Positions 1-64,000 of a stretch of DNA of 64,000 nucleotides are shown piece by piece. The DNA is taken from the NCBI GenBank assembly GCA_013362315.1, contig JABFWL010000227.1, forward strand, positions 6,037 through 70,036, written 5' to 3'. Origin of the DNA: Catenulispora sp. (GTDB lineage: Bacteria > Actinomycetota > Actinomycetes > Streptomycetales > Catenulisporaceae). The position numbers and the translations under genes are program-made. The stretch's first letter is position 1. Each line of letters begins with the position of its first letter. The notes under the pieces were generated by a model. The model saw only the letters and a list, made by a program, of their open reading frames with translations, searched no databases and was not told the origin of the DNA.

Positions 1-2
1 AC

Positions 3-719
3 ACGCTGCGCCGCGTACGCCGCGAGGCTGCCCGAGACACCGACGTCCTGGTCATCGCAGCCGAAGGCACCGTCGAACACTGGGCCACCGTGAACGAACT
101 GCGCTACGCCTACCCCCGAGGCGAGGGCGGCACCAGCACCAGCCACCCCCTGCGACTCGGCCCCGCCGCCACCGCGAACGCCATCCTCTGCCTCACCGAA
201 CGGCGCACCAGCAGGCACTACGCCCTCACCACCGCCGACATCGCCAAGGCCCGCGCCGAACTCGCCGACCAACTCCCCGCCGACGCCGAACCCAGCTATA
301 TCGCCGACGTCCTGATCCAGCAGGTGGTGTACGGCCATTACCGGCACCTGCACCCGAGCCGCCTGCTCAACATGGACCGCATCACCGCCCTGGTCCGGGC
401 GGCGGGCATCGACGCCTACGTGGAGAACACCGGTGGCGGCTGCGCCACGATCATCGTCGGTGAAGGCAAGCTCCCCGCCACCGACGACCGCGAGAGCGGC
501 TACGACGCGATGGTGCTGGCCGGACCCGGCTGGTTCGACTGGGACACCACCCCCGCCACCGCCTACGCGTCACGCGCAGACTTCTACATCGGCCCCGACG
601 ACCTGGGCGTCAGCGACACCTGGTCCCCACCGCTGGACGGCACAATCGCCGAAGCCGAAGCCGCCAGCGCCGCCCAGATCATCGCCCTCTACAGCACGTT
701 TACACAGCCCAAGCAATGA
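3..719 (+). CDS. Hypothetical protein, 5' end probably outside the window
   Basis: Frame is open from the window edge through the 90..719 ORF; GC3-rich codons. Confidence 0.65.
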   Translation, partial: TLRRVRREAARDTDVLVIAAEGTVEHWATVNELRYAYPRGEGGTSTSHPLRLGPAATANAILCLTERRTSRHYALTTADIAKARAELADQLPADAEPSYIADVLIQQVVYGHYRHLHPSRLLNMDRITALVRAAGIDAYVENTGGGCATIIVGEGKLPATDDRESGYDAMVLAGPGWFDWDTTPATAYASRADFYIGPDDLGVSDTWSPPLDGTIAEAEAASAAQIIALYSTFTQPKQ

Positions 720-732
720 GTTAGACTTATAA
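699..732 (+). promoter_or_regulatory. Leading-region promoter/operator, copy 1 (TTTACA-17-TAGACT; CAATGAGTTAGACTTATAA at 714-732)
   Basis: Motif occurs 4 times; housekeeping-sigma-like -35/-10 with 17-nt spacing; followed by a GC hairpin (735-761) and an RBS. Confidence 0.75.
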
Positions 733-782
733 GAGTCCGGCCGGGACGGTCCCGGCCGGACCTCCACAGAGGAGTCGCAGAC

Positions 783-1292
783 ATGAGCAAGCGCTACGAG
801 ATCGGCGACACCGGCGCTGACCTGGAGGTCATCGACCCCGCTGACCCGGAGTTTTGGGACGAGATCGAGGACGCCCCCGCTGGCCGCCACGCCCTCGTCA
901 TCGGCAACCCGTGGGCCAGCGCGTACGCCATCGTCGGCAGTCACGACGAGCTGCGCCGGTTCGCCGCCGATCTGAACGGCCGCCTCACCGCCACCGACCC
1001 GACCCGCCCGAAGCTCACCGAACGCGAGCTGACGGTGTGGGTCCACACCGAGGAACTGTGGCGCGACCTGGAAGCCGCACTCGGCCTCCTCCCGCGCGAA
1101 CTCGGCGCATACAAGCCGTGGGCGCGGCTGTACCCCAAGCATGTGCGCCCAGATGTCGACCTGGACAAGGCGATCACGTGGGCGCGCGAGCACGGCATCC
1201 CCTACACCGTGCACACTTCCGTGCACCACCACGGCACCACCGGAACCGTCGACGCCGACGAATACCTCACCCTCACCGAGCCCACGCCATGA
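783..1292 (+). CDS. Hypothetical protein
   Basis: AGAGGAG RBS; ATGA overlap with the next gene. Confidence 0.75.
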   Translation: MSKRYEIGDTGADLEVIDPADPEFWDEIEDAPAGRHALVIGNPWASAYAIVGSHDELRRFAADLNGRLTATDPTRPKLTERELTVWVHTEELWRDLEAALGLLPRELGAYKPWARLYPKHVRPDVDLDKAITWAREHGIPYTVHTSVHHHGTTGTVDADEYLTLTEPTP

Positions 1293-1546
1293 CCGCCGAC
1301 GACCACGACGCGGGCCTGCGCCACATCAACGAACGCCAGCCAGGCGACCCCCGCCCCGACTACTCCTACTGCCTGCACTGCGGCCGGCTCATCTCGCGCG
1401 AGCCCGACTCCGGCACATGGACCGCCACGCAGCTCGCCGGGTTCGACCCGAACCCGCAATGCCCGAAAGCGCCCAACCCCGACGACGGGCCGATGCCCGG
1501 CCACCAGGCCAAAGACGTCATCATCCACCCCCCGAAAGAGCAGTGA
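1289..1546 (+). CDS. Small hypothetical protein with CxxC motif (CLHC)
   Basis: Start at the ATGA overlap, within the 854..1546 frame. Confidence 0.65.
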   Translation: MTADDHDAGLRHINERQPGDPRPDYSYCLHCGRLISREPDSGTWTATQLAGFDPNPQCPKAPNPDDGPMPGHQAKDVIIHPPKEQ

Positions 1547-1556
1547 GGACCCCCTG

Positions 1557-1979
1557 ATGAGCACCCCGACCACGCCCTATCAGGCCACCGCCGACCTCGC
1601 GTACGGCTACAGCCTCGGCGCGCTGCTCAGTGACCCCGACCGGCCCGGCTGGGCGCGCAACTGCACCGACAACGACCAGCTGATCGACGCCGCCACCCGG
1701 CAGCTGCTGCTCGCCGCCGACCTCGACGTCGACGGCCCCACCTGGCGCTGGCACGAGCGGCTGCAGGAGCACTGCGGCCTGACGCTGCTGACCGTCATCC
1801 GCAGCCGCGACGACCACACCTTCATCGCCGCCTGGACCCATCACGCCGACGAGCCCGCCGACCTCGACCTGCCCGCCACCGGCCCCGACGTCACCGTCCG
1901 GCTCGACGCCGCGCTGCGCATCCTCGGCGTCATCGCCACCCACCCCGCCCCGCGCTACGTCCTCATCCCCTGCAACTGA
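1557..1979 (+). CDS. Hypothetical protein
   Basis: GAGG RBS, codon bias. Confidence 0.7.
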   Translation: MSTPTTPYQATADLAYGYSLGALLSDPDRPGWARNCTDNDQLIDAATRQLLLAADLDVDGPTWRWHERLQEHCGLTLLTVIRSRDDHTFIAAWTHHADEPADLDLPATGPDVTVRLDAALRILGVIATHPAPRYVLIPCN

Positions 1980-2006
1980 CCCGCCCGTCCAGAAAGGACC
2001 GCGCCC

Positions 2007-2315
2007 ATGAAGTCGCTCGACGGCCAGGAGGCCGGCTGCACCGGCCGCCTGACCATCGACCCCGTGACCGGCATCGCCGACTGCGTGACCTGCGGCTTCC
2101 ACGGAAAGCCGCTGCTACACCTGGCCTACTCCATCGCCCGCACCGCCGGCCTCAACCCGGCCCGCGCGATCCTCTACGCCCTCACCCAGACCCGCTACCT
2201 CACCGAGGCCGCCGCCGAGCGCAAGCCGCGCGGCGACGTCGCCCGCACCCTCAACGCCACCGCGGCCGCCACCGCGGCCCGGCTGGCCCGACCCCGCGAA
2301 GGCGCACGCCGATGA
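2007..2315 (+). CDS. Small hypothetical protein with CxxC motif
   Basis: GAAAGGA RBS. Confidence 0.65.
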   Translation: MKSLDGQEAGCTGRLTIDPVTGIADCVTCGFHGKPLLHLAYSIARTAGLNPARAILYALTQTRYLTEAAAERKPRGDVARTLNATAAATAARLARPREGARR

Positions 2316-2881
2316 ACCACCGCGCTCGACCTGCCGACAACACTCGACTCTCACCGACAGGAGCAGCCCGCATGAGCACCGCACCCCAGATCCCCCCGGC
2401 CGGGATAGAGACCGCCGCCACCGGCCGCCAGCTGGAACGGGCGTACGCGTTCGCCGAATCCGCCCACAAGGCGTACGAGGCCGCCGACGAGACCCCATAC
2501 CACTCCCTGGCCCACACGATCGTCGCCGCAGTCGCCCCGATCCTCGCCCCGGTCCCCGCGCCGACCGCCGAGCCGCCAGTGCAGCGCCTCCACGTCGCGG
2601 TCGACCAGACCATCCCGCCGTCCTGGCTGGTCCAGGGCTGCACCATCGACCGATGGACCGAACCGGCCACCCGAGTCCGGCTGTCCGCCAACATGCCCTG
2701 CCACGACGACCAGCGCGTCCTGATCCCGCTCGCGCTCGTCGACGGCGGCGAAATCCTCGTCACCTGCCGCAGCTGCGCCACCGGCTACACCGTCGAGCTC
2801 GTCGACGAGGAGGACGGCGGCCACCGCGCCCGGTTCACCATCACCTACCACGAGGTCACGCTGTCCCGGAAGAAGCCATGA
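2312..2881 (+). CDS. Hypothetical protein with Cys motifs (start may be 2372)
   Basis: ATGA overlap; alternative AGGAG RBS before 2372. Confidence 0.65.
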   Translation: MNHRARPADNTRLSPTGAARMSTAPQIPPAGIETAATGRQLERAYAFAESAHKAYEAADETPYHSLAHTIVAAVAPILAPVPAPTAEPPVQRLHVAVDQTIPPSWLVQGCTIDRWTEPATRVRLSANMPCHDDQRVLIPLALVDGGEILVTCRSCATGYTVELVDEEDGGHRARFTITYHEVTLSRKKP

Positions 2882-2904
2882 CGCCGCCGCTCACCATTAC
2901 CGCA

Positions 2905-2938
2905 TTGCCGCAGCACGCTCAATGAGTTAGATTTATAA
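2905..2938 (+). promoter_or_regulatory. Leading-region promoter/operator, copy 2 (TTGCCG-17-TAGATT; CAATGAGTTAGATTTATAA at 2920-2938)
   Basis: Near-identical to copy 1; intergenic, upstream of 2981. Confidence 0.75.
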
Positions 2939-2980
2939 ACCTGGCGCTGAGACGCCGGCCTGACCTGAAGGGAACCAGCC

Positions 2981-3355
2981 ATGGCCACGCTGCAAGACCT
3001 GCTCCTCAGCTGCGAGCGGACCCACCTTCCCGTCTACGAGTACGCCAAGCACGCCGCCGCCGAAACGCTCGGCTTTGACGCCGCCACCCTCATCAGCTGG
3101 GACACCGTCGAAACCGACCACGGCCCGTACGGCGAGCGGCTCTACGGCCGCATCACCGGCGACGACGGCACCGTGACCGTCTTCTACGAGCACCCGCAGG
3201 AGCCCGGCATGCACACGATCTTCCTCAGCGTGGCGTGCGAGACCGACCCCACCTGCACCCTCGGCGCCGAAGAGATGCGCGACGTGCGCCTGGCGCTGGC
3301 GTACCTGGCCGACCCCGCGTCCGGCATCGAGGCGTTCTGCCCCGCCCACCCGTGA
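2981..3355 (+). CDS. Hypothetical protein
   Basis: GAAGGGA RBS, downstream of motif copy 2. Confidence 0.75.
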   Translation: MATLQDLLLSCERTHLPVYEYAKHAAAETLGFDAATLISWDTVETDHGPYGERLYGRITGDDGTVTVFYEHPQEPGMHTIFLSVACETDPTCTLGAEEMRDVRLALAYLADPASGIEAFCPAHP

Positions 3356-3411
3356 CCGCCGACCCGGGCGGGCCCGCCGCCCGCCCGGGACCTGACCAGC
3401 GAAGGACCAAC

Positions 3412-4029
3412 ATGGACACCGCCCGGATCCAGCTGCCCCGGCACGGGCTGCTCACCTTCACCGCCACCACCGACGCCGACCGCGGCGAGGTCACCTACCA
3501 ATTCCGGGCCCCGCACGCCGCCGGCGCACTCGTGCTCACCCCCTGCCACACCGCGCTGCAGCACAAGGAGAAGGCACTGCCCAACGGCGTGCGCATCCAG
3601 TTCGGCACCGGCGAGCGCTGGCCAGAGGACCGCCGCGCAGACCTGCCCACCATCTACGGGGTACGTCTGGTGTCTGGCGTCATCCTCGACCCATTCGAGT
3701 ACCTGTGCGGCGACGACTGGAACCGGTGGATCCGATTCCACCGTCCCACCGGCCGCCGCACCAGCTGCCCCGCACCAGACGCCACCACGAAGTACATGTC
3801 GGCGATCGTGGCCGAGGTCCTGATCGTCTGGTGCTCGCGACCCGACGTCGACCAGCTCGTGCTCGCGGTCGCCCGACGCGAGGCACCCGGGCGCCTGGCC
3901 AGCATCCGCACCGACCTCCAACGCCGCCGCGACGAGATCGCCAAGCTGGAAGCCGAGATCGCCCAACTGGAAACGCTCGCCGCCGGCATCCGCGCCGTCA
4001 CCGAAACCCCGGAGGTCAGTCACCCATGA
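3412..4029 (+). CDS. Hypothetical protein with C-terminal coiled coil
   Basis: GAAGGA RBS before ATG 3412; heptad-like tail. Confidence 0.7.
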   Translation: MDTARIQLPRHGLLTFTATTDADRGEVTYQFRAPHAAGALVLTPCHTALQHKEKALPNGVRIQFGTGERWPEDRRADLPTIYGVRLVSGVILDPFEYLCGDDWNRWIRFHRPTGRRTSCPAPDATTKYMSAIVAEVLIVWCSRPDVDQLVLAVARREAPGRLASIRTDLQRRRDEIAKLEAEIAQLETLAAGIRAVTETPEVSHP

Positions 4030-4631
4030 ACACCGCGACCGATACGCTGACCAGCGCCACCGCCCACCGGCCGCACTGGGAGCACGACGTGACCGACGAG
4101 TTTCGCACCGAGACCATCGACGGCATCGAGTGCACCGACCGCGCCGGCATCGCCGCCCTCACCGGCCTGGCCCTCAACAGCCTCAACATGAAGGCGCTCA
4201 AGGACGACGCGTTCCCCCAGCCCATCCGGGGCCAGCGCATCGGCCGCACCTTCTGGTACCCCGTCGACGCCGTCCGCGCGTACGCCCAGCACCTCGCCGA
4301 GCTCGCCGACGCGGGCAAGCCCAAGCCCGTCGCCGACGGAGACCCGGACGAACTGCTCGACCCGCCCGCGGCCGCCGACGCGATCGGCATCAACTACGAG
4401 ACATTCCGCCGCTACGTCGCGCTCTCCCGACCGTACTGGGACGGCATCGTAGAAGGCCGCCCACTGCTGCCCCGCCCCGACGTCGTGACCATCGCCGAAC
4501 GCGGCAACCTCGGCCAGCTCGGCGAGCACCGCGAATGGCGCCGGGCCACCCTCGCCGAGCACCAGGCCAGCCGCCCCGGCAGCCGCGCCACCGCCGCGGA
4601 CGGCCGCACCGGCCGCCCAGCCAACTCCTGA
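4026..4631 (+). CDS. Tandem AlpA/Xis-like winged-HTH DNA-binding protein
   Basis: Two units: RAGIAALTGLALNSL..FPQP..IGRTFWY and LLDPPAAADAIGINYETFRRY..LPRPD..EWRRATL; ATGA overlap. Confidence 0.65.
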   Translation: MNTATDTLTSATAHRPHWEHDVTDEFRTETIDGIECTDRAGIAALTGLALNSLNMKALKDDAFPQPIRGQRIGRTFWYPVDAVRAYAQHLAELADAGKPKPVADGDPDELLDPPAAADAIGINYETFRRYVALSRPYWDGIVEGRPLLPRPDVVTIAERGNLGQLGEHREWRRATLAEHQASRPGSRATAADGRTGRPANS

Positions 4632-4708
4632 CCACCACGGCGGCCGCGGGACCACCCAGCCGCCAACGCACACCGGCCCCGGCCGACAGCACCGACGACC
4701 CCGACCAC

Positions 4709-4740
4709 GACGGCCCGGCTGCGTACGCAGCCGGGCCGTC
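4709..4740. terminator. Palindromic, probably bidirectional terminator
   Basis: Perfect 32-nt palindrome between convergent genes. Confidence 0.65.
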
Positions 4741-4793
4741 TTGGTCCACAGTCAACCGGCATCGCGCAGACCGCCGGGCCGGCCTGCGCGGAG

Positions 4794-5318
4794 TCAGACG
4801 CCGAGCCCAGCGCGGCGCGCGGCGGCCAACGTGTCCTCCATGCTGCGCCGGGTCCGTGCCAGGTTGCTTTTGGCCATCTTCAGCACTTCAAGCAGGTCGG
4901 CCTTAGGCGCCGGCCGACCGCTGGAGTCCGGCCCGGCGAGCACCTGGTACGCGAGCAGATCGCCAGCGGTGACGACAGCGGCGGCCGCGGTGGTGACGGC
5001 GGGCCGGCCAGTGGCGTGCGCCAGCTCCTGGAGCTGAACGGCGGTGAGGCTGATGCGGAACTGCTGGACACGCAGGGCGTTGTCAGGGTCGTCGCCAAGC
5101 TGCTCGGCGTAGCGGGACACGAAGTCGTCGACGCGGTCACCGGGGACCTGCTGAAGGATGGCGGCTTCCAGGGACGCAGCGACCTGGCCGAGCAGGCCGG
5201 GCACGTCGCCAGCGTCGGGCGGGCCGTCCGGGAAGACGGTCGGTGTGCCGAGCAGCGCGAGGATCTGCAAGAGCGTGTCAGCGGTAAGTGAACCGCCGAG
5301 CCGGTTGGAGTCGACCAT
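4794..5318 (-). CDS. Hypothetical helical protein
   Basis: ORF with plausible codon usage; only counter-oriented gene in this region. Confidence 0.6.
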   Translation of the reverse strand: MVDSNRLGGSLTADTLLQILALLGTPTVFPDGPPDAGDVPGLLGQVAASLEAAILQQVPGDRVDDFVSRYAEQLGDDPDNALRVQQFRISLTAVQLQELAHATGRPAVTTAAAAVVTAGDLLAYQVLAGPDSSGRPAPKADLLEVLKMAKSNLARTRRSMEDTLAAARRAGLGV

Positions 5319-5376
5319 GGGCTGAGGGTAGGGGCAGCGTCCCGGGGTGCCGCGGCCGACACGGCGTGGTGTTCAC

Positions 5377-5940
5377 CGCTGGTGTGGACGGCGCGCGGAG
5401 GCCCAAGCGCCGACTTCGCGTTGGAACTACGAAGTGGACCCCGCCACAGCAGAAGATCAAAACCTTTCTTTCGCGCCTACGTCGTGGGCGCGGCCCGTAT
5501 GCTCCCGCGCGCACCGGTCCCGCCGGCAGTCGCTGCGCTCCTGAACGCCGGCACTCCCTGCCAGCTCCGCGCATCCTGGGCTTCTCAAACCGGCGCTGGC
5601 CGGCGCAGGCGTACCGGCGGCAGCTCAGAGCGGCCCCGGCGCTGGGGCGCCGGGGCGTGGAGCGGCTACGCCGCCCTCAATTCCGGGCGCTCCCCACGCG
5701 TATCAGGCCCAGTCTCCCCGTCAAGGGCACGTAGATAATCTTGGGAAGAGCGTCCAAGATTATCTACTCTTCGGCCCTTGACGGCGAGCCTCCTATGGGC
5801 CTGATAAGCGCGGTGAGGCCGCGGCGGCAGGTGCCACCGCGCCCGCTAACGCGGTGAGCGCAAACCCCCGCACCGCTCCCGCCTGCGCGTGGTTGATCTT
5901 CAAAAAAACCTAGGTCAAAAACAATGTTTTTGCTGCTCAG
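5377..5940. other. Structured non-coding region with a nested long stem-loop at 5701-5806 (candidate ssDNA origin or ssDNA promoter)
   Basis: Stems 5701-5711/5796-5806, 5718-5728/5774-5784 and 5731-5744/5754-5767; further hairpins; no credible ORF. Confidence 0.55.
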
Positions 5941-5957
5941 GCTATGTTTTAGAGGCT

Positions 5958-5976
5958 CAATGGGTTAGACTTATAA
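5958..5976 (+). promoter_or_regulatory. Leading-region motif, copy 3 (CAATGGGTTAGACTTATAA)
   Basis: Upstream of the DUF932 gene; followed by a hairpin and RBS. Confidence 0.75.
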
Positions 5977-6030
5977 GTGTCAGGGAGGGGGCCACAAGGG
6001 CCACCCCAAGACGAAAAGGAGACACCCGTC

Positions 6031-7182
6031 ATGACGACTCTCGCCACCCCCGCGCTGGAGACCCGCCACGCCGATCTGTCCAGCATGGTCGGACTGCTCG
6101 CCGAGCAGTACGCCCACCGGGTGGACCTGGTGCAGCCCGCGAGCCTCATCCACGCCAAGGGTGGCCTGATCCAGCTCGCCACGGACACGCCGCGCGTGGA
6201 GATCACCGAGCACGGCGTGACCACCCTGTCGGACCTCTACACCCCGACCGACGTCTTCCACGAGGGCATCGCCGACAAGCTCGGCATCCCGGTCGGCTAC
6301 GTCCGCCGCATGGCCGTCGAGTTCCCGGAACTGTGGGACCAGAACGTCAATGGCTGGCTGGGTATCGACGCCGACAACGCCAAGAAGTACCTGGTCCGGA
6401 CCTTCCCCGGACTGGACGGCGGCCCCGGCATCGCGCGCGCCTTCCTGTCCGACCGGTACCGCGTAATTGACAACCTCGACGTGCTCACGGCCGCCCTCTC
6501 GGGCATCGAGGCCAGCGGCATCAAGGTCGACATCACCGGATGCGACCTCACCGAACGGCGCATGTACGTGCGATTCGTCGCCCGTGACCTCGCGCTTCCG
6601 GCGAATGACTTCCTGCGCGACTACCGCGCCCCCAACGGCGACATGGGCAAGTACAACACCCTTGTCAGCGCGGGCGGCGTGATCACCAACAGCGAGTTGG
6701 GCGGCGGCGCCTACGCCATCTACCCGCGCGTTGTGGTGCAGGTCTGCGGCAACGGCATGACCGTGACAAAGGACGGCACCCGCAAGGTCCACCTTGGCGA
6801 AAAGCTGAGCCAAGGCAAGATCGACTGGTCGGCCGACACCAACAGCAAGTGGCTCGACCTGGTCAAGTCGATGACCACCGACTCGGTCGCTCACTGGCTC
6901 TCCCGCGACTACCTCTCCGCCTTCATCAACGAGGTGACCGGCCAGGCCGCCCACCGGATCGAGAACCCGGAGGAGGCCATTGAGATTGTCGGCAAGAAGC
7001 TTCGCTTCGACGACACCCAGCGCGCCGAGATCCTGCGCAGCTTCATCTACGGCGCGGACCCCACCGCCGGAGGCGTCATGCAGGCCGTGACCGCCGTCGC
7101 CCAAACCCAGGCCAGCGGGGACAAGCAGGCGGAGATGGAGTCGCGCGCCCTGGAGGCCCTGGCGATCGCCGCCCGCCTCTAA
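6031..7182 (+). CDS. DUF932-family phage/plasmid protein
   Basis: ARAFLSDRYRVIDN, ITNSELGGG and VQVCGNG motifs; AAAGGAG RBS. Confidence 0.8.
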   Translation: MTTLATPALETRHADLSSMVGLLAEQYAHRVDLVQPASLIHAKGGLIQLATDTPRVEITEHGVTTLSDLYTPTDVFHEGIADKLGIPVGYVRRMAVEFPELWDQNVNGWLGIDADNAKKYLVRTFPGLDGGPGIARAFLSDRYRVIDNLDVLTAALSGIEASGIKVDITGCDLTERRMYVRFVARDLALPANDFLRDYRAPNGDMGKYNTLVSAGGVITNSELGGGAYAIYPRVVVQVCGNGMTVTKDGTRKVHLGEKLSQGKIDWSADTNSKWLDLVKSMTTDSVAHWLSRDYLSAFINEVTGQAAHRIENPEEAIEIVGKKLRFDDTQRAEILRSFIYGADPTAGGVMQAVTAVAQTQASGDKQAEMESRALEALAIAARL

Positions 7183-7188
7183 CCCGCT

Positions 7189-7207
7189 CAATGAGTCAGA
7201 TTTATAA
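7189..7207 (+). promoter_or_regulatory. Leading-region motif, copy 4 (CAATGAGTCAGATTTATAA)
   Basis: Intergenic; followed by hairpin 7210-7237 and RBS. Confidence 0.75.
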
Positions 7208-7261
7208 CTGTGGTCCCCGCCGCAAGGCGGGGACCACCCCAACCCCCAGGAGAACCCAGCC

Positions 7262-7609
7262 ATGAGCCGCCACACCCTCACCCCCCTGGCCCCGTTCGCC
7301 AAGCACACCATCGTGATCGGTTGGGACCGCCCGCTCCGGACCTACTACGTGCAGGTGGTCAACCACAGTGCCGCCGAGACGGACGACGACACCGCCGCCC
7401 AGGACGACGCCAGCAATCCCTACATCCGGCGAGGCTGCGACTTCGAGGAGATCACCGACGCCGCCGCCGCCGTCGCGATCGTGCGCCCGTACGCCGAGAT
7501 CCCGCCCGGACTGGTCGCCCAACTCAAGACCGAGCAGGCCAACGACCCCGGTAGGGGCGTGCCGGTCTGGCAGGTGTGCGCGCACGACGAGTACGGCCGC
7601 CCTCTCTGA
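7262..7609 (+). CDS. Hypothetical protein (IGWDRPLRTYYVQV motif)
   Basis: AGGAG RBS; resembles small plasmid-borne proteins. Confidence 0.75.
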   Translation: MSRHTLTPLAPFAKHTIVIGWDRPLRTYYVQVVNHSAAETDDDTAAQDDASNPYIRRGCDFEEITDAAAAVAIVRPYAEIPPGLVAQLKTEQANDPGRGVPVWQVCAHDEYGRPL

Positions 7610-7672
7610 CCAGCTCAGCGGGTGCTGCTCCACAGGGGCGCACCCGCTCCCCTCCCCCGAAAGGACCGAGCC

Positions 7673-7981
7673 ATGTGGACCGACCTCGACCTCCCCGGCG
7701 AACCCGTCATCGAGGTGTACGCCGAATGCGGCCGCCACGGCGGACTGATGATGATGGGACACCCGGACGCCATCCCGACCGTATGGGTCGATCAGCAGAC
7801 GATGAGCCCCCTACGGCCGGATGGAACGCCGATCAAGCCCGGCCAGCCGGGCACCGTCAAGCTCCCGCTGTGCCACCCCTGCGCAGACTTTCTCACCCGC
7901 TTTCCCGAAGGCGGACCGTTGTTCACCCTCTTCCCCCGCGCCAACCGCGACGCCTTCAACCTCACGGAGCCCACGCCATGA
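7673..7981 (+). CDS. Small hypothetical protein with Cys/His motifs
   Basis: GAAAGGA RBS; ATGA overlap with the next gene. Confidence 0.65.
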   Translation: MWTDLDLPGEPVIEVYAECGRHGGLMMMGHPDAIPTVWVDQQTMSPLRPDGTPIKPGQPGTVKLPLCHPCADFLTRFPEGGPLFTLFPRANRDAFNLTEPTP

Positions 7982-8367
7982 CGACCCAGACGGCCGAGTA
8001 CCGCCACCGCCGCAGCACCGTCGTGGGCCGACAGGTCACGGCCGAAGACCCGACCACCGTGCGCATCACCGCGTGGCGCGCCGCCACCACCGGACCGACT
8101 GTCCAGGGGTACGCCGTCAGCACCGCCGCCGGGTGGCGCGCCGAAGGTGTCAAGCGCGGCCAGGCCACCCGCGCCGACCTCGGGACCTACCCGACCGAGA
8201 AGGCCGCCACCGCCGCCCTACTGCGCCACCGCTCCGGACTGGTCGACCACGAATGGACCGCCGCCCTCACCCCGATAAAGCCCGCTCGGCCTGCCGTCCC
8301 CTCGTGCACTATCTGCGGTCACGAGATGCCCACCGGCGTATGCCGCCGCACCGACTTGCACTGGTAG
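7978..8367 (+). CDS. Hypothetical protein with C-terminal zinc finger
   Basis: CTICGH..C..H tail; ATGA overlap. Confidence 0.65.
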   Translation: MTTQTAEYRHRRSTVVGRQVTAEDPTTVRITAWRAATTGPTVQGYAVSTAAGWRAEGVKRGQATRADLGTYPTEKAATAALLRHRSGLVDHEWTAALTPIKPARPAVPSCTICGHEMPTGVCRRTDLHW

Positions 8368-8398
8368 CCCGACCACCTGTAGCGCACACCACAACCAA

Positions 8399-8560
8399 CC
8401 AGAAAGGCCCTGGTCACAACGACCAGGGCCTTTCTGGCAACCCCGTCTAACAGCGCCCGCACCGTCTTCCGTGATCTTCAACCCTGAGTACCAAGGTATC
8501 TTCGATACAACGACCAAGCCCTCGCGCGGCCGCGCTGGCTCCTACCCAGGAACCAGCGCC
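8399..8560. other. Putative oriT region (17-bp perfect inverted repeat at 8399-8437, which may instead be a terminator)
   Basis: Intergenic and directly upstream of the relaxase; CCAGAAAGGCCCTGGTC-acaac-GACCAGGGCCTTTCTGG; nic site not identified. Confidence 0.45.
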
Positions 8561-8577
8561 GTAGCGGGGGATGGCGA

Positions 8578-11500
8578 ATGGCGTGGGTGACGGTCCTCGG
8601 ACCGCACATCGAGCAGGTGGAGTACCGGCTGCGCAACGACGCCGGTTGCTCCATCTCGCCCGTGCCTGCCAAGCCCGGCGAGGCAAAGGACACCCAGGTC
8701 GATTACCGGCTCGACGACCAGCTTCCCCTGGAGTGGATCGGCGCCGGCCTGCCCGACGTCGGCATCGAGCCCGGCACCGCGATGACCGAAGCCCAGAAGG
8801 CGTGGGCACGGGCCATCATGGACGGCAAGCACCCGCAGACCGGCGAGCAGCTGGTCAATCCGAAACTCGCGGTCGACCCGCGTGGCAAGCTCGACGCCGC
8901 TCCACTGGTACGCGCGATCGAGGCCCGTGCCGCCGCGGTCGGCAAGGACCCGGCCGACCTCTTCAGCCGCGACGACCGCCAGCGCAAGCGATACGAGCGC
9001 CTGGTCCGTGGCGTGAAGCGCGAGGGCGACCTGCATCGCGCGCCGCTGAAGGACCTCGGCCGGCTCGCGATGGGCGCTGGCTTGCGCCTGGACCGCATCT
9101 ACGGCGCCGAAGAGCTGGCCACCGCCCGCCAGTACCACGACAAGCGCGTCCGCGTCGGCAACCGCGGCTATGACCTCACTCTGGACATCCAGAAGTCGTA
9201 CTCGGTGCTATACGCCCTGGCCGATCCGGAGCTGGCCGCCGAGCTCGAACAGGACTACCTGCACGCTCTGCGCGAGACCGTCGCGGCGATGGAGAAGTGG
9301 GCGGCGTACGGGATGCGCGGCCACCACGGCGACGGCGAGCACGCCGAGCGGGTCGACGGCCGCGGCGTGCTCGGCTGGGTGATGATGCACCGCACCGCCC
9401 GGCCCGTTGACGGGCAGGCACCCGACCCGCACCTGCACGGTCACGTGTCGATCGCCAACATGGTGCTGGGCAGCGACGGTGAATGGTCGACGATCGCCGC
9501 CGGCGGCCGCGATCTGCACCGGCACGCCCACGCCGCCGACGCGCTGCTCAAGGCCCGGCTGCGGCAGATCACCGCCGAGAAGTACGGCGTGCAGTGGCAG
9601 CGCAACGAGCGCACCGGCGCGTGGGAGATCTCCTACATCCCCGAAGACCTACGCGACCGATTCTCCAAGCGTGGGGACCAGGTCGCGGCCACGCTGCGCC
9701 GGTTCGGTGTGGACCCCGAGGCGGCCAGCGTCGCCCAGGCCAAGGACGCCGCCGCCCGCTCCCGAGAAGCCCGCCAGGCCCCCGGACCCGGCGGTGACCT
9801 GCGCACCAACTGGCGTACGCAGACCATCGAGGCTGGCTACAACCCCGACGAGCTGGTGACCGCATCTACGCCCGGCCCGAACCCAATCCGGCCGACCGCG
9901 CCGTCCCCGGCCGAGATCGCCGCCTGGATTTGGCGCGACGAGACCACCGCCAGCGGTGGCCGCGACGGCGTGTGGCAGTTCAGCGACGAGGCGAGCCTGA
10001 CCGCGCACCGCAAGGTCGTCACCAAGGCCGACGTGATCGCCTCCGTCATCGACGCCATGCCCGGCGGCGTCGCCGACCTCGCCGAAGCCGAACGGCTCGC
10101 GGACGAGGTCCTGGCCGTGGGCGGATTCGCGGTCCGGGTGCCCGACGCCGGCGCGACCCACCTGTCGAACCACGAGCGCTACACCAGCGAGGACATCATC
10201 GCCGCCGAGCGGACCATCCTGGACGCCGCCCGCGACGGCTACGACGCCGGCGCGGCCACCGTCTCGCCCGAGGTCGCTGGGCTCGCCGTACGCATCTTCG
10301 AGGCCACCCAAGGATTCGAGCTGTCCGGCGAGCAGCGCACCGTCCTGGACCGACTGCTGCACGCCGGGCACCGGGTGGACGCTGTAGTCGGCGTCGCCGG
10401 ATCCGGCAAGACGACCCTGATGTCCGCGCTGCGCCTGGCGCACGAGGCCGATGGGCACGTGGTAGCCGGCGCGACCACCGCCGCGGTCGCGGCCGCCAAC
10501 CTGCAGGCCGAAGCGGGCATCCCGTCGACGACCATCGCCGGGTGGATGTGGCGCGTCGAAAACGGCCGTGGCCTGCGCGGCGTCGACGTCCTCGTGGTTG
10601 ACGAGGCCGCGATGGTCGACGACCGGCAGATGGCCCGCCTGGTCGCCCACGCCGCCGAGACCGGCACCCAGATCATCGGCATCGGCGACCCGATGCAGCT
10701 GCGCAGCCCCGGCGTGGGCGGCGCGTTCCAGGCCGTCCACCAGCTCGTCGACGGGCTCACCCTCACCGACAACCGCCGCCAGCGCGACGAGGACGAGCGC
10801 CGCGCCCTGAACCTGTGGCGCGACAAGCAGCGCCTGGCCGCCCTGCGCACCTGGTCCGACGCCGGCCGGGTGCACGCCGTCCGCGACGCCGACACCGCGT
10901 ACGCCCAGATGCTCGCGTACTGGGACCAAGTCCGAGCCGAGATCACCGACCCACACGAGCGCATCGCCCAGCTGCTCCTGCTGACCGGCAGCAACAGCGC
11001 CGCCGACAGGCTCAACACCGCCGCACAGGCGATCCGGCTCGCGGCCGGCGAACTCGAGTCCGGGACGGGGCGGGAGTATGTGCTGCGCGGCGGCGCGCGG
11101 CTGACTCTCCACGTCGGCGATCAGGTGATGGCCCGCATCAACGACCGCCGCGGCGACGGCTCGCAGGACATCCTCAACGGCACCCGGGGCGTCGTCATCG
11201 ACGTCGCCGACAACGGAGACGTCACGATGCAGTGGCGCACCCGCGACCGTGACGGCGGCACCCGCATCGTCGAGCAGACCCTGCCCGAGCGGTACGTCAT
11301 CCGGGGCGGCCTGCAGCTCGGTTACGCCATGACCACCGCCAAGGCCCAGGGTCTGACCGCCGAGAAGACCTTCGTGTACGGCGCCGGGATGGACGCGCAC
11401 ACCCTTTACCCGGCGATGTCACGCCACCGCGGCGAGGCCCACCTGTGGCTGCCGCTCGACGTGCTCGAGACCGAGACCGAGCGCGTACGCCAGGGCGAGC

Positions 11501-12486
11501 CGCGTACGCCCGAAGAGGAGCTGCGCCGCGCGATCACCGCGTACGCCCGCGCCCTCGAGCGCAGCGAGGACGACCGGCTCGTGATCGAGGAACTGGGTGA
11601 CGTCGACCTGACTCCGCCGGCCGAGCGCGCCGCCCGGCTGCAGCAGCGTCTCGACCAGATCCGCGCCGACCGTGAGCGCGTCGACGCCGCCGCGAGGGCC
11701 CGCGCCTGGCGCGAGCGCCGCCACGGCCGGCTCACCGACGACCAGCTGACCGCCGCCCTCGCCGACGCGCGCCGGCGCGCGGCCGCCGAAGCCCGCCGGT
11801 CCGAGCAGCAGGCCAAGCGGGTCGCCGAGGACCTGACGAAGGCCCGCGCCGGCAAGGGACCGGCGTCGGATGCGCTCGGCCGTCAACGGTGGCTGCTGGA
11901 GCAGTCCCAGGCGGCCCAGGTCCGCTACGCCGCCGCCGTGGAAGCTGCCCGCGAGACTAAGGCCCGCATGGACTCGCTGGACGAGCAGCTGGACCGCAAC
12001 CCGCTCGCCCGCCGGCTCACCGGCGGCCGCCGCACTGCCGACCTTCAGGCCGACCGCACCCGCACCTACCAGGAACTAACCGTCCACCAGCGCGACGCAC
12101 TGGAAGCCGACGACGCCGCCGGACGGCTGTCCTACACCGCCGGCGTACCGCGCGAACGGGTCAGCGCCGAGCTGGCCAGCCTCAACGCCCGCTGGGACAC
12201 CGCCCGCGAGGAGGCGATCGCCGCCGACGTCAACGCCATCGAGGCCGAGCGGCGCGTGCCCGAGGCGCTGCTGCGGGAAGCGTTCGACCGGGAGACCGGC
12301 GCCGTGCGGGAGCTCGAAGCCGAACAGCAGCGCCGGGGCGAGCTGCCCGAGCAGCAGCGCGAAGCCGAAGCCGACGACCGCGCCCAGGAGCTCGCCGCCG
12401 AGCAGCAACGCCGGCAGGCCGAACAGGCCCGCCAGGCCGAGGAGGCCCAGCGTCGGGAGGCGGAGATCGGGCCGGAGATCGGCTAA
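8578..12486 (+). CDS. MobF-family (TrwC/TraA) conjugative relaxase-helicase
   Basis: N-terminal Tyr, YDLT..KSYS, HUH motif DPHLHGH, FSKR; RecD-like helicase motifs GVAGSGKTT, VVDEA and YAMT..KAQG. Confidence 0.95.
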   Translation: MAWVTVLGPHIEQVEYRLRNDAGCSISPVPAKPGEAKDTQVDYRLDDQLPLEWIGAGLPDVGIEPGTAMTEAQKAWARAIMDGKHPQTGEQLVNPKLAVDPRGKLDAAPLVRAIEARAAAVGKDPADLFSRDDRQRKRYERLVRGVKREGDLHRAPLKDLGRLAMGAGLRLDRIYGAEELATARQYHDKRVRVGNRGYDLTLDIQKSYSVLYALADPELAAELEQDYLHALRETVAAMEKWAAYGMRGHHGDGEHAERVDGRGVLGWVMMHRTARPVDGQAPDPHLHGHVSIANMVLGSDGEWSTIAAGGRDLHRHAHAADALLKARLRQITAEKYGVQWQRNERTGAWEISYIPEDLRDRFSKRGDQVAATLRRFGVDPEAASVAQAKDAAARSREARQAPGPGGDLRTNWRTQTIEAGYNPDELVTASTPGPNPIRPTAPSPAEIAAWIWRDETTASGGRDGVWQFSDEASLTAHRKVVTKADVIASVIDAMPGGVADLAEAERLADEVLAVGGFAVRVPDAGATHLSNHERYTSEDIIAAERTILDAARDGYDAGAATVSPEVAGLAVRIFEATQGFELSGEQRTVLDRLLHAGHRVDAVVGVAGSGKTTLMSALRLAHEADGHVVAGATTAAVAAANLQAEAGIPSTTIAGWMWRVENGRGLRGVDVLVVDEAAMVDDRQMARLVAHAAETGTQIIGIGDPMQLRSPGVGGAFQAVHQLVDGLTLTDNRRQRDEDERRALNLWRDKQRLAALRTWSDAGRVHAVRDADTAYAQMLAYWDQVRAEITDPHERIAQLLLLTGSNSAADRLNTAAQAIRLAAGELESGTGREYVLRGGARLTLHVGDQVMARINDRRGDGSQDILNGTRGVVIDVADNGDVTMQWRTRDRDGGTRIVEQTLPERYVIRGGLQLGYAMTTAKAQGLTAEKTFVYGAGMDAHTLYPAMSRHRGEAHLWLPLDVLETETERVRQGEPRTPEEELRRAITAYARALERSEDDRLVIEELGDVDLTPPAERAARLQQRLDQIRADRERVDAAARARAWRERRHGRLTDDQLTAALADARRRAAAEARRSEQQAKRVAEDLTKARAGKGPASDALGRQRWLLEQSQAAQVRYAAAVEAARETKARMDSLDEQLDRNPLARRLTGGRRTADLQADRTRTYQELTVHQRDALEADDAAGRLSYTAGVPRERVSAELASLNARWDTAREEAIAADVNAIEAERRVPEALLREAFDRETGAVRELEAEQQRRGELPEQQREAEADDRAQELAAEQQRRQAEQARQAEEAQRREAEIGPEIG

Positions 12487-12490
12487 CCGA

Positions 12491-13693
12491 TCACTCCATA
12501 TCCGCGCAGGCCAACGCTGAGGAGTTCTGGTTCCAGCACAGCGATAGGTCGGCGAGCACCCGAACGGCGCCGCCGGGCGAGATGTCCACAGTCCGCGTAC
12601 CGGACTCCCGGCCGCGCTCGAACGTCGCCGACGCCTGGCCGGGAGTGACGGTCACGACGTCGGCCAGGCCGCCGCTGACGTACTGGTTCTCCGCTGGGGT
12701 CAGCGTGATCTGCGGATACTTGGTGATCTTCCAGTGGACGCCAGACGCACCAATGGTGTCCAGGCCGGAGTACCCGAACGGGCAGCCGATTGGATTGAGG
12801 TCGTCGCGCTTGGCGCAGTCGTCGATCACCGCCTTGATCTGCTTGTTGATCACGGCGACGGCGTCCGGCCGGGCGGTCAGCGCCAAGTTGACGGACGTGG
12901 CCTTGTCAGGGTGCTGATGCCCGGCCAGCACGGGTACCGTGACCGGCCTCGAGTCGAACAGCGGGTCGTCGGCGGCCGCCGTCACCGTGTAGACGCCGGG
13001 CGGCACCCACACCGCATCGCTGGTCCCGGACGCCCGGACCTGGTCCACGGTGTGCACCGTCGTGCCAGCGACGCGGGCCTGCTCGACCACCGGGCTCACG
13101 ACGTACAACGGCCCCGTGATCCCGTCACTGAGCGACCAGGGGCGTACCGGCCCGCTCTTCTCGCGGACGACCTCGATCGAGCCCTCGACCTGCTGCCCGC
13201 CGACCTGGTAGCGGACCGTCACGTACGCGATCGACTTGTTCGGCCGGCGCATGACGTCGGTCGGCGTACCGTACGTGATCTCGCCGATCTGCAACCCGGT
13301 AGGCGGCTCGTACCCGCTGGCCAGCCCGTCATCGGCGAGGACCGCGACACCACCGGCGAGGTCGCGCGCCGCCGCGGTGTCGCGCCGGGCGAGCACGTCG
13401 AACCAGGCCCGCACCGGGGCGTCCGGTGTGTAGACGACCTCCTGGCCAGTCCACAGCACCGCCCCGGTTCCGAGTACCACCGCAACGATGACGGCCGCCA
13501 AGACCAGACGAGCTCGGCGCGTACGCGGACGCCAGCGCGCCAGTGACGCCAGCCGCCGGACCTTCTGCAGGGGCACCCCGGCGGGCGGCGACAGGTCGAT
13601 GTCGACGAGCTCCGGCAGCACCCCGCCGCAGGCCCGGCAGAAGCGTGAGACATCGTCGACCGGCGCCGAGCAGGCCGGGCAGACCCGGGTCAC
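12491..13693 (-). CDS. Zinc-ribbon, single-TM membrane-anchored protein
   Basis: CPAC..FCRACG, one TM helix, extracellular domain; GTGA overlap with the virD4-like stop. Confidence 0.75.
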   Translation of the reverse strand: MTRVCPACSAPVDDVSRFCRACGGVLPELVDIDLSPPAGVPLQKVRRLASLARWRPRTRRARLVLAAVIVAVVLGTGAVLWTGQEVVYTPDAPVRAWFDVLARRDTAAARDLAGGVAVLADDGLASGYEPPTGLQIGEITYGTPTDVMRRPNKSIAYVTVRYQVGGQQVEGSIEVVREKSGPVRPWSLSDGITGPLYVVSPVVEQARVAGTTVHTVDQVRASGTSDAVWVPPGVYTVTAAADDPLFDSRPVTVPVLAGHQHPDKATSVNLALTARPDAVAVINKQIKAVIDDCAKRDDLNPIGCPFGYSGLDTIGASGVHWKITKYPQITLTPAENQYVSGGLADVVTVTPGQASATFERGRESGTRTVDISPGGAVRVLADLSLCWNQNSSALACADME

Positions 13694-15108
13694 GGCGACA
13701 CCGCCAGCAGTTCGGGTGTCCAGCCCGCGACGGCCTGGTACGCGGGCACGATCCCGGCCGGGGGCGCGTGGACCAGCAGCGGAGGATCGGATCGGTACCA
13801 CAGCCACGCCTGAAGCGGCGGCAGCTGCTGGAGCGACTGCACCGGCAGCGCCGGCCGGTACATATAGCCGATGGCATGGGTATGGCCTTCGTTATCGCGG
13901 CCGACCAGCCGGCCCGGCTGCTGCGGCGACATCCTCGGGTCGACGCCGTCGCCGGCGTAGAACGTCACCTGCGGCTCGCGGTACTCACCCGCCCACGAGC
14001 TGATGTTGCGCAGGTCATCGCCGTTCGACATCGCGCCGTAGATGAGCTTCGCGGTGCTGGACTGCAGGATGGCGTCGGCCTCGTCACGGCCGTACCGCAC
14101 CCGCATCCGCGACAGCGTCTGCGTCGCCCACAGGGTCGCGATGCCGCGGCCTCCGTACTCCGACACCATCGCCGGCAACGACATCATGGGCGCGATGTTG
14201 GCCACCTCATCGAGCGCGACCAGCAGCGGCGGATCAATGCGGCCGGTCGGGCTCGCGGCCGCCAGCAGCACCGCACGCTGCACGATCGAGTCCACCAAGC
14301 CCACGATCATCGGAGCCATGACCTGCTGGTAGTGGATCGGCCCGACGATGTAGAGGGTCGACTTACTGGCCAGGAACTCGTCGATGGACACGCCGGGCAG
14401 TCCGACGCTGGCCAGAACATTGGGCTCGGTCGTGGCCTTGAGCGCCTGCTTGGCCGTGCTGTAGAACGTGCCCCGCTCGCGCTCACCCAGCTTGGACAGG
14501 CCGTCCAGGTCGTCGGCCCAGTGCGCGGCGGCCCGGCTGTCGCCGCGCAGGATGCGGGTGGGCTCCTCGATCTCCTGCTGCGCCAGCCAGCGGCGGACGG
14601 TGAGGATGTCCAGCCGACCCAGCGCGGCCGCGTGCAGGTAGCCGCGCAGGATCTCGGCGGCGCCGTCGCGCCAGTGGTCGGCGTTGCTGACCCCCTGCGC
14701 GAGCGTGGCCGTCATCTCTTCGACCCGCTTGAAGCACAACGTGGCGTCCTGGCAGCCGTCGATCGGCGACCAGCCCACAGTGGACACGCCCGGCTCGGTA
14801 CGCAGCGGGTCGTACACGAACACCCGCCCGCCGTGCGGCTCGGCGAGCCGCCGCCGGTGGTCGCCGGTCAGGCGCAGAAGGTCGCCGCGTGTCGTGGCGA
14901 CGATCGCCGGGCCGTCCCAGGCGAAGACGCTTGGCGCGATGATGCCCGCGGTCTTGCCGTACCCGGGCGGCGCGACCACGCCGACTGAGTCACGGGTGTC
15001 GTGAGTCCACAGCCGGCGGCCGCCTTCCTGCGGGTCGTGGCCCAGGAACAGCGTCCGCTCCGGAGTGACCTCGAACTCGGCGACCATGAAGTCCTGCAGC
15101 CTGATCAT
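13690..15108 (-). CDS. VirD4/TraG-like type IV coupling protein without N-terminal TM helices
   Basis: Walker A APPGYGKT, Walker B VALDEVANI, GRGI..ATQ; GGAGGA RBS and ATGA overlap at 15105-15108. Confidence 0.85.
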   Translation of the reverse strand: MIRLQDFMVAEFEVTPERTLFLGHDPQEGGRRLWTHDTRDSVGVVAPPGYGKTAGIIAPSVFAWDGPAIVATTRGDLLRLTGDHRRRLAEPHGGRVFVYDPLRTEPGVSTVGWSPIDGCQDATLCFKRVEEMTATLAQGVSNADHWRDGAAEILRGYLHAAALGRLDILTVRRWLAQQEIEEPTRILRGDSRAAAHWADDLDGLSKLGERERGTFYSTAKQALKATTEPNVLASVGLPGVSIDEFLASKSTLYIVGPIHYQQVMAPMIVGLVDSIVQRAVLLAAASPTGRIDPPLLVALDEVANIAPMMSLPAMVSEYGGRGIATLWATQTLSRMRVRYGRDEADAILQSSTAKLIYGAMSNGDDLRNISSWAGEYREPQVTFYAGDGVDPRMSPQQPGRLVGRDNEGHTHAIGYMYRPALPVQSLQQLPPLQAWLWYRSDPPLLVHAPPAGIVPAYQAVAGWTPELLAVSP

Positions 15109-16433
15109 TCGGTCCTCCTCACGGTGCTGGTCGGTGCCCCGAGCAGCCCGGCCGACAGGGCATAGTCGTCGCGCAGCGGGTAGCGTCGGCCGGGCGACTC
15201 CAGCCGCTCCATACGCAGCTCGATCGGCGGATGCGTGGCGCACACGGCCCGGTCCCAGCCATCGCGGCCCTGCTCGTAGAACCGCAGCCGGGCCAGCGCC
15301 CTCCGGAACCCTTCGGCGTACCCGGCCTCGATCACCCGGTCGTCGGCCGCGAGCTCGTTGGCCCGGGCGGTGTGGGCGTGGATCGGGATGACGATGCCGC
15401 GCACCGTCGTGGTCACCGACCACAGCAGCACCCGCAGCAGCCACTGGAGAGGCCGGATCCGGCCGGTGACGTCGATCAGCCGAACCGCGATCTCGTAGAG
15501 CAGGTACAGCGGCAAGGCCACGCCTTTGGCCCAGGCCGCCGAGATGGCGTGCCCTTCCTGCCAGTGCGCCAGCTCGTGCGTGACGACGCCGCCGACCATC
15601 ACCGGGTCGTAGCCCAGGTCGTCCAATAAGCCTTGGTTGATGACCACGTGCCGGGTGAGCGCGTACGCGTTCGGCTCCCGCCGATCGTGGATCAGCAGCA
15701 CTGGCGGCCGTGTGATGTCCAACCTGCGGGCGCACTCGGCCACGAGAGGAGCCAGCCACAGCCGCTCACGGCGGCTCATCCGCCGGCAGCCGCCGATCCG
15801 CAGCCGCAGCCCCTCGGTCGCCGACGAGCCCAGCACCCATAGCGCCCCGACGAACAGGGCGGTGACGACCTGGCCGACCGCGACCATCCACGGCCAGGTC
15901 GGATCGCCCTCGTACAGCGCCTCCCACGGCCATGTCGCAGCCATGTAGCCGAGCTTCCAGCCGCCCGACACCGCGCCGATCAGCGCGGCGACGATGCCGC
16001 CGATCTGCGCGGCCGCTGTGGGCAGCAGCTCCAGCGGCTTGACCGGCAGCGGCACGACGTAGCCGACGATCTTGTCCATGCGGTCCAAGACCCCAGGCCC
16101 GACCATCGTGCCGTTGACCAGGCCGACGATGCCGCCGAGCACCGCGCCGAACGCGGCCATGAGCAGCACCCAGGGCACGCCGAACCAGGCGCAGATCACG
16201 CCGGAGGCGGTGCTGCGCACGTCGCGGGTGAGGACTCCGGCGAGCCAGGCCCGCGCCGGTGGAAGCCGGGCCGGCCGTTCGCGCTGCTCAGGAACGGACT
16301 CGCCGGACCGCCGCGGACCCGGAACCGGCGGCGGCGTGGCCACCGCGACGGTCATCGGTGCCAAGCTCGAGCCGCAGTGCGGGCACGTCGTGGCGCTGGG
16401 CGGGACCGGCTTGCCGCACTGATCGCAGAACAT
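15105..16433 (-). CDS. M48 (HtpX-like) membrane zinc metallopeptidase with N-terminal zinc ribbon
   Basis: PNAYA, HELAH, ELAAD and THPP..R motifs; several TM helices. Confidence 0.85.
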   Translation of the reverse strand: MFCDQCGKPVPPSATTCPHCGSSLAPMTVAVATPPPVPGPRRSGESVPEQRERPARLPPARAWLAGVLTRDVRSTASGVICAWFGVPWVLLMAAFGAVLGGIVGLVNGTMVGPGVLDRMDKIVGYVVPLPVKPLELLPTAAAQIGGIVAALIGAVSGGWKLGYMAATWPWEALYEGDPTWPWMVAVGQVVTALFVGALWVLGSSATEGLRLRIGGCRRMSRRERLWLAPLVAECARRLDITRPPVLLIHDRREPNAYALTRHVVINQGLLDDLGYDPVMVGGVVTHELAHWQEGHAISAAWAKGVALPLYLLYEIAVRLIDVTGRIRPLQWLLRVLLWSVTTTVRGIVIPIHAHTARANELAADDRVIEAGYAEGFRRALARLRFYEQGRDGWDRAVCATHPPIELRMERLESPGRRYPLRDDYALSAGLLGAPTSTVRRTE

Positions 16434-16511
16434 CGTGCTCCTCCCCCCGTGAGGCCCCCGAAGGAAGGACCCGGCGCGGGGCACGGGGGAACCCGCACGC
16501 CGGGAGTCTGG

Positions 16512-17726
16512 TTAATGCGATTCGCCGGACCAGGTCAGCTCGTCATCCGGCTCGGGACGTGCGGCTTGTGGGCCGAACACGGGTTCACGGCGCATCCGGT
16601 CCAGGTAGGGCACGCCTTCGGTGTAGCCGGTGCCGGTGCGCTGCTCGCCGAGCATCCGCTTGGCCAGCTTGTAGTGGGTGGCCCGCCAGCGGGTCAGGCT
16701 GGCGGAGAACGCGTCCATGCCGCGCCGGACAGCCGCGGCCGTGACGGCGGGCAGGCCGGCGGCCAACGCCTCGGTCAGCGCGAGATTGACGGTGCGCTGA
16801 CCGGCGAGGACCAGGCCGCGGATCGTGGGCACGGACTGGTACGCCGGGGAGTTCAGGCGCTGCGCGGATGGGGTCGCGCACAGCGACTCGACCGCCTTGG
16901 CTGCGTCGGACTGGATGGCGCTCGCACCGGTGGTGTAGGTGCGGAACTCGTGGAAAGACTCCGGCTGCATGGTGGCCAGCAGCGAGAACAGCGGCGCGGC
17001 CTCGTCCAACGTGTCTGCCGCGGCGTGCAGCTGTCCGGCGGCCAGGTCACCCGCCAGGGCGTCGAGGTGGCCGATTGCCGTCCGCAAGCTAAGTGCCAAG
17101 TCCGTGAACACCGTCTCGTACGACTGAAGGACCCGGATGAACATCCACTCGTCGTGCACCGTGGCGACCGGCAGCATGGACAACCGCAGGCCGCGTAGCT
17201 GCTCTTCGGTGAACCAGCTCGCCGCCGCCGTGGCGACGTCGGGACCGGCGCCGAGGTCGTCGGTGTCGGCCACGTTCAGCACCCGCCGAGCCGGTCCGGC
17301 CAGCGCGCGCCGGGCGAGCCGGATGCGCTTGTCGGCCAGCGCCGCCGATGGCCGGCGGCCGGGCAGGACGGTGTCTTGTCCGGCGGCCGTGTCGAGCTCG
17401 AACTGGATCAGATCCGTGAGCAGCCACAGCAGCAGTTCGTCACGGCGGCGGCCCGGGTCGCCACCGGCTCGGGGCAGCGGCAGCATGGGCAACGCCAGGT
17501 AGCTGCGGTAGTCGTAGCGGTGGTCGTATTTGTCGAGCAGGCAGTCCAGCCATCGGCCGAGCACGGGGTCCGGTTCGGCGTCGAGGTACAGCTGCGCCCG
17601 TACGGTGGCCAGGTGGTCCAGCAGGTCGGCGGGCATGAAGTGCTTGCCGACCTGCTGCACGGTGGCCAGCACGTCGTCATAGGGGAACGCGGCCTGCGGC
17701 CGGTCGATCGTCGTGGGAGTGGTCAT
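16512..17726 (-). CDS. Tryptophan 2,3-dioxygenase-superfamily heme oxygenase (long form)
   Basis: HDEWMFIR, GASAIQS and WR..H...RMLG..GTG..GV.YL motifs. Confidence 0.75.
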   Translation of the reverse strand: MTTPTTIDRPQAAFPYDDVLATVQQVGKHFMPADLLDHLATVRAQLYLDAEPDPVLGRWLDCLLDKYDHRYDYRSYLALPMLPLPRAGGDPGRRRDELLLWLLTDLIQFELDTAAGQDTVLPGRRPSAALADKRIRLARRALAGPARRVLNVADTDDLGAGPDVATAAASWFTEEQLRGLRLSMLPVATVHDEWMFIRVLQSYETVFTDLALSLRTAIGHLDALAGDLAAGQLHAAADTLDEAAPLFSLLATMQPESFHEFRTYTTGASAIQSDAAKAVESLCATPSAQRLNSPAYQSVPTIRGLVLAGQRTVNLALTEALAAGLPAVTAAAVRRGMDAFSASLTRWRATHYKLAKRMLGEQRTGTGYTEGVPYLDRMRREPVFGPQAARPEPDDELTWSGESH

Positions 17727-18886
17727 GGCCGGGGCCGTCCTTCGGGGGTGTGCCGGTACGCGCGGACCGCATCGGTCACGGCGTCGACGTCGGCTTCGGT
17801 GTTGAAGTAGTGGCAGGCGACGCGCACCAGCCCGCCGCGAGGAGCGGTGCGGATGCCCTGCTGGGCAAGCCAGTGCGCCAGCCGTTCCGGGTGGGGATCA
17901 CGCAGGGCGATGTGCGCGCCGCGCTGCTCGGCCGCGGGCAGGTTCACCTGTTCGCCGGCGTCGGTCAGCCGCTGGGCGGCGCGGGCGGTCAGCCGCAGCA
18001 CGTGCTCGCGCACCGCTGCCAGATCGAGCGAGCCGACCAGGCTGAGGCCTGCGGCTGCTGCGTACGCGGCCGTCACCGGTGGCGTGCCGGTCTCGAATCG
18101 GCGGGCCGAGGTGGGCCAGTCCAGCGTGAACGGGTCCAGGGCCATCGGGTCGACGCGGCCGAGCCAGCCGGTCAGCGTCGGTCGGCGGTCGCCGCCCGCC
18201 GGGTCGCGGGCGTACAGGAACGCGATGCCCGGCAAACCGAGTCCGTACTTCGACGGCGACGCCACCAGGTAGTCGCAGCCGAGCTCGTCGACGTCGACGG
18301 GCTGCACGCCGAGCCCTTGGGAGGCGTCGACGATGACCGTGGCGTCCACGGCGCGGGCGGCGCGGGCCAGGTTGGCGACGGGCAACCGCGTGCCGTTGAG
18401 GTAGCTGACCAGCGGCACGGACACCGCGCGTACGCGCTCGTCCAGGACCGACAGGTAGGCGTCGGCCGGATGAGGGCCGGTGACGTCGACGAAGATGGGA
18501 TCGCAGCCTCGGATCCGCTGGGCCAGCCACACGTGCGCCACCCCAGGCCATTCGGCGGGGCTGGTCAGCACCCGGCGGCGGGAACCGCGCCACACCAGGG
18601 CAGACGCCGCCTGGTAGACGCCGGTGGACACGTTCGGCACCACCGCCACCTGCTCGTCGTTGGCCCCGATGAGCCGCGCGAACCGGCCACGCGCGGCGTC
18701 GACGGCTTGCTCGAAGGCCGGCCACGGGTTGCCGCCGGCGAAGTCGGCGCACATCTGCCTCAGCGCATCGAGGACCGGTTCGCTGGCCGCCGCGACGCTG
18801 CAACTGGCCAGGTAGGTCTGATCGGCCAGGCTGGGGAACCAAGAACGGAACACCGCTGGCGACAGCGATCGGTCGACGACGGTCAT
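17723..18886 (-). CDS. Class V PLP-dependent aminotransferase-fold enzyme (kynureninase/cysteine desulfurase-like)
   Basis: VDASQ, SPSKY PLP lysine, GWLG, RRFETGTP and VR...HYFN motifs. Confidence 0.85.
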   Translation of the reverse strand: MTVVDRSLSPAVFRSWFPSLADQTYLASCSVAAASEPVLDALRQMCADFAGGNPWPAFEQAVDAARGRFARLIGANDEQVAVVPNVSTGVYQAASALVWRGSRRRVLTSPAEWPGVAHVWLAQRIRGCDPIFVDVTGPHPADAYLSVLDERVRAVSVPLVSYLNGTRLPVANLARAARAVDATVIVDASQGLGVQPVDVDELGCDYLVASPSKYGLGLPGIAFLYARDPAGGDRRPTLTGWLGRVDPMALDPFTLDWPTSARRFETGTPPVTAAYAAAAGLSLVGSLDLAAVREHVLRLTARAAQRLTDAGEQVNLPAAEQRGAHIALRDPHPERLAHWLAQQGIRTAPRGGLVRVACHYFNTEADVDAVTDAVRAYRHTPEGRPRP

Positions 18887-19590
18887 GGCCGGTCCTCCGG
18901 CTGGCCGTAGGCGCTGCCCGCGCGGGCGCTCACCGTGGCGTATGCCTTCCAGACGTCGCCGAACAGCCGGCTCTGCGCGCGACGGGCCAGGACGTCCAAG
19001 GCGGTGCCTTGCGTGCCGCTGCCGCCGGGGCCGATGAGGCGGGCGGCGAGATTGAAGTGCCGCCAGCGCCAGTCGCTGATGGCGGTGTCCAGATCGGTGA
19101 CCGCCGTGATCAGCCGGTGGGCGTCGACGGGCCGGGCGTGCTCGACGATCGCGACGAGGTCCAGCTGGTGACGGGCCAGGTATCGGTCCAGGGCAGCGGC
19201 CAGCGCCCGGCCGGTGGCCTCAGTGCGGTGCCAGCCGGGCGACTGCGCGGCCGAGCTGCGTCCGAGCTCGCGGCGGATGAGGTTGTAGTCGGCCAGGGTG
19301 AGAGTGGACAGCAGCTCCAGTGCGCTGCTGGCGATGCGTACGCCGAGGGCGGCCCGGCCGGTCATCCGCTCGGCGGCAAGCAGGTCATCGTGGTCGACGT
19401 GCGCTGCTGCCCGGCCGAGATCTTCCACCAGGCACGCCAACAGCAGTTCGATGACCTGATGAGTGGCTTGGAAGTGCAGCTCGTCCGGATGGGCGCGCAC
19501 ATGCGGCGGGCGCTGGAGCGACAGCAGCGTGCCGACGTGCATGTAGTCGCCGTACGGTGCGGACGGCGGGACAAGCGATGAACTGGGCAT
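18883..19590 (-). CDS. Tryptophan 2,3-dioxygenase-family protein (short form)
   Basis: YGDY...LLSLQ, HPDELHFQATHQ, QSPG and WR.RH...RLIG..GTQG motifs. Confidence 0.8.
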   Translation of the reverse strand: MPSSSLVPPSAPYGDYMHVGTLLSLQRPPHVRAHPDELHFQATHQVIELLLACLVEDLGRAAAHVDHDDLLAAERMTGRAALGVRIASSALELLSTLTLADYNLIRRELGRSSAAQSPGWHRTEATGRALAAALDRYLARHQLDLVAIVEHARPVDAHRLITAVTDLDTAISDWRWRHFNLAARLIGPGGSGTQGTALDVLARRAQSRLFGDVWKAYATVSARAGSAYGQPEDRP

Positions 19591-19646
19591 GAAGACTCCG
19601 GAGCGACGGGCCGCGAAGGACGCGGCGCGATGATTTAGAAGGCGGC

Positions 19647-19673
19647 GGCCCGCCCGGGGCGACCGGGCGGGCC
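19647..19673 (-). terminator. GC-rich hairpin between the secreted-protein genes and the TDO block
   Basis: GGCCCGCCCGG-n5-CCGGGCGGGCC. Confidence 0.5.
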
Positions 19674-19680
19674 ACGGTAG

Positions 19681-20130
19681 TCAGCCGCCGGGGTGCGAGA
19701 TCGTGTCGCAGCCCGTGACGGCCTTATGGCGCATCGCCAGGGCGGTCTGCGGGCCGTACACGCCGTCGACGACGAGGTAGGGGAAGCCGTGGTAGCGCAG
19801 GTACCGCTGGGTGCGGATAAGCGCCGCGCGGGTCCGCGGACCGTACGAGTTGTCCACCCGCAGCGTGGTCCCGATGACGCCCTTGTAGCAGCGGTTGAGT
19901 GACTGCTGGAGCGCGCCGACCGCGCTGGAGTGGGCGCCGTAGCCCATCCAGCAGCGCCAGGCGTTCCAGCTTTGCGCGATGTAGATGCGCTGCCCGGACG
20001 TGCTCATCCATGCGCCGTACCGGCAGTACGGCGTGGAGGAGGCGCTGGCCGGGCTGGCGACCGCCAGCAGCGACCCGGCCGCGAGGACCAGGCCGACGAG
20101 AGCGCGTACGAGGAAGCGGCGGCCCGTCAT
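19681..20130 (-). CDS. Secreted peptidoglycan-binding-domain protein
   Basis: Signal peptide; LQQSLN..VDNSYGPRT..Q and VDGVYGPQT motifs. Confidence 0.8.
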   Translation of the reverse strand: MTGRRFLVRALVGLVLAAGSLLAVASPASASSTPYCRYGAWMSTSGQRIYIAQSWNAWRCWMGYGAHSSAVGALQQSLNRCYKGVIGTTLRVDNSYGPRTRAALIRTQRYLRYHGFPYLVVDGVYGPQTALAMRHKAVTGCDTISHPGG

Positions 20131-20636
20131 TGCAGCACCGGTTCCTTGTAGTGCCAGCACCGGTAGCCGACGCCGGACCACGCTCCGGTGTGGTCCATGG
20201 TGTAGGCGGTGTTCGGCCCGTACACGCCGTCGACGGCGAGGTACGGGTTGCCGTGGCTGCGCTCGTACTTCTGGACCGCGATGACAGCTGCCTTGGTCTT
20301 GGCCCCGTAGCTGCCGTCGACGGTCAGCCGGGCGATGCCGAGATTGACGCCGCCCCAATCCGTCCTGGTGTAGCAGTTGTTGATGTCGGACTGGAGTTGC
20401 TTCACGCCGGCGTTGCTGCTGCCGTACGACAGCCAGCATCCCTGCGACCAGACCGAGTAGGTGCTGTTCCAGCCCGCCGGATACTGCTCCCAGTAGCCCG
20501 AGCCGTAGTAGGTGTACGAGCGGGTGCACTGCGGTGTGCTGCTCGCGGCGGCCGGCGACGCGAACGCGAACAGGCCGCCCGTGATCAGCGCGAACGCGGC
20601 GAGGATGCGGATCGTCATCGTCTTCATGCCGATCAC
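20127..20636 (-). CDS. Secreted peptidoglycan-binding-domain protein (paralogue of the neighbour)
   Basis: Signal peptide; VKQLQ..VDGSYGAKT and VDGVYGPNT motifs. Confidence 0.8.
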   Translation of the reverse strand: MIGMKTMTIRILAAFALITGGLFAFASPAAASSTPQCTRSYTYYGSGYWEQYPAGWNSTYSVWSQGCWLSYGSSNAGVKQLQSDINNCYTRTDWGGVNLGIARLTVDGSYGAKTKAAVIAVQKYERSHGNPYLAVDGVYGPNTAYTMDHTGAWSGVGYRCWHYKEPVLQ

Positions 20637-21193
20637 GCCGTCCACGACACGTTGAGACTGGTCCAGTAGTACGTGTCCACATACGCGTCGTTGATCAGCG
20701 GGTCGACGCCGATCGTGCCGTCGAGCTTGTCGTACGGCGCGTACAGCATCCGCCCGTTGTAGGTGCCCGACGCGAGGTTGGTGGTGTACCAGGTCCTCGT
20801 GACGTGCCTGCTGTAGAACTGGTTCGCCAACGTGAGCTCGACGCGCCCGAGCGAGCCGTCATCCCAGCGTGCGACCGGGATGCCCCGGGTCAGGTGCAGC
20901 CGGATCCACTGGTAGCCCCAGCACGAGCCGGAGTTGGACCAGCGCTGCTCCATCCAGCCGTAGTAGACCCCGCGCGAGTCGTAGACCGACTTCGTTCCGC
21001 CGACGCGGACGTTCGAGCCGCAGCCCGAGACGGCGCTCGGGTACTGGCCGTCGTAGCGGCCGGCGGGGTCGGCCGCGGATGCGGGCGTGGCGATCCCGAC
21101 CACTGCGACCAGCGCAGCGGCGGCGATGGCCAGCGCGTACCGTATGCCCCAGCGCCGGCCGGGGCTTGTGGTTGTTGCCTCAGAGGTGATCAT
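20633..21193 (-). CDS. Secreted protein (DUF2690-like, Cys pair)
   Basis: Signal peptide ending ASA; DGQYP..SGC and EQRWS..C..W motifs. Confidence 0.7.
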   Translation of the reverse strand: MITSEATTTSPGRRWGIRYALAIAAAALVAVVGIATPASAADPAGRYDGQYPSAVSGCGSNVRVGGTKSVYDSRGVYYGWMEQRWSNSGSCWGYQWIRLHLTRGIPVARWDDGSLGRVELTLANQFYSRHVTRTWYTTNLASGTYNGRMLYAPYDKLDGTIGVDPLINDAYVDTYYWTSLNVSWTA

Positions 21194-21322
21194 TACCCAC
21201 TCCCATGGGTGTGACAGGCGCCGGGACCTGGGGCTCGTCAGTGCGGCGCCTGTTGCGCTGCGAGCCCTACTGCCAGAGCGGGCCGGAATCCCGCCGAGGC
21301 AGAGCTTTAAGGACCTGGTGCG

Positions 21323-22597
21323 TTAGTGGCCGCTCGTCGCGGTCGGCGCGCTTACGTCCGGCGGAGGCCGGGACAACCAGGTGCGAAGGACGAGGCACGC
21401 CAGCCCGGTGACCAGGCCGACAACCGCCCCGGCGATCCACAACAGCGACGTGCCGCCGACTGCGATCAGCGCCGAGGCGACCAGCGGTGCGACCACGGCC
21501 GCGCTGCCCTGTGTGGAGCCCCAGCTGCCGAAGTAGCTGCCGCGCGCGTGCGCCGGAGCGAGGCCCGCGACGACGCCGGGTGCGACGGTGAGGAACAGCA
21601 CCTCTCCGCCGACCCAGATTGGCGTGGTCGCGGCGAACCACAACACGCTGTGGCCCATGCCCGTGATGGCCAGGCCAACACCGGTGATCGCAACGCCGAA
21701 AGCGCAGACCAGCAGCGCCGACGTGCGGGTGATCCAATGCTGGAGAAGCAGCTGCACCAGGGCCACAGCGAGCGGGTCGAGCGCCAGGATCGCCCCGAAC
21801 GCCAACGGCGACGCCCCCGCCTGGTTGATGACCAGCGGCAGCGTGACGACCGACTGCATGTGGACCAGATAGAACAGGCCGGTGATGACCGTGAACGCGA
21901 TCAGCCGCCGGTCGGCCATCGCCCGCAGCCGTCCAGGTTGACGCTGCGCCTGCGCAGTACTCGGGCCGCTGGGGAACGCGCGCCATACGGTCGCCGCGAA
22001 CCCGAGGTTGATCACAGCGTTGAGCAGGAACAGCGACCAGAAGGCGTGATCGGCGAGGAGCCCACCCAGCAGGCATGCCACTCCCCTGCCGACGTTCATG
22101 ACCAGGTAGAGCAGTGCAAGCGCCCGGCTCTGGTCGCTGCCACGCACGCTGTCGGTCATCAGGGCCTGGACGGCGGGCCGGTACAGGTCGAAGCTGAGCC
22201 CGACCAGTACCGCGGTGACCGCCAGCGTGCCGAAGGTGTGCGCCGCCCCGTACGCGAGGGCCGCGCCGGCCGACACGACGGCGCTGGCGATGATGACCGT
22301 GCGGCGGCCGAGGCGGTCGGCCAGGACTCCGCCGATCGGCTGCGAGACGGCCCAGCCGATACCGAACGCGGTCATCACGAGTGCGGCGGCGGTGCTACTC
22401 AGGTGCCTTTCGTGCGCCAGGTAGAACGCCCGGAATGGGATCACGACGAAGCCGATCCGCATGAACCCGACGCCGGCGAACAGTACCCAGAAGGAGCGCG
22501 GCAGCCCGCCGAAACGCCGGGCCAGCCAGCCGGAGGTTATCGGCTGCGCTGCTGGCTGCGGCACAGGCGGATGGTCGCGCCGGATGAGGGTTGTCAC
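21323..22597 (-). CDS. MFS transporter
   Basis: GGVLADRLGRR motif A; about 12 TM helices; GTGA overlap. Confidence 0.9.
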   Translation of the reverse strand: MTTLIRRDHPPVPQPAAQPITSGWLARRFGGLPRSFWVLFAGVGFMRIGFVVIPFRAFYLAHERHLSSTAAALVMTAFGIGWAVSQPIGGVLADRLGRRTVIIASAVVSAGAALAYGAAHTFGTLAVTAVLVGLSFDLYRPAVQALMTDSVRGSDQSRALALLYLVMNVGRGVACLLGGLLADHAFWSLFLLNAVINLGFAATVWRAFPSGPSTAQAQRQPGRLRAMADRRLIAFTVITGLFYLVHMQSVVTLPLVINQAGASPLAFGAILALDPLAVALVQLLLQHWITRTSALLVCAFGVAITGVGLAITGMGHSVLWFAATTPIWVGGEVLFLTVAPGVVAGLAPAHARGSYFGSWGSTQGSAAVVAPLVASALIAVGGTSLLWIAGAVVGLVTGLACLVLRTWLSRPPPDVSAPTATSGH

Positions 22598-23880
22598 CGG
22601 GCACCGGCCAGCTGCGGCTCGTCGACGCGGACTCGGTAGCGTTCGGCCGCGTCGTGCATCATGCCGAGGACCTGGCCGACGCTGTCGCCTTCCAGGTAGG
22701 TGTACCCCGCGAGGCCGCCCCACAGGCCACTGCCGGTACGGCCGCCCTGCTGACCGACCTTGACCGCCACAGTGGCGTCGATGACGCCAGGGTGCCCGAG
22801 CAACGCCTGCCGGTCCGCGATCGCCGTCACGATCCCGGCCGGGACCGCTGGCCCCGTCCAGCCCACGACCGGATGCGGCGCGCGGGTCGTCAGCTGCACA
22901 TCTGGCGTCTGGCCACAGGCGACCTGCGCCTGAATCGCGGGGACGTCGACGCCGTACGCGTGACCGATGGCCTGCTGGATGCCGCCGCCTCCCGGCCGGT
23001 ACGCGATCTCGCCGAGCAGCCAGCGGCCGCCCGCGGTGCGCAGGACCTCAGCGTGGGTGAAGCCGGTCATGATGCCCAGCGTCTTGGCTGCCCGGGTCGC
23101 CAGGTCGGAGACGATCCGGCTGTCGTGCGATCCGGTCGGCAACAGCACCGAGCCCAGCATTCCGCCCATGCCGCGCAGCGGCGGTGTGTGGTAGAGGCCC
23201 GGCAGCTGGTAGACCGGCTCGCCGTCGATCCACAGCCCGTCGCAGTGGTACTCGTGGACGATGTCGACGTACTCCTCCACGAGGATTCGCCCCTGGCGCG
23301 CCAACCCCACAAACGCGGGATCACCGGCGTAGTACGGGCTGGCGTCGAGGGGGATCTCGAACCGTCCGGCCGTCTGCGCGTCGGCGAGCTCGTCCGGCGA
23401 CCTGATCACGTGTGTGTTGGTCGACGCGAAGCCTCGCAGGGGCTTGACCACGATCGGCCAGCCGAGCTCGTCTGCCGCCGCGGCGACGTCGGGTACGTGC
23501 CGCACGATCCGGTGCTGGGCGACTGGCACGCCGCCCTGGTGCAGCCGGCTCTTCATGACGGCCTTGTCGACGTACCCGACCGCCTCATGCATCGTCTGGC
23601 CGGGCAGGTCGAGCAGATCACGGACGAACGCCGCCGGCACGATCGCGCCCTCCCAGCGGGTCGCCACGTGCTCGATCTGCCCGCGCAGGGAGGCGGCGAC
23701 GGCGGCGATCTCCGACCAGGCGTCCCAGTGGTTGATCGTCACGACTCGGTACGGCAGCTGCTCGGCCGGGCCGCGCAGCCGCGCGTGCGGCTCGGTCATG
23801 CACACGATCGCCTCCTGACCAGCGGCGATCAGACCGTTTTCGATTTGCGGCATGTGATTGGCGAACACGAGTGTGGCCAT
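22594..23880 (-). CDS. ATP-grasp amino acid ligase
   Basis: DKAVMK, WPIVVKP..G.AS, LVEEY, HAE and EIAYRPGG motifs; AAGGAGG RBS. Confidence 0.85.
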   Translation of the reverse strand: MATLVFANHMPQIENGLIAAGQEAIVCMTEPHARLRGPAEQLPYRVVTINHWDAWSEIAAVAASLRGQIEHVATRWEGAIVPAAFVRDLLDLPGQTMHEAVGYVDKAVMKSRLHQGGVPVAQHRIVRHVPDVAAAADELGWPIVVKPLRGFASTNTHVIRSPDELADAQTAGRFEIPLDASPYYAGDPAFVGLARQGRILVEEYVDIVHEYHCDGLWIDGEPVYQLPGLYHTPPLRGMGGMLGSVLLPTGSHDSRIVSDLATRAAKTLGIMTGFTHAEVLRTAGGRWLLGEIAYRPGGGGIQQAIGHAYGVDVPAIQAQVACGQTPDVQLTTRAPHPVVGWTGPAVPAGIVTAIADRQALLGHPGVIDATVAVKVGQQGGRTGSGLWGGLAGYTYLEGDSVGQVLGMMHDAAERYRVRVDEPQLAGAR

Positions 23881-24045
23881 GGCCGCTCCCTCCTTATTGG
23901 ACACAAGAAGAGACCGGCAGGCGGCCGGCCCCAGCCGAGCGACCCTGATCGCCAGGGTTCGGCGTACGCGGAGCGCGCGTCGGCCGGGCCGGGGGCTCGG
24001 TGCGCGGCTGCTTGTCGGGCTGGCCGGTGGTCGGCTTGATGAGGT

Positions 24046-24135
24046 TCACAACGACCACGACCCGTTCGCCGGCGGTGCACCGAAGTCCGCGTGGCTGTCT
24101 GCGGCGAACTGCACTGCGAGGTTCATGAAGGACAT
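24046..24135 (-). CDS. Possible 29-aa leader/precursor peptide MSFMNLAVQFAADSHADFGAPPANGSWSL
   Basis: Short ORF in the long leader of the ATP-grasp operon; weak RBS. Confidence 0.25.
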   Translation of the reverse strand: MSFMNLAVQFAADSHADFGAPPANGSWSL

Positions 24136-24420
24136 CCCTCGGTCATCCAGGAGGGACGTCAGACCGCCGTTCGACGACCGCACGCTCAGCAGTGAGTGGA
24201 AGTCCCCCGGTTCGTAGCCGCGCCGCGCGCGGAGTTTGTGTGTCTTGCGCCGTCCCGGTGGCAAATCGGGCGACCTGGCCCGGCAACGGGCGGGCGATGC
24301 AACGGCGACGACCCCTCACGCAGGGTGGAAAAGGGTGAAAGCAGCTCCCCGCGTGAGAGGCCAGGCCAGGGATGCGGTAGCCCTCGCATGGCCGCATCCC
24401 TGGTCCGCCGCCGGGCGTCC

Positions 24421-24461
24421 ATAATGACCATGACAGATTCCAACTGTCAATCCTGTTGGAA
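24421..24461 (-). promoter_or_regulatory. Putative promoter (TTGACA-18-CATTAT) with overlapping inverted repeats
   Basis: AT-rich island; TGACAG/CTGTCA and TTCCAAC/GTTGGAA pairs. Confidence 0.4.
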
Positions 24462-24528
24462 AAATCGTACTATGATCTAGGCGAATCTAGGTGGCTGGAC
24501 GACCCATCGTGGACAGTCAACTACCTGG

Positions 24529-24924
24529 TCAGAGCGGTTCCCGCAGTTTCACCTCGGCCGCAAACGCGCTATCCGCTTCGAGCAGGGCGCCAAACTGCTC
24601 CGCCGCCGCTGCTGGGTCCCGGCTGGTCAGCCGTTCGGCAGTCAGGCCGACAGTGCAGCCGGTGGCGTACAGGGGCCAGCCCAGATGCACGGCCGACCCG
24701 ATGTAGAGCTCGTCAATCACCAGCCGCAGCAGGTTCGTATCGACTTCGACCCGGGCAGTGGGATGGAGCGGAATCTGCACGAATCCATCCAAGGCGCGAC
24801 CGAAGGCCAGCGACCAGCGGGCGACGGCCGTGAATGGCGCTTCGACAATGAGGAGCAGGTCGTCGCTCAGCGGCCACCATGTTGGCGTCAGACGAACCAG
24901 CGGCACGGGCGATGGGACCGACAT
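24529..24924 (-). CDS. Hypothetical protein
   Basis: Protein-like C-terminal part of the 24529..25674 ORF; start uncertain. Confidence 0.4.
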   Translation of the reverse strand: MSVPSPVPLVRLTPTWWPLSDDLLLIVEAPFTAVARWSLAFGRALDGFVQIPLHPTARVEVDTNLLRLVIDELYIGSAVHLGWPLYATGCTVGLTAERLTSRDPAAAAEQFGALLEADSAFAAEVKLREPL

Positions 24925-25211
24925 TCGGGAGAACCGGGAATCGCGCGTGTCATCAACCTCCACCGAGCGACGCCTGCTGCCTTCCTGATCCCTACTGTTC
25001 TGCACCGCAACGTCCCCCCGTCGCATCCCACACGTCTTGATCTTTACGAATACGGTCCTTGTGGGGCTCCACGTCATGCCGGTTTCGGCTACGTCACGAG
25101 CCTGCCGGGTCACCCTCTGCGGAGCCAGAAACTGCCAGTACAGAAATCTGGAACTTCCACGGCTTTTCGCCAGATGGCCCAAACGCGACTCGCCCGAACG
25201 TCTGCACAGGA

Positions 25212-25802
25212 CTATCCGATCGCTGCCCACACAGCCGCGCCCGTGACCAGGCCAACGACCACACCAGCAGCGATTTGGGCGAGGTCGTGTGCACCGACCC
25301 GCACCCGAGCCCAGCAAACGGCGGCGACCGCGAGTGCCGCGATGGTGCCAGGCGGCCCGTAGAGGCCGACCAACGCCGCCGCCGCGGCGGTGATCGTCGC
25401 GGCGTGCGCAGAGAGCTTCCAAAGCAGGTTCGCCGCCGTTACCACGGCCCCCACAGCGCCGAGAACCGCGACGGCCGCTCGTACGGTCATTGGTGCGTTC
25501 AGCCGGGTGAGCAGACCCCATCCGACGGCGACGGCGAGGACCGACAGCGACAGCGGGATGGCCCGCTGCTCGCGTCGGTCGATGTGGTGGCTGCTGAGGC
25601 CGTACAGCCGAACCCCGGTCAGGATGATGGCCAAGGGCAGTGCTGCGGTGAAGACGACGGCCAGCAGCGCCCATCCCAGCCCGCGCCAGCCTGACGGCAG
25701 GCCGGCCAGGATGGGCAGCAGCACAGCGACCACTCCCGGGGCAAGCGCCTCGGAGATGATCCGGGCGGCCAGCGGCGGCGACGTGTCGGCGAGGGCGGTC
25801 AT
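25212..25802 (-). CDS. PAP2-like membrane protein
   Basis: WKLSAHAA and W.RV...H motifs; multiple TM helices; ATGA overlap. Confidence 0.7.
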   Translation of the reverse strand: MTALADTSPPLAARIISEALAPGVVAVLLPILAGLPSGWRGLGWALLAVVFTAALPLAIILTGVRLYGLSSHHIDRREQRAIPLSLSVLAVAVGWGLLTRLNAPMTVRAAVAVLGAVGAVVTAANLLWKLSAHAATITAAAAALVGLYGPPGTIAALAVAAVCWARVRVGAHDLAQIAAGVVVGLVTGAAVWAAIG

Positions 25803-27124
25803 ACCGGCTCCGGCGCGAGCGAGTGGTCGCGAGCGATCCGGATCCGCCGGCCTTCGGCGATGGCTTCCTCGGCCTCCGGACTGGGCGTCCAGCCGGTGTC
25901 GTCGGTCGATCGGTGCACCTCGGCCAGGACCGCGGCGGCGACCGGTCCGGAGAAGCCGTTCGACACCTTCAGCAGCCATTTGGCTTCCTGGGGCCAGTCC
26001 GGGAACGCTCCCGTCTTGATCTTGCCAGCGGGATCGGTGGTCTTCGGCGCAGCGAAGCCGCGAGTCTTGAGGTAGAGCGCCACCCTGACGACCGCGGCCT
26101 CCACGACCGCGTCGAACCGCTTGCCGGATACTCCGTGGCGCTGTGCGTACGCGGCGGCCAGGTCCTGGACCCGGCTGTCCATGTACGGGGTCAGTCGCAG
26201 GTAGACGTCGCGGATCTCGGTGATGCGCCGCGCCAGCTTCTGGTGCTGGCGGGCGAAGATGCACCCGAAGTTGTATGCCCATCGGCGAGCCGCCGTCTCG
26301 AGCAGGTGCTCCTGATGGTCATCGGTCAGCGCTGCCCAGAACGGGTGCATCAGGCAGCACTGGTATGCCCGGTACGAGCGCATGGCCCCGCCGACGAGGA
26401 TCGGCAGCGCGACCGCGAACAGCAGGCTGCCTGCGGCGACGGCCAGGCCGCCGAGATAGACCGGGTTCAGCTGGCCGGGAAGATCAGCGGCGCCGAGGTC
26501 GTCGGCTACGGCGATCACCAGACCGCTGAGGCCGTACACGAGGCCGCCGATGCCGGTGACGACCGTGAACCACAGGCCGATCCGGATGTGCACGACAGCG
26601 CGGTTGTAGCGAATGGCGGGCGTCATGGCGTACCGGGGCGCGTACCGCAGGATCTCGACGCAGGTCCATGTCATGTGCCCGAAGTAGAGCGCGAGGTAGA
26701 TACTGATGCCCAACTTCGTGGTGTTCTCGGCTTGCCACTTGTAGGGATTCTCGGCTGTTGGAGTCGAGAACAAGGCCACCGCCATGCCCGTGACGACGAT
26801 GGCCCAGATCGCGAGCCGCAGCTGCGTCGCCCGGCGGGCGCGCTGCCCGGTGTGGACCCAGTGGATCATCATGACCTGTGCGCCGACCGCGCCGGCGAGG
26901 CCGCAGCTGTTGGCGATCCAGCGGGCGGTGTTGTCGTAGCCGAAGAATGAGTCGATGCCGTTGTAGGCGGCGGGGGTGAGCAGGAGGAACGACGCGCACC
27001 CGAAGACGATCATGCACAGCTTGGAGATGCGGCCGGAGGTCCGGCTTTCCTTATTGCGTATCAGGTCGACGACGGCGACTGCGGAGCCAAGAAACAAGAC
27101 GATGGAAAAGACGATCGCGAACAT
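25799..27124 (-). CDS. MAB_1171c-like multi-TM protein with C-terminal soluble domain
   Basis: About 7 TM helices, then RRITEIRD..L.L.PY and EA.WL.V motifs. Confidence 0.75.
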   Translation of the reverse strand: MFAIVFSIVLFLGSAVAVVDLIRNKESRTSGRISKLCMIVFGCASFLLLTPAAYNGIDSFFGYDNTARWIANSCGLAGAVGAQVMMIHWVHTGQRARRATQLRLAIWAIVVTGMAVALFSTPTAENPYKWQAENTTKLGISIYLALYFGHMTWTCVEILRYAPRYAMTPAIRYNRAVVHIRIGLWFTVVTGIGGLVYGLSGLVIAVADDLGAADLPGQLNPVYLGGLAVAAGSLLFAVALPILVGGAMRSYRAYQCCLMHPFWAALTDDHQEHLLETAARRWAYNFGCIFARQHQKLARRITEIRDVYLRLTPYMDSRVQDLAAAYAQRHGVSGKRFDAVVEAAVVRVALYLKTRGFAAPKTTDPAGKIKTGAFPDWPQEAKWLLKVSNGFSGPVAAAVLAEVHRSTDDTGWTPSPEAEEAIAEGRRIRIARDHSLAPEPV

Positions 27125-27593
27125 GGGGGGTGGCCTTCCATGCGGTGTCGAAGGTGTCCAGGACGCGGCTGACGTCGGCTGGTACGTCGCGTGCCTGCTC
27201 GCCCAGCCGGGCTTGGGCCAGAATGGCTCCCGCCAGCAGCTCGGCCTCCTGTTCGGGCTGTCCGCCGTGGACCGCGCGGAGGGCGGCCGGGTCGGACAGC
27301 ATCGCGGGCGGCACGCCGAGATGGCCCATGAGGATGTGGGCGATCTCGTGCAAGACGAGATGGTCCCGGTGCAGGCGAGGGGCCTGGTCGGTGTAGACGA
27401 TGTGGTCTGCTGCGGCGTCGGCGAACCAGAAACTGCTCACCGCACCGTAAAGCGGCTGTGCGTACAGATGGATGGGACGCTGCCGCAGGGCGGCGATCTG
27501 CTCAACGAACGCGTCCAGAGACCACGGGTCAGGCGTTCCCAGCGACGCTGCCAGTTGTTCGCAGCGCCGCTGAATCACGGCAAGATCACTCAC
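27051..27593 (-). CDS. ImmA/IrrE-like HEXXH metalloprotein (regulator component)
   Basis: LHEIAHILMGH and EQEAELLA motifs. Confidence 0.75.
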   Translation of the reverse strand: MSDLAVIQRRCEQLAASLGTPDPWSLDAFVEQIAALRQRPIHLYAQPLYGAVSSFWFADAAADHIVYTDQAPRLHRDHLVLHEIAHILMGHLGVPPAMLSDPAALRAVHGGQPEQEAELLAGAILAQARLGEQARDVPADVSRVLDTFDTAWKATPHVRDRLFHRLVSWLRSRRRRPDTQ

Positions 27594-27628
27594 CGCACGT
27601 CCCCCGTGGAGTCACCGATCGGCCCTGG

Positions 27629-28003
27629 CTACAGGTTGTCCGGCTTGATCTCGCCGGAGACGATGCGGTTGATGATCTCCTGAACCCCCTTGAGGTCCTC
27701 GGGGTCCAGGCGCGAGGCGCGGAACGCGATCGCAGCCACTTCGGCTGGCTGCGAGCAGGCGAATCCGGCCACTGACGGTGGGATGAGGTAAGCAGGGTCG
27801 ACGTTGAAAAACTCGGCGATCCGTACGAGGACCTTGACATGCGGGTCGTCGGCCTTGCCCGTGGCGATGGCGTGGATATGGCCGTGGGTCGAGCCGGTGG
27901 CCGCGCCGATTTCGCGGTAGGTGTAGCGGCTGCCGTCTGGTTTGCGGCGGCTGTCGATGAGGTGTTGAAGCCTGCTGGCCAGGGTCGAGCTGTCGTCAGT
28001 CAT
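27629..28003 (-). CDS. XRE-family HTH regulator
   Basis: LASRL..L...YTYREI...IAEFFNVDPAYL. Confidence 0.8.
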   Translation of the reverse strand: MTDDSSTLASRLQHLIDSRRKPDGSRYTYREIGAATGSTHGHIHAIATGKADDPHVKVLVRIAEFFNVDPAYLIPPSVAGFACSQPAEVAAIAFRASRLDPEDLKGVQEIINRIVSGEIKPDNL

Positions 28004-28180
28004 ACATGTCCTTGAGCAGGAGTTCCGGGTTGCGCAGGGGGTGTATTCCTGATTAGACAGGAACGCGGATTTGTCTTCTGGGCTTGACACGTAACTGGTG
28101 GATCACTCTATGCTTGCGGCTCCGGTAGATCAACCCCGTTGAGTGTCAGCGTCCGGGGCAAGTCCGGTGGAGGTTGGTGT

Positions 28181-29179
28181 ATGGCGCCTGCGGTAATCCC
28201 CTCGCGTTCCACATCGCGCGTACGCCCGCAGCTGGTGAAGGGTGCGTCGACGCGTGTCCGCGCTGCTTTGAGCAGGTCGACGGAGCTGAACCGGCTGATG
28301 GTCAGCTGGCGTGAACGGCTCAACCCTGACGAAGTAGCGGGCCTGGTGCACTCGTCCGGCCGTCGCAACGTCAGCCAGTTCGAGATGGCGGCACTCTGCG
28401 AGGTGTCCGAGGCGTGGTACGGCGCGCTCGAACGTGGAGACCTCGACCGCCGGTACTCGGCCGACTTCCTAGATCGCGTTGCAGCGAACTTGAAGCTCTC
28501 GACCGGCGAGCGCAGGGTGCTGTTCCTGCTGGCCACCGGCCGCGAACCGTCCGCCCGACCGCCGTCCGCGCCGAAGATCAGTTCTGCCGTGGTGGCCAGG
28601 CTCAACCGAGAGCCGTGGCCCGCCTACCTGGTAGACACAACGTGGCAGATCCTCGCGCGAAACGACGCCACGCAGCGATGGCTGCCGGGGCTCATCGGCG
28701 AGGCCGGAGGCAACCTCATGCGCTGGGTGTTCTGCTCTCCCAGTGCGAAGAAGCAGATGGTGGACTGGGAATACGACGCACACCTTGCCATGGCGCAGCT
28801 GCGAGCCAGGTTCGCCGTCGCGCCGGAGCACGACCGGCTGCAACAGCTCATCCACGAAATCCTCGCCACCAGCGAGTTCGCCGCATCGCTGTGGAAAGAC
28901 GACCCGTGCATCTGGCTGCACGACGACGGCAACCGCCAGCGGTTACTCCTACCGGGATCCACGAAGGCGCTGGGCGTCGAGATCCTGTCCAGCACACCGC
29001 TGCGCAATCCGGATCTGCGGGCGTACTCGCTGGTGCCAGTGGCCGGCGCGATCCCGGCCGACTGCACGGACGCCGCTCCTGCTAACGAGGGAGATGCTGA
29101 CCTCGCCTGGCGTGCTACCTGCCACCCCGGTGCCCGGCCACGACCTCGCAAGATCACCATACGTCGAGCCGCAGCGTAG
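28181..29179 (+). CDS. MmyB-like regulator (XRE HTH plus PAS-like ligand-binding domain)
   Basis: SQFEMAALCEVS..WY..LERG, PAYLVD..W.ILARN and NLMRWVF motifs. Confidence 0.85.
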   Translation: MAPAVIPSRSTSRVRPQLVKGASTRVRAALSRSTELNRLMVSWRERLNPDEVAGLVHSSGRRNVSQFEMAALCEVSEAWYGALERGDLDRRYSADFLDRVAANLKLSTGERRVLFLLATGREPSARPPSAPKISSAVVARLNREPWPAYLVDTTWQILARNDATQRWLPGLIGEAGGNLMRWVFCSPSAKKQMVDWEYDAHLAMAQLRARFAVAPEHDRLQQLIHEILATSEFAASLWKDDPCIWLHDDGNRQRLLLPGSTKALGVEILSSTPLRNPDLRAYSLVPVAGAIPADCTDAAPANEGDADLAWRATCHPGARPRPRKITIRRAAA

Positions 29180-29237
29180 GCACCCATCCTCAGCGTGCCG
29201 CACGGATCGACGGCGCCCACAGGGGTGCGGGGTGCGG

Positions 29238-29810
29238 CTACTGATCGCCCGGCTGGCTGTACACCGTCTCGTCGAGCATCCGCTGGCGTCGCTCCGCCAC
29301 CTCGGCCCGCGACGCGATAGGACTCCGCGCGGCCTCATACATGAACGTCTCAACCATCATCGCGAAGTTGTCCCAGCTACCTTCCAGCTCGAACTTCGCG
29401 TAGAGGAGCGCCCATAACTGAGGAGACAGCCGGATCGTGACCATCTCCTTGCTCTCTGTCCACGGAGGAAGGGCGCGCGGCAACCTCTCGGCCAGCGCCT
29501 CCTCCAGCGTTGGCGGAAGGCCCGCCGCGGCGATGTCCGCAGGATCGCTGGTTTGGTACTGGCGGCTCAGAGCGGCGGCCTTCCGCCGCCGGAGAACGCC
29601 CAGCGCCTCCTCATCGGTGACTGGCTCCGTGCGGTCCGGCTCGGCCAGTAGCGGAGCGTTTTCCCCGGGCAGCGCGTGGGAGGGGTCGACCTGGACGAGA
29701 TACCGTGGGTCGGCTGACACGTTGTAGCCAGGGCGGATTTGAACCTTGCGTCGCGCTCTACGCTCCGGCCGCGGATCGCTGTAGGTTCGGCCCGTTTCGT
29801 ACTCAGCCAC
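29238..29810 (-). CDS. Hypothetical protein with possible RHH-like C-terminus
   Basis: MVTIRLSPQLW segment. Confidence 0.55.
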   Translation of the reverse strand: MAEYETGRTYSDPRPERRARRKVQIRPGYNVSADPRYLVQVDPSHALPGENAPLLAEPDRTEPVTDEEALGVLRRRKAAALSRQYQTSDPADIAAAGLPPTLEEALAERLPRALPPWTESKEMVTIRLSPQLWALLYAKFELEGSWDNFAMMVETFMYEAARSPIASRAEVAERRQRMLDETVYSQPGDQ

Positions 29811-29942
29811 CGTGAAAACCCCAAATCGCCTCTGCCGCCTCGGCCAACTGTATAGCGCTTTGGAACATGGTAGGGGCCTCCACAGGATGAAGAGAAGTTC
29901 ACGTAGGCCAGTTTTGGCTGTGCCCGAATGTCCAGTTCGGGG

Positions 29943-30266
29943 CTACCGACCTGTTCGGGTGAGGACCGCGCGAATGCGAAGTTCAACTGCCTCGGCCGTG
30001 TCCTCGTCAAGTACGGCGACGCGTTCAGTGAGCCGGCTGGGGACGGCATATCCGAGGCGCAGCGGTGTCACCCAGCCGTACCCGGGGATGGTGACAGCCA
30101 AGATCGTGTCGGGATGCTTGTCGGACGGGTAGATGGCCAGCGTGGGTACGGTGGGCGGGTTGTACGCCATGGCGTCATCGCTGGCAATGATCAGGTGGTA
30201 CCCAGGCAGGCTCGTTACTCCGCTTGCTGATTCGTACCGCCAGATCTCGCCCCAGTGGGGGGTCAT
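29943..30266 (-). CDS. PemK/MazF-like toxin
   Basis: WGEIW..LIIASD N-terminus and RL.ERVAVLD..(helix) C-terminus; coupled to the antitoxin. Confidence 0.6.
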   Translation of the reverse strand: MTPHWGEIWRYESASGVTSLPGYHLIIASDDAMAYNPPTVPTLAIYPSDKHPDTILAVTIPGYGWVTPLRLGYAVPSRLTERVAVLDEDTAEAVELRIRAVLTRTGR

Positions 30267-30583
30267 GCGGCCAGACCGGTCTCACGCTCGAGCAGGGCGC
30301 GCTCGGCTTCCTCTGCATCGGCCAGGTCCGCGGGCAGCCCCTCGAATCGGCGATGAAGATCGGCCATCGCCTCTTCCAACTGCTTCCTGCGCGCCCACAG
30401 CGCGAGCTCGACAACGTCGGCAGAGACGACGGCGGCCATCTGGCGGCCCCGGCGGGTAAGCCATGTGATCGACCCTTTGCCGTGCGCCGTGTTCTCGGCG
30501 AGGGTCGGGAGCTGTTCGCGAGCCTCGGAGATCGGTAGGGCTGCCGGCTCGTACGGCCGAGGTCTACGGAGCGGACTTGGCAT
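30263..30583 (-). CDS. Phd/YefM-family antitoxin
   Basis: ISEAREQLPTL...LTRRGRQMAAVVS. Confidence 0.8.
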   Translation of the reverse strand: MPSPLRRPRPYEPAALPISEAREQLPTLAENTAHGKGSITWLTRRGRQMAAVVSADVVELALWARRKQLEEAMADLHRRFEGLPADLADAEEAERALLERETGLAA

Positions 30584-30606
30584 GTACGAATCGTACGACT
30601 CGTACG
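30584..30606. promoter_or_regulatory. Probable TA operator: tandem (TC)GTACG(A) palindromes
   Basis: GTACGAATCGTACGACTCGTACG directly upstream of the antitoxin start. Confidence 0.55.
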
Positions 30607-30841
30607 GTAGTGATCGCCAGGTTCCTGCCGCGATCAACGACGCCTCCGCCGGCCGCATCCCGGTGCTCGTCGACACCGCGGCGTACGCGGCGCGCGCGGC
30701 CTACCCGAGCCGGACCTGACCGGCGCCGTCGCGGACCTTGCCGAAGCCGGGTTCATCGGAGGTCCGGCCCGCCGGCACCACAGACAGCGACCCAGCAGCC
30801 CGTTCCCCCGTGCGAGCTGCTGGGTCGCTTCACATCCCCGG

Positions 30842-31237
30842 TCAGAACAGCCGGTCGACCGCCTCGTGCGCCTCGGCGGCGGCCAGGACGTCGACGGCGG
30901 CCCCGAGCGGTTCGGCGCCGGCGACGACGGCCAGAAGCACGTCGACATGACACGGTTCGCCGTCGAGCGAGCACCAGCAGGCCACGTCGGCCCCGGCCAG
31001 CTCGGCGCGCGCGGCTGCCACGAGATCCGGCCGGTCGGCCAAGTCGCGGGCGTAGCCGAGCAGCGCCCCGGAGCGGCCGTGAACGGCCGGGCAGGCCCGG
31101 CACTGGCCGATGCGGTGCCTGTTGGCGTACCGGCTTGCGGGCAGGCCCGGCGCGGCCCGCCCGGCGTACACCGCACCGGCCGGCACCTGCCCGTGGTACA
31201 GGTCGCCGAGCACCTTTACCCGCCGCGCGCCGGTCAC
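30842..31237 (-). CDS. DUF4326-family protein
   Basis: AVYAGR..S.YAN and ELAG.DVACWC....CHVDVL motifs. Confidence 0.8.
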   Translation of the reverse strand: MTGARRVKVLGDLYHGQVPAGAVYAGRAAPGLPASRYANRHRIGQCRACPAVHGRSGALLGYARDLADRPDLVAAARAELAGADVACWCSLDGEPCHVDVLLAVVAGAEPLGAAVDVLAAAEAHEAVDRLF

Positions 31238-31512
31238 TGCGGCCGCCGGGCCACGCGTAGCAACAGCGGGCGCAACTTCGGCGTGGCCGCGTCGAGCGCC
31301 GCCTCCGGGCCGGACAGCAGTTGCGCGACGGTGATGCCGTAGTGGGCGGCGAGCTTGTCGCAGTCGTCGAGTGTCCACATAGAAGCACCGGACTGCTTGC
31401 GGGAGATCTGGCCCTGCGATAGGCGCAGCGTGCGGGCGAGGTCTTCCTGCCGCTCACGGCTGGCGGCCATGAGGACGTCGACGGTCTCGCGGAGGGTCTG
31501 AAGCGTCGTCAC
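31234..31512 (-). CDS. XRE-family HTH protein
   Basis: QEDLARTLRLSQGQISRK..W.LDD..LAAHYGI. Confidence 0.8.
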   Translation of the reverse strand: MTTLQTLRETVDVLMAASRERQEDLARTLRLSQGQISRKQSGASMWTLDDCDKLAAHYGITVAQLLSGPEAALDAATPKLRPLLLRVARRPQ

Positions 31513-31674
31513 TCAGCAAGTATGTACATCGTGCATGTTCGTATGCAATGGGTGCATCAGAGGTGTGCTGGGCAAGGGCTACGGTGCCGTCCCATGAGGA
31601 ATCCCACGGCGGACCGGCACGCTACGATCAGCGCCACATGGTGTGCGACTCCCCGCGGAGAGGCTGACAGCACC

Positions 31675-31917
31675 ATGTCCAAGAGCAGGCAGACCACACG
31701 TTCGGGACGTGCCAGACGAGCACGGCGTCTGCCGAGCGGATTCGGGACCGTCCGCGACGTCGTGACGTTCCTTGTCGGAGTGATCATCCTCGGCCAGCAG
31801 ACCTTCGTCGCCGAGCACGCGTCGTGGCCCCTCGTCGTCGTAGGCACTACCCTGCTCGGCGCACCGCTCGTCCTGCCCCGGCTGCCTGAGAAAGAATCTT
31901 GGGACAAGACTCCGTGA
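31675..31917 (+). CDS. Small 2-TM membrane protein
   Basis: Basic N-terminus, two hydrophobic segments; GGAGAGG RBS. Confidence 0.55.
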   Translation: MSKSRQTTRSGRARRARRLPSGFGTVRDVVTFLVGVIILGQQTFVAEHASWPLVVVGTTLLGAPLVLPRLPEKESWDKTP

Positions 31918-31975
31918 CACAAGAGGCGTAGCGCGCCGCGAGACGTAAGCGGCCAGCCGGATCGATGATCCGTCC

Positions 31976-32239
31976 ATGACGAACGACAAGGCCATTGAGC
32001 CAGCTCAGGACACCAGCGCCCAACCGTTGACCGGTGAGACCAAGAGCCTGACCGCCAGCGGTGCGCTGGATCTGATCGACCACGCGATCGGCGTCGTGCC
32101 GTGGGCCGCAGGTGCCGTAGCGGCAGGGAAGGTCGCGGTGGAGGCGATCCGCCAGAACGGCGAGACCCGTCGTACTGAGATCCACGAGCAGCACGAGACC
32201 CACCGGACTGAGATCCGCGCCCAGAGCGGGACGGAATAG
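31976..32239 (+). CDS. Small hypothetical protein (ETRRTEI/ETHRTEI internal repeat)
   Basis: ORF with plausible codon usage. Confidence 0.55.
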   Translation: MTNDKAIEPAQDTSAQPLTGETKSLTASGALDLIDHAIGVVPWAAGAVAAGKVAVEAIRQNGETRRTEIHEQHETHRTEIRAQSGTE

Positions 32240-32346
32240 GTCCCGACCCCGGCGACCGCTCGCGCCGATAGCAGGGCGATGGCCCGCGAGCGTGACGAGA
32301 GATTGCACGCTGCGGGCCGTCTGGCACGGTAGCGGGTGGATACGAC

Positions 32347-32378
32347 GAAGGGCGGCCCCGGGGCGGGGGCCGCCCTTC
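32347..32378. terminator. Terminator hairpin between convergent genes
   Basis: GAAGGGCGGCCCC...GGGGCCGCCCTTC. Confidence 0.65.
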
Positions 32379-32391
32379 TGGTTCCACAGAA

Positions 32392-33849
32392 TCAGACGCG
32401 TTCGACGTGGATGGCGATGACGCCGAGGGCTTCCTTCTCGGCCGGGTAGATCAGCCGGATGTTGGCCAGCTGCTCGGCCCGGCTGGCGGTCGGGTTCACC
32501 GAGGAGACGTTCTCGTGGTCGAACATCTCGTCGAACGTGGCGTAGTGGCCGATCTTGGTGATGCGGGTCAGGCATTCCTCGCCGCGGCAGGTGAACTTCA
32601 GCAGCTGGCCGGGGGCCAGGCGCTTGTTGGATGGGTACGCGACGCGGACCTCAACGGTCTTCTTGCCGGAGGCGATGAGGTCGAAGTAGCGCTTGTAGAT
32701 GGGCATCTCGCGGGCCCTCGGCCGGGTCGCGAGGTCGGCCGGCCGTTGGGCCATGAGAACTCCCAGTTCGCTGGTGGTGAAGGATCGGAAGAAGTGCTTC
32801 GGGTCGGCGAGCAGCCCGGACACGAGCCACAGCAGCGCGTCGACGTACTGGTCGACGGTGCCGTCCCAACTGGTCGTGGCCAGCATCCAGTCCTCGATCC
32901 CGGTATGCGCCGGGCTGTCCGGGGCCGCGCGCAGCAGGGACTTGGACAGCTTCGCGCCGGATCCGGACAGGACCATCGGGGTGAAGATCCGGGCGGGCAT
33001 GTCCTGCGCCGGTGTGCCGAGCGCGAGGAGAGCGCCGTCGACGAGCTGGGCGCCGAAGGACCAGTCGCCGCCTTTGACCATGACGTAGAGCACGTCGCGT
33101 TCGCGTACGAGGGCGCGTTCCTTGATGACGTTGCGGTACAGGGTGGCGAGGTCGAGGTAGCCGCCGTCGACGGGGTCGATGACCATCTCGTAGTCGCCGT
33201 GCTCATAGCAGACGGCGGTGAAGATCGCCCCGTCGTCGTCGACGCGAACGAGGCGGGTCTGCTCGGCGCGTTTCTCGGCCCAGCCGCAGGCGGGGCAGGG
33301 CAGGCGGGTGTGGACAATGCCGGTCGAGGGGTTGAGCCACCAGCGGATCTGGTCGAAGCGCTCCAGGGAGCGCAGGAACTCGGTGCGGAACGCCGGGGTT
33401 TCCTGCTGCTCGGTGTAGGTGTCCAGCTCGTATTCGGTGTCGGTGGCGTCGGAGAGGCTGTTGAACAGCTCCCGGTAGTAGCGCTCGATCAGGTCGGTGA
33501 TGCCGTCCTTGCCGAGGGCGTGGAAGTAGGTGATCTGGTACGCCCGGTGCGTCTCCGGGTCGAGGGTCACCTCGTACGGGGCGTTGTCCAGCGCGCTGAA
33601 CCGCACCGTGGTGTCGACGGAGAACGCGCGGCGGGCGAGCTTGGCGAGCAGGAACGCCGAGGACTGGACGATGTTCGTGCCGAGGTGGGGTGCGCCGTTG
33701 ATCTGGGTGCCGACGACGAACACGATCCGCTTGGGCCGGTTGGCGATCACCTTCGGGCGGATCATGTCGATGGTGCGTAGCAGTGCGTTGGCGAGGACCG
33801 TGTTGGGTGAGAGCACCGCCGGCGGCTTATCGGGGGTGGTCGGTGGCAT
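32392..33849 (-). CDS. Class I lysyl-tRNA-synthetase-like catalytic (HUP) domain fused to a C-terminal ASCH domain
   Basis: HIGH-like GAPHLGT, CPAC...CYEH zinc motif, KGGDW and KMSKS-like KLSKS; ASCH signature YFDLIASGKKTVEVR. Confidence 0.8.
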   Translation of the reverse strand: MPPTTPDKPPAVLSPNTVLANALLRTIDMIRPKVIANRPKRIVFVVGTQINGAPHLGTNIVQSSAFLLAKLARRAFSVDTTVRFSALDNAPYEVTLDPETHRAYQITYFHALGKDGITDLIERYYRELFNSLSDATDTEYELDTYTEQQETPAFRTEFLRSLERFDQIRWWLNPSTGIVHTRLPCPACGWAEKRAEQTRLVRVDDDGAIFTAVCYEHGDYEMVIDPVDGGYLDLATLYRNVIKERALVRERDVLYVMVKGGDWSFGAQLVDGALLALGTPAQDMPARIFTPMVLSGSGAKLSKSLLRAAPDSPAHTGIEDWMLATTSWDGTVDQYVDALLWLVSGLLADPKHFFRSFTTSELGVLMAQRPADLATRPRAREMPIYKRYFDLIASGKKTVEVRVAYPSNKRLAPGQLLKFTCRGEECLTRITKIGHYATFDEMFDHENVSSVNPTASRAEQLANIRLIYPAEKEALGVIAIHVERV

Positions 33850-33851
33850 CG

Positions 33852-34430
33852 CTACTCCTCACGGCTCGGGCGGGGCAGGCGCAGATTGGCGCAGATGAAA
33901 TCGAGACGTTCTGTGGGGTCGTCGGCCGGGACGAAGATCGGGCTGTAGCCGGCGTCGTAGTAGCCCTGCACGATCAGTTCGTGCACTCGGCGGATCTCGC
34001 GGTCCTGCGCCCACACGACGTCGTGTTCGTCCTCGAACGTGTCGAGGGGGTCGAGGATCATGACGGCGTCGTAGCGGTAGCGCTGGTTGGCCTCCTCGAG
34101 TTCGGCGTACGGCTCCAGGCCGAAGAACCGGTCCCAGCCGTAGCCGTCGGGGATGCCGCGGTTGTAGAACCGCACGCCTTCTGTATGGGCCTGGAACTCG
34201 GCGACGAAGGCCTGCAGGACTTCGCGGGAGTAGTCGCGGCGGTCCTCGCGCAGCAGGTGCCGGCCGAGCCGGGCGCGGTGCGCCCGGTAGATCTCCCGGG
34301 CGGCTTCCTCGGTGGAGACCGGCATCCCGGCCCTGACGATGGCTTCCAGGACGGCTTCCTTGCCGGCCGAGGGGCCGCCGGTGATGACGAAGCGGCGGGC
34401 CGGGCCGGTGCGGATATCAGTGATGGTCAT
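33852..34430 (-). CDS. AAA_28 (NadR/Ttd14-like) P-loop NTPase with degenerate motifs
   Basis: RFVITGGPSAGKE, EAAREI, FYNRGIPD and RYDAV motifs; ATGA overlap. Confidence 0.8.
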   Translation of the reverse strand: MTITDIRTGPARRFVITGGPSAGKEAVLEAIVRAGMPVSTEEAAREIYRAHRARLGRHLLREDRRDYSREVLQAFVAEFQAHTEGVRFYNRGIPDGYGWDRFFGLEPYAELEEANQRYRYDAVMILDPLDTFEDEHDVVWAQDREIRRVHELIVQGYYDAGYSPIFVPADDPTERLDFICANLRLPRPSREE

Positions 34431-35335
34431 GATGCGTTGCTCCCGGTGCTGGTGGTGGTGAGGTACGGCGCGAACAGGTCTTCGACCCACTGGTCGCGTA
34501 CGCGCTGCCCGGCCGCGTCGGCGGTCAGGTCGTCGATGAAGGTGCGCAGCCGTTCGGCGTCCGGGCCGCGATGGCACACCAGGTCGAGGTCGTCGGGCGT
34601 AAGCTCCGGCGTCCATCCGGCCATCCCGACCAGGTGCTCCGGGGCGATGCCGCCGTGCAGCAGCCGGGCGCCGTACGCGCGCCGGTACGCCCGGATCTCC
34701 ACGTGTAGCTGCCCGAGCCGCCACAACGCGGCTTCGGCCGCGTCGACGTGTTCCCCGGAGCCGGGGTCCATCGACGACCAGCGGGCGCACGCGAGCAGTT
34801 CGGCGCGCAGCGCGTACACCGCCGCCCATAGACGGCTCAGCTGCTCCTCGTGCTCGACGGCTTCCCACGCGAACATGTCCGCAGGCAGCGGCATCGGGCG
34901 GGCGACCATCGGGATCAGCTGCGGCGGCGCGACGCGAGTATTGGCCATCCGCTCGCTGTCGGTGTCGAGGGCCTGGGCGAGCTGGGCGAGGATGCGCGGC
35001 TCGATGTGCTTGCGGAAATGGTCCGGGTGCACACCGAGGGCCATCGCCGCGCCTTCGCGGCGTTCGGTCAGTGAGTTGCCGATCGTGCCGGTCCAGGTGC
35101 CGAACAGGATCGCCGCTGCGAGCGAGGTCTGGTGGTCGGCGATGCGGTCGATCAGCTGACGCAGCAGGGTGTTGAAGGCTTCCACCCGGTTGATCCAGTC
35201 CGGCCCAGCGGCCCGGGCGGTCACGCCGGGCAACGCCAGCAGGCTCTCGCGGATCGCGGTCCCGGCGGGCAGGCCTTGACGTAGCAGCGCGCGGAGGTCT
35301 TCCGCGGTTGGGGTCGGGCTCTTGTTCGGGGTCAT
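34427..35335 (-). CDS. Putative DNA-binding protein (N-terminal HTH-like domain plus helical domain)
   Basis: LTERREGAAMALGVHPDHFRKHIEPRIL segment; first gene of the operon. Confidence 0.7.
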   Translation of the reverse strand: MTPNKSPTPTAEDLRALLRQGLPAGTAIRESLLALPGVTARAAGPDWINRVEAFNTLLRQLIDRIADHQTSLAAAILFGTWTGTIGNSLTERREGAAMALGVHPDHFRKHIEPRILAQLAQALDTDSERMANTRVAPPQLIPMVARPMPLPADMFAWEAVEHEEQLSRLWAAVYALRAELLACARWSSMDPGSGEHVDAAEAALWRLGQLHVEIRAYRRAYGARLLHGGIAPEHLVGMAGWTPELTPDDLDLVCHRGPDAERLRTFIDDLTADAAGQRVRDQWVEDLFAPYLTTTSTGSNAS

Positions 35336-35355
35336 GACATCAAGTCTGCCACCGA

Positions 35356-35397
35356 TACCCAGAAAATACCCAGTGACGTACCCAGAAAATACCCAGT
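35356..35397. repeat. 19-bp direct repeat TACCCAGAAAATACCCAGT x2 (four TACCCAG heptamers at 11-12 bp spacing)
   Basis: Copies at 35356-35374 and 35379-35397. Confidence 0.85.
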
Positions 35398-35423
35398 CGA
35401 AGGAAACGAGCCAGGCGGCGAAG

Positions 35424-35560
35424 GTGTCCGAGAATCGAATGATTTCCGGACACGATCCACAACTGGCGATCGAGTGGAGCGTGCCTACCGAAACGTGTCC
35501 GAGAAAATGTCCAAAAACTACTGTGTCCGAGAATGATTGAGGGCAAGGTTTCTCGTACGC
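35424..35560. promoter_or_regulatory. Putative resolvase res site with three subsites
   Basis: GTGTCCGAGAA at 35424, 35495 and 35523, with inverted partners at 35443-35453 and 35550-35560. Confidence 0.7.
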
Positions 35561-35567
35561 TCAGGCG

Positions 35568-36575
35568 GTGACCGACACCCCCACCGCGTTGGTGCTCGCC
35601 CCCGATGACGCCCTGGAGCCGTTCCCGATCGCGGCCGGCGGTCTACTCATCGGCTACGGCCGCGTGTCGACCCGCGGCCAGAATCTCGACCGCCAGATCC
35701 GCGCACTCACCAAATGCGGCTGCGCGAAGATCTTCACTGACAAGCTGTCGGGCAAGAACACCGACCGGCCCGAGCTGATCGAATGCCTCAAGTACCTGCG
35801 TGAGGGTGACACTCTGGTCGTCCCGAGCCTCGACCGACTGGCCCGCTCACTGCAAGACCTGATCACGATCACCGTTGACCTTCGCAAGCGCGGCATCGGA
35901 TTCAAGAGCCTGCACGAAAACCTGGACACCACCACCTCCGGCGGCCGGCTCGTATTCCACGTCTTTGCCGCCCTCGCCGAGTTCATCCGGGAACTGATCA
36001 TCGAGAACACCCGCGAAGGCGTCGCCGCCGCCAAGGCTCGCGGCCAGCGGCTCGGCCGCCCGAAGGCCATGACCGAGGAACAGGTCAGCCACGCCGTCGC
36101 CCTGCTGTCCCAGCCCAAAGCCAGCGCGAAGGCCATCGCCGAGCTGCTCGGCGTCTCCCGCTCAACGCTGTACGCCTACGTTCCGGAGCTCGCCGCCATC
36201 CGGGCCGCCGCCGCGAAGCAGACCGCCGCTGAGGTGCCCGCCCAGCGCCCGGCCCTGACCCGCGAGCCGGAGGCGTGGTGGCAGCTCGCCGAGTTCACGC
36301 TGAACCACAGCGCCACGTACGGCTGGCAGCTCACCCACCAGCTCTACCCGGCCAATCCCGGCCACCCGATCCCCGTCGAGAACTACCCGGCTGGCAACAG
36401 CCGCCTGCGGCGCAACATCGTCGCGGCGCAGGCCGCCGCCGCGGCGGCAATTGAAGACCTCACCGGACACCGCGTCCAGGACTGGGAAGAAGAGGAGGAT
36501 GCCGCCGGCGAGCCCTACTGGGAGGCGTTCCTAGACGGCCCGCTCCACGAGCTCGCGCGCCGCGGAGGACACTGA
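35568..36575 (+). CDS. Serine resolvase/invertase with HTH and an extra C-terminal domain of about 125 aa
   Basis: GYGRVST..Q, LDRLARS, AEFIRELI..T.EG, GRP and HTH GVSRSTLY motifs. Confidence 0.93.
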   Translation: MTDTPTALVLAPDDALEPFPIAAGGLLIGYGRVSTRGQNLDRQIRALTKCGCAKIFTDKLSGKNTDRPELIECLKYLREGDTLVVPSLDRLARSLQDLITITVDLRKRGIGFKSLHENLDTTTSGGRLVFHVFAALAEFIRELIIENTREGVAAAKARGQRLGRPKAMTEEQVSHAVALLSQPKASAKAIAELLGVSRSTLYAYVPELAAIRAAAAKQTAAEVPAQRPALTREPEAWWQLAEFTLNHSATYGWQLTHQLYPANPGHPIPVENYPAGNSRLRRNIVAAQAAAAAAIEDLTGHRVQDWEEEEDAAGEPYWEAFLDGPLHELARRGGH

Positions 36576-36604
36576 CGGACCTGACGGACTACGTGTTCAA
36601 GTCC

Positions 36605-36750
36605 ACAACGCTCTCAGCTGCTCGCGAGTCACGCTCGCATGGGAGCGTGAAGCGAGCACAACAGCGCGATATGGGCACGCCTGACGCTGTAGGAGTGACA
36701 ACAGACGCATCACGCTGAGCGATAGGAACGCCTCGTTAGCGTCACAACAG
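36605..36750. repeat. Non-coding array of hairpins separated by ACAACAG
   Basis: ACAACAG at 36658, 36698 and 36744 (ACAACG at 36605); CACGC-containing stems in between; region free of long ORFs. Confidence 0.5.
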
Positions 36751-36953
36751 CACAAAGAGACGACCTCGACGTGCTACCGCGCGTTTAAACGCACACTGCA
36801 TGACAAGTGGATACGGTTGATGCGCTACAGTCACGCAAGAGTCGGTTAAGTCAACTAGACACCACGACGCGAAGAAGCCCCCGTCCCGACCGGACAAGCC
36901 AGAGACGAGGGCCCTTCACCACGTAGCCTCACCTGGCGAACAGCCTGGTGGGG

Positions 36954-37067
36954 CTACATCCCTTTGAGGGTGCGTACGAGGTCCGTCAGAGACCAGATGA
37001 TCTGTAGCTTGACGACTAGCGTCACGAGCACCACTAGATCACCGGGTTCGTCCTTCTTCCGCTTCAC
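36954..37067 (-). CDS. 37-aa hydrophobic peptide MKRKKDEPGDLVVLVTLVVKLQIIWSLTDLVRTLKGM (type I toxin-like)
   Basis: Strong SD AAGGAGGTG (37074-37082), GTG start, TM-like core, two hairpins after the stop; below the ORF-track size cut-off. Confidence 0.6.
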   Translation of the reverse strand: MKRKKDEPGDLVVLVTLVVKLQIIWSLTDLVRTLKGM

Positions 37068-37493
37068 CCTCACCACCTCCTTCCCGCGGCGCGGGCCCGG
37101 CCCGAAGGATCCGGGCATCGGAGGTTGGTCGGAATGACGTTATCAGGCCCCGGTCGAGTCTGATTGCCGAGAGTCACCCCGCACAGTGGACCGTCGGGTG
37201 TGTCCCATGCTGAGCTGCGGAAACAATGTGGACCTTGGGCCGTCGGCCCAGTCACAGACGGTGATCGTGGCCGCCGTGGGTGCCCGTCGACGCGACGGTC
37301 AGAAAGAACCTGCGCGACGTCGATTCCGGCGATGCTCGCCGTCCGACAACTCGCTGAGCCGCGGATATCCACGACTACGCGTCGGCGAGCATGCCGATCT
37401 CAATGCGCGCCTTGACCTCAAGCTCTGAGCCCTCGACGACCTCGGCACGCTCCTCGGCGTTCCACTCCTTCGCCGAGGTCTCGACCGAATGAG

Positions 37494-37539
37494 CTAGTTA
37501 AGTCAGACTTGACAACGTGGTTAAGTCTGACTTAACTAG
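37494..37539 (+). promoter_or_regulatory. 17-bp perfect inverted-repeat operator overlapping a TTGACA-17-TTAACT promoter; probably leaderless mRNA
   Basis: CTAGTTAAGTCAGACTT-n12-AAGTCTGACTTAACTAG; ATG at 37544 begins 7 nt after the -10. Confidence 0.75.
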
Positions 37540-37543
37540 TGCC

Positions 37544-38365
37544 ATGGATACATTCGCCATGCTCATTCCGGCTGACGACGTCGCGCGCATCAAAGACGAG
37601 CGCCTTGACGCATACGAGATCGACGGCTGCGCGTTCTGGCTGAACTGGAGCCAAGAATGGACCAGCCCTTCCCGCTACCAGGCCGACGTATCGGACGTCC
37701 ACAAGGGACTGTGTGTCGGCGTCACGAGCCTGCGCGGAGTGGTCAGCCAGGAGCCGCATGAGCACGGCCAGTGGACGTTGACCACCAGCTACTACAGCAA
37801 CGGAACGTGGGTCCAGCGGCCCACTCGCGTCGACGGCGTACGCCCAGACGACCTGGCCGAAGTCCTCGGCCTCATCCTCGACACCTTTCGGGCGTCGCGC
37901 CTTCGCCAGCAAGCCGCGAGACTGCACCGCGGCCGCATGCTCCAGGCCCTCACCGCCGCCGCCGACGCCTACGACACCGCCGCAGCTGGGAACGCCAAGT
38001 GGACCGCCGGGCAGACCCGCGATCGCGTCATTGAACAGGCGATCGAGCAAGACCTACTCGACGACGACGAGATCCAGGAAGCCGCCCGGGTCACCGAGCT
38101 GACCGTGAGGAACATCAACAACCAGGTGAGCCGGGGCGCGCGCCGGGCGCCGCTGTACGGCGACCTGCCGATGTTCGCCGCCCGCCATGGCCTCAAGCCG
38201 GCCAGCCTGCACGTCTACCGCAGTCGTGGCAAGGATGCGCTGCCGCCGGAAGACCTGTCGCTCAGCGGCACTCCTGGCTGGCTCGTCGACACCATCGAAG
38301 CGTGGAAGCCGGCTCGGGGACCGCGTACGCGTCAGGCCCGGCAGACGAGCGAATCTCCGTCATGA
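37544..38365 (+). CDS. Protein with C-terminal AlpA/Xis-like winged HTH
   Basis: FAARHGLKPASLHVYRSRG..LPPED....TPGWLVDTIEAW. Confidence 0.7.
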   Translation: MDTFAMLIPADDVARIKDERLDAYEIDGCAFWLNWSQEWTSPSRYQADVSDVHKGLCVGVTSLRGVVSQEPHEHGQWTLTTSYYSNGTWVQRPTRVDGVRPDDLAEVLGLILDTFRASRLRQQAARLHRGRMLQALTAAADAYDTAAAGNAKWTAGQTRDRVIEQAIEQDLLDDDEIQEAARVTELTVRNINNQVSRGARRAPLYGDLPMFAARHGLKPASLHVYRSRGKDALPPEDLSLSGTPGWLVDTIEAWKPARGPRTRQARQTSESPS

Positions 38366-38901
38366 AGGTCATCCACCTGACCGAAGAGCACCCCGAGTAC
38401 GGCCGCTACGCGGCGATGCTCTGCGAGGAGCCGCTGCGGACGCAGTGGTGGATGGACGCCGAGTCCGGCCATGAAGAGGGCACCTCGTACCTGATGGTCC
38501 TCGACGTCGACGCCAGCGGCGCATATGTCCCGGCGGCGTGGGCCGGGTACGCCTTCGAGCGGCTGGACGAGACGGAGGCAATGTTTCAGGCACTCCCCCG
38601 CGAGATGCGAAAGCTTGCCCGGCTGCCGATCCTGCGCTGCCGGGACAACTACGTGGCGCATGGCTTCCGCGACCGCGACCCCGAGCGGTACGAGACCGCG
38701 TACGCCGCGCGCCATCAGCTGGTCGTTTCGCCCTGGCAGGGTCTGGCCTATACCTATCTCTATGACCCGCCGAAGACCCGCCACGAGCGCGACGGCTGGT
38801 TTGCTGATCCCAACTCCGACCTCGGTCACGGCTTTTCCAGCCCGGACGCCACCAGCGGCATCGTCCATGAGTGGTGGCGGCTATTCCGCTGCGGTATATG
38901 A
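38362..38901 (+). CDS. Hypothetical protein, possibly a distant GNAT fold
   Basis: ATGA overlap; YVAHGFR and HERDGW resemble GNAT motifs A and B. Confidence 0.6.
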   Translation: MKVIHLTEEHPEYGRYAAMLCEEPLRTQWWMDAESGHEEGTSYLMVLDVDASGAYVPAAWAGYAFERLDETEAMFQALPREMRKLARLPILRCRDNYVAHGFRDRDPERYETAYAARHQLVVSPWQGLAYTYLYDPPKTRHERDGWFADPNSDLGHGFSSPDATSGIVHEWWRLFRCGI

Positions 38902-38991
38902 CGTCTGGCCGACGTACTGGGCTCCCGTGTGTCCCGTCCTCCGGAGCTGATGATCCCGCAGCACGAGGGTGTCAACCGCTGACTAGCACGG

Positions 38992-39771
38992 TCACACGGC
39001 GCGCAAGTGCCGTCCGGTGCCGGTCTGAGTCTCCTCCTGGGGGATCGGCCCGGCGGAGAACGGCAGCCGGATCTTCGCGCTGCAGGGCCGGGCCGCGGCA
39101 CCCCGGCCACGAGCGGTCACGGAGACGTCGATCGACCGGATCCGGCCGTGGCCCATACCCAGGCCGTTGTAGCTGCGCTTGGTCACGTCGAGGGTGAGAT
39201 CGGTCTGCGGGAGCCGGTCCCGGTCGCCGAACGGGATGAAAGTGCATCCACGCCGACGTGCTCGGGCGGCCAAGGAGCGGGCGTCGGCGTCGCTGATGCC
39301 GCCGTCGGGCAGCCGCAGCACGACGATGCTCATCCCGTCCATGAGGATCGCCGTCGCCTCGATCAGCTTCGCGCCCGGGTTCGGCACAAGGATGATCTGT
39401 TCTAGCTTCGCGCCGGCCTCGTGCAGCGCCGGCGGGGCAAGTTCGGGCCAGCCGACGATCGCGACCCAAGCGCCCTGGCCGCTCGCCTCGCCGACCAGCG
39501 CGCACAAGAAGGTCGCTGACCCGGCTACGCCGACGACAGCGCCGCGGCGTAGGCCCGGCCACGGCAGCAGAGGTTGGATGGTGGAGTGCACCGGCAGGGG
39601 CGGAGCGGGTTGCAGCTCGCCGACCTCGGCACCGGTCGCCACCGGCCGGTGCATCTCCTCGGTCGCCGTACGCACGGCGGCCCGATCGCGGACCACAGAA
39701 AGCGCCCGAGCGACGTCGGCAGGCCCACTGATGCGGTTTTCGTCGTCGAAAGCTGCTGACGATGTACGCAT
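38992..39771 (-). CDS. ImuA'-like (RecA-like) mutasome accessory protein
   Basis: LLPWPGLRRG, GAWVAIVG.P, LAARAR.RG and GLG.GHGR motifs. Confidence 0.75.
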   Translation of the reverse strand: MRTSSAAFDDENRISGPADVARALSVVRDRAAVRTATEEMHRPVATGAEVGELQPAPPLPVHSTIQPLLPWPGLRRGAVVGVAGSATFLCALVGEASGQGAWVAIVGWPELAPPALHEAGAKLEQIILVPNPGAKLIEATAILMDGMSIVVLRLPDGGISDADARSLAARARRRGCTFIPFGDRDRLPQTDLTLDVTKRSYNGLGMGHGRIRSIDVSVTARGRGAAARPCSAKIRLPFSAGPIPQEETQTGTGRHLRAV

Positions 39772-39821
39772 AGAGTCCTCCTGCTCGGGCTGGTGATCCA
39801 GCGCTCGGAGGGGGAAGGCTC

Positions 39822-39837
39822 CAGAACACGTGTACTA
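39822..39837. promoter_or_regulatory. LexA (SOS) box-like site CAGAACACGTGTACTA
   Basis: GAAC-N4-GTAC, one core mismatch to the actinobacterial GAAC-N4-GTTC; upstream of the imuA-like gene. Confidence 0.55.
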
Positions 39838-39857
39838 AATCTAGCAGGCAGTTCTGT

Positions 39858-40379
39858 TCATGGCGCAACCCGCGCGCCGTGGCCGTCCCCCGGTCGGTCC
39901 GGCTGAGTGAGTGACTTGGCCAGCCGCACGCCACGAACGGGTCCGTGGTTTTCGTCGGCAGTCCACGTATACCCAGCTGACAGATAGAGGTCGATCGCCG
40001 GATGCTGCTCGGGGCCGGTAAGGAGGGTGGCGGTGGTGAACCCGTTCCTGCGTGCGTGCTGTTCGAGGGCCTGGAGGATTGCCCGGCCATAGCCACGGCC
40101 CTGCGCTTCCGAATCGACGCGCATGCGCAGGATCTCGCAGATGTCTTGGTCGACTTCCCGTAGACCGCCCATGGCGACCACCCGAGCGCCTAGGGTGCCG
40201 ATGAGCATGGTGCCGCGACCGTTGAGATACGAGGCGGCGATGTCGTCTAGATCGCCTGCGTACACGTCAGCGGTGTCGGGCACGCCGGCAGCCCGCAGCC
40301 CGTACCGGTTGAGTTCCACGATTCGCTCGTGGTCGGTGGTCTGATATGGCCTGATCTGGAAGCCGTCATCGTGCGCCAT
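39858..40379 (-). CDS. GNAT acetyltransferase
   Basis: RMRV..EAQGRGYG and A..LY..AGY motifs. Confidence 0.85.
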   Translation of the reverse strand: MAHDDGFQIRPYQTTDHERIVELNRYGLRAAGVPDTADVYAGDLDDIAASYLNGRGTMLIGTLGARVVAMGGLREVDQDICEILRMRVDSEAQGRGYGRAILQALEQHARRNGFTTATLLTGPEQHPAIDLYLSAGYTWTADENHGPVRGVRLAKSLTQPDRPGDGHGARVAP

Positions 40380-40391
40380 CGTGCAAGGAAA

Positions 40392-41801
40392 TCATCCGTC
40401 GAGACCGGCGGGGCCGAGGGCCAGCACCTCGTGCAGAGTCCGCACCGCAGGCAGGTGCCGGCGGTCGGCGGGCACGGCGTCGGCTACCGCCACGCCACGT
40501 CGGAAGACAATCGCCGGACGGTAGTCGGCGCGCAGGCCGAGCAGGATCTGACTCGCGTAGACAGCACCGGCGGTCACGTCGCCATCTTGGATCAGACACA
40601 GCGCTCGATCCAGATGCACCAGCGATGGATCCAGGCGCTCGCCCTTGTCAAAGATCGCCAGGGCGGTGTCCTGTGCGTCCCGCGCCGCCTTCGTATCGCC
40701 GAGCGCGGTCAAGGCGTTCGCACGGTAGAAGTGCAGCTGGCCCGGCGTGAACGTGTACGCGGTATTCGTCCTGACCACCTCTTGGCTGGTCGTACGGTCG
40801 AAGATGACCTCGGCCTGACGCAGAGCGGCGCGCGCGCCGGCGTGGTCACCGGTAAGCGCGAGGGCGCGCGCGGCCACGGCCCACGCCATTGCGGTCGTGT
40901 CGGACAGTCGGCTGTTGGTCAGCACCTGGGCCTCGTGCGCGGCCGTCGCGGTCGCAACTGGATCACCGAAATGAAGGCTGGCCACCGCGCCACGCAAAGC
41001 GACCCATGCGCGCCGCGTCGGGTCGCCAGCCTCGTCTGCAGCGAGGCGGGCGGTGTGGACCCATTCACGCGCCTCGCGCGGGCGGCCTGCATTAACCATG
41101 GTCATCGAGACCAGGCCGGCGAGCTTGGCGATCACGCCGCACAGATCCCGGCGCTGGCTCTGTGGCAGCCTGCGGTTGGTGAGGCTACGTACCTCGCGCA
41201 GATCGTCCAAGATGTTGGCGATGAACACTCCGACCGGCTGAGTTTTGTACACCCGGCCGTACTGCTCGGCCACGTTTTCGTAGTGCTCAACGGTGGCGTC
41301 GGACAGCGATGAGCCGGATAGCGTCTCGTCGACCAGCTGCCGTAGCTCGCCAGCCTTCTCCAACAGCGCCTCTCCGCCCACAGGGCGGTAAAGGTCCAAG
41401 CCCGGCGCTGCCTCGATCGAATCGCCGGCCGTGTCGACTCGCCCGTAGTCCGCGGCAAGGCCCAGATCCACTGGGCCGGTCTGATAGAGGCGGCACAGGG
41501 CGTCTCGGTACTCGGGCGAGGGTTCGTCGTCTCCGCGTTCCCAATGCGACACACGCGACGCGTCGAGCGACTGTCCGCGCCCGGTGGCGGCAGTCATCTC
41601 GGCGATTGCCTGAGCGATGGTCCAGCCACGAGCAAGCCGGTGTGCCCGCAGTCTGCTGTGCCCGCAGTGCGCGTGAATCCGCTCTGCTAACTCGCGCAGG
41701 GTCCAGCCTTCGACCGGTGCCTGTTGCCGCAACAGGGCGGCGCACTTGCTCGGGTGCGGCTGTGCGCCGTCTGCCTCGTTCGCGGCGGTGAGTCCGTCCA
41801 C
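40392..41801 (-). CDS. XRE-HTH plus TPR-like helical regulator
   Basis: LRAHRLARGWT..VSHWERG; helical repeat C-terminus. Confidence 0.8.
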   Translation of the reverse strand: MDGLTAANEADGAQPHPSKCAALLRQQAPVEGWTLRELAERIHAHCGHSRLRAHRLARGWTIAQAIAEMTAATGRGQSLDASRVSHWERGDDEPSPEYRDALCRLYQTGPVDLGLAADYGRVDTAGDSIEAAPGLDLYRPVGGEALLEKAGELRQLVDETLSGSSLSDATVEHYENVAEQYGRVYKTQPVGVFIANILDDLREVRSLTNRRLPQSQRRDLCGVIAKLAGLVSMTMVNAGRPREAREWVHTARLAADEAGDPTRRAWVALRGAVASLHFGDPVATATAAHEAQVLTNSRLSDTTAMAWAVAARALALTGDHAGARAALRQAEVIFDRTTSQEVVRTNTAYTFTPGQLHFYRANALTALGDTKAARDAQDTALAIFDKGERLDPSLVHLDRALCLIQDGDVTAGAVYASQILLGLRADYRPAIVFRRGVAVADAVPADRRHLPAVRTLHEVLALGPAGLDG

Positions 41802-42237
41802 GGCGGTCAGTCAATCACGCTTCGTCATGGCGTGCGTACCGCTAGAACACGCAGGTGGGCGATCAAAGTGCGCCGAGCGCCACCTGATCATGCTCGATGT
41901 CTTTCGCGGTGGCGCGACGCGCACATTGGCGTTCCGCACTGATTGGCCTGTCGCTGTGGCATCCAGACCATCCATATGCGACGGCGCGGACGAGCCGTCC
42001 TCGAACGCTCCAGGCCGGAGGAGAACAGATGCCCAGGCTGAATGCTGACCGACTCGTAGCACTCGGTGTACGCCGCGCTGCCCCCGGCCGGGCCGCGCCG
42101 CGCAGATTCAGCCTGGAAGCGCGGCCACGTCGCCAGCTGAGGGGACCGATGCGGCCGCGAGCGGGCACCAGTGCGGGCTCCAGCACTGGTGCCCGCAACG
42201 CCGTCTCGACCACCACCCGACGTGGCGGGAGCCGGCC

Positions 42238-42924
42238 GTGGCGCTGACCAATCCGAACGTCCTTGTACGCATGCCCGTGGCGGATGACCTCTGGCTGATC
42301 ACCTACGACCAGTGGGCGCCCAAGCACACGGTTTCCGATCCGGTGCTGTCCTACGGCGTTGCAGCTGCTCTTGTCGCCGAGCTCGTTCTTGGCCGCTGTG
42401 CGGTGGTAAATCACGCAGGTCATACACCTGGGCTGACTGTCAAGGGCGCCGAGTTTGAACCCCTCGATCCCGTCCTTAAGGACCTGCTCCACTTGATCAC
42501 GAACGACGGGTGGCGGCCCGTCAAGGAGTGGATCCGCTACGCCGCACGAAATGCCGTCCATGACGTCGCTGGGCGACTCTGCGTGCGAGAACTGCTGCTG
42601 CCGGTAGAGGTCGGCACGTTGCGCAAGAGGATCGCCTGGCAAGCGGCCAGCCCGAAGGCGAGCACAGCCATCGACTACCGGCCAGGACGGGTGGCCGCGA
42701 TGCTCGGCGCTGACCAGCACCGGGCCTTCGCGGTGCACGGCATCGAGGACGTCGCTCTGGTAGCGCTGTGCGATGCGCTCGGGCTCAGGCACCGCCTGCT
42801 CGTCGACGGGGTCCGTGAGTCGCACACCTACATCGACCAGGTTCAGCTACGGCTGGCGCACGAGCGACCAGACGTGTTCGTCGTCGTCCAGGCGCTCGGC
42901 GAGATGGCCGGAACTTCCCGTTAA
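42238..42924 (+). CDS. GPP34 (Golgi phosphoprotein 3-like) family protein
   Basis: ADDLWLI, GVAAALVAELVL and WI....V..RL motifs. Confidence 0.7.
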   Translation: MALTNPNVLVRMPVADDLWLITYDQWAPKHTVSDPVLSYGVAAALVAELVLGRCAVVNHAGHTPGLTVKGAEFEPLDPVLKDLLHLITNDGWRPVKEWIRYAARNAVHDVAGRLCVRELLLPVEVGTLRKRIAWQAASPKASTAIDYRPGRVAAMLGADQHRAFAVHGIEDVALVALCDALGLRHRLLVDGVRESHTYIDQVQLRLAHERPDVFVVVQALGEMAGTSR

Positions 42925-42952
42925 GACACCCCCTCGGATGGAAGGACCAACT

Positions 42953-44446
42953 ATGAGTAAGAGACACAGCGTGGTCGACGCGGCGCTGGACGAGCAGAGG
43001 CTGGGGACGGGCGGCATCGCCGTACCGGTCCTGACGTCGGCGGCTCCGCTGCTGGTCGTGGCGGGCATCGTCACCACCGGCTGGGCGGTGACCGGGGTCG
43101 AAGCCACACCTCTCGCCTTTGTCTTCATGGCGCTGCTGCTCGCCGTCTTCGCGGTCGGCTACATGGCGATGGCTCGCCGCGTCGACCGCAACAGCGGCGC
43201 GTTGTACACGTACTCCGCGCTCGGGCTGGGCCGGCCCATCGGCGTCGCAGTTGGCCTGCTCGCGCTGGTCTCCTACTGCACCATGCAGATCGGCGCCTAC
43301 GGGTACTTCGGCCCGCTCGCGATCGAGCAGGTACAGCAATACCTCGGCCGCGAGATGCACTGGGGCACCGCCGCGCTGATCGGCTGGCTACTGGTCGGGA
43401 TCATGGGCCTGCTGCGCATCGACATCGCCGCGAAGATCCTCGCGGCCATGCTTGCGCTGGAGATCGTCTTCGTCCTCGCAGTGACCGTCGTGGCGCTGCT
43501 GCACCCGGCCGGCGGGCACCTCGACTTCGGCGCGCTCAACCCCACTCGCCTGACGCTCAGCGGCCTCGGCGTCGTCTTGGCTATCGCTTGGACCGGCTTC
43601 GTAGGTTTCGAGCAGGGGCCGGTCTATTCCGAGGAATCGCGATCGCCGCGTAGGACTGTGCCTGCGGCGACGTTCCTTTCGCTGGCGCTGATGGCCGGCC
43701 TCTACGCCGTGTCGTCGTGGGCGATGTCGGTCGCGGTCGGCTCAGACCACATCGTCGAACAGTCCCAGCAGCACTCCATTGGGCTGATGTTCGTCATCGG
43801 GGAACCGCTCGGCGTGATCGCGAACAACCTCGGTCACCTGTTCTTCCTGACCTCCGTGTTCGCCGGGCTCGTCGCGTTCCACGCCACGACCGTCCGCTAC
43901 ACACACGCTTTGGCTCGTGAAGGCGTACTGCCACGGTGGATGGCCCGGACCTGGCCGCGTACGGGCTCCCGCATCGCCGCCTCGGCCCTGCAGAGCCTGG
44001 TCGCCCTGGTCGTGATCGTCATCTACATGGCGCAGGGATGGGATCCGGTCACCCAATTGATGTTCTTCCTCGCGTCCATCGGCGGGGTCGGGGTGCTGCT
44101 GGTAGTCACCATCACCAGCCTCGCCATCGTCGTCTACTTCTGGCGCCAGCCCGGCAGTAACGCCCTCGTGTGGCTGGTCGCCCCAGCGGTGTCAGCGCTC
44201 GGTCTGCTGGGTGTCGCGTGGCTGTGCCTGACCAACTACTCGACGTTGCTCGGTGTCGACGACAGCCACCCGGTCCGCTGGATCGGGCTCATCGGGTACG
44301 CGGTGATCCTCGTCGGCGGCCTGTCCTGGGGGTTGCTGATGAAGTGGTCGAACCTGCCCGCCTACCAGCAGATCGGCCACGGCGCGGCGACCGCACCGGC
44401 CGCCGTTGCCCTGTCGAAGGCGTCGGCGTTCGGAGGGGTCCGATGA
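42953..44446 (+). CDS. APC-family amino acid permease
   Basis: GALYTY, FVGFE...YSEE..P.R.VP and ALAREGVLP motifs. Confidence 0.9.
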   Translation: MSKRHSVVDAALDEQRLGTGGIAVPVLTSAAPLLVVAGIVTTGWAVTGVEATPLAFVFMALLLAVFAVGYMAMARRVDRNSGALYTYSALGLGRPIGVAVGLLALVSYCTMQIGAYGYFGPLAIEQVQQYLGREMHWGTAALIGWLLVGIMGLLRIDIAAKILAAMLALEIVFVLAVTVVALLHPAGGHLDFGALNPTRLTLSGLGVVLAIAWTGFVGFEQGPVYSEESRSPRRTVPAATFLSLALMAGLYAVSSWAMSVAVGSDHIVEQSQQHSIGLMFVIGEPLGVIANNLGHLFFLTSVFAGLVAFHATTVRYTHALAREGVLPRWMARTWPRTGSRIAASALQSLVALVVIVIYMAQGWDPVTQLMFFLASIGGVGVLLVVTITSLAIVVYFWRQPGSNALVWLVAPAVSALGLLGVAWLCLTNYSTLLGVDDSHPVRWIGLIGYAVILVGGLSWGLLMKWSNLPAYQQIGHGAATAPAAVALSKASAFGGVR

Positions 44447-45057
44447 CGAAACACACGATCATCCCCGCCCCGCCGGGGGCCGAGGTCGACCGCAGGCTCG
44501 CAGCGATCATCGGCGAGGCGTTCGCCGCGCTGGACGTCTCGAAGTACCTGGTGCCCGACGACGACACCCGGGCCGCGGTGCTCACCGCGCATCTCGGCGC
44601 GCAGGTGCCCTTGGCCCGGAGTCAAGGGTCGCTGCTCACCGATCCCAGCTTGAGCTCGGTCAGCGTGTGGTTCAAGGTGCCGGTCGAGGGTCTGCCTGAC
44701 CAGCCCAGCTACGAGCAGCGGCGGGCCGCCGCGTGCGGGGTGAACACCGACCGATTCGCCGCCTTCGAGACCATCCTGGACGAAGTCCATCCGTACGGCC
44801 GGGCGCACTGGTATCTGCAATTCATGGCCACGCGGCCGGAGATGCAGGGGCACGGTCTCGGCGCCGCGCATCTGGCCTACCAGCTCGCGATCGTCGACGA
44901 CGAACGGCTACCGGCCTATCTGGAAGCGGGGGACAAGCGCAGCGCCCGCCTGTACGCCGAATACGGATTCGACACGTACGGGCCGCCGTTCCCCTGCGGG
45001 CCGGCCGGGCCGATGCTGTATCCGCAGTGGCGCGAGCACGAGCGGGTCGCCCGGTGA
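44443..45057 (+). CDS. GNAT acetyltransferase
   Basis: HWYLQF..PEMQGHGLG and PAYLEA..LY..YGF motifs. Confidence 0.85.
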   Translation: MTKHTIIPAPPGAEVDRRLAAIIGEAFAALDVSKYLVPDDDTRAAVLTAHLGAQVPLARSQGSLLTDPSLSSVSVWFKVPVEGLPDQPSYEQRRAAACGVNTDRFAAFETILDEVHPYGRAHWYLQFMATRPEMQGHGLGAAHLAYQLAIVDDERLPAYLEAGDKRSARLYAEYGFDTYGPPFPCGPAGPMLYPQWREHERVAR

Positions 45058-45977
45058 GCCGCCGGCCTCCCGCCAGGGTCATCGGCGCTGGCCGGTTGGC
45101 CTTGGGTAGTCTCGTCCGCCTCTGCGCAAACGTGGCCGCACGTCTGCGCAGAGCGCACCGGCCCACGACACCGCCTGGTCCCGGGCCGATCCTGTCGGAT
45201 TGGCTGTGGCACCGATGGATGCGCGCCTACGCCTTCGCCAGCCGCCACGCCGACCAGCCGTCGCCCGGCCGGTGCCCCGGCTGCCGCCATCGCGGGCTGC
45301 GCCTGGTCTACCACGGCACACGCGGTGAGACCGGCCATGCGTCGATCTGGTGTCCGGCCTGCCTGACCGGGATCGTCACCTGCCGTGTCGACGTGCCGGC
45401 TAATGCGGCGGTCACCGTTCCCCACGGTCTGCTCCCCGACGAGACAACAGTGGAGCCGGACTTCACGCTGGTCCAGCCACGGCGAGGTGAATCGCTGGTC
45501 GTCGTATGGGGACGCAACGTCACCGCCGGGTGCGCCGCGGCTCTCGCGTTGACCCTCATCGCTGCCGGTATCGCGGCGCTCCTGCCGTTCGGCGGTACCG
45601 CATTCCTACTCACACACGTGATGCCCGCGATCGCCGCCGTCATGGGAGCAGCACTCCTGTTCGTCCGTGCGCTTCCGGCGATGCTCTATCCCGAGCACAC
45701 CTTCACGGACATGCGGCCGCTAGGCCGACGCTATCGGTGGCGGCGCGAGCTCCGGGGTGTGCTCGCCGGGGCCGGGCTGCTGGCCGCGGGCTACATCGTC
45801 TACATGGCGGTCCGGTGGATCTTCAGCCCCTCCGTCGACGGCCTGACGACCGACCTTCCGCGTGCCCTCAACAGCCTGGTCATCGTGGTCTGGGTCTGGT
45901 ACGCCCTTCGGCCAAAAGGTCGATCTGAGCCGCCATCCGCCGACTCTGCCTCCGCGGCGGGGGGCACGAGTGGATAG
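45054..45977 (+). CDS. Hypothetical membrane protein with a 2xCxxC zinc domain
   Basis: CPGC and CPAC, then about 4 TM helices; start uncertain. Confidence 0.5.
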   Translation: MSRRPPARVIGAGRLALGSLVRLCANVAARLRRAHRPTTPPGPGPILSDWLWHRWMRAYAFASRHADQPSPGRCPGCRHRGLRLVYHGTRGETGHASIWCPACLTGIVTCRVDVPANAAVTVPHGLLPDETTVEPDFTLVQPRRGESLVVVWGRNVTAGCAAALALTLIAAGIAALLPFGGTAFLLTHVMPAIAAVMGAALLFVRALPAMLYPEHTFTDMRPLGRRYRWRRELRGVLAGAGLLAAGYIVYMAVRWIFSPSVDGLTTDLPRALNSLVIVVWVWYALRPKGRSEPPSADSASAAGGTSG

Positions 45978-46265
45978 CGCAGTTGTGACCGAGGCAGGCC
46001 GACCGGCCGCCGCCGCATTGCCACGGCGTACGCGCGTCCGCACGCCGGCCAGGCCGTCGTTCTTCGTCGTCGGTACGGACCGCCGATTCGGCGGCCTGCT
46101 GTTCCTCCAGCGGGTCACCAGTGTCCAGCCCGATGCCCAGCCGGTTCCCGGCGACGTCGCCGACCAGCTTCTGCGTCGCGCCATCGCGGGCCTGGCACAG
46201 CTCTGAACTTCCCACCCGGGCGCAGCCCACGAGCGGCCCGCCTGTGCCGAGAATTGAAGGATCAC

Positions 46266-47399
46266 ATGACCACCCCCGACCCCACGGCCGCGGTCACACC
46301 TACCAGTCCCGCTGCTCCAATCCGGCGTCGCCGATCTCGCGGCCCCCTGATGGTGGCGGGCTCAGTTGTGGCCGCGCTCGCGGCCACCGCAGCCACCCTG
46401 GTTGTGTTCGTCGACAGCACACACGAGCCCAAGCCAGCCACGGTCAGCTCCACACCCTCCGCCGCGGGTACGCCGTTCGCGTACTCGCCGGCGATGAGCG
46501 GCGCCGATCTGCTCCGGGCGATCGCCGCACAGATCGTCGACAGCCCGGCAGACCACACCACCGGCAGATACACCGCCATCGTCGCCGAGCAGTGGGCACG
46601 CGCAACCCACGAGATCCGCCCGGCCCAGATCCACAGCTGGCACAACACCGCCCGCCGCTACCCGCCGTCCGCGCACGAGACCCGGGTCAAAGGACCGGCC
46701 ATCCCGCTGAGCACGTTCCGTCTGTCACCGGACCTACGGGCCGTTTGGGCCGGCCACCAGCTGCGTACCGAAGACATCCCCGACGCGACCCCCATCGCGG
46801 AGATCGCACTATCCGGCACAGACGACCCGGCAGCCGACCTGCGCAGCCAGCTCTACTCCTGGTCCTACCCGGCCAGCGACCCGGTCCACCTCGATGAGCT
46901 TTACACACTGTTCCGCAACCAACTCGTTCCAACTCGCCTGCGAGCCGCGGTCTTGCTGCTGCTCGCCGAGCTGCCCCGGTGGACCCACCACCAGGCCACG
47001 GACTTGGCCGGCCGGACGGGCATCGCCTTCGAGATGATCTCCGACCAGGGCCAGGACCGGCAGGTGCTACTCATCGACCCGCATACCGGCCAGCTGCTCG
47101 CGTACGAACGCTGGTGGCAGACAAAGCATTGGCTCAACGAATACACGATGATCACGGCGGTGTCCCGCTGCGCCGCCGACGGATGCGCCGCCGGATCGCC
47201 CAGCACGCCACCGTCCCTCCGGTCTGCAAGACCTGCGCCGGCCAGTGCCGTCCGCCCGTCGGCGAGGACGCGAGAACCCCGCTGGACTACCGGGGTGGAC
47301 GCACGGCGACGGCAGCAGCGCAGGCGCACCGCCGGTCCCAGGCGGCCGGGGCAACCTCCATCACGAGGATCTGATCCCCGTCCAACCGCTTCGACCTGA
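46266..47399 (+). CDS. CU044_5270-like membrane-anchored protein
   Basis: TM helix; LRAA...LA.LP, DLAGRTG.A and LLIDP.TG.LL motifs. Confidence 0.65.
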   Translation: MTTPDPTAAVTPTSPAAPIRRRRSRGPLMVAGSVVAALAATAATLVVFVDSTHEPKPATVSSTPSAAGTPFAYSPAMSGADLLRAIAAQIVDSPADHTTGRYTAIVAEQWARATHEIRPAQIHSWHNTARRYPPSAHETRVKGPAIPLSTFRLSPDLRAVWAGHQLRTEDIPDATPIAEIALSGTDDPAADLRSQLYSWSYPASDPVHLDELYTLFRNQLVPTRLRAAVLLLLAELPRWTHHQATDLAGRTGIAFEMISDQGQDRQVLLIDPHTGQLLAYERWWQTKHWLNEYTMITAVSRCAADGCAAGSPSTPPSLRSARPAPASAVRPSARTREPRWTTGVDARRRQQRRRTAGPRRPGQPPSRGSDPRPTAST

Positions 47400-47567
47400 G
47401 ACCGGCGGGTGCCCCGAAACGTGCCGAGCCCCGCCATTCGCTGGTGGCCCGGCTCGGCACCCGGCGGCCGCCGCGTACGCCCGTTCCCCCCGTTACGGCG
47501 TACGCGGCGGCCGCACCGCACCACCCCGGCCCGCACCAGGTGGGCCGGCCTGATGGGGAGGAGAACC

Positions 47568-48122
47568 ATGAAGATCCGCACACGCCTTGCGGCGGCCGCA
47601 GCCGCCGCGCTGATCGCCATCCTCGGCACACCCCCGCCGCCCGCCGCCGCATCCGGCTCGTCCGGCACGACGGCGGTCAACATCGGAGGCAACTCGGCCC
47701 GGGTCGCCTGGGCAGGTTGGGCCGCGTCCGACGACCACATGTGGGTCGACGTCCACCTCAGCACCACGCTCGCCAGCGGGTACTGCGCCGACAGTTGGTT
47801 CGACTGGACCACACCGGAAGGCAGCTCGCACTTCGACGGCCGCGGCTCCCGGACCTGCCGCTCGAACACCACGATCTACGGCCCGGTCCTCTACGAGAGC
47901 TACAACATGGCCAGCATGCAGAAGGACGGCGGCATGTACGGCCCGGACAACAACACGAAGTCCTACCAGTACACCGATGCTCCGGGCTCGGACATCTCCG
48001 TGAACACGATCAACCCGAACTTCAACACGAGCACGAACTGCTCCATCCGCTGGTGGAAGATCAACTCGGCTGGGCAGTGGTCCGAGTTCTCCGGCGGCAG
48101 CCCCACGAGCGCCACATGCTGA
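47568..48122 (+). CDS. Secreted protein (Ser/Thr/Trp-rich, Cys pairs)
   Basis: GGAGGAG RBS; signal peptide. Confidence 0.75.
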   Translation: MKIRTRLAAAAAAALIAILGTPPPPAAASGSSGTTAVNIGGNSARVAWAGWAASDDHMWVDVHLSTTLASGYCADSWFDWTTPEGSSHFDGRGSRTCRSNTTIYGPVLYESYNMASMQKDGGMYGPDNNTKSYQYTDAPGSDISVNTINPNFNTSTNCSIRWWKINSAGQWSEFSGGSPTSATC

Positions 48123-48163
48123 CCGCCCGCATCCGAGACTCGTTGACCAGCCAGGAGGTTCCC

Positions 48164-49093
48164 TTGACCACGAAGATCCGCCGCCGCACGATCGGCCTCA
48201 CTCTCGCGGCCGCCGCCAGCGCCATGCTCGCCCTGACCATCGGCAACACCACCGCCAGCCCGAAGCTCGACCCCGCCAGCGCGACGGCAGCCGACGACCG
48301 GCTCCAGCAGCTGTCAGAAAGGATCGGCGGCACCGTACGCCAGCGGCGCGCCGGCGAAATCCTCCAGTACCACCAAACCCAGGACCACATCAAGGCATGT
48401 ATGAGCACCGCTGGGTGGGACTACACGCCACCCGTGTTCGTCGACATGTACGCCGGCAAGCAGCGGCTCATCATGGGCACAGGCGCCGGCCGGTGGATGG
48501 CGCCGCTGACGCCGAACGGTCTCGGCATCGCCGAGCAGCACCGGCGACTGGCCGCGTTCGACCAAGACAACACACCGAACCCCGGGTACGCCAAGCTCTC
48601 CCCCGCCGATCAAGACCGGTACGCCGCGGCGCTGACAGGCTGCGCACCCCGGGTCCAGCGCGACGTCAACTTCCCCACCAAGTCACACGAGCTCAACGTA
48701 TTGTTTCTCCGGATGATCGACAACGCCGAGAAGGACCCGCACGTCGCCGATCTCGGCAAGACCTACGGGCCATGCATGGCCGCGGCCGGTACACCCGCGT
48801 GGGACTACGAGGATCTGATCGCCAAGACGCAGCAGGAGATCGGCCAGGCCGCGCCCGGCAACGCCAATCCGTCCGGCCCAGCCTGGGAGAAGGCAGTCGC
48901 TCACGAGCGAACGGCGGCGGCCGCCGACGCCCGCTGCCGGGCAACAATCCGCGACGCCGCGCTGACTCTCGTCGGCCCGGCCGCCGACAAGTTCACCTCG
49001 ACGTACGCGGCCGACATCGAGCAGGCCCAGCAGGACTGGGAAGCGCTCATCGCCGAGGCGATGAAGTACCCCGAGGGCAGGATGTACCTGTAG
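48164..49093 (+). CDS. Secreted/membrane-anchored protein with repeated CM..G motifs
   Basis: AGGAGG RBS, TTG start; ACMSTAG, PCMAAAG and ADARC. Confidence 0.75.
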   Translation: MTTKIRRRTIGLTLAAAASAMLALTIGNTTASPKLDPASATAADDRLQQLSERIGGTVRQRRAGEILQYHQTQDHIKACMSTAGWDYTPPVFVDMYAGKQRLIMGTGAGRWMAPLTPNGLGIAEQHRRLAAFDQDNTPNPGYAKLSPADQDRYAAALTGCAPRVQRDVNFPTKSHELNVLFLRMIDNAEKDPHVADLGKTYGPCMAAAGTPAWDYEDLIAKTQQEIGQAAPGNANPSGPAWEKAVAHERTAAAADARCRATIRDAALTLVGPAADKFTSTYAADIEQAQQDWEALIAEAMKYPEGRMYL

Positions 49094-49112
49094 CTCGGCC
49101 GGTGTGGAGAGC

Positions 49113-49144
49113 GAAGGGCGGGGACCACGCGGTCCCCGCCCTTC
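49113..49144 (+). terminator. Terminator hairpin
   Basis: GAAGGGCGGGGACC-acgc-GGTCCCCGCCCTTC. Confidence 0.65.
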
Positions 49145-49198
49145 CGCCTTCCCGCGCGTTCGGCGGGCCGTGCGGCGAAGGCTTCGTACGCTCCTCGC

Positions 49199-49903
49199 GT
49201 GGCTTATCCCTTCATCACCGCGGCGGCCGACACTGCCGCCAACGGCGCCGACTGGACCAGCGCCGGCGCGTCCGTGGTCGGCGTGATCGTCGCCGTCCTG
49301 CTGCTCGTGGTCACCTGGCGGCAGGTCACGCTGTTCAGGCAGCAGAACGCCTTGGCCGAGCAGCAGATCGACATTGCGGGGCGACAGGCCACCATGGACG
49401 AGCGCCTGGCCGTCATCGAGGAGACCCGGCTGCACGACGCTTTGCGGCCTCAGCTTCAGATCACCGTGACCGAGCAGCAGGGCGACCGGGCGCGCCTGCA
49501 CATCAAGCTCGTCGGCCCGCCGGCGCTCGACGGCCTGGACGCCATCACCGTGTCGGTCGGCAACGACGACGCCGACCACGAGGGAGCCGGGGGCCAGTCC
49601 GCGCCAGGCATCAACGGCCCCACCGAGCAGGAGATCCGCGATCAGGTCTGGGGACCGTACCGCTTCGGCGACAGTGCGGACGGCGTCGACGCGCATGGCC
49701 GCACTGTCGCGCCCTTCCGGCTCGCACTCGGGTACGGCCGGCCGCTCGGCCTGCGCCGCACCTTGGCCCCGAGATGGGCGAACCACGAGAGCTGGTTCAG
49801 CGAGTACGACGGCCAGCCGGTGCGGCTGCTGATTCTGTGCGAGCTGGACGGCTACAAGCCGTGGCGGGTCGTCTGGGAAGGCGTACCAACGCCGGCGCAG
49901 TAG
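49199..49903 (+). CDS. Hypothetical single-TM protein
   Basis: N-terminal TM helix and coiled coil. Confidence 0.65.
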   Translation: MAYPFITAAADTAANGADWTSAGASVVGVIVAVLLLVVTWRQVTLFRQQNALAEQQIDIAGRQATMDERLAVIEETRLHDALRPQLQITVTEQQGDRARLHIKLVGPPALDGLDAITVSVGNDDADHEGAGGQSAPGINGPTEQEIRDQVWGPYRFGDSADGVDAHGRTVAPFRLALGYGRPLGLRRTLAPRWANHESWFSEYDGQPVRLLILCELDGYKPWRVVWEGVPTPAQ

Positions 49904-49912
49904 CGGAATCGG

Positions 49913-50350
49913 TCAGCGGCGCACGCGGGGCCTGGGCGCGGTAACGCGCTTGTGGACCTGGCTGGTCGGCGGGTTGCGGCTGATCAGGGTGGTCTCGCCG
50001 ACGTGGATCCAGTCGCGCTGGTAGTCCGAACCGCCGTGGTTCTCCCCGCCGCACTGGCACACGCAGTCGTCGCCCCTGGCGTCGACGCAGCGGGTGTCGC
50101 ACTTCTGCTGCTCCAGATAGTCCAGGTAGACGTCCACGGCGCCGAACCGCTCAGCGAGGCCGGTCACGACCGTTCGCAGGTGCGGGCGGGCTACCGTCCA
50201 GCGCCCGCTGGCGTACTCGGCTTGGATGCGCGAGCCCAGATGGTCCCGCAACCAGGCGCGGTTGGCGCCCGGGTGGGCCGGATCGTAAGGCATCCTGATC
50301 ACGATCCGGCCCCTCACGGGACGGTGTACGGAGGGCAGAGGGGTCGACAC
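49913..50350 (-). CDS. Hypothetical protein with a Cys-rich motif (CDTRC..A.G..C.C.CGG.NHG)
   Basis: GAAAGG RBS; metal-binding-like motif. Confidence 0.7.
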   Translation of the reverse strand: MSTPLPSVHRPVRGRIVIRMPYDPAHPGANRAWLRDHLGSRIQAEYASGRWTVARPHLRTVVTGLAERFGAVDVYLDYLEQQKCDTRCVDARGDDCVCQCGGENHGGSDYQRDWIHVGETTLISRNPPTSQVHKRVTAPRPRVRR

Positions 50351-50377
50351 GAGCTGGCCTTTCTACTGGCTTGAGGT

Positions 50378-51598
50378 TCAGGCGGCCCGGCGCAGAGGGG
50401 CGGCGGCGGTCCGTGCGGTCTGCTGAGCGCCCAGCCGCAGCAGCTTGCGGCGCACGCGCTCGCCGTAGCCGGCCGGCGCACCGGCGTTCACCTCGGCCTC
50501 GGCCCAGGTGATGCCGCCGCCGTACGCGTACGCGATCGCCACGGCGCGCTCCATAGGGTGCAGCTGCGCGAGCACCCGGCCGATGCGCGGGTCCTCGAAC
50601 TCGCCGTCCAGGTCGGGCAGCGCGTCCGGGCGCGGCCGCCGGCACCGCCGCATGTCGCCGAGGGTGGACAGACCGGGTTCGGGCCGGGGCGCGGGCTCGT
50701 CGAGCGAGGCGACGCAGCGGCCGAAGAGCTGCGTGGTGCCGATTAGCCGCAGCGCGCGGCGCTGGCGCTTAGTCTCACGGCGCAGGTCGCCGATGAGGTC
50801 TCCGGTCCGCTCGGTGCGGAAGTCGCCGCCAGCGTCGCCGGGTTCGAGGGGCAGGTGCAGGAGCGCGTGCCCGACCGCTTCGGTCCCGGCCGGGTTCTGG
50901 ATGCCCAGATAGGTAGCGGCGAAGCGGCCGACCTGCTCACGGCTGATGCTCGGGTCGTCGCGGACGATCGAGTCGCGGACGCCGATCGCGTCGGTGACCG
51001 CCTGCAGGGCCGCGTCGTGCACCGCCGTGACCACCTCGCCCGTCACGGTCGGCGAGTACGTGTGCAGGCATCGGACGGACGGCGCGGCCGCCGCGACCAC
51101 AAGCAGCTCGAAGAAGTGGAGGAAGTCCTGCGGCGAGTACTCGGCAGCGGGCGGCACATCACGCCGGCGGCCCTTGCGCGCGCGGGGCGGTTCCGGCCAC
51201 GGGTAACCGGGCCACTGCTGCGAGTCGCATGACGGCCGCTCAGCGGGCGCCGTCCGGTCCGTCCTCAGCTGGAGCGCGACGTCGAACAGCAGGTCCACAT
51301 GGGCCGCGTCCAGCGCCTGCCACGGGTAGACCCGCCCGCCCGGCCGGTGCACCAGCTGGTTGCGCAGCCGCTGGAGGAAGGTCTCGTGCGTGCGGCGGAC
51401 TATCGCGGCGGACTGCTCCCGGTTGCGCGGTGCCCACCGCCCGGCGATCGCGTCCTTCAACTGGTAGACCACGGTGACGCCGTCGTGGCTCAGTACCAGG
51501 TCGATCGGTCCGATCTTGCCGGTTCCGCTGCCGGCGAACCGGCAGCCGCACGTCTCCCGCGCCGGGCCGCCGTCGCCGTTGCTCATGTGCGTACTCAC
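50378..51598 (-). CDS. Hypothetical protein with C-terminal sigma-region-4-like HTH
   Basis: LAQLHPMERAVA...TWAEA...GERVRRKL. Confidence 0.6.
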   Translation of the reverse strand: MSTHMSNGDGGPARETCGCRFAGSGTGKIGPIDLVLSHDGVTVVYQLKDAIAGRWAPRNREQSAAIVRRTHETFLQRLRNQLVHRPGGRVYPWQALDAAHVDLLFDVALQLRTDRTAPAERPSCDSQQWPGYPWPEPPRARKGRRRDVPPAAEYSPQDFLHFFELLVVAAAAPSVRCLHTYSPTVTGEVVTAVHDAALQAVTDAIGVRDSIVRDDPSISREQVGRFAATYLGIQNPAGTEAVGHALLHLPLEPGDAGGDFRTERTGDLIGDLRRETKRQRRALRLIGTTQLFGRCVASLDEPAPRPEPGLSTLGDMRRCRRPRPDALPDLDGEFEDPRIGRVLAQLHPMERAVAIAYAYGGGITWAEAEVNAGAPAGYGERVRRKLLRLGAQQTARTAAAPLRRAA

Positions 51599-51726
51599 TT
51601 ACCCCCCTTGGGTGGAAGCCACCTGGCTCTCACCCTTCTAGGGTCGGAGAGGGGCGTACCGGCAAAAAATCTTGGAAGAGTTTCGGCGGCGGATCGCGTC
51701 CATTCTCCTCCATCGCGGACGTACCG

Positions 51727-51760
51727 CTTGATAATTTACAAGTCGAGCATGTAAACTAGC
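51727..51760 (+). promoter_or_regulatory. Promoter/operator A (TTGATA-18-TAAACT; TTTACA-n9-TGTAAA)
   Basis: 29/34 identical to the reverse complement of 54397-54430. Confidence 0.75.
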
Positions 51761-51796
51761 GGTAGTCCTGAATCCACGCCCCGACTGGAGACCCTG

Positions 51797-52840
51797 ATGG
51801 CCTTGCCCTTCCGCCAGACAACCGAGCTGGCGATCCCCGACGAACTCTTCAGCGAGCACGGCTTGGCCGTGCTCACCGTCCACGGCGGCCGGGCAGGCGG
51901 CCACTGGCATATCCGGATCACCGATCCCTCCGGCGTGACGGGCGGGATCGTCACGACCTACTCGGACCCGCAGGCGGCCAGCGACGACCCGACCTACCCG
52001 GACCTCGCGGTCGAGGCCGCGTACTTCTGGATCAGGGACGCGGTCGCCGACCGCGGACTGCGCCTGCTCCAGCTCGAATCCCTCAACGACAGGTACGACG
52101 CCGACCAGCGGCCGTACTTCTGCCTCGCGCAGGCGGTCATCGCCAACGCCGCCTTCGTCCCCGAGCCAGGCGTGATCTACGCCGACCAAATCTGGGAAGT
52201 GCCGGCACCTCTGCGGCGCAAGAGCCCGGCCACGCTCGCGGCCGAGCGCGCCGCCCGCACCGCCCAGCGCGAACGCGACGATCAGATCCTGGCCGCTGCG
52301 CCGCTGCTCGACCCGGCCGACCAGAGCCTTGAGGCCCGGCACCTGCGTGCGGTCGCCGCGTCGATCCGCGACCACCGGGAAAGCGAGCTGCGCCGCATCG
52401 AGTTCGCCATCGAGGACGCCGAGCCCGCCACCGCCCACCTGATCCGCCAGGAACTCCGCTGGCCGTTCACCGGCAACGGCCAGACGGCGCACCGGCGGCT
52501 GCGGCTGTGGCGGCTGGAGGACGGCCGACTCGCCGCCATGATCACCGAGACGCCGGAGGACACCGGCCCGTCTATCAGCAACGTCATGGAGGACGTCGCC
52601 CGCAAGCTCGTCGATGAGCACCCGGCCGAGGACCTGCTGATCATCGAGCACCGGACCACCAACGTCCTGGGCGGCGAGACGTTCGAGATGGTGACCACGC
52701 TGGACCTGGAGCGAGGCATCGTGCGGTGGGAAGAGATGGAGCCCGACCAGGTAATCGCCACCTTCGGTGATCTCTACGACAAGCGGCCCAAGCCTCGCCA
52801 CGTGCCGGACCCGTACGACCCCGCCGACGACGAGGAGTAG
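51797..52840 (+). CDS. Hypothetical protein
   Basis: GGAG RBS, strong codon bias. Confidence 0.75.
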   Translation: MALPFRQTTELAIPDELFSEHGLAVLTVHGGRAGGHWHIRITDPSGVTGGIVTTYSDPQAASDDPTYPDLAVEAAYFWIRDAVADRGLRLLQLESLNDRYDADQRPYFCLAQAVIANAAFVPEPGVIYADQIWEVPAPLRRKSPATLAAERAARTAQRERDDQILAAAPLLDPADQSLEARHLRAVAASIRDHRESELRRIEFAIEDAEPATAHLIRQELRWPFTGNGQTAHRRLRLWRLEDGRLAAMITETPEDTGPSISNVMEDVARKLVDEHPAEDLLIIEHRTTNVLGGETFEMVTTLDLERGIVRWEEMEPDQVIATFGDLYDKRPKPRHVPDPYDPADDEE

Positions 52841-52843
52841 ACC

Positions 52844-53125
52844 GTGACCTCGTCCCTGCCCGGCGTGTTCGACCGGCACGAATCCACCTTCTCCGAGTGG
52901 CTGAGGCTGGCCATCAGTGCCCGAGCGCTCGAAGACCAGGCCGTGCCGTGGCCGGCCCGGTCTCCCAGCGAGGCCCTGGCCGTCGCGCTGATCCTGCGCC
53001 GCATCGACGTGCTGGCCGACCTGGACTGCACCGAGAACGAGGCGATGGAGCGGCTGGCCCGCGACATTGGCGCGACCACGGACGAGGTGCGAGCGTTCTT
53101 CATCGGCCTGCGTGAGCTGGTCTGA
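52844..53125 (+). CDS. Small hypothetical protein
   Basis: GAGGAG RBS within the upstream gene end. Confidence 0.65.
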   Translation: MTSSLPGVFDRHESTFSEWLRLAISARALEDQAVPWPARSPSEALAVALILRRIDVLADLDCTENEAMERLARDIGATTDEVRAFFIGLRELV

Positions 53126-53149
53126 CCCCGAGCAGAACGGACCTACCGC

Positions 53150-53704
53150 ATGAGCGTCACCGAGCAAGCCGGTACGCCGGCCGTGCCCGCATCGCTGACC
53201 GTCCTCATCGGCCCGGCCGGGGTCGGCAAGAGCACCTGGTGCGCGGCCAGCGGCCTACCCGCTACCGCGATCGTGTGTCTGGACCAGCACCGCGCCGACG
53301 TCGCCGACGACGAGTGCGACCAGGACGCGACGGCCGACGCAGTCGCCCTGATGAACTTGCGGCTCGCCGCCCGGCTGCGCCGCGGCCTGCCGACCGTCGT
53401 CGACGCCACGAACACGGAGATCCGGGTACGCCGGGAACTGCTCGACCTCGCCGACGAGCATGGAGCCGCCGTCCGCGCCGTGGTGTTCGACGCGCCGCTG
53501 TCCCTCGTGCTCGACCGCAACGCCCGCCGCCGCGGCCCTCTGCCCGGCCGCCGGTGGGGCCGCGCCGTCCCGCCCGCAGTGGTCGAGGTCCATCACGCCG
53601 AGACCGCGAAGCTTGCCGCCGATCCGCAGATCCTGCTCGACGAGGGCTTCGCCGCAGTCGACGTCGTCACCACCAGCGGGGAATCCGTCCAGCCGGAGCG
53701 CTGA
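53150..53704 (+). CDS. AAA_33 polynucleotide-kinase-like P-loop kinase (stand-alone)
   Basis: GPAGVGKST, LD..R, VVDATN and RN.RR...R.VP motifs. Confidence 0.85.
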   Translation: MSVTEQAGTPAVPASLTVLIGPAGVGKSTWCAASGLPATAIVCLDQHRADVADDECDQDATADAVALMNLRLAARLRRGLPTVVDATNTEIRVRRELLDLADEHGAAVRAVVFDAPLSLVLDRNARRRGPLPGRRWGRAVPPAVVEVHHAETAKLAADPQILLDEGFAAVDVVTTSGESVQPER

Positions 53705-54079
53705 CGAGCACCGCGCCCGGCGACGTGATGGACTTGGCCAGCGCGCGATGCTGGCCCGAGCCGTACGCCGCCGTCCCGTCGGTCATCCTGACCGCCGCCC
53801 CGGACATCTACATACGAGCCGGATGGACGCAGGTCGGCCGATCCGAGCCCACCGGGGAGAACCCGCGCCCGGCGATGGACATCATGCACCTGCCGTTGCA
53901 GCGGCGGTCGGCGTGATCGGGGCCGAGCTCGTCGGGTGCCCTGTGATCGTGCTCAGGCTGTTGATGGCGGCGAGGAGCGCGGCCCGATTGTCGGCCGTGT
54001 CCGCAAGCGCGGCCTCGTCGACAACATACAGATAGTCGGACTGGTCGGCGGTCGGTTCGGAGTTGGCAGTCATCAGGAT

Positions 54080-54352
54080 CTACTCCACCATGTCCCGGCC
54101 GAGCTGGGTAGGGGTGTGTCGACGCGGCCCGCGGGGCTGATTCGGCCCGCCCTGCCCGGGACGACTCTCCTGCCACTCGCGGATGTGGTCGGGACGCCAG
54201 CGCGGCGTACGCCCGACCTTCAACGCTGGATCGGCCGCCGGCGCCTGTTTGCGGGACACGTAGCTGTGCCACGTAACCCGGCTGATCGGCTTGCCCTTCT
54301 CGGCGAGGTACGCCAGCACCTCGTCAGCCGTCCAGGCTTCCTGCTCGGCCAT
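54080..54352 (-). CDS. Small AlpA/Xis-like winged-HTH protein
   Basis: WTADEV...TWHSYVSRKQAPA...GRTPRW..I.EW..RPG; GAGGGAGG RBS. Confidence 0.75.
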   Translation of the reverse strand: MAEQEAWTADEVLAYLAEKGKPISRVTWHSYVSRKQAPAADPALKVGRTPRWRPDHIREWQESRPGQGGPNQPRGPRRHTPTQLGRDMVE

Positions 54353-54396
54353 GCCGACCCTCCCTCGTCGCCGCGGTCTGTGCGCGGAAGTCAGGA

Positions 54397-54430
54397 GCTA
54401 GTTTACAGGCTGGAATTGTAAACTAGCAAG
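54397..54430 (-). promoter_or_regulatory. Promoter/operator B (GCTAGTTTACA-n9-TGTAAACTAGC, 11-bp perfect inverted repeat)
   Basis: Upstream of the wHTH gene; inverted near-copy of 51727-51760. Confidence 0.8.
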
Positions 54431-54474
54431 GAGCGAGGCTGATTGAACCCGACTGCCGCAACATCCGCTCAGTC

Positions 54475-54753
54475 TCAGCCCACAGACCGCCGAACGGCGG
54501 GATCGAACACCAACGGCGGACGCCGACCAGGAACGTCGACAAGGAACTCCAAGACACCGCGCTTGGTCAAGTACGCCTCCGCGTCGGCCAGCCGATCGAA
54601 CTCGGCGTCGACGTAGCCGTGATGCCGGATTCGCAGCAACGTACGCGGCCGTGCCGAAAGCCGGGCGAGCGTGACCTGCTCGACCGTCCAGGCATGGCAG
54701 CACGTGCACTCCAACACCGCCACATCTTGCACCGTGTTTACGCAGGTCAGCAA
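54475..54753 (-). CDS. Small hypothetical protein
   Basis: Protein-like ORF; start uncertain. Confidence 0.45.
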   Translation of the reverse strand: MLTCVNTVQDVAVLECTCCHAWTVEQVTLARLSARPRTLLRIRHHGYVDAEFDRLADAEAYLTKRGVLEFLVDVPGRRPPLVFDPAVRRSVG

Positions 54754-54802
54754 GGTCTCGGTCGACGAGGGTGCGTTGCGGCGAGCGGGACGGAAGTAAG
54801 GT

Positions 54803-55447
54803 GTGTCGATGGATGATCACCATCCGGCGTGGACGCTGCTCGGTGGACTAATGCACCACACCGACCCGGAGCGCGGCGGCTACACCATTTGCGGCCGCTT
54901 CGTCGGCCATAGCGCCACCCTGCACAACAACTGGCCGCCCGAATATGGCGCGTTCGACGCGTGCCAGGACTGCACGGGTACGCTCCCGCAACCGTCGCCT
55001 GCGCCGCCGCCTGCCCGGCCCAGCAAGAGGGAGATCGCCCGAGCCCGCCGCCGCGCCGGCCGAGCATGGATCGGCCCGGAAATCCCGCCACCACTCCGGC
55101 CCGCTCCACCGCCGGAGAGCTGGAGCGCGATCGCTGGGACATGGGCAGCCCCGGCCGGATGGGTGCGCCTGGCCGGTCCGCCTGTGCTGCACCACCCCCA
55201 CCCCGAGCAGCCAGGACAGGTCATGTGTGGCAGGGCGCTGTCGGGCAACGAGCCGATCTACCGGCACCGGCCCTCCCGCCTGGGCCGGTGCCGCGACTGC
55301 GTACGCGCGAAGCACCAGGCGCTGCTCCTGCTTCACGACGTTGAGCGTGCAGCCCACACCGAACCACCCCGACAGCGGCATGCCCAGCCGCCGCGGGCGC
55401 AGATCGTCCGTGGCGGCTTGCCCACGCTGGGCAAGCGCCGCCGCTGA
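54803..55447 (+). CDS. Protein with two H..CG...CxxC zinc-finger repeats
   Basis: Duplicated LH/MH..CGR...C.DC unit. Confidence 0.6.
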   Translation: MSMDDHHPAWTLLGGLMHHTDPERGGYTICGRFVGHSATLHNNWPPEYGAFDACQDCTGTLPQPSPAPPPARPSKREIARARRRAGRAWIGPEIPPPLRPAPPPESWSAIAGTWAAPAGWVRLAGPPVLHHPHPEQPGQVMCGRALSGNEPIYRHRPSRLGRCRDCVRAKHQALLLLHDVERAAHTEPPRQRHAQPPRAQIVRGGLPTLGKRRR

Positions 55448-55754
55448 CCACGCCCTTACCCTTCGACTCCTGACCGTGCCGAGCAGAAGCCGATCGGCGG
55501 ATGCTCGCGTATTCGATCGCGGCATGAGCCTGCTCGTTGGGCCGTGTGTGATATTCGCCGGTCGGGTCGGGCCGGGGCGCATGCAGGCTTAACGCCCCCA
55601 GAGATGCTGGACGCTAGGCGGCCCCGCACTGCACGGGGGAACACTGCGGGACCGCTGCCGACACCGTACGCTCCGTGCGCCAGTCGGGCTGCCCCGCCGA
55701 AACCAGCGGGCGAACAACCCGCCATGATCAATAATACTGGAGTACCCTGCCAGT

Positions 55755-56054
55755 ATGAGTGAAGAGCAGGGCGAGGAGTTCTGGCGTACCTCGATCACGA
55801 TGCCGACCAGCCTCGCGGATTACGCCAAGAGCAAGGCCGATGGCGGGAAGTACCCGAGCTTTTCGGCGTACCTGGCCAGCCTGGTCGAGCGCGACCGTAG
55901 GCGCGACGTCGCCCATCAGCGGCTTGCCGAGTTCGGCTACACGGGCGCGATGGCGCCGACCGAGGCCGGACGGGCGCGGGCTCGCGCGGCGCTGGAGGCG
56001 CACAAGGATCGCCGACGTCGCGCAGCCGGAGGCACTGGACAGCAGGCCGCGTGA
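55755..56054 (+). CDS. RHH-like antitoxin
   Basis: RTSITMP..L...SFSAYL..LVER. Confidence 0.7.
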   Translation: MSEEQGEEFWRTSITMPTSLADYAKSKADGGKYPSFSAYLASLVERDRRRDVAHQRLAEFGYTGAMAPTEAGRARARAALEAHKDRRRRAAGGTGQQAA

Positions 56055-56443
56055 GCGTCGGACTGATCCTCGACCCCTCGGCGCTGCTGCTGCATCTGCG
56101 TCTGGAGCGCGTGTCGATCGGCGAACTCATCAGCGAGGTCATCGACGCGGACCAACTGGTCGGCGTACCGGCCCTCGCGGTCGTCGACGTCTGGCCGCAC
56201 CTGGAGCGCGAAGACGTCGACCGGATGCAGCGAATGCTGACCTGGGACGACAGCGGCATCGTCGTCCTGCCACTGACGCAAGACTCGCTGCTCGACGTCC
56301 ACGGCACCCTGCCCGCGGTGAAGGGCTCCGGGGTGGCACACGCCGTGGTGGAGGCACGCCGGTACGGCTGCTTGCTGGCCACCGACCGGCCCGGCGACGT
56401 CGGGACAGCGCTCGATTGGGATGACCTGCTCGAACTCTCGTAG
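56051..56443 (+). CDS. PIN-domain (VapC-like) protein, possibly degenerate
   Basis: LILDPSALL and LLATD motifs; GTGA overlap. Confidence 0.65.
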   Translation: MSVGLILDPSALLLHLRLERVSIGELISEVIDADQLVGVPALAVVDVWPHLEREDVDRMQRMLTWDDSGIVVLPLTQDSLLDVHGTLPAVKGSGVAHAVVEARRYGCLLATDRPGDVGTALDWDDLLELS

Positions 56444-56631
56444 CGAGGTCGCAGCTCAGACGCGAGCGCGCCCGTTCGCGAGTGCAGCGCCGGCGGAGAA
56501 GCCTATCGGTGCGAACTCGAGGACGGGCGAGCTCCCCCGTTCAGAAGGGCCGACCCCAGTGGTGAACCCGGCCATCCACGCTCGCGCCAGCCCTGCCCGG
56601 CTGACACGCGGTCATGCTCGTCGACGAGAAC

Positions 56632-57072
56632 TTAGCGACGCTGGGCCAGCTCCCGCATGGCCGTGCGCAGAGGCAGGTATTCGCCGGTCGGATCAGGCCG
56701 GCGTGCATGCAGGTGCAGCGGCAGCCACATTCGGCGGTCTAGCCTCGGGTACGCCGGGGGCAAGGCCGGCCACGCGTCGACGCCGCCGCTGACCGAGATC
56801 CGGGGAACCTTCGTGTAGTCGACGCCTTCCTGGGGCTCGACCTGTTTGGCGCGTACCCACATGGTCAGCAGCGCCCGTAACTGGCTGCCGCGAAACCGCT
56901 GCCAAGGCCAGCAGATCCCGGCCGCCCAACCGTCCGGATAAGCAGCCCACACCAACAGTGCGGCCTTCACGCGATGCGGCGATCCCTCCAGGGAGTCGAC
57001 GCCGTGCACGAACACGGTCGGCGGCTCATCCGGCACGAGCCCGGTCAGCGACGTCACGTGGTCGGGCGGCAT
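56632..57072 (-). CDS. Hypothetical protein
   Basis: Trp-rich, protein-like ORF. Confidence 0.5.
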   Translation of the reverse strand: MPPDHVTSLTGLVPDEPPTVFVHGVDSLEGSPHRVKAALLVWAAYPDGWAAGICWPWQRFRGSQLRALLTMWVRAKQVEPQEGVDYTKVPRISVSGGVDAWPALPPAYPRLDRRMWLPLHLHARRPDPTGEYLPLRTAMRELAQRR

Positions 57073-57130
57073 CGGCCGAGCCTACGGCGTGCGGATGGAG
57101 CAGCAGACATCGCGCAACCGCGATCGATGA

Positions 57131-57322
57131 TCACGCCGCCGGTCGCCGCTCAGGCTCGGGCCGGTGGGGCAGTTCGTCGGTGTCGCCGACCAGCCAGTGC
57201 AGGAACGCGATGACGCAGGCGTTCATGTCGAGGCCGACCTCGCCCGCCGCCGCCTGGGCGCGCCGGTACAGCTCAGGGTCGGGCCGGTAGACGGCGGCGC
57301 GGTTCTTGTGTCGATTCGGCAC
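57131..57322 (-). CDS. Small ribbon-helix-helix protein
   Basis: MPNRHK...YRPD.ELY.RA......MN..V.AFL.W. Confidence 0.65.
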   Translation of the reverse strand: MPNRHKNRAAVYRPDPELYRRAQAAAGEVGLDMNACVIAFLHWLVGDTDELPHRPEPERRPAA

Positions 57323-57339
57323 TAGATCATCATGACACG

Positions 57340-57408
57340 GTGGCTAGCCACTGCGGTTGGCATTGCAAAAACGGCCGTTTTTGCATACGCTCGGGTGGCT
57401 AGCCACCC
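57340..57408. promoter_or_regulatory. Divergent control region: GTGGCTAGCCAC x2 flanking the 22-bp palindrome TGCAAAAACGGCCGTTTTTGCA; promoter TTGCAA-17-TACGCT
   Basis: Palindromes at 57340-57351, 57364-57385 and 57393-57408. Confidence 0.8.
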
Positions 57409-57430
57409 CGACCACGAAGGATGGATCTAC

Positions 57431-58642
57431 ATGAGCGGACAGGCCCTGGGGCAAGGCGCGGCGGACACCGCCATGCGGCTGCGGGCGGTCACCGGCGAGC
57501 TGGCCGAACGCTTCTACGAGCGCGATGACGTCGTGCGGGCGCTGATGGTCGCTGTGCTGGCCAGCCAGCACAGCCTCGTCCTGGGACCGCCCGGGACGGC
57601 GAAGTCGGAGCTGGCCCGGGAGCTGACCGGGCGGATCGACGGGGCGAACTACTGGGAGATCCTGCTGAGCAAGTTCACCGCGCCGACGCGCATGTTCGGC
57701 CCGATCGACGTCGCCGCGCTGAGCCGGGGGGAATACCGGCAGGTGTTCGAGGGCCGGGCCACCCAGGCGCACATCGCGTTCATCGACGAGATCTTCAAGT
57801 GCTCCACGGCAGCGCTGAACGAAACGCTGGGGCTGCTCAATGAGCGGCTGTACCACCCGGAGAACGGTGGGACGCCGATCGCCTGCCCGCTAATCGCGGC
57901 GATCACCGCGTCGAACGAGCTGCCCTCGGGCGAGGACAGCGCCGCGATCTACGACCGGCTGCTAGTCCGGCTGGAAGTCGGCTATCTGGCCGACCCGTCC
58001 AACTTCGCGGCGCTGGTCCGCTCGGCGGTCACCGACACGTCCCCGGCGGCGCGGACCACAGTGGATCTGGCGGCGCTGCAGCACGCCGTCACGGTCGAGG
58101 TCCCGGCGATCGCCGTGCCGGACGCGGCGGTCGACGCGGTGTGCACTCTGCGGGCGGCGCTGCGCCGCAAGGAGCTCGTCTCGTCTGACCGGCGCTGGCG
58201 GCAGGCAGTCAGGCTGCTGCAAGCCTCGGCGTACCTGGATGGCCGCCCCGAGGTCGGCGACGTGGACCTGGCGGTGCTCACCCACGTGCTGTGGGACTCC
58301 CCCGCACAGCGGTCCACCGTGGAGCGCGAGGTTCTGCAGCTGGTCAACCCGGACGCCAAGGAAGCCCTGGACCTGGCCGACGCGATCGACGAGCTGGAGG
58401 CTGAGCTGGACGCCAAGGCCGGCCAGTCCCGCGAGTCGCTATCCACCTGGGCGATCAAGGAGGCCAACGGCAAACTCGCCAAGGCCGGAAAGCGGCTGAC
58501 GGCGATGCGCGCCGACGCCGCCGCTGCCGGGCGGTCCACGGCGACCCTGGACCGGGTGCTGACCCGCCAGCGAGCCGTGCACGCCCGCATCCTCACCGAA
58601 GCGCTCGGGGTGGACGCCAGCATGGTCAAGGCGCAGCTGTGA
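57431..58642 (+). CDS. MoxR/RavA-type AAA+ ATPase
   Basis: GPPGTAKS, FGP, FIDEIFK, ASNELP, YDRL and SDRRW motifs. Confidence 0.92.
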   Translation: MSGQALGQGAADTAMRLRAVTGELAERFYERDDVVRALMVAVLASQHSLVLGPPGTAKSELARELTGRIDGANYWEILLSKFTAPTRMFGPIDVAALSRGEYRQVFEGRATQAHIAFIDEIFKCSTAALNETLGLLNERLYHPENGGTPIACPLIAAITASNELPSGEDSAAIYDRLLVRLEVGYLADPSNFAALVRSAVTDTSPAARTTVDLAALQHAVTVEVPAIAVPDAAVDAVCTLRAALRRKELVSSDRRWRQAVRLLQASAYLDGRPEVGDVDLAVLTHVLWDSPAQRSTVEREVLQLVNPDAKEALDLADAIDELEAELDAKAGQSRESLSTWAIKEANGKLAKAGKRLTAMRADAAAAGRSTATLDRVLTRQRAVHARILTEALGVDASMVKAQL

Positions 58643-60261
58643 TGGGCAAGGCCACCAACGCTCTCAAGGAGCTGGCGCGCCGGGCCGGGCGCTGGCTCGG
58701 CCTGGCCGACACCGCCCCCACACTGGCACACACCACCGCCATCGTGGCCGACCGGTTCGACGCGATGTCCTGGCGCGACACCCTCGACCAGGCCACCGCC
58801 CTGCAGGAGCTGGCAGAAGAGCTGGCCGAGCGCCACGACCACACCACCGACCTGCTGGCCGACGTATTCCTGGCCGCCTACAAGGCCGACCCACAGATCC
58901 GGCCACAGTCCGACATGGACCCCGCGCGGCTGGTCAACCACCAGGTCATCACCAGCCTGCTGGGCAGCCCCGAGTTCGCCGAGCTGCGCCGCGAGACCGC
59001 CGGCGACCCGTACGCCGCGGCGATGGCCGTCCTGGCCCAAGCCGATGGACTGCGCCGCATGCTCGACCACGCCCGCGACGCCCACACCCAGGCCCAGCAG
59101 GCCGCCGAAGCCCGCCAGCGGGCCGCCGAAGCCGCCCAGGCGGTAGCCGCCGCCCTCGACGCGGCGGCCGCCGCCGAACACGACGGCATCATCCCCGACG
59201 AGCACGCCCAGGCCGTGACCGACGCGATCGCCGCCGCCGAACACGCCGGCCAAGAAGCCGCCACGGCCGCCGCCCAGGCGATCCAGGCCATTACGGCAGC
59301 CGCGCCCGGCCTACGCGTAGCCGCCCGGCAGGCCGCAACCCACGCGGCCAAGCAGGCCCAGGAAGAGGCCGCGCTGATGGCCGCCTGGGGCATCGGCCCC
59401 GGGCAGCTGCAGCGCATGGACTTCGACCAGCGCGCCCAACTGGCCCAGCGGCTACGCAGCGGGCGGCTCGGCCGGTTCGCCGACCTGATCGGCAGGTTCC
59501 GGCAGATGGCCTCCGGCGAACGCGCCCGCCGGGTCGAGAACGCGCCCGGCGAACTCGTCGGCGTCACCCTCGGCGACGACCTGTCCCGCCTCGTTCCCGG
59601 CGAGACCGCCAACCTCGGAACGGCCGCCCTGCGGCCGGTGTTCGCCGCCCGGTACGCCGAAGCCCGGCTCATGCTCTACGACAGCCGAGGCGAGCAGCAC
59701 ACCGGCCAGGGCGCGATCATCGCCGTCGTCGACTGCTCCGGCTCCATGGCAACCCCGCAGGCCGAAGGGATCACCGGCGAAGCCTGGGCCAAGGCATGCA
59801 CCCTCGCCCTGCTCGACCAGGCCCGCGCCGCCCGCCGCGACTTCACCGCGATCCTGTTCTCCGATGCCGGCGAGCAGGCCGCGTTCACCTTCCCCGCCGG
59901 CACCCCGGCGCCGATCGGTGACGTCGTGAAGCTGGCCGAGACGTTCTACGGCGGCGGCACGGACTTCGCCGCCCCACTGTCCGCAGCCGCCGAACTGCTC
60001 GCCGAGCAGTACAACCTCGACGGCCACGCCCGCGGCGACATCGTCCTGATCACCGACGGCGAATGCGGCGTGACCGAGGACTGGATGCGCGCCTGGAACG
60101 ACAGCAAGCACCAGCTCGGCTTCCGCACCTTCGGTATCGCCATCGGCTCGCCGGCGGCCACCGCCCCCGGCGGCGTCCTGGATGCCCTGTGCGACAACCT
60201 GCGCGACATCACCGACCTCACCGACACCCATGCCGCCGCTGACCTGTTCCGCCTGATCTGA
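58639..60261 (+). CDS. VWA-domain protein (ViaA-like partner)
   Basis: MIDAS DCSGSM, GGGTDF and ITDG motifs; G.DLSRL.P.E. Confidence 0.9.
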   Translation: MMGKATNALKELARRAGRWLGLADTAPTLAHTTAIVADRFDAMSWRDTLDQATALQELAEELAERHDHTTDLLADVFLAAYKADPQIRPQSDMDPARLVNHQVITSLLGSPEFAELRRETAGDPYAAAMAVLAQADGLRRMLDHARDAHTQAQQAAEARQRAAEAAQAVAAALDAAAAAEHDGIIPDEHAQAVTDAIAAAEHAGQEAATAAAQAIQAITAAAPGLRVAARQAATHAAKQAQEEAALMAAWGIGPGQLQRMDFDQRAQLAQRLRSGRLGRFADLIGRFRQMASGERARRVENAPGELVGVTLGDDLSRLVPGETANLGTAALRPVFAARYAEARLMLYDSRGEQHTGQGAIIAVVDCSGSMATPQAEGITGEAWAKACTLALLDQARAARRDFTAILFSDAGEQAAFTFPAGTPAPIGDVVKLAETFYGGGTDFAAPLSAAAELLAEQYNLDGHARGDIVLITDGECGVTEDWMRAWNDSKHQLGFRTFGIAIGSPAATAPGGVLDALCDNLRDITDLTDTHAAADLFRLI

Positions 60262-60296
60262 CCCGACCACCATCGACCACATCGAAAGGCCGCCGT

Positions 60297-60314
60297 CTAA
60301 AACGGCCGTTTTAG
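60297..60314. promoter_or_regulatory. Palindrome CTAAAACGGCCGTTTTAG (copy 2)
   Basis: Perfect 18-bp palindrome just upstream of an RBS. Confidence 0.75.
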
Positions 60315-60331
60315 CAAAGGAACGTCTTGCC

Positions 60332-61450
60332 ATGACAACGTCTACCGGGACAACGCCTGCCAGCCCCGACGAGGCCGCCGACCATGTGACCGGTGATCAG
60401 GCGTTCGACGCGTACGCCGCGGCGATGACCGGCCCCGGTGCTCCGCTCCTGGGCCACCTGGTCCTCTACAGCATCTTCGATGGCGAGGTCACCCGCGACG
60501 ACCTGGTCCGGTGGTTCACCGAGTTGCAGCTGGACCCGCAGTTCGTACCGGCCCAGCTGCGCCCGGTCGACGCGTACGAAAGGGTCACCGGCCCGGACGG
60601 AGTACGCGTCAGCTACCCGCTGCCCCTGGTAGACCCCGGGGACGTCATCGCCCGCACCGGCCGCAAGACCACCGGCCGCGCCCCAGGCCGTGGCGTGGTC
60701 CGTAAGCAGGCAACCCTCATGGTGCGGCCGGTGACCCGCGACGGCGGCCAGATCGTGCGCCACATCGTGCGGGAAGTCCGCGACGAGGAACAGACCCGGC
60801 TGTCCTACGACACCTGCCTCGGCTCGGCGATCTTCCGACGTGACAACGACGTCGACGAGGCCGGCGCCGGGGAACTTCTCGTGGAGCCGCAGACCACGGC
60901 CATCGCCGAGCTGCCCGATCCGGAGCAGGCGGTGGTCCGGCACATGCTCACTCACCTGCAGACCGAGTACCGCCACCGGTGCACCTACGTCAGCGGCGAC
61001 AAGCTGCGCGGCGTGATCCGCACCTACATCGAATCGCTCAACGCCGTGCGGGTCCGCCCGACCGGCGGCGTCTACTTCGTCCACGCCCAGCACGCCCACA
61101 CCCTGACAGCGCTGCGCGAACTCGTCTCCCGATTCGCCGCCGGGTCGCACCTGGTCCGCATCCCACTGCCCGACGCCGACGAGATGCGCGAGATGGTCAT
61201 CAACGCCTTCACCACCAAAGCAAAGGACGACCTCGACAAACTCGCCCGCGACATCGCCACCGCTCAGCACCAGAACGCCGGCGACGACACCATCCAGAAG
61301 CTCTACAGCCGGTTCGCCGAACTCCAGCAGGCCACGACCGAACACGCCAGCCTGCTGTCCACCACGCTCGACGACACCACCGCCGCACTCGACCTGGTCA
61401 AACTCCAACTCGGCAGCTTCCTCGCCACCGCTGGCGACGGCCAGGACTGA
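60332..61450 (+). CDS. DUF6744-like protein
   Basis: LLGHLVLYS and VR.TGGVYFV motifs; coiled-coil tail; family call from recall. Confidence 0.7.
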   Translation: MTTSTGTTPASPDEAADHVTGDQAFDAYAAAMTGPGAPLLGHLVLYSIFDGEVTRDDLVRWFTELQLDPQFVPAQLRPVDAYERVTGPDGVRVSYPLPLVDPGDVIARTGRKTTGRAPGRGVVRKQATLMVRPVTRDGGQIVRHIVREVRDEEQTRLSYDTCLGSAIFRRDNDVDEAGAGELLVEPQTTAIAELPDPEQAVVRHMLTHLQTEYRHRCTYVSGDKLRGVIRTYIESLNAVRVRPTGGVYFVHAQHAHTLTALRELVSRFAAGSHLVRIPLPDADEMREMVINAFTTKAKDDLDKLARDIATAQHQNAGDDTIQKLYSRFAELQQATTEHASLLSTTLDDTTAALDLVKLQLGSFLATAGDGQD

Positions 61451-61478
61451 CCAACCAGCACAAGCAGTCCCCCGAACC

Positions 61479-61514
61479 GTCCGGATGCTGAAACGGCCGT
61501 TTTAGCATCCGGAC
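61479..61514. promoter_or_regulatory. Extended palindrome GTCCGGATGCTGAAACGGCCGTTTTAGCATCCGGAC (copy 3)
   Basis: 36 nt with one mismatch; intergenic. Confidence 0.75.
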
Positions 61515-61563
61515 CGCCCATCAAACCATCAAACCGGCACCATCCAAGCGAAGGAGCCGCACC

Positions 61564-61905
61564 ATGAACGACAAGACCCGATGCCCGGGCTGCCAGGTTG
61601 CGCCGGGCCACGCGCACGAAGACACCTGCGCCCATGCCCGATGCCCAGCCTGCGGTGAGCAGGCGCTGACAGACGACTGCGACACCGATCAACCCGCCCT
61701 GTGGCACGGGGTCGACCAACGTGCGGAGGTCGCCCGAGCCCTCAACTGGTGGACCACGGCGCCCGGTGTAGACCATCTGGTGGAGGACTACACCCGGGTG
61801 CTGTTCGCCATCGCGTACGACCAGATCGCATGGGAGCCGCAGGCCCAGCGGTACGTCATCGGGCAGATCGACGAAGCGATGCTGGACCGCGTGGCCGGCC
61901 GTTAG
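61564..61905 (+). CDS. Cys/His-rich zinc-binding hypothetical protein
   Basis: CPGC..H...C..RCPACG.Q; GAAGGAG RBS. Confidence 0.75.
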   Translation: MNDKTRCPGCQVAPGHAHEDTCAHARCPACGEQALTDDCDTDQPALWHGVDQRAEVARALNWWTTAPGVDHLVEDYTRVLFAIAYDQIAWEPQAQRYVIGQIDEAMLDRVAGR

Positions 61906-61944
61906 GCGGCCGCTGTCAGCGCTGACCGCCCACCCCAGCCCGCC

Positions 61945-62070
61945 ACACCGCTGCGCCTCGGGTACGCCGTACCCCGCCATCTACTCGAGCGCGTCGGCGA
62001 GCTCGACGAAGACACCGCCGAAGCCGTCCAGCTGCGCATCCGTGGCGTCCCTACCCGCACCAGCCGATAG
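61945..62070 (+). pseudogene. 3' remnant of a PemK/MazF-like toxin gene, paralogous to 29943..30266
   Basis: Translates TPLRLGYAVPRHLLERVGELDEDTAEAVQLRIRGVPTRTSR*, versus TPLRLGYAVPSRLTERVAVLDEDTAEAVELRIRAVLTRTGR*. Confidence 0.85.
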
Positions 62071-62089
62071 CCGCAGGAGGCGAACATCC

Positions 62090-62671
62090 ATGACCGACCA
62101 CACTGGACTTGATGTGCTCGTCGTCGACGAGCCCGCGAGCGCCCGTCAGCGACCGGAGCCGTGGTTCGGCAACCTGCTGGACTGGCAGCGCGACCCGGAC
62201 ACCGACATGCGCTGCGCCTGGCACGGCGGCCGGACGCGCTACATCACCAAGCTGTCGCGCGGCGACGCCGACGCCCACAAGACCCGCCCCGGCTGGCACA
62301 TGTGGGACGACGACCGGGACGGCTGGCACGGCATCGGCCCGCTCGTCGGCACCACGCTGCGCACGGCGTATCAGCTCGCCGAAGCGTGGATCATCTGCCC
62401 GTACGCCGACATGATGGCGTACCCGCGACTCTGGCTAGCCGTCGCCGGAAACCGGGTGGCCTGGGAGCTGGGCACTATCGCCAAAGACGACCAGCAGCCG
62501 CGGTTCAAGCTCACCCGTGCCGGCGTCACGGTGGCCAGCATCGAGCCGGTCTTCCTCGGCCGGGGCGGAGCCGTTAGCGTCCGATGGCGCGCCTTCGACC
62601 CTGCCGGAACCCTGCTGGCCAGCGGCACCCGATGGGCCGAAACGCTCGCCGAACTACAGACCACGCTCTGA
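62090..62671 (+). CDS. Hypothetical Trp-rich protein
   Basis: AGGAGG RBS. Confidence 0.7.
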   Translation: MTDHTGLDVLVVDEPASARQRPEPWFGNLLDWQRDPDTDMRCAWHGGRTRYITKLSRGDADAHKTRPGWHMWDDDRDGWHGIGPLVGTTLRTAYQLAEAWIICPYADMMAYPRLWLAVAGNRVAWELGTIAKDDQQPRFKLTRAGVTVASIEPVFLGRGGAVSVRWRAFDPAGTLLASGTRWAETLAELQTTL

Positions 62672-62691
62672 GCCTTAACCGGAGAAACGCC

Positions 62692-62898
62692 ATGGCCAGC
62701 CAGCTCCCGGGAGCCCAGCATCACACCGAGGTCGGCGAGTACCCCGAGATGCAGATGACCTCGGCCAGCTGCACGTGCGGATGGTCGAAGGTGTTCGCGT
62801 ACGCCCGGCCCACCGGCGCCGTGCCCGCGGCTCGGCTCGCGCGGATGCGCGCCGAGCTGCACGAGAAGCATCCCGAGGAGCGATACGCCCCGGAGTGA
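62692..62898 (+). CDS. Small zinc-finger-like protein (H..CTCGW..H)
   Basis: GGAG RBS. Confidence 0.6.
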   Translation: MASQLPGAQHHTEVGEYPEMQMTSASCTCGWSKVFAYARPTGAVPAARLARMRAELHEKHPEERYAPE

Positions 62899-62971
62899 TC
62901 CCCGCCCAACAACACGAGCGGCCCCGCCCGGAAGCAAAGACCGCTCGCGACTCCGAAGGAGCAGATCCATC

Positions 62972-63439
62972 ATGACCCCTGACCAGCCAACAGCCGAGCG
63001 GATCGCCGCGGCCATCACCGACGTCCGTACCGAGCTCGGCCGCGTCGACGCGAAGGCCGGTACCTTGCTAGGCATCGTGGGCGTGCTGATCGGTCTCGTC
63101 GGCTCGGTCCTGCTGACCCAGCTGCAGAACGGCGCGGCCGTCCTCGGCTGGCTGTCGGTGGCGATCCTGGCCGCCAGCGCCGGCGCGTTGCTCGTCGCCA
63201 TCTACCCGCGCTTGCCGCGTCTGGCGGGTTCGCTCTCCGACCAGGCCGCCATGACCGTCGACCAGGTACGCGACGCCTACGCCGACGTCGACAGCGTCCT
63301 CCAGGCCCGCGCCGCCCAGCTGCCCGGCATGGCCCGGCTCGCGCTCATCAAGTACCGCACCGTCCAGCTCGCCTCCTGGCTGCTCGGACTCGGCGTCGCC
63401 GTCCTGCTCGGCACCCTCGCCGCCCAGCTCGCTCATTGA
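62972..63439 (+). CDS. Pycsar-effector-family (PycTM/DUF5706-like) membrane protein, orphan
   Basis: R.DAKA..LL, A..PRL and A.LA..KY motifs; 3 TM helices. Confidence 0.75.
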   Translation: MTPDQPTAERIAAAITDVRTELGRVDAKAGTLLGIVGVLIGLVGSVLLTQLQNGAAVLGWLSVAILAASAGALLVAIYPRLPRLAGSLSDQAAMTVDQVRDAYADVDSVLQARAAQLPGMARLALIKYRTVQLASWLLGLGVAVLLGTLAAQLAH

Positions 63440-63453
63440 CGCCACGCACAAAC

Positions 63454-63483
63454 GAAGGCCAGGCCCGATCGGGCCTGGCCTTC
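63454..63483. terminator. Bidirectional terminator
   Basis: 30-nt perfect palindrome between convergent genes. Confidence 0.7.
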
Positions 63484-63511
63484 CGCTGTCAGGAGGTGTG
63501 CGCCCCTCAGG

Positions 63512-63760
63512 CTACCGCTCGTCTGGATCCGGAGCGTTGTGCCGGTCGATGACCGTGTGGTCGTCGGCGGGCACGATGCCGAAGGCCCGCAGCATCATGC
63601 CCGCGCCGCCGGTCGCCGCGCCCATCCGGCCGGCCGCGTCCGGGTGCAGGCCCTTCGCACGCAGCAGCTCGGCCACCTCGGCGACCAGCGCGTCCGGGCC
63701 GTAGGTCTCCACGGGCTCGCCGCGCTCGGCGGCACTGCGGTAGATCTCCGCGATATCCAT
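63512..63760 (-). CDS. Small hypothetical protein downstream of purC
   Basis: Closely follows the purC stop. Confidence 0.65.
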   Translation of the reverse strand: MDIAEIYRSAAERGEPVETYGPDALVAEVAELLRAKGLHPDAAGRMGAATGGAGMMLRAFGIVPADDHTVIDRHNAPDPDER

Positions 63761-63765
63761 GCTGG

Positions 63766-64000
63766 TCACACCCACTTCTCTCCGGTGATCCGCTCGTACA
63801 CGTCGATGTAGCGTGCGCGGGTCGCCTCCACGATCTCCGGCGGTACCTCCGGCCCCGGTGCCGTCTTGTCCCAGCCGGTCGACGCCGCCCAGTCCCGCAC
63901 GAACTGCTTGTCGAAGGCGTGCTGAGGTCGGCCCGGCTGCCACTGGTCAGCAGGCCAGAACCGCGACGAGTCCGAGGTCAGCACCTCATCGCCTAGGACC
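63766..64000 (-). CDS. purC: SAICAR synthetase, 3' end only
   Basis: DEVLT.DSSRFW, FDKQFVRDW and T.ARY...YERITG motifs. Confidence 0.93.
   Translation of the reverse strand, partial: VLGDEVLTSDSSRFWPADQWQPGRPQHAFDKQFVRDWAASTGWDKTAPGPEVPPEIVEATRARYIDVYERITGEKWV

What the first reader, a model, noticed from the sequence alone, without database searches (positions are those of the whole stretch)
32392..35397. Candidate new system: class I LysRS-like ligase fused to ASCH, with an AAA_28 partner and an HTH regulator
Seen: a three-gene operon (ATGA overlap and a 2-nt gap). The last protein retains HIGH-like (PHLGT), zinc-binding (CPAC..CYEH), KGGDW and KMSKS-like (KLSKS) motifs, but an ASCH domain replaces the anticodon-binding domain. 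Known: class I aaRS cores adenylate amino acids; ASCH/PUA-like domains bind or process RNA and modified nucleosides; AAA_28 proteins are nucleotide-kinase-like. Inference: a non-translational pathway that aminoacylates or modifies nucleotides or RNA. Its position on a mobile element next to a resolvase and TA genes suggests a defence or conflict role. I know of no characterised system with this architecture.
Basis: partly seen in the sequence, partly recalled or inferred. Interest (0 to 1): 0.82.

Follow-up and report, generated by a model that had tools for sequence, protein, structure and literature searches.

The report
Mobile LysRS-like ligase–ASCH operon
A self-contained three-gene operon that moves between soil actinomycetes encodes a cut-down relative of lysyl-tRNA synthetase fused to a cytidine-recognising ASCH domain, with its own P-loop partner and a self-regulated promoter; no function is known, and it most likely joins an acid to a cytidine-type acceptor, not to the 3' end of a tRNA.

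Summary
Three translationally coupled minus-strand genes (34427-35335, 33852-34430, 32392-33849) encode an all-helical protein with no known family, an AAA_28 P-loop protein, and a 485-aa fusion.

- **Conserved motifs:** the HIGH-like, zinc, GGDW and KLSKS motifs and the ASCH G-K-E-R residues are conserved across the family.
- **Not the housekeeping enzyme:** the genome has its own class II LysRS.
- **Conservation of the trio:** same order in 79 of 79 testable loci from about 146 actinomycete species. Flanks are unrelated, and copies sit on plasmids. Phages carry a split ligase+ASCH form.

New here:
- A conserved heptad operator lies over a leaderless promoter, which supports gene 1 as an autoregulator.
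- The AAA_28 protein has a deviant Walker A (GK[D/E]).

Best reading (0.45): an ATP-dependent acyl or aminoacyl ligase acting on a cytidine-type acceptor, either a nucleotide or a tRNA base.

A defence role is neither supported nor excluded: PADLOC gave no hit and the neighbours show no enrichment.

This scan has reported the same family, and this same trio, before on other DNA. I found no published characterisation.

The parts
35356..35397 (-). Operator. Two perfect 19-nt direct repeats (ACTGGGTATTTTCTGGGTA on the minus strand), which make four CTGGGTA heptads in 11/12-nt phase.
   Evidence: D20: 35356-35374 and 35379-35397, 100% identical. The strict motif TGGG[CT][AT][ACT]T[TC][TCA][CGT]TGGG occurs twice in the 64-kb window, both times here. 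It lies within -200..+40 of the gene-1 start in 66 of 79 related loci and nowhere in the remaining 958,799 bp of those loci.
35333..35355 (-). Promoter-proximal stretch: a -10-like hexamer CAGACT (35348-35343), then 7 nt, then the ATG of gene 1 (35335-35333). A leaderless transcript is inferred.
   Evidence: In 53 of 66 related loci the layout is operator, 7-9 nt, NNNACT (TTCACT x29, TTGACT x10), 6 nt (46 of 53), then ATG/GTG. No experimental transcription start site is available.
34427..35335 (-). Gene 1: a 302-aa all-helical protein of no known family. It is the fastest-evolving member of the trio and the candidate autoregulator.
   Evidence: no Pfam family in 32 members. AF2 model: pLDDT 86.5, all alpha. 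No PDB fold match. It is 35-62% identical across loci in which the ligase is 57-91% identical. Conserved helix-turn-helix-like stretch at residues 89-113 (R92, A97, H106, F107, R108 invariant).
33852..34430 (-). Gene 2: a 192-aa AAA_28 P-loop protein with a deviant Walker A, GGPSAGKE (family consensus GGPS[AS]GK[DE]).
   Evidence: PF13521, E 3.5e-23, 83 bits. Conservation. All listed homologues (best 120 of 333) are AAA_28 proteins of about the same length from actinomycetes or unnamed metagenomes; their contexts were not checked. ATGA overlap with gene 1.
32716..33849 (-). Gene 3, residues 1-378: class I LysRS-like catalytic core. It comprises a Rossmann/HUP fold, a zinc knuckle (CPAC...CYEH), KLSKS and an SC-fold helical region.
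32392..32715 (-). Gene 3, residues 379-485 plus the stop codon: ASCH domain of the G-K-E-R octapeptide type (GKKTVEVR; G395, K397, E400, R402).
32350..32375 (-). GC-rich hairpin 17 nt after the ligase stop codon: GGGCGGCCCC / CGCCCC / GGGGCCGCCC. Probable end of the operon.
   Evidence: Read. DNA similarity to the closest related locus (L008) ends at 32346. The consensus terminator scan did not call it because there is no T-run.

Best explanation
This is an autonomous, horizontally mobile three-gene operon of actinomycetes. Its enzyme is a non-translational ligase derived from class I lysyl-tRNA synthetase.

Proposed mechanism:
1. The catalytic core binds ATP through PHLGT and KLSKS.
2. It activates a carboxylic acid, most likely an amino acid, as an acyl-adenylate.
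3. It transfers the acyl group to a cytidine-type acceptor held by the fused ASCH domain, which sits where the anticodon-binding domain used to be.

The acceptor group would be the N4 amine of cytosine or a ribose hydroxyl. It could belong to a free nucleoside or nucleotide (slightly favoured) or to a cytidine in a tRNA loop. The chemistry parallels GluQRS (amino acid onto a tRNA base) and TmcAL (acyl-adenylate onto cytidine N4).

The ASCH domain keeps its catalytic Lys/Glu pair, so it may also hydrolyse or proofread the N4-acyl product.

The AAA_28 partner binds a nucleotide or phosphorylates the nucleoside. This resembles NadR, which combines a regulator, an AAA_28 kinase and a HUP-fold adenylyltransferase.

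The gene 1 product represses the operon's own leaderless promoter by binding the CTGGG(C/T)A heptad repeats.

Shown: the fold, the conserved motifs, the domain swap, the strict three-gene linkage, the mobility, the conserved operator, and the separate housekeeping LysRS.

Inferred: the substrate, the acceptor, the activity of the AAA_28 protein, which protein binds the operator, and the cellular role.
For: Fold:
- Foldseek finds 1irx at E 4.8e-8, followed by many GluRS chains and GluQRS (1nzj, 4a91).
- The family profile aligns the HIGH and KMSKS regions with GluRS (E 0.0026) and also reaches 1irx (E 0.22).
- The nearest named Atlas clusters are short PF01921 proteins (score 0.95).

Catalytic residues:
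- They are kept over 45 sequences down to 22% identity and in 32 close homologues.

ASCH domain:
- It matches Pfam, PDB sequences and folds.
- The octapeptide G395, K397, E400, R402 is invariant. GKER-type ASCH proteins hydrolyse N4-acetylcytidine both free and in tRNA, and the Lys and Glu are essential (preprint 10.64898/2026.02.27.708502).

Not the housekeeping enzyme:
- A class II LysRS is present and the genome has no PF01921 hit.

Linkage and mobility:
- The trio has the same order in 79 of 79 loci.
- The flanks are unrelated.
- Copies lie on plasmids.
- Same-genus genomes carry only about 59%-identical copies, whereas genomes of other actinomycete families and orders reach 71-91%.
- The ligase+ASCH core recurs split in Streptomyces phages and linear plasmids.

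Operator and leaderless promoter.

Other members of the ligase family sit in small-molecule-type clusters or are fused to AdoMet_dc. This shows that the core is reused with different C-terminal or partner modules.
Against: - No substrate, product or acceptor has been observed. The chemistry is argued from domain identity alone.
- The N-terminal domain does not reach any Pfam threshold. LysRS ancestry therefore rests on fold, weak profile hits and language-model features.
- The Walker A of the AAA_28 partner lacks the usual Ser/Thr, so it may not be a kinase at all.
- ASCH domains can be mere binding modules.
- The class I aaRS relatives closest to LysRS (GluRS, GlnRS, ArgRS, LysRS-I) normally need tRNA to activate the amino acid (established knowledge). 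The SC-fold region is retained. Both points favour an RNA acceptor over a free nucleotide.
- Nothing shows that gene 1 binds DNA.
Confidence: 0.45

Rival explanations
1. Anti-phage or inter-element conflict system. On a trigger, the ligase and the P-loop protein make a toxic or signalling aminoacyl or acyl nucleotide, or modify a tRNA. This stops phage or host growth. Gene 1 keeps the operon off. It concerns the role and is compatible with the chemistry proposed above.
For: - The cassette is mobile, patchy and self-contained.
- It sits on a conjugative element next to a resolvase.
- The split ligase+ASCH pair lies in the integrase-proximal 'moron' position of the temperate phages Picard and Mojorita.
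- One linear plasmid has a PycTM effector-family gene (PF18967, E 1.6e-15) 325 bp upstream of the pair.
- A type ISP restriction enzyme lies beside another copy.
- Gene 1 diverges much faster than the enzymes.
Against: - None of the three proteins hit PADLOC.
- Of 72 immediate neighbours in 36 loci, only scattered ones are defence-type (one pPIWI_RE, generic WYL/HTH) and no family recurs.
- The PycTM neighbour is a single lineage. The other split copies have unrelated upstream genes.
- The enzymes are unusually well conserved for a defence gene (57-91% identity across actinomycete families and orders).
Confidence: 0.15
2. Resistance or detoxification cassette against a cytosine-nucleoside or aminoacyl-nucleotide antibiotic made by other actinomycetes (amicetin-, blasticidin- or gougerotin-like compounds, or microcin-C-like compounds). 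ASCH would cleave an N-acyl bond. The P-loop protein and the ligase would modify the drug. Gene 1 would be a drug-responsive repressor.
For: - Fused-trio relatives found in the species-genome scan come only from Actinomycetota, spread horizontally and often on plasmids.
- The layout is an autoregulated operon, as in many resistance cassettes.
- ASCH enzymes hydrolyse N4-acyl cytosine compounds (preprint 10.64898/2026.02.27.708502).
- P-loop small-molecule kinases are known antibiotic-resistance enzymes (established knowledge).
Against: - No biosynthetic cluster or exporter recurs next to the trio.
- Resistance rarely needs an ATP-dependent ligase with intact aaRS motifs.
- The split pair also occurs in phages.
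Confidence: 0.12
3. A genuine but non-canonical tRNA 3'-end aminoacylating enzyme. ASCH would replace the anticodon-binding domain as a new tRNA-recognition module. The element would then charge, or mischarge, a particular tRNA.
For: - The full catalytic core, the zinc knuckle in the CP insertion and the SC-fold region are retained. The model aligns to 1irx residues 3-361.
- Depositors of the phage records called the split genes 'tRNA synthetase' and 'RNA-binding protein'.
- ASCH proteins can act on tRNA.
Against: - ASCH pockets bind a single modified cytidine, not an anticodon (YqfB-ac4C structure listed).
- The dedicated P-loop partner has no role in this scheme.
- Known truncated class I paralogues (GluQRS, MshC, BshC) have all left 3'-end charging (established knowledge).
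Confidence: 0.1
4. It is the cell's ordinary lysyl-tRNA synthetase, or a decaying copy of one.
For: 1irx is the best structural match.
Against: - The genome encodes a class II LysRS above the NCBIfam cut-off.
- There is no anticodon-binding domain.
- No PF01921 hit was found.
- The gene is absent from most relatives.
- It is strongly conserved together with two dedicated partners, so it is not decaying.
Confidence: 0.01

Closest known systems
Class I lysyl-tRNA synthetase (LysK; P. horikoshii 1IRX; Pfam PF01921)
   Same: - HIGH-type and KMSKS-type motifs.
- Nearest named clusters by language-model features.
   Different: - 10-13% identity, and no PF01921 hit.
- The helical anticodon-binding domain is replaced by ASCH.
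- It is not the housekeeping enzyme.
- It is linked to an AAA_28 gene and to an unknown helical protein.
GluQRS/YadB (glutamyl-queuosine tRNA-Asp synthetase)
   Same: - A class Ib synthetase core stripped of its anticodon-binding domain that puts an amino acid on a modified base in the anticodon loop, not on the 3' end (established knowledge).
- Present among the Foldseek matches (1nzj at E 2.5e-5; 4a91).
   Different: - GluQRS has no added domain and no partners, and it is chromosomal and vertically inherited.
- Here a base-recognising ASCH domain is fused, and the gene is part of a mobile trio.
- 1irx matches better than the GluRS-type cores.
TmcAL (tRNA-Met cytidine acetate ligase, B. subtilis)
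   Same: By its published description, a HUP-fold enzyme that makes an acyl-adenylate and transfers the acyl group to N4 of a tRNA cytidine. It is named as the acetate-dependent ac4C writer in preprint 10.64898/2026.02.27.708502. The mechanistic details are from my own knowledge of Taniguchi et al. 2018. This is the reaction that ASCH enzymes reverse.
   Different: - It is a different family and did not appear in the listed fold matches.
- It uses acetate, has no ASCH fusion and is not mobile.
MshC and BshC (cysteine ligases of mycothiol and bacillithiol synthesis)
   Different: - They are CysRS-derived housekeeping enzymes.
- They have no nucleobase-binding domain and no kinase-like partner.
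YqfB-type and GKER-type ASCH N4-acylcytidine amidohydrolases
   Same: - Same G-x-K-x-x-E-x-R octapeptide, invariant in the family.
   Different: Those are stand-alone proteins of about 110 aa, or are fused to HTH domains. Here the domain is fused to the C-terminus of an adenylating ligase.
NadR (HTH regulator + NMN adenylyltransferase + AAA_28 ribosylnicotinamide kinase)
   Same: The same three kinds of part in one functional unit: a regulator, an AAA_28 P-loop domain and a HUP-fold ATP-using enzyme that acts on a nucleoside or nucleotide (established knowledge; AAA_28 hit).
   Different: - Here they are separate genes.
- The HUP enzyme is aaRS-type, not a nucleotidyltransferase.
- The Walker A is deviant.
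- The regulator shows no homology to known HTH families.

Membership tests
Class I lysyl-tRNA synthetase (PF01921) | HIGH-type and KMSKS-type ATP-binding motifs in a Rossmann/HUP fold | tested here: met
   PHLGT (54-58) and KLSKS (300-304) are conserved. Fold matches.
Class I lysyl-tRNA synthetase (PF01921) | Sequence match to the family model above its gathering score | tested here: not met
   No PF01921 hit for P0001 at E<=1. A distant homologue, P0266, scores 13.1 bits against a cut-off of 27. The genome search with PF01921 found nothing.
Class I lysyl-tRNA synthetase (PF01921) | C-terminal helical anticodon-binding domain | tested here: not met
   Residues 379-485 are an ASCH beta-barrel. 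The alignment to 1irx stops at chain residue 361.
Class I lysyl-tRNA synthetase (PF01921) | Charges tRNA-Lys and is the cell's LysRS | not testable with these tools
   The activity cannot be tested here. The genome does have a class II LysRS (TIGR00499, 489 bits against a cut-off of 427.6).
ASCH domain (PF04266) | Family model above its cut-off and the PUA-like beta-barrel fold | tested here: met
   [not shown]
ASCH N4-acylcytidine amidohydrolases | Octapeptide G-x-K-x-x-[T/E]-x-R with the catalytic Lys and Thr/Glu | tested here: met
   GKKTVEVR. G395, K397, E400 and R402 are invariant in 32 sequences. The motif definition comes from the preprint read.
ASCH N4-acylcytidine amidohydrolases | Hydrolysis of N4-acetylcytidine | not testable with these tools
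   This needs an enzyme assay.
AAA_28 P-loop kinases/ATPases (PF13521) | Family model above its cut-off | tested here: met
   83 bits against 27, covering model positions 1-164 of 164.
AAA_28 P-loop kinases/ATPases (PF13521) | Canonical Walker A, GxxxxGK[S/T] | tested here: not met
   The sequence is GGPS[AS]GK[D/E] in all 80 sequences compared.
Truncated class I aaRS paralogues with non-3'-end acceptors (GluQRS, MshC, BshC) | Orthology to one of these families | tested here: inconclusive
   All appear as fold matches but below 1irx. No sequence-level hit was found. The protein works like them by inference, but it is not filed as a member.
Helix-turn-helix transcription regulators (for gene 1) | Match to a known HTH family or fold | tested here: inconclusive
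   No Pfam HTH hit in 32 members. No PDB match. Only a weak Atlas row to sigma-70 region 4 (TM 0.24/0.35).
Helix-turn-helix transcription regulators (for gene 1) | A specific operator at its own promoter | tested here: met
   A heptad-pair motif lies upstream of gene 1 in 66 of 79 loci and nowhere else in 959 kb. Its spacing to the -10-like hexamer and the start codon is fixed. Which protein binds it has not been shown.
Known anti-phage defence systems (PADLOC-DB 2.0) | Any component matches a defence-system model | tested here: not met
   No families for P0001, P0002 or P0003 at E<=0.1.
Pycsar | Pyrimidine cyclase plus a cNMP-dependent effector | tested here: not met
   A PycTM-family gene lies near the split pair in one plasmid lineage only. 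No cyclase was seen, and the trio has no such gene.

The most novel reading that the evidence does not exclude
The trio is an undescribed nucleotide- or tRNA-targeting conflict module. A LysRS-derived ligase would write an amino acid onto cytidine, giving an N4-aminoacyl-cytidine in a nucleotide pool or in a tRNA anticodon loop. The fused ASCH domain would read or erase the mark, and a deviant P-loop protein would gate the reaction. That would make a new, reversible nucleic-acid or nucleotide modification used by mobile elements and phages of actinomycetes.
Probability: 0.15. Interest if true: 0.88.

Novelty: new variant of a known kind. Interest (0 to 1): 0.68.

Why it matters
Truncated aminoacyl-tRNA synthetase paralogues have repeatedly turned out to be new chemistry: GluQRS, MshC, BshC, cyclodipeptide synthases and TmcAL. 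This one has four features that make it stand out.

- It is widespread. The word-indexed search found 701 protein clusters, about 146 actinomycete species carry it, and phages and plasmids carry a split form.
- It is strongly conserved.
- It has a dedicated partner and a regulator.
- It is physically fused to the only known eraser fold for N4-acylcytidine.

If the ligase acylates cytidine, this would be a writer and eraser in a single polypeptide, and a new amino acid-nucleobase conjugate. It would bear on tRNA biology, on nucleoside-antibiotic chemistry, or on phage-host conflict.

The work is directly testable with standard assays. The conserved operator and leaderless promoter also give a ready handle on regulation.

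Tried and rejected
- **Complex prediction.** P0001 with P0002 (complex prediction, own alignments): no verdict. Scores were 0.30 and 0.26 against a mark of 0.32. This says nothing either way.
- **Sequencing runs.** Only soil-metagenome DNA holders were listed, probably the source samples. No RNA holder was listed, so the operon's expression and the leaderless start could not be checked.
- **Rfam.** A scan of 31000-37000 at E<=1 found nothing.
- **Promoter and terminator scan.** The consensus scan found nothing in 32100-35600. The promoter and the hairpin were instead read from cross-locus conservation and directly from the sequence.
- **Homology searches.** NCBIfam gave nothing meaningful for the three proteins. 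phmmer against PDB found nothing for the ligase core or for P0002.
- **Fold of gene 1.**
  - Foldseek against PDB gave only noise (best E 0.29).
  - Atlas rows were unnamed actinomycete proteins, plus weak sigma-70 r4, Macro-associated and KilB rows.
  - No fold could be assigned.
- **Search for a fourth conserved gene.** Clustering of flanking ORFs found no family in more than 6 of 80 loci. The Pfam tally of 72 nearest neighbours peaked at 3 members (NUDIX, HTH_31).
- **PycTM lead.** The upstream genes of the split pairs in phage Picard and four plasmids are mostly unrelated to each other. The Pycsar-effector neighbour was therefore set aside as a single case.
- **TA genes.** The ORFs at 27629-28090, 29238-31917 and 37517-38901 showed only XRE/BetR-type HTH hits or nothing.
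- **Literature.** Three searches on the architecture (ASCH with aminoacyl-tRNA synthetase; ASCH with AAA_28; class I LysRS with paralog) found no description of it.

Full report
**What is there**

Three genes lie on the minus strand and are translationally coupled.
- Gene 1 (34427-35335, 302 aa) ends inside the ATGA that starts gene 2 (33852-34430, 192 aa).
- Gene 2 ends TAG, followed by 2 nt and the ATG of gene 3 (32392-33849, 485 aa). A GAGGAG Shine-Dalgarno precedes that ATG.
- Pfam finds ASCH at 384-483 of gene 3 (40.5 bits, cut-off 21.2) and AAA_28 over all of gene 2 (83 bits).
- Pfam finds nothing for gene 1 or for residues 1-378 of gene 3. NCBIfam and PADLOC add nothing.

**The ligase domain**

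An AlphaFold2 model built on 32 homologues has pLDDT 76.9 and pTM 0.78.
- Foldseek's best match is class I LysRS 1irx (E 4.8e-8). A long series of GluRS chains, GluQRS, ArgRS, MetRS, CysRS and BshC follows.
- A profile of 45 family members, used against PDB sequences, aligns its HIGH and KMSKS regions with GluRS (E 0.0026) and also reaches 1irx (E 0.22).
- A distant member scores weakly on PF01921.
- The nearest named ESM-Atlas clusters are short PF01921 proteins (score 0.95, 197 shared features).
- Across 45 sequences down to 22% identity the invariant columns are P54, H55, G57, D262, W263, P291, G298, K300 and K303. C185, C188, C214 and H217 are kept in at least 90%. The ATP site and the zinc knuckle are therefore under selection.

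It holds as fold and ancestry, though, not as Pfam membership.

**The ASCH domain**

The ASCH octapeptide reads GKKTVEVR. G395, K397, E400 and R402 are invariant in the family. A 2026 preprint reports that 'GKER'-type ASCH proteins hydrolyse N4-acetylcytidine both as a free nucleoside and in tRNA, and that the Lys and Glu are essential (10.64898/2026.02.27.708502). The domain therefore looks catalytically competent, not vestigial.

**Not the housekeeping enzyme**

The genome is a soil-metagenome assembly of 7.97 Mb, 82% complete. It contains a class II LysRS above the NCBIfam cut-off (489 bits against 427.6) and no PF01921 match. P0001 is single-copy.

**Conservation of the trio**
- The word-indexed search found 701 clusters, the best 120 nearly all about 485 aa, and those with names called 'ASCH domain-containing protein'.
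- A scan of one genome per species found relatives in 146 species, all Actinomycetota.
- In the 80 loci fetched, tblastn finds gene 1, gene 2 and gene 3 in the same order and orientation in 79 of the 79 that have enough upstream DNA. Identities to the window are 35-62%, 63-87% and 57-91% respectively.
- Three further genomes looked up individually show the same layout.
- One locus (L063) has about 2.4 kb inserted into the ligase gene.
- Nothing else is conserved. Clustering of flanking ORFs gives no family in more than 6 of 80 loci. The 72 nearest neighbours in 36 loci hit 85 different Pfam families, none more than three times.
- DNA similarity to the closest loci starts about 60 bp upstream of gene 1 (35395/35396). 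It ends at the ligase stop codon, or 46 bp beyond it (32346), just past a GC-rich hairpin at 32350-32375.

The unit of inheritance is therefore promoter plus three genes.

**Mobility**
- The window carries a TrwC relaxase-helicase (8578-12486) and a serine resolvase divergent from the operon (35568-36575).
- Copies lie on Kutzneria, Prauserella, Amycolatopsis and Streptomyces plasmids. One Actinomadura contig holds two copies.
- Within the window's own genus 8 of 12 genomes have a copy, but at only about 59% identity. Genomes of other actinomycete families and orders reach 71-91%. The window's copy was therefore acquired horizontally.

**A conserved operator and a leaderless promoter (new here)**

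Upstream of gene 1 lie two perfect 19-nt repeats (35356-35374 and 35379-35397). Together they make four CTGGGTA heptads in 11/12-nt phase.
- A strict version of a heptad pair occurs only at these two places in the 64-kb window.
- It lies within -200..+40 of the gene-1 start in 66 of 79 loci, and nowhere in the remaining 958,799 bp of those loci on either strand.
- In 53 of those 66 loci the layout is fixed: operator, 7-9 nt (often containing TG), NNNACT (TTCACT 29 times, TTGACT 10 times), 6 nt (46 of 53), then ATG/GTG. This is the geometry of an extended -10 promoter giving a leaderless mRNA.
- In about 35 loci, mostly Pseudonocardiaceae, an inverted copy of the operator forms the first 19 nt of the ORF (ATGCCCAGAAAAAGCCCAG). 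The two sites then bracket the -10 element.
- Other loci have tandem copies, not a palindrome. That argues for a DNA operator and against an RNA hairpin.

Gene 1 is the only candidate binder in the unit.
- It is all-helical (pLDDT 86.5).
- It has a conserved helix-turn-helix-like stretch at residues 89-113.
- It has no family and no convincing fold match.

**The P-loop partner**

P0002 matches AAA_28 end to end. Its Walker A, however, is GGPS[AS]GK[D/E] in all 80 sequences compared, with an acidic residue where Ser/Thr normally binds Mg2+. Other conserved blocks (FYNRGIPDGYGW, LDPLDTFE, DREIRRVHELIVQGYYDAGY) indicate a real ligand site.

All listed homologues (the best 120 of 333 found) are AAA_28 proteins of about the same length from actinomycetes or unnamed metagenomes; their genomic contexts were not checked. 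Kinase activity is therefore an open question.

The complex prediction with the ligase gave no verdict. I do not use it.

**The wider family**
- The exhaustive representative search with residues 1-378 found 341 clusters. Many are stand-alone proteins of 355-375 aa at 25-50% identity.
- Two that I looked up sit in a different conserved cluster: AlaDh_PNT-type dehydrogenase, methyltransferase, unknown protein, ligase, unknown protein, AdoMet_dc and AlkZ-like. It lies on elements that also carry TrwB-like, RadC and Dam-type methyltransferase (MethyltransfD12) genes.
- One member is fused to AdoMet_dc at the position where the window's protein carries ASCH.
- Streptomyces phages Picard and Mojorita and several Streptomyces linear plasmids carry the ligase and ASCH as two overlapping genes (48-52% identity), without gene 1 or the AAA_28 gene. 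In the phages the pair sits between the lysis genes and the integrase.
- Their upstream genes vary: an anti-sigma-like HATPase_c_2 protein, a PycTM-family protein in one plasmid lineage, or unrelated small proteins.

The invariant core is ligase plus ASCH. The actinomycete trio is one elaboration of it.

**How it most likely works**

The conserved ATP site indicates adenylate formation from a carboxylate. This is the only chemistry known for this fold class with HIGH and KMSKS motifs.

The domain that replaced the anticodon binder is one whose characterised members hold a single N4-acylated cytidine in a catalytic pocket. The simplest reading is that the acceptor, or the product to be checked, is a cytidine-type base. 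Two precedents support this:
- GluQRS is a class Ib core without an anticodon domain that aminoacylates a modified base in the anticodon loop.
- TmcAL makes an acyl-adenylate and transfers the acyl group to N4 of C34.

MshC and BshC show that such cores also work on small molecules.

An AAA_28 partner together with a regulator recalls NadR, in which an AAA_28 nucleoside kinase, a HUP-fold enzyme and an HTH act on one nucleoside. That tilts me slightly towards a nucleoside or nucleotide acceptor. The retained SC-fold, and the tRNA dependence of amino-acid activation in the Glu/Gln/Arg/Lys-I group, tilt the other way.

I put 0.45 on 'acyl or aminoacyl ligase acting on a cytidine-type acceptor'. 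Within that, I judge a free nucleotide roughly as likely as a tRNA base.

**Role**

- PADLOC gave no hit.
- The neighbours show no enrichment for defence genes.
- The enzymes are unusually conserved for a defence gene.

Points in its favour are the mobility, the moron position in temperate phages, the fast-evolving gene 1, and isolated neighbours such as PycTM, a type ISP restriction enzyme and pPIWI_RE. A resistance cassette against cytosine-nucleoside antibiotics is a fair alternative for a module confined to actinomycetes.

**Novelty**

Three literature searches on the architecture found no description of it.

This scan has met the family repeatedly on other genomes. The same three-gene cassette was reported once (e1-4346799) and the fused protein once (e1-4346800). 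This report is therefore a re-discovery within the scan.

It adds the following:
- the operator and leaderless-promoter architecture;
- the deviant Walker A;
- the 79 of 79 linkage count;
- the intact GKER motif;
- the housekeeping-LysRS control;
- the neighbour statistics.

I class it as a new variant of a known kind (non-canonical aaRS paralogues). The function is unknown.

Noticed in passing
L006:2066-7594 and L007:2041-7569 (also L004:1244-6321): Distant stand-alone relatives of the ligase (about 26% identity) sit in a different conserved cluster: AlaDh_PNT-type dehydrogenase, methyltransferase, a 239-aa unknown, the ligase, a 164-aa unknown, a small AdoMet_dc and an AlkZ-like winged-helix DNA glycosylase. 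L006 also carries TrwB-like, RadC and Dam-type methyltransferase (MethyltransfD12) genes downstream. This may be a small-molecule (genotoxin?) or DNA-modification pathway.
   Followed up: partly
L004:1244-2713 (protein P0266): One family member is fused at its C-terminus to an S-adenosylmethionine-decarboxylase domain (PF02675, E 8.4e-19), at the position where the window's protein carries ASCH. The ligase core is evidently a module that takes different C-terminal partners.
   Followed up: partly
window 35421-35533: Three copies of a 14-nt repeat (AAGGTGTCCGAGAA and variants; TTCTCGGACAC on the minus strand) lie between the operon's operator and the divergent resolvase gene. They may be resolvase res subsites or the resolvase promoter.
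   Followed up: no
L063:3533-6001: In one actinomycete MAG the ligase gene is interrupted. The AAA_28 gene ends at 3533, and the match to the ligase resumes at residue 149 at position 6001, so about 2.4 kb has been inserted.
   Followed up: no
protein P0445: A 316-aa protein on a 2-kb Logan contig carries both AAA_28 and ASCH Pfam domains. It may be a deletion of the ligase core that fuses gene 2 to the ASCH domain, or an assembly artefact.
   Followed up: no
L089:4776-5670 (Streptomyces koelreuteriae linear plasmid): An RRQRL-motif zinc-binding protein (NF041638, E 6.6e-39) and a PycTM Pycsar-effector-family membrane protein (PF18967, E 1.6e-15) lie just upstream of the split ligase+ASCH pair. 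No pyrimidine cyclase is annotated nearby.
   Followed up: partly
L088:4936-5852 (Streptomyces phage Picard gp26-gp27): In the phage, the split ligase+ASCH pair is preceded by an anti-sigma-factor-like HATPase_c_2 protein (PF13581, E 4.8e-12) and a 160-aa unknown. A homologous HATPase_c_2 gene precedes the pair on a Streptomyces plasmid (L092:3352-3813).
   Followed up: partly
window 8578-12486 and 21323-23904: A TrwC relaxase fused to an AAA_30 helicase marks the window as part of a conjugative element. An ATP-grasp ligase (22594-23904) next to an MFS transporter (21323-22723) forms a separate cargo module.
   Followed up: partly
window 37517-38901: Two ORFs that another first-stage note described as a wHTH plus GNAT-like pair gave no Pfam family at E<=0.01.
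   Followed up: partly
G019:C223:72486-72917 (same-genus genome): One relative keeps only the last 145 or so residues of the ligase-ASCH gene, with an in-frame TAG. It is a decayed copy.
   Followed up: no
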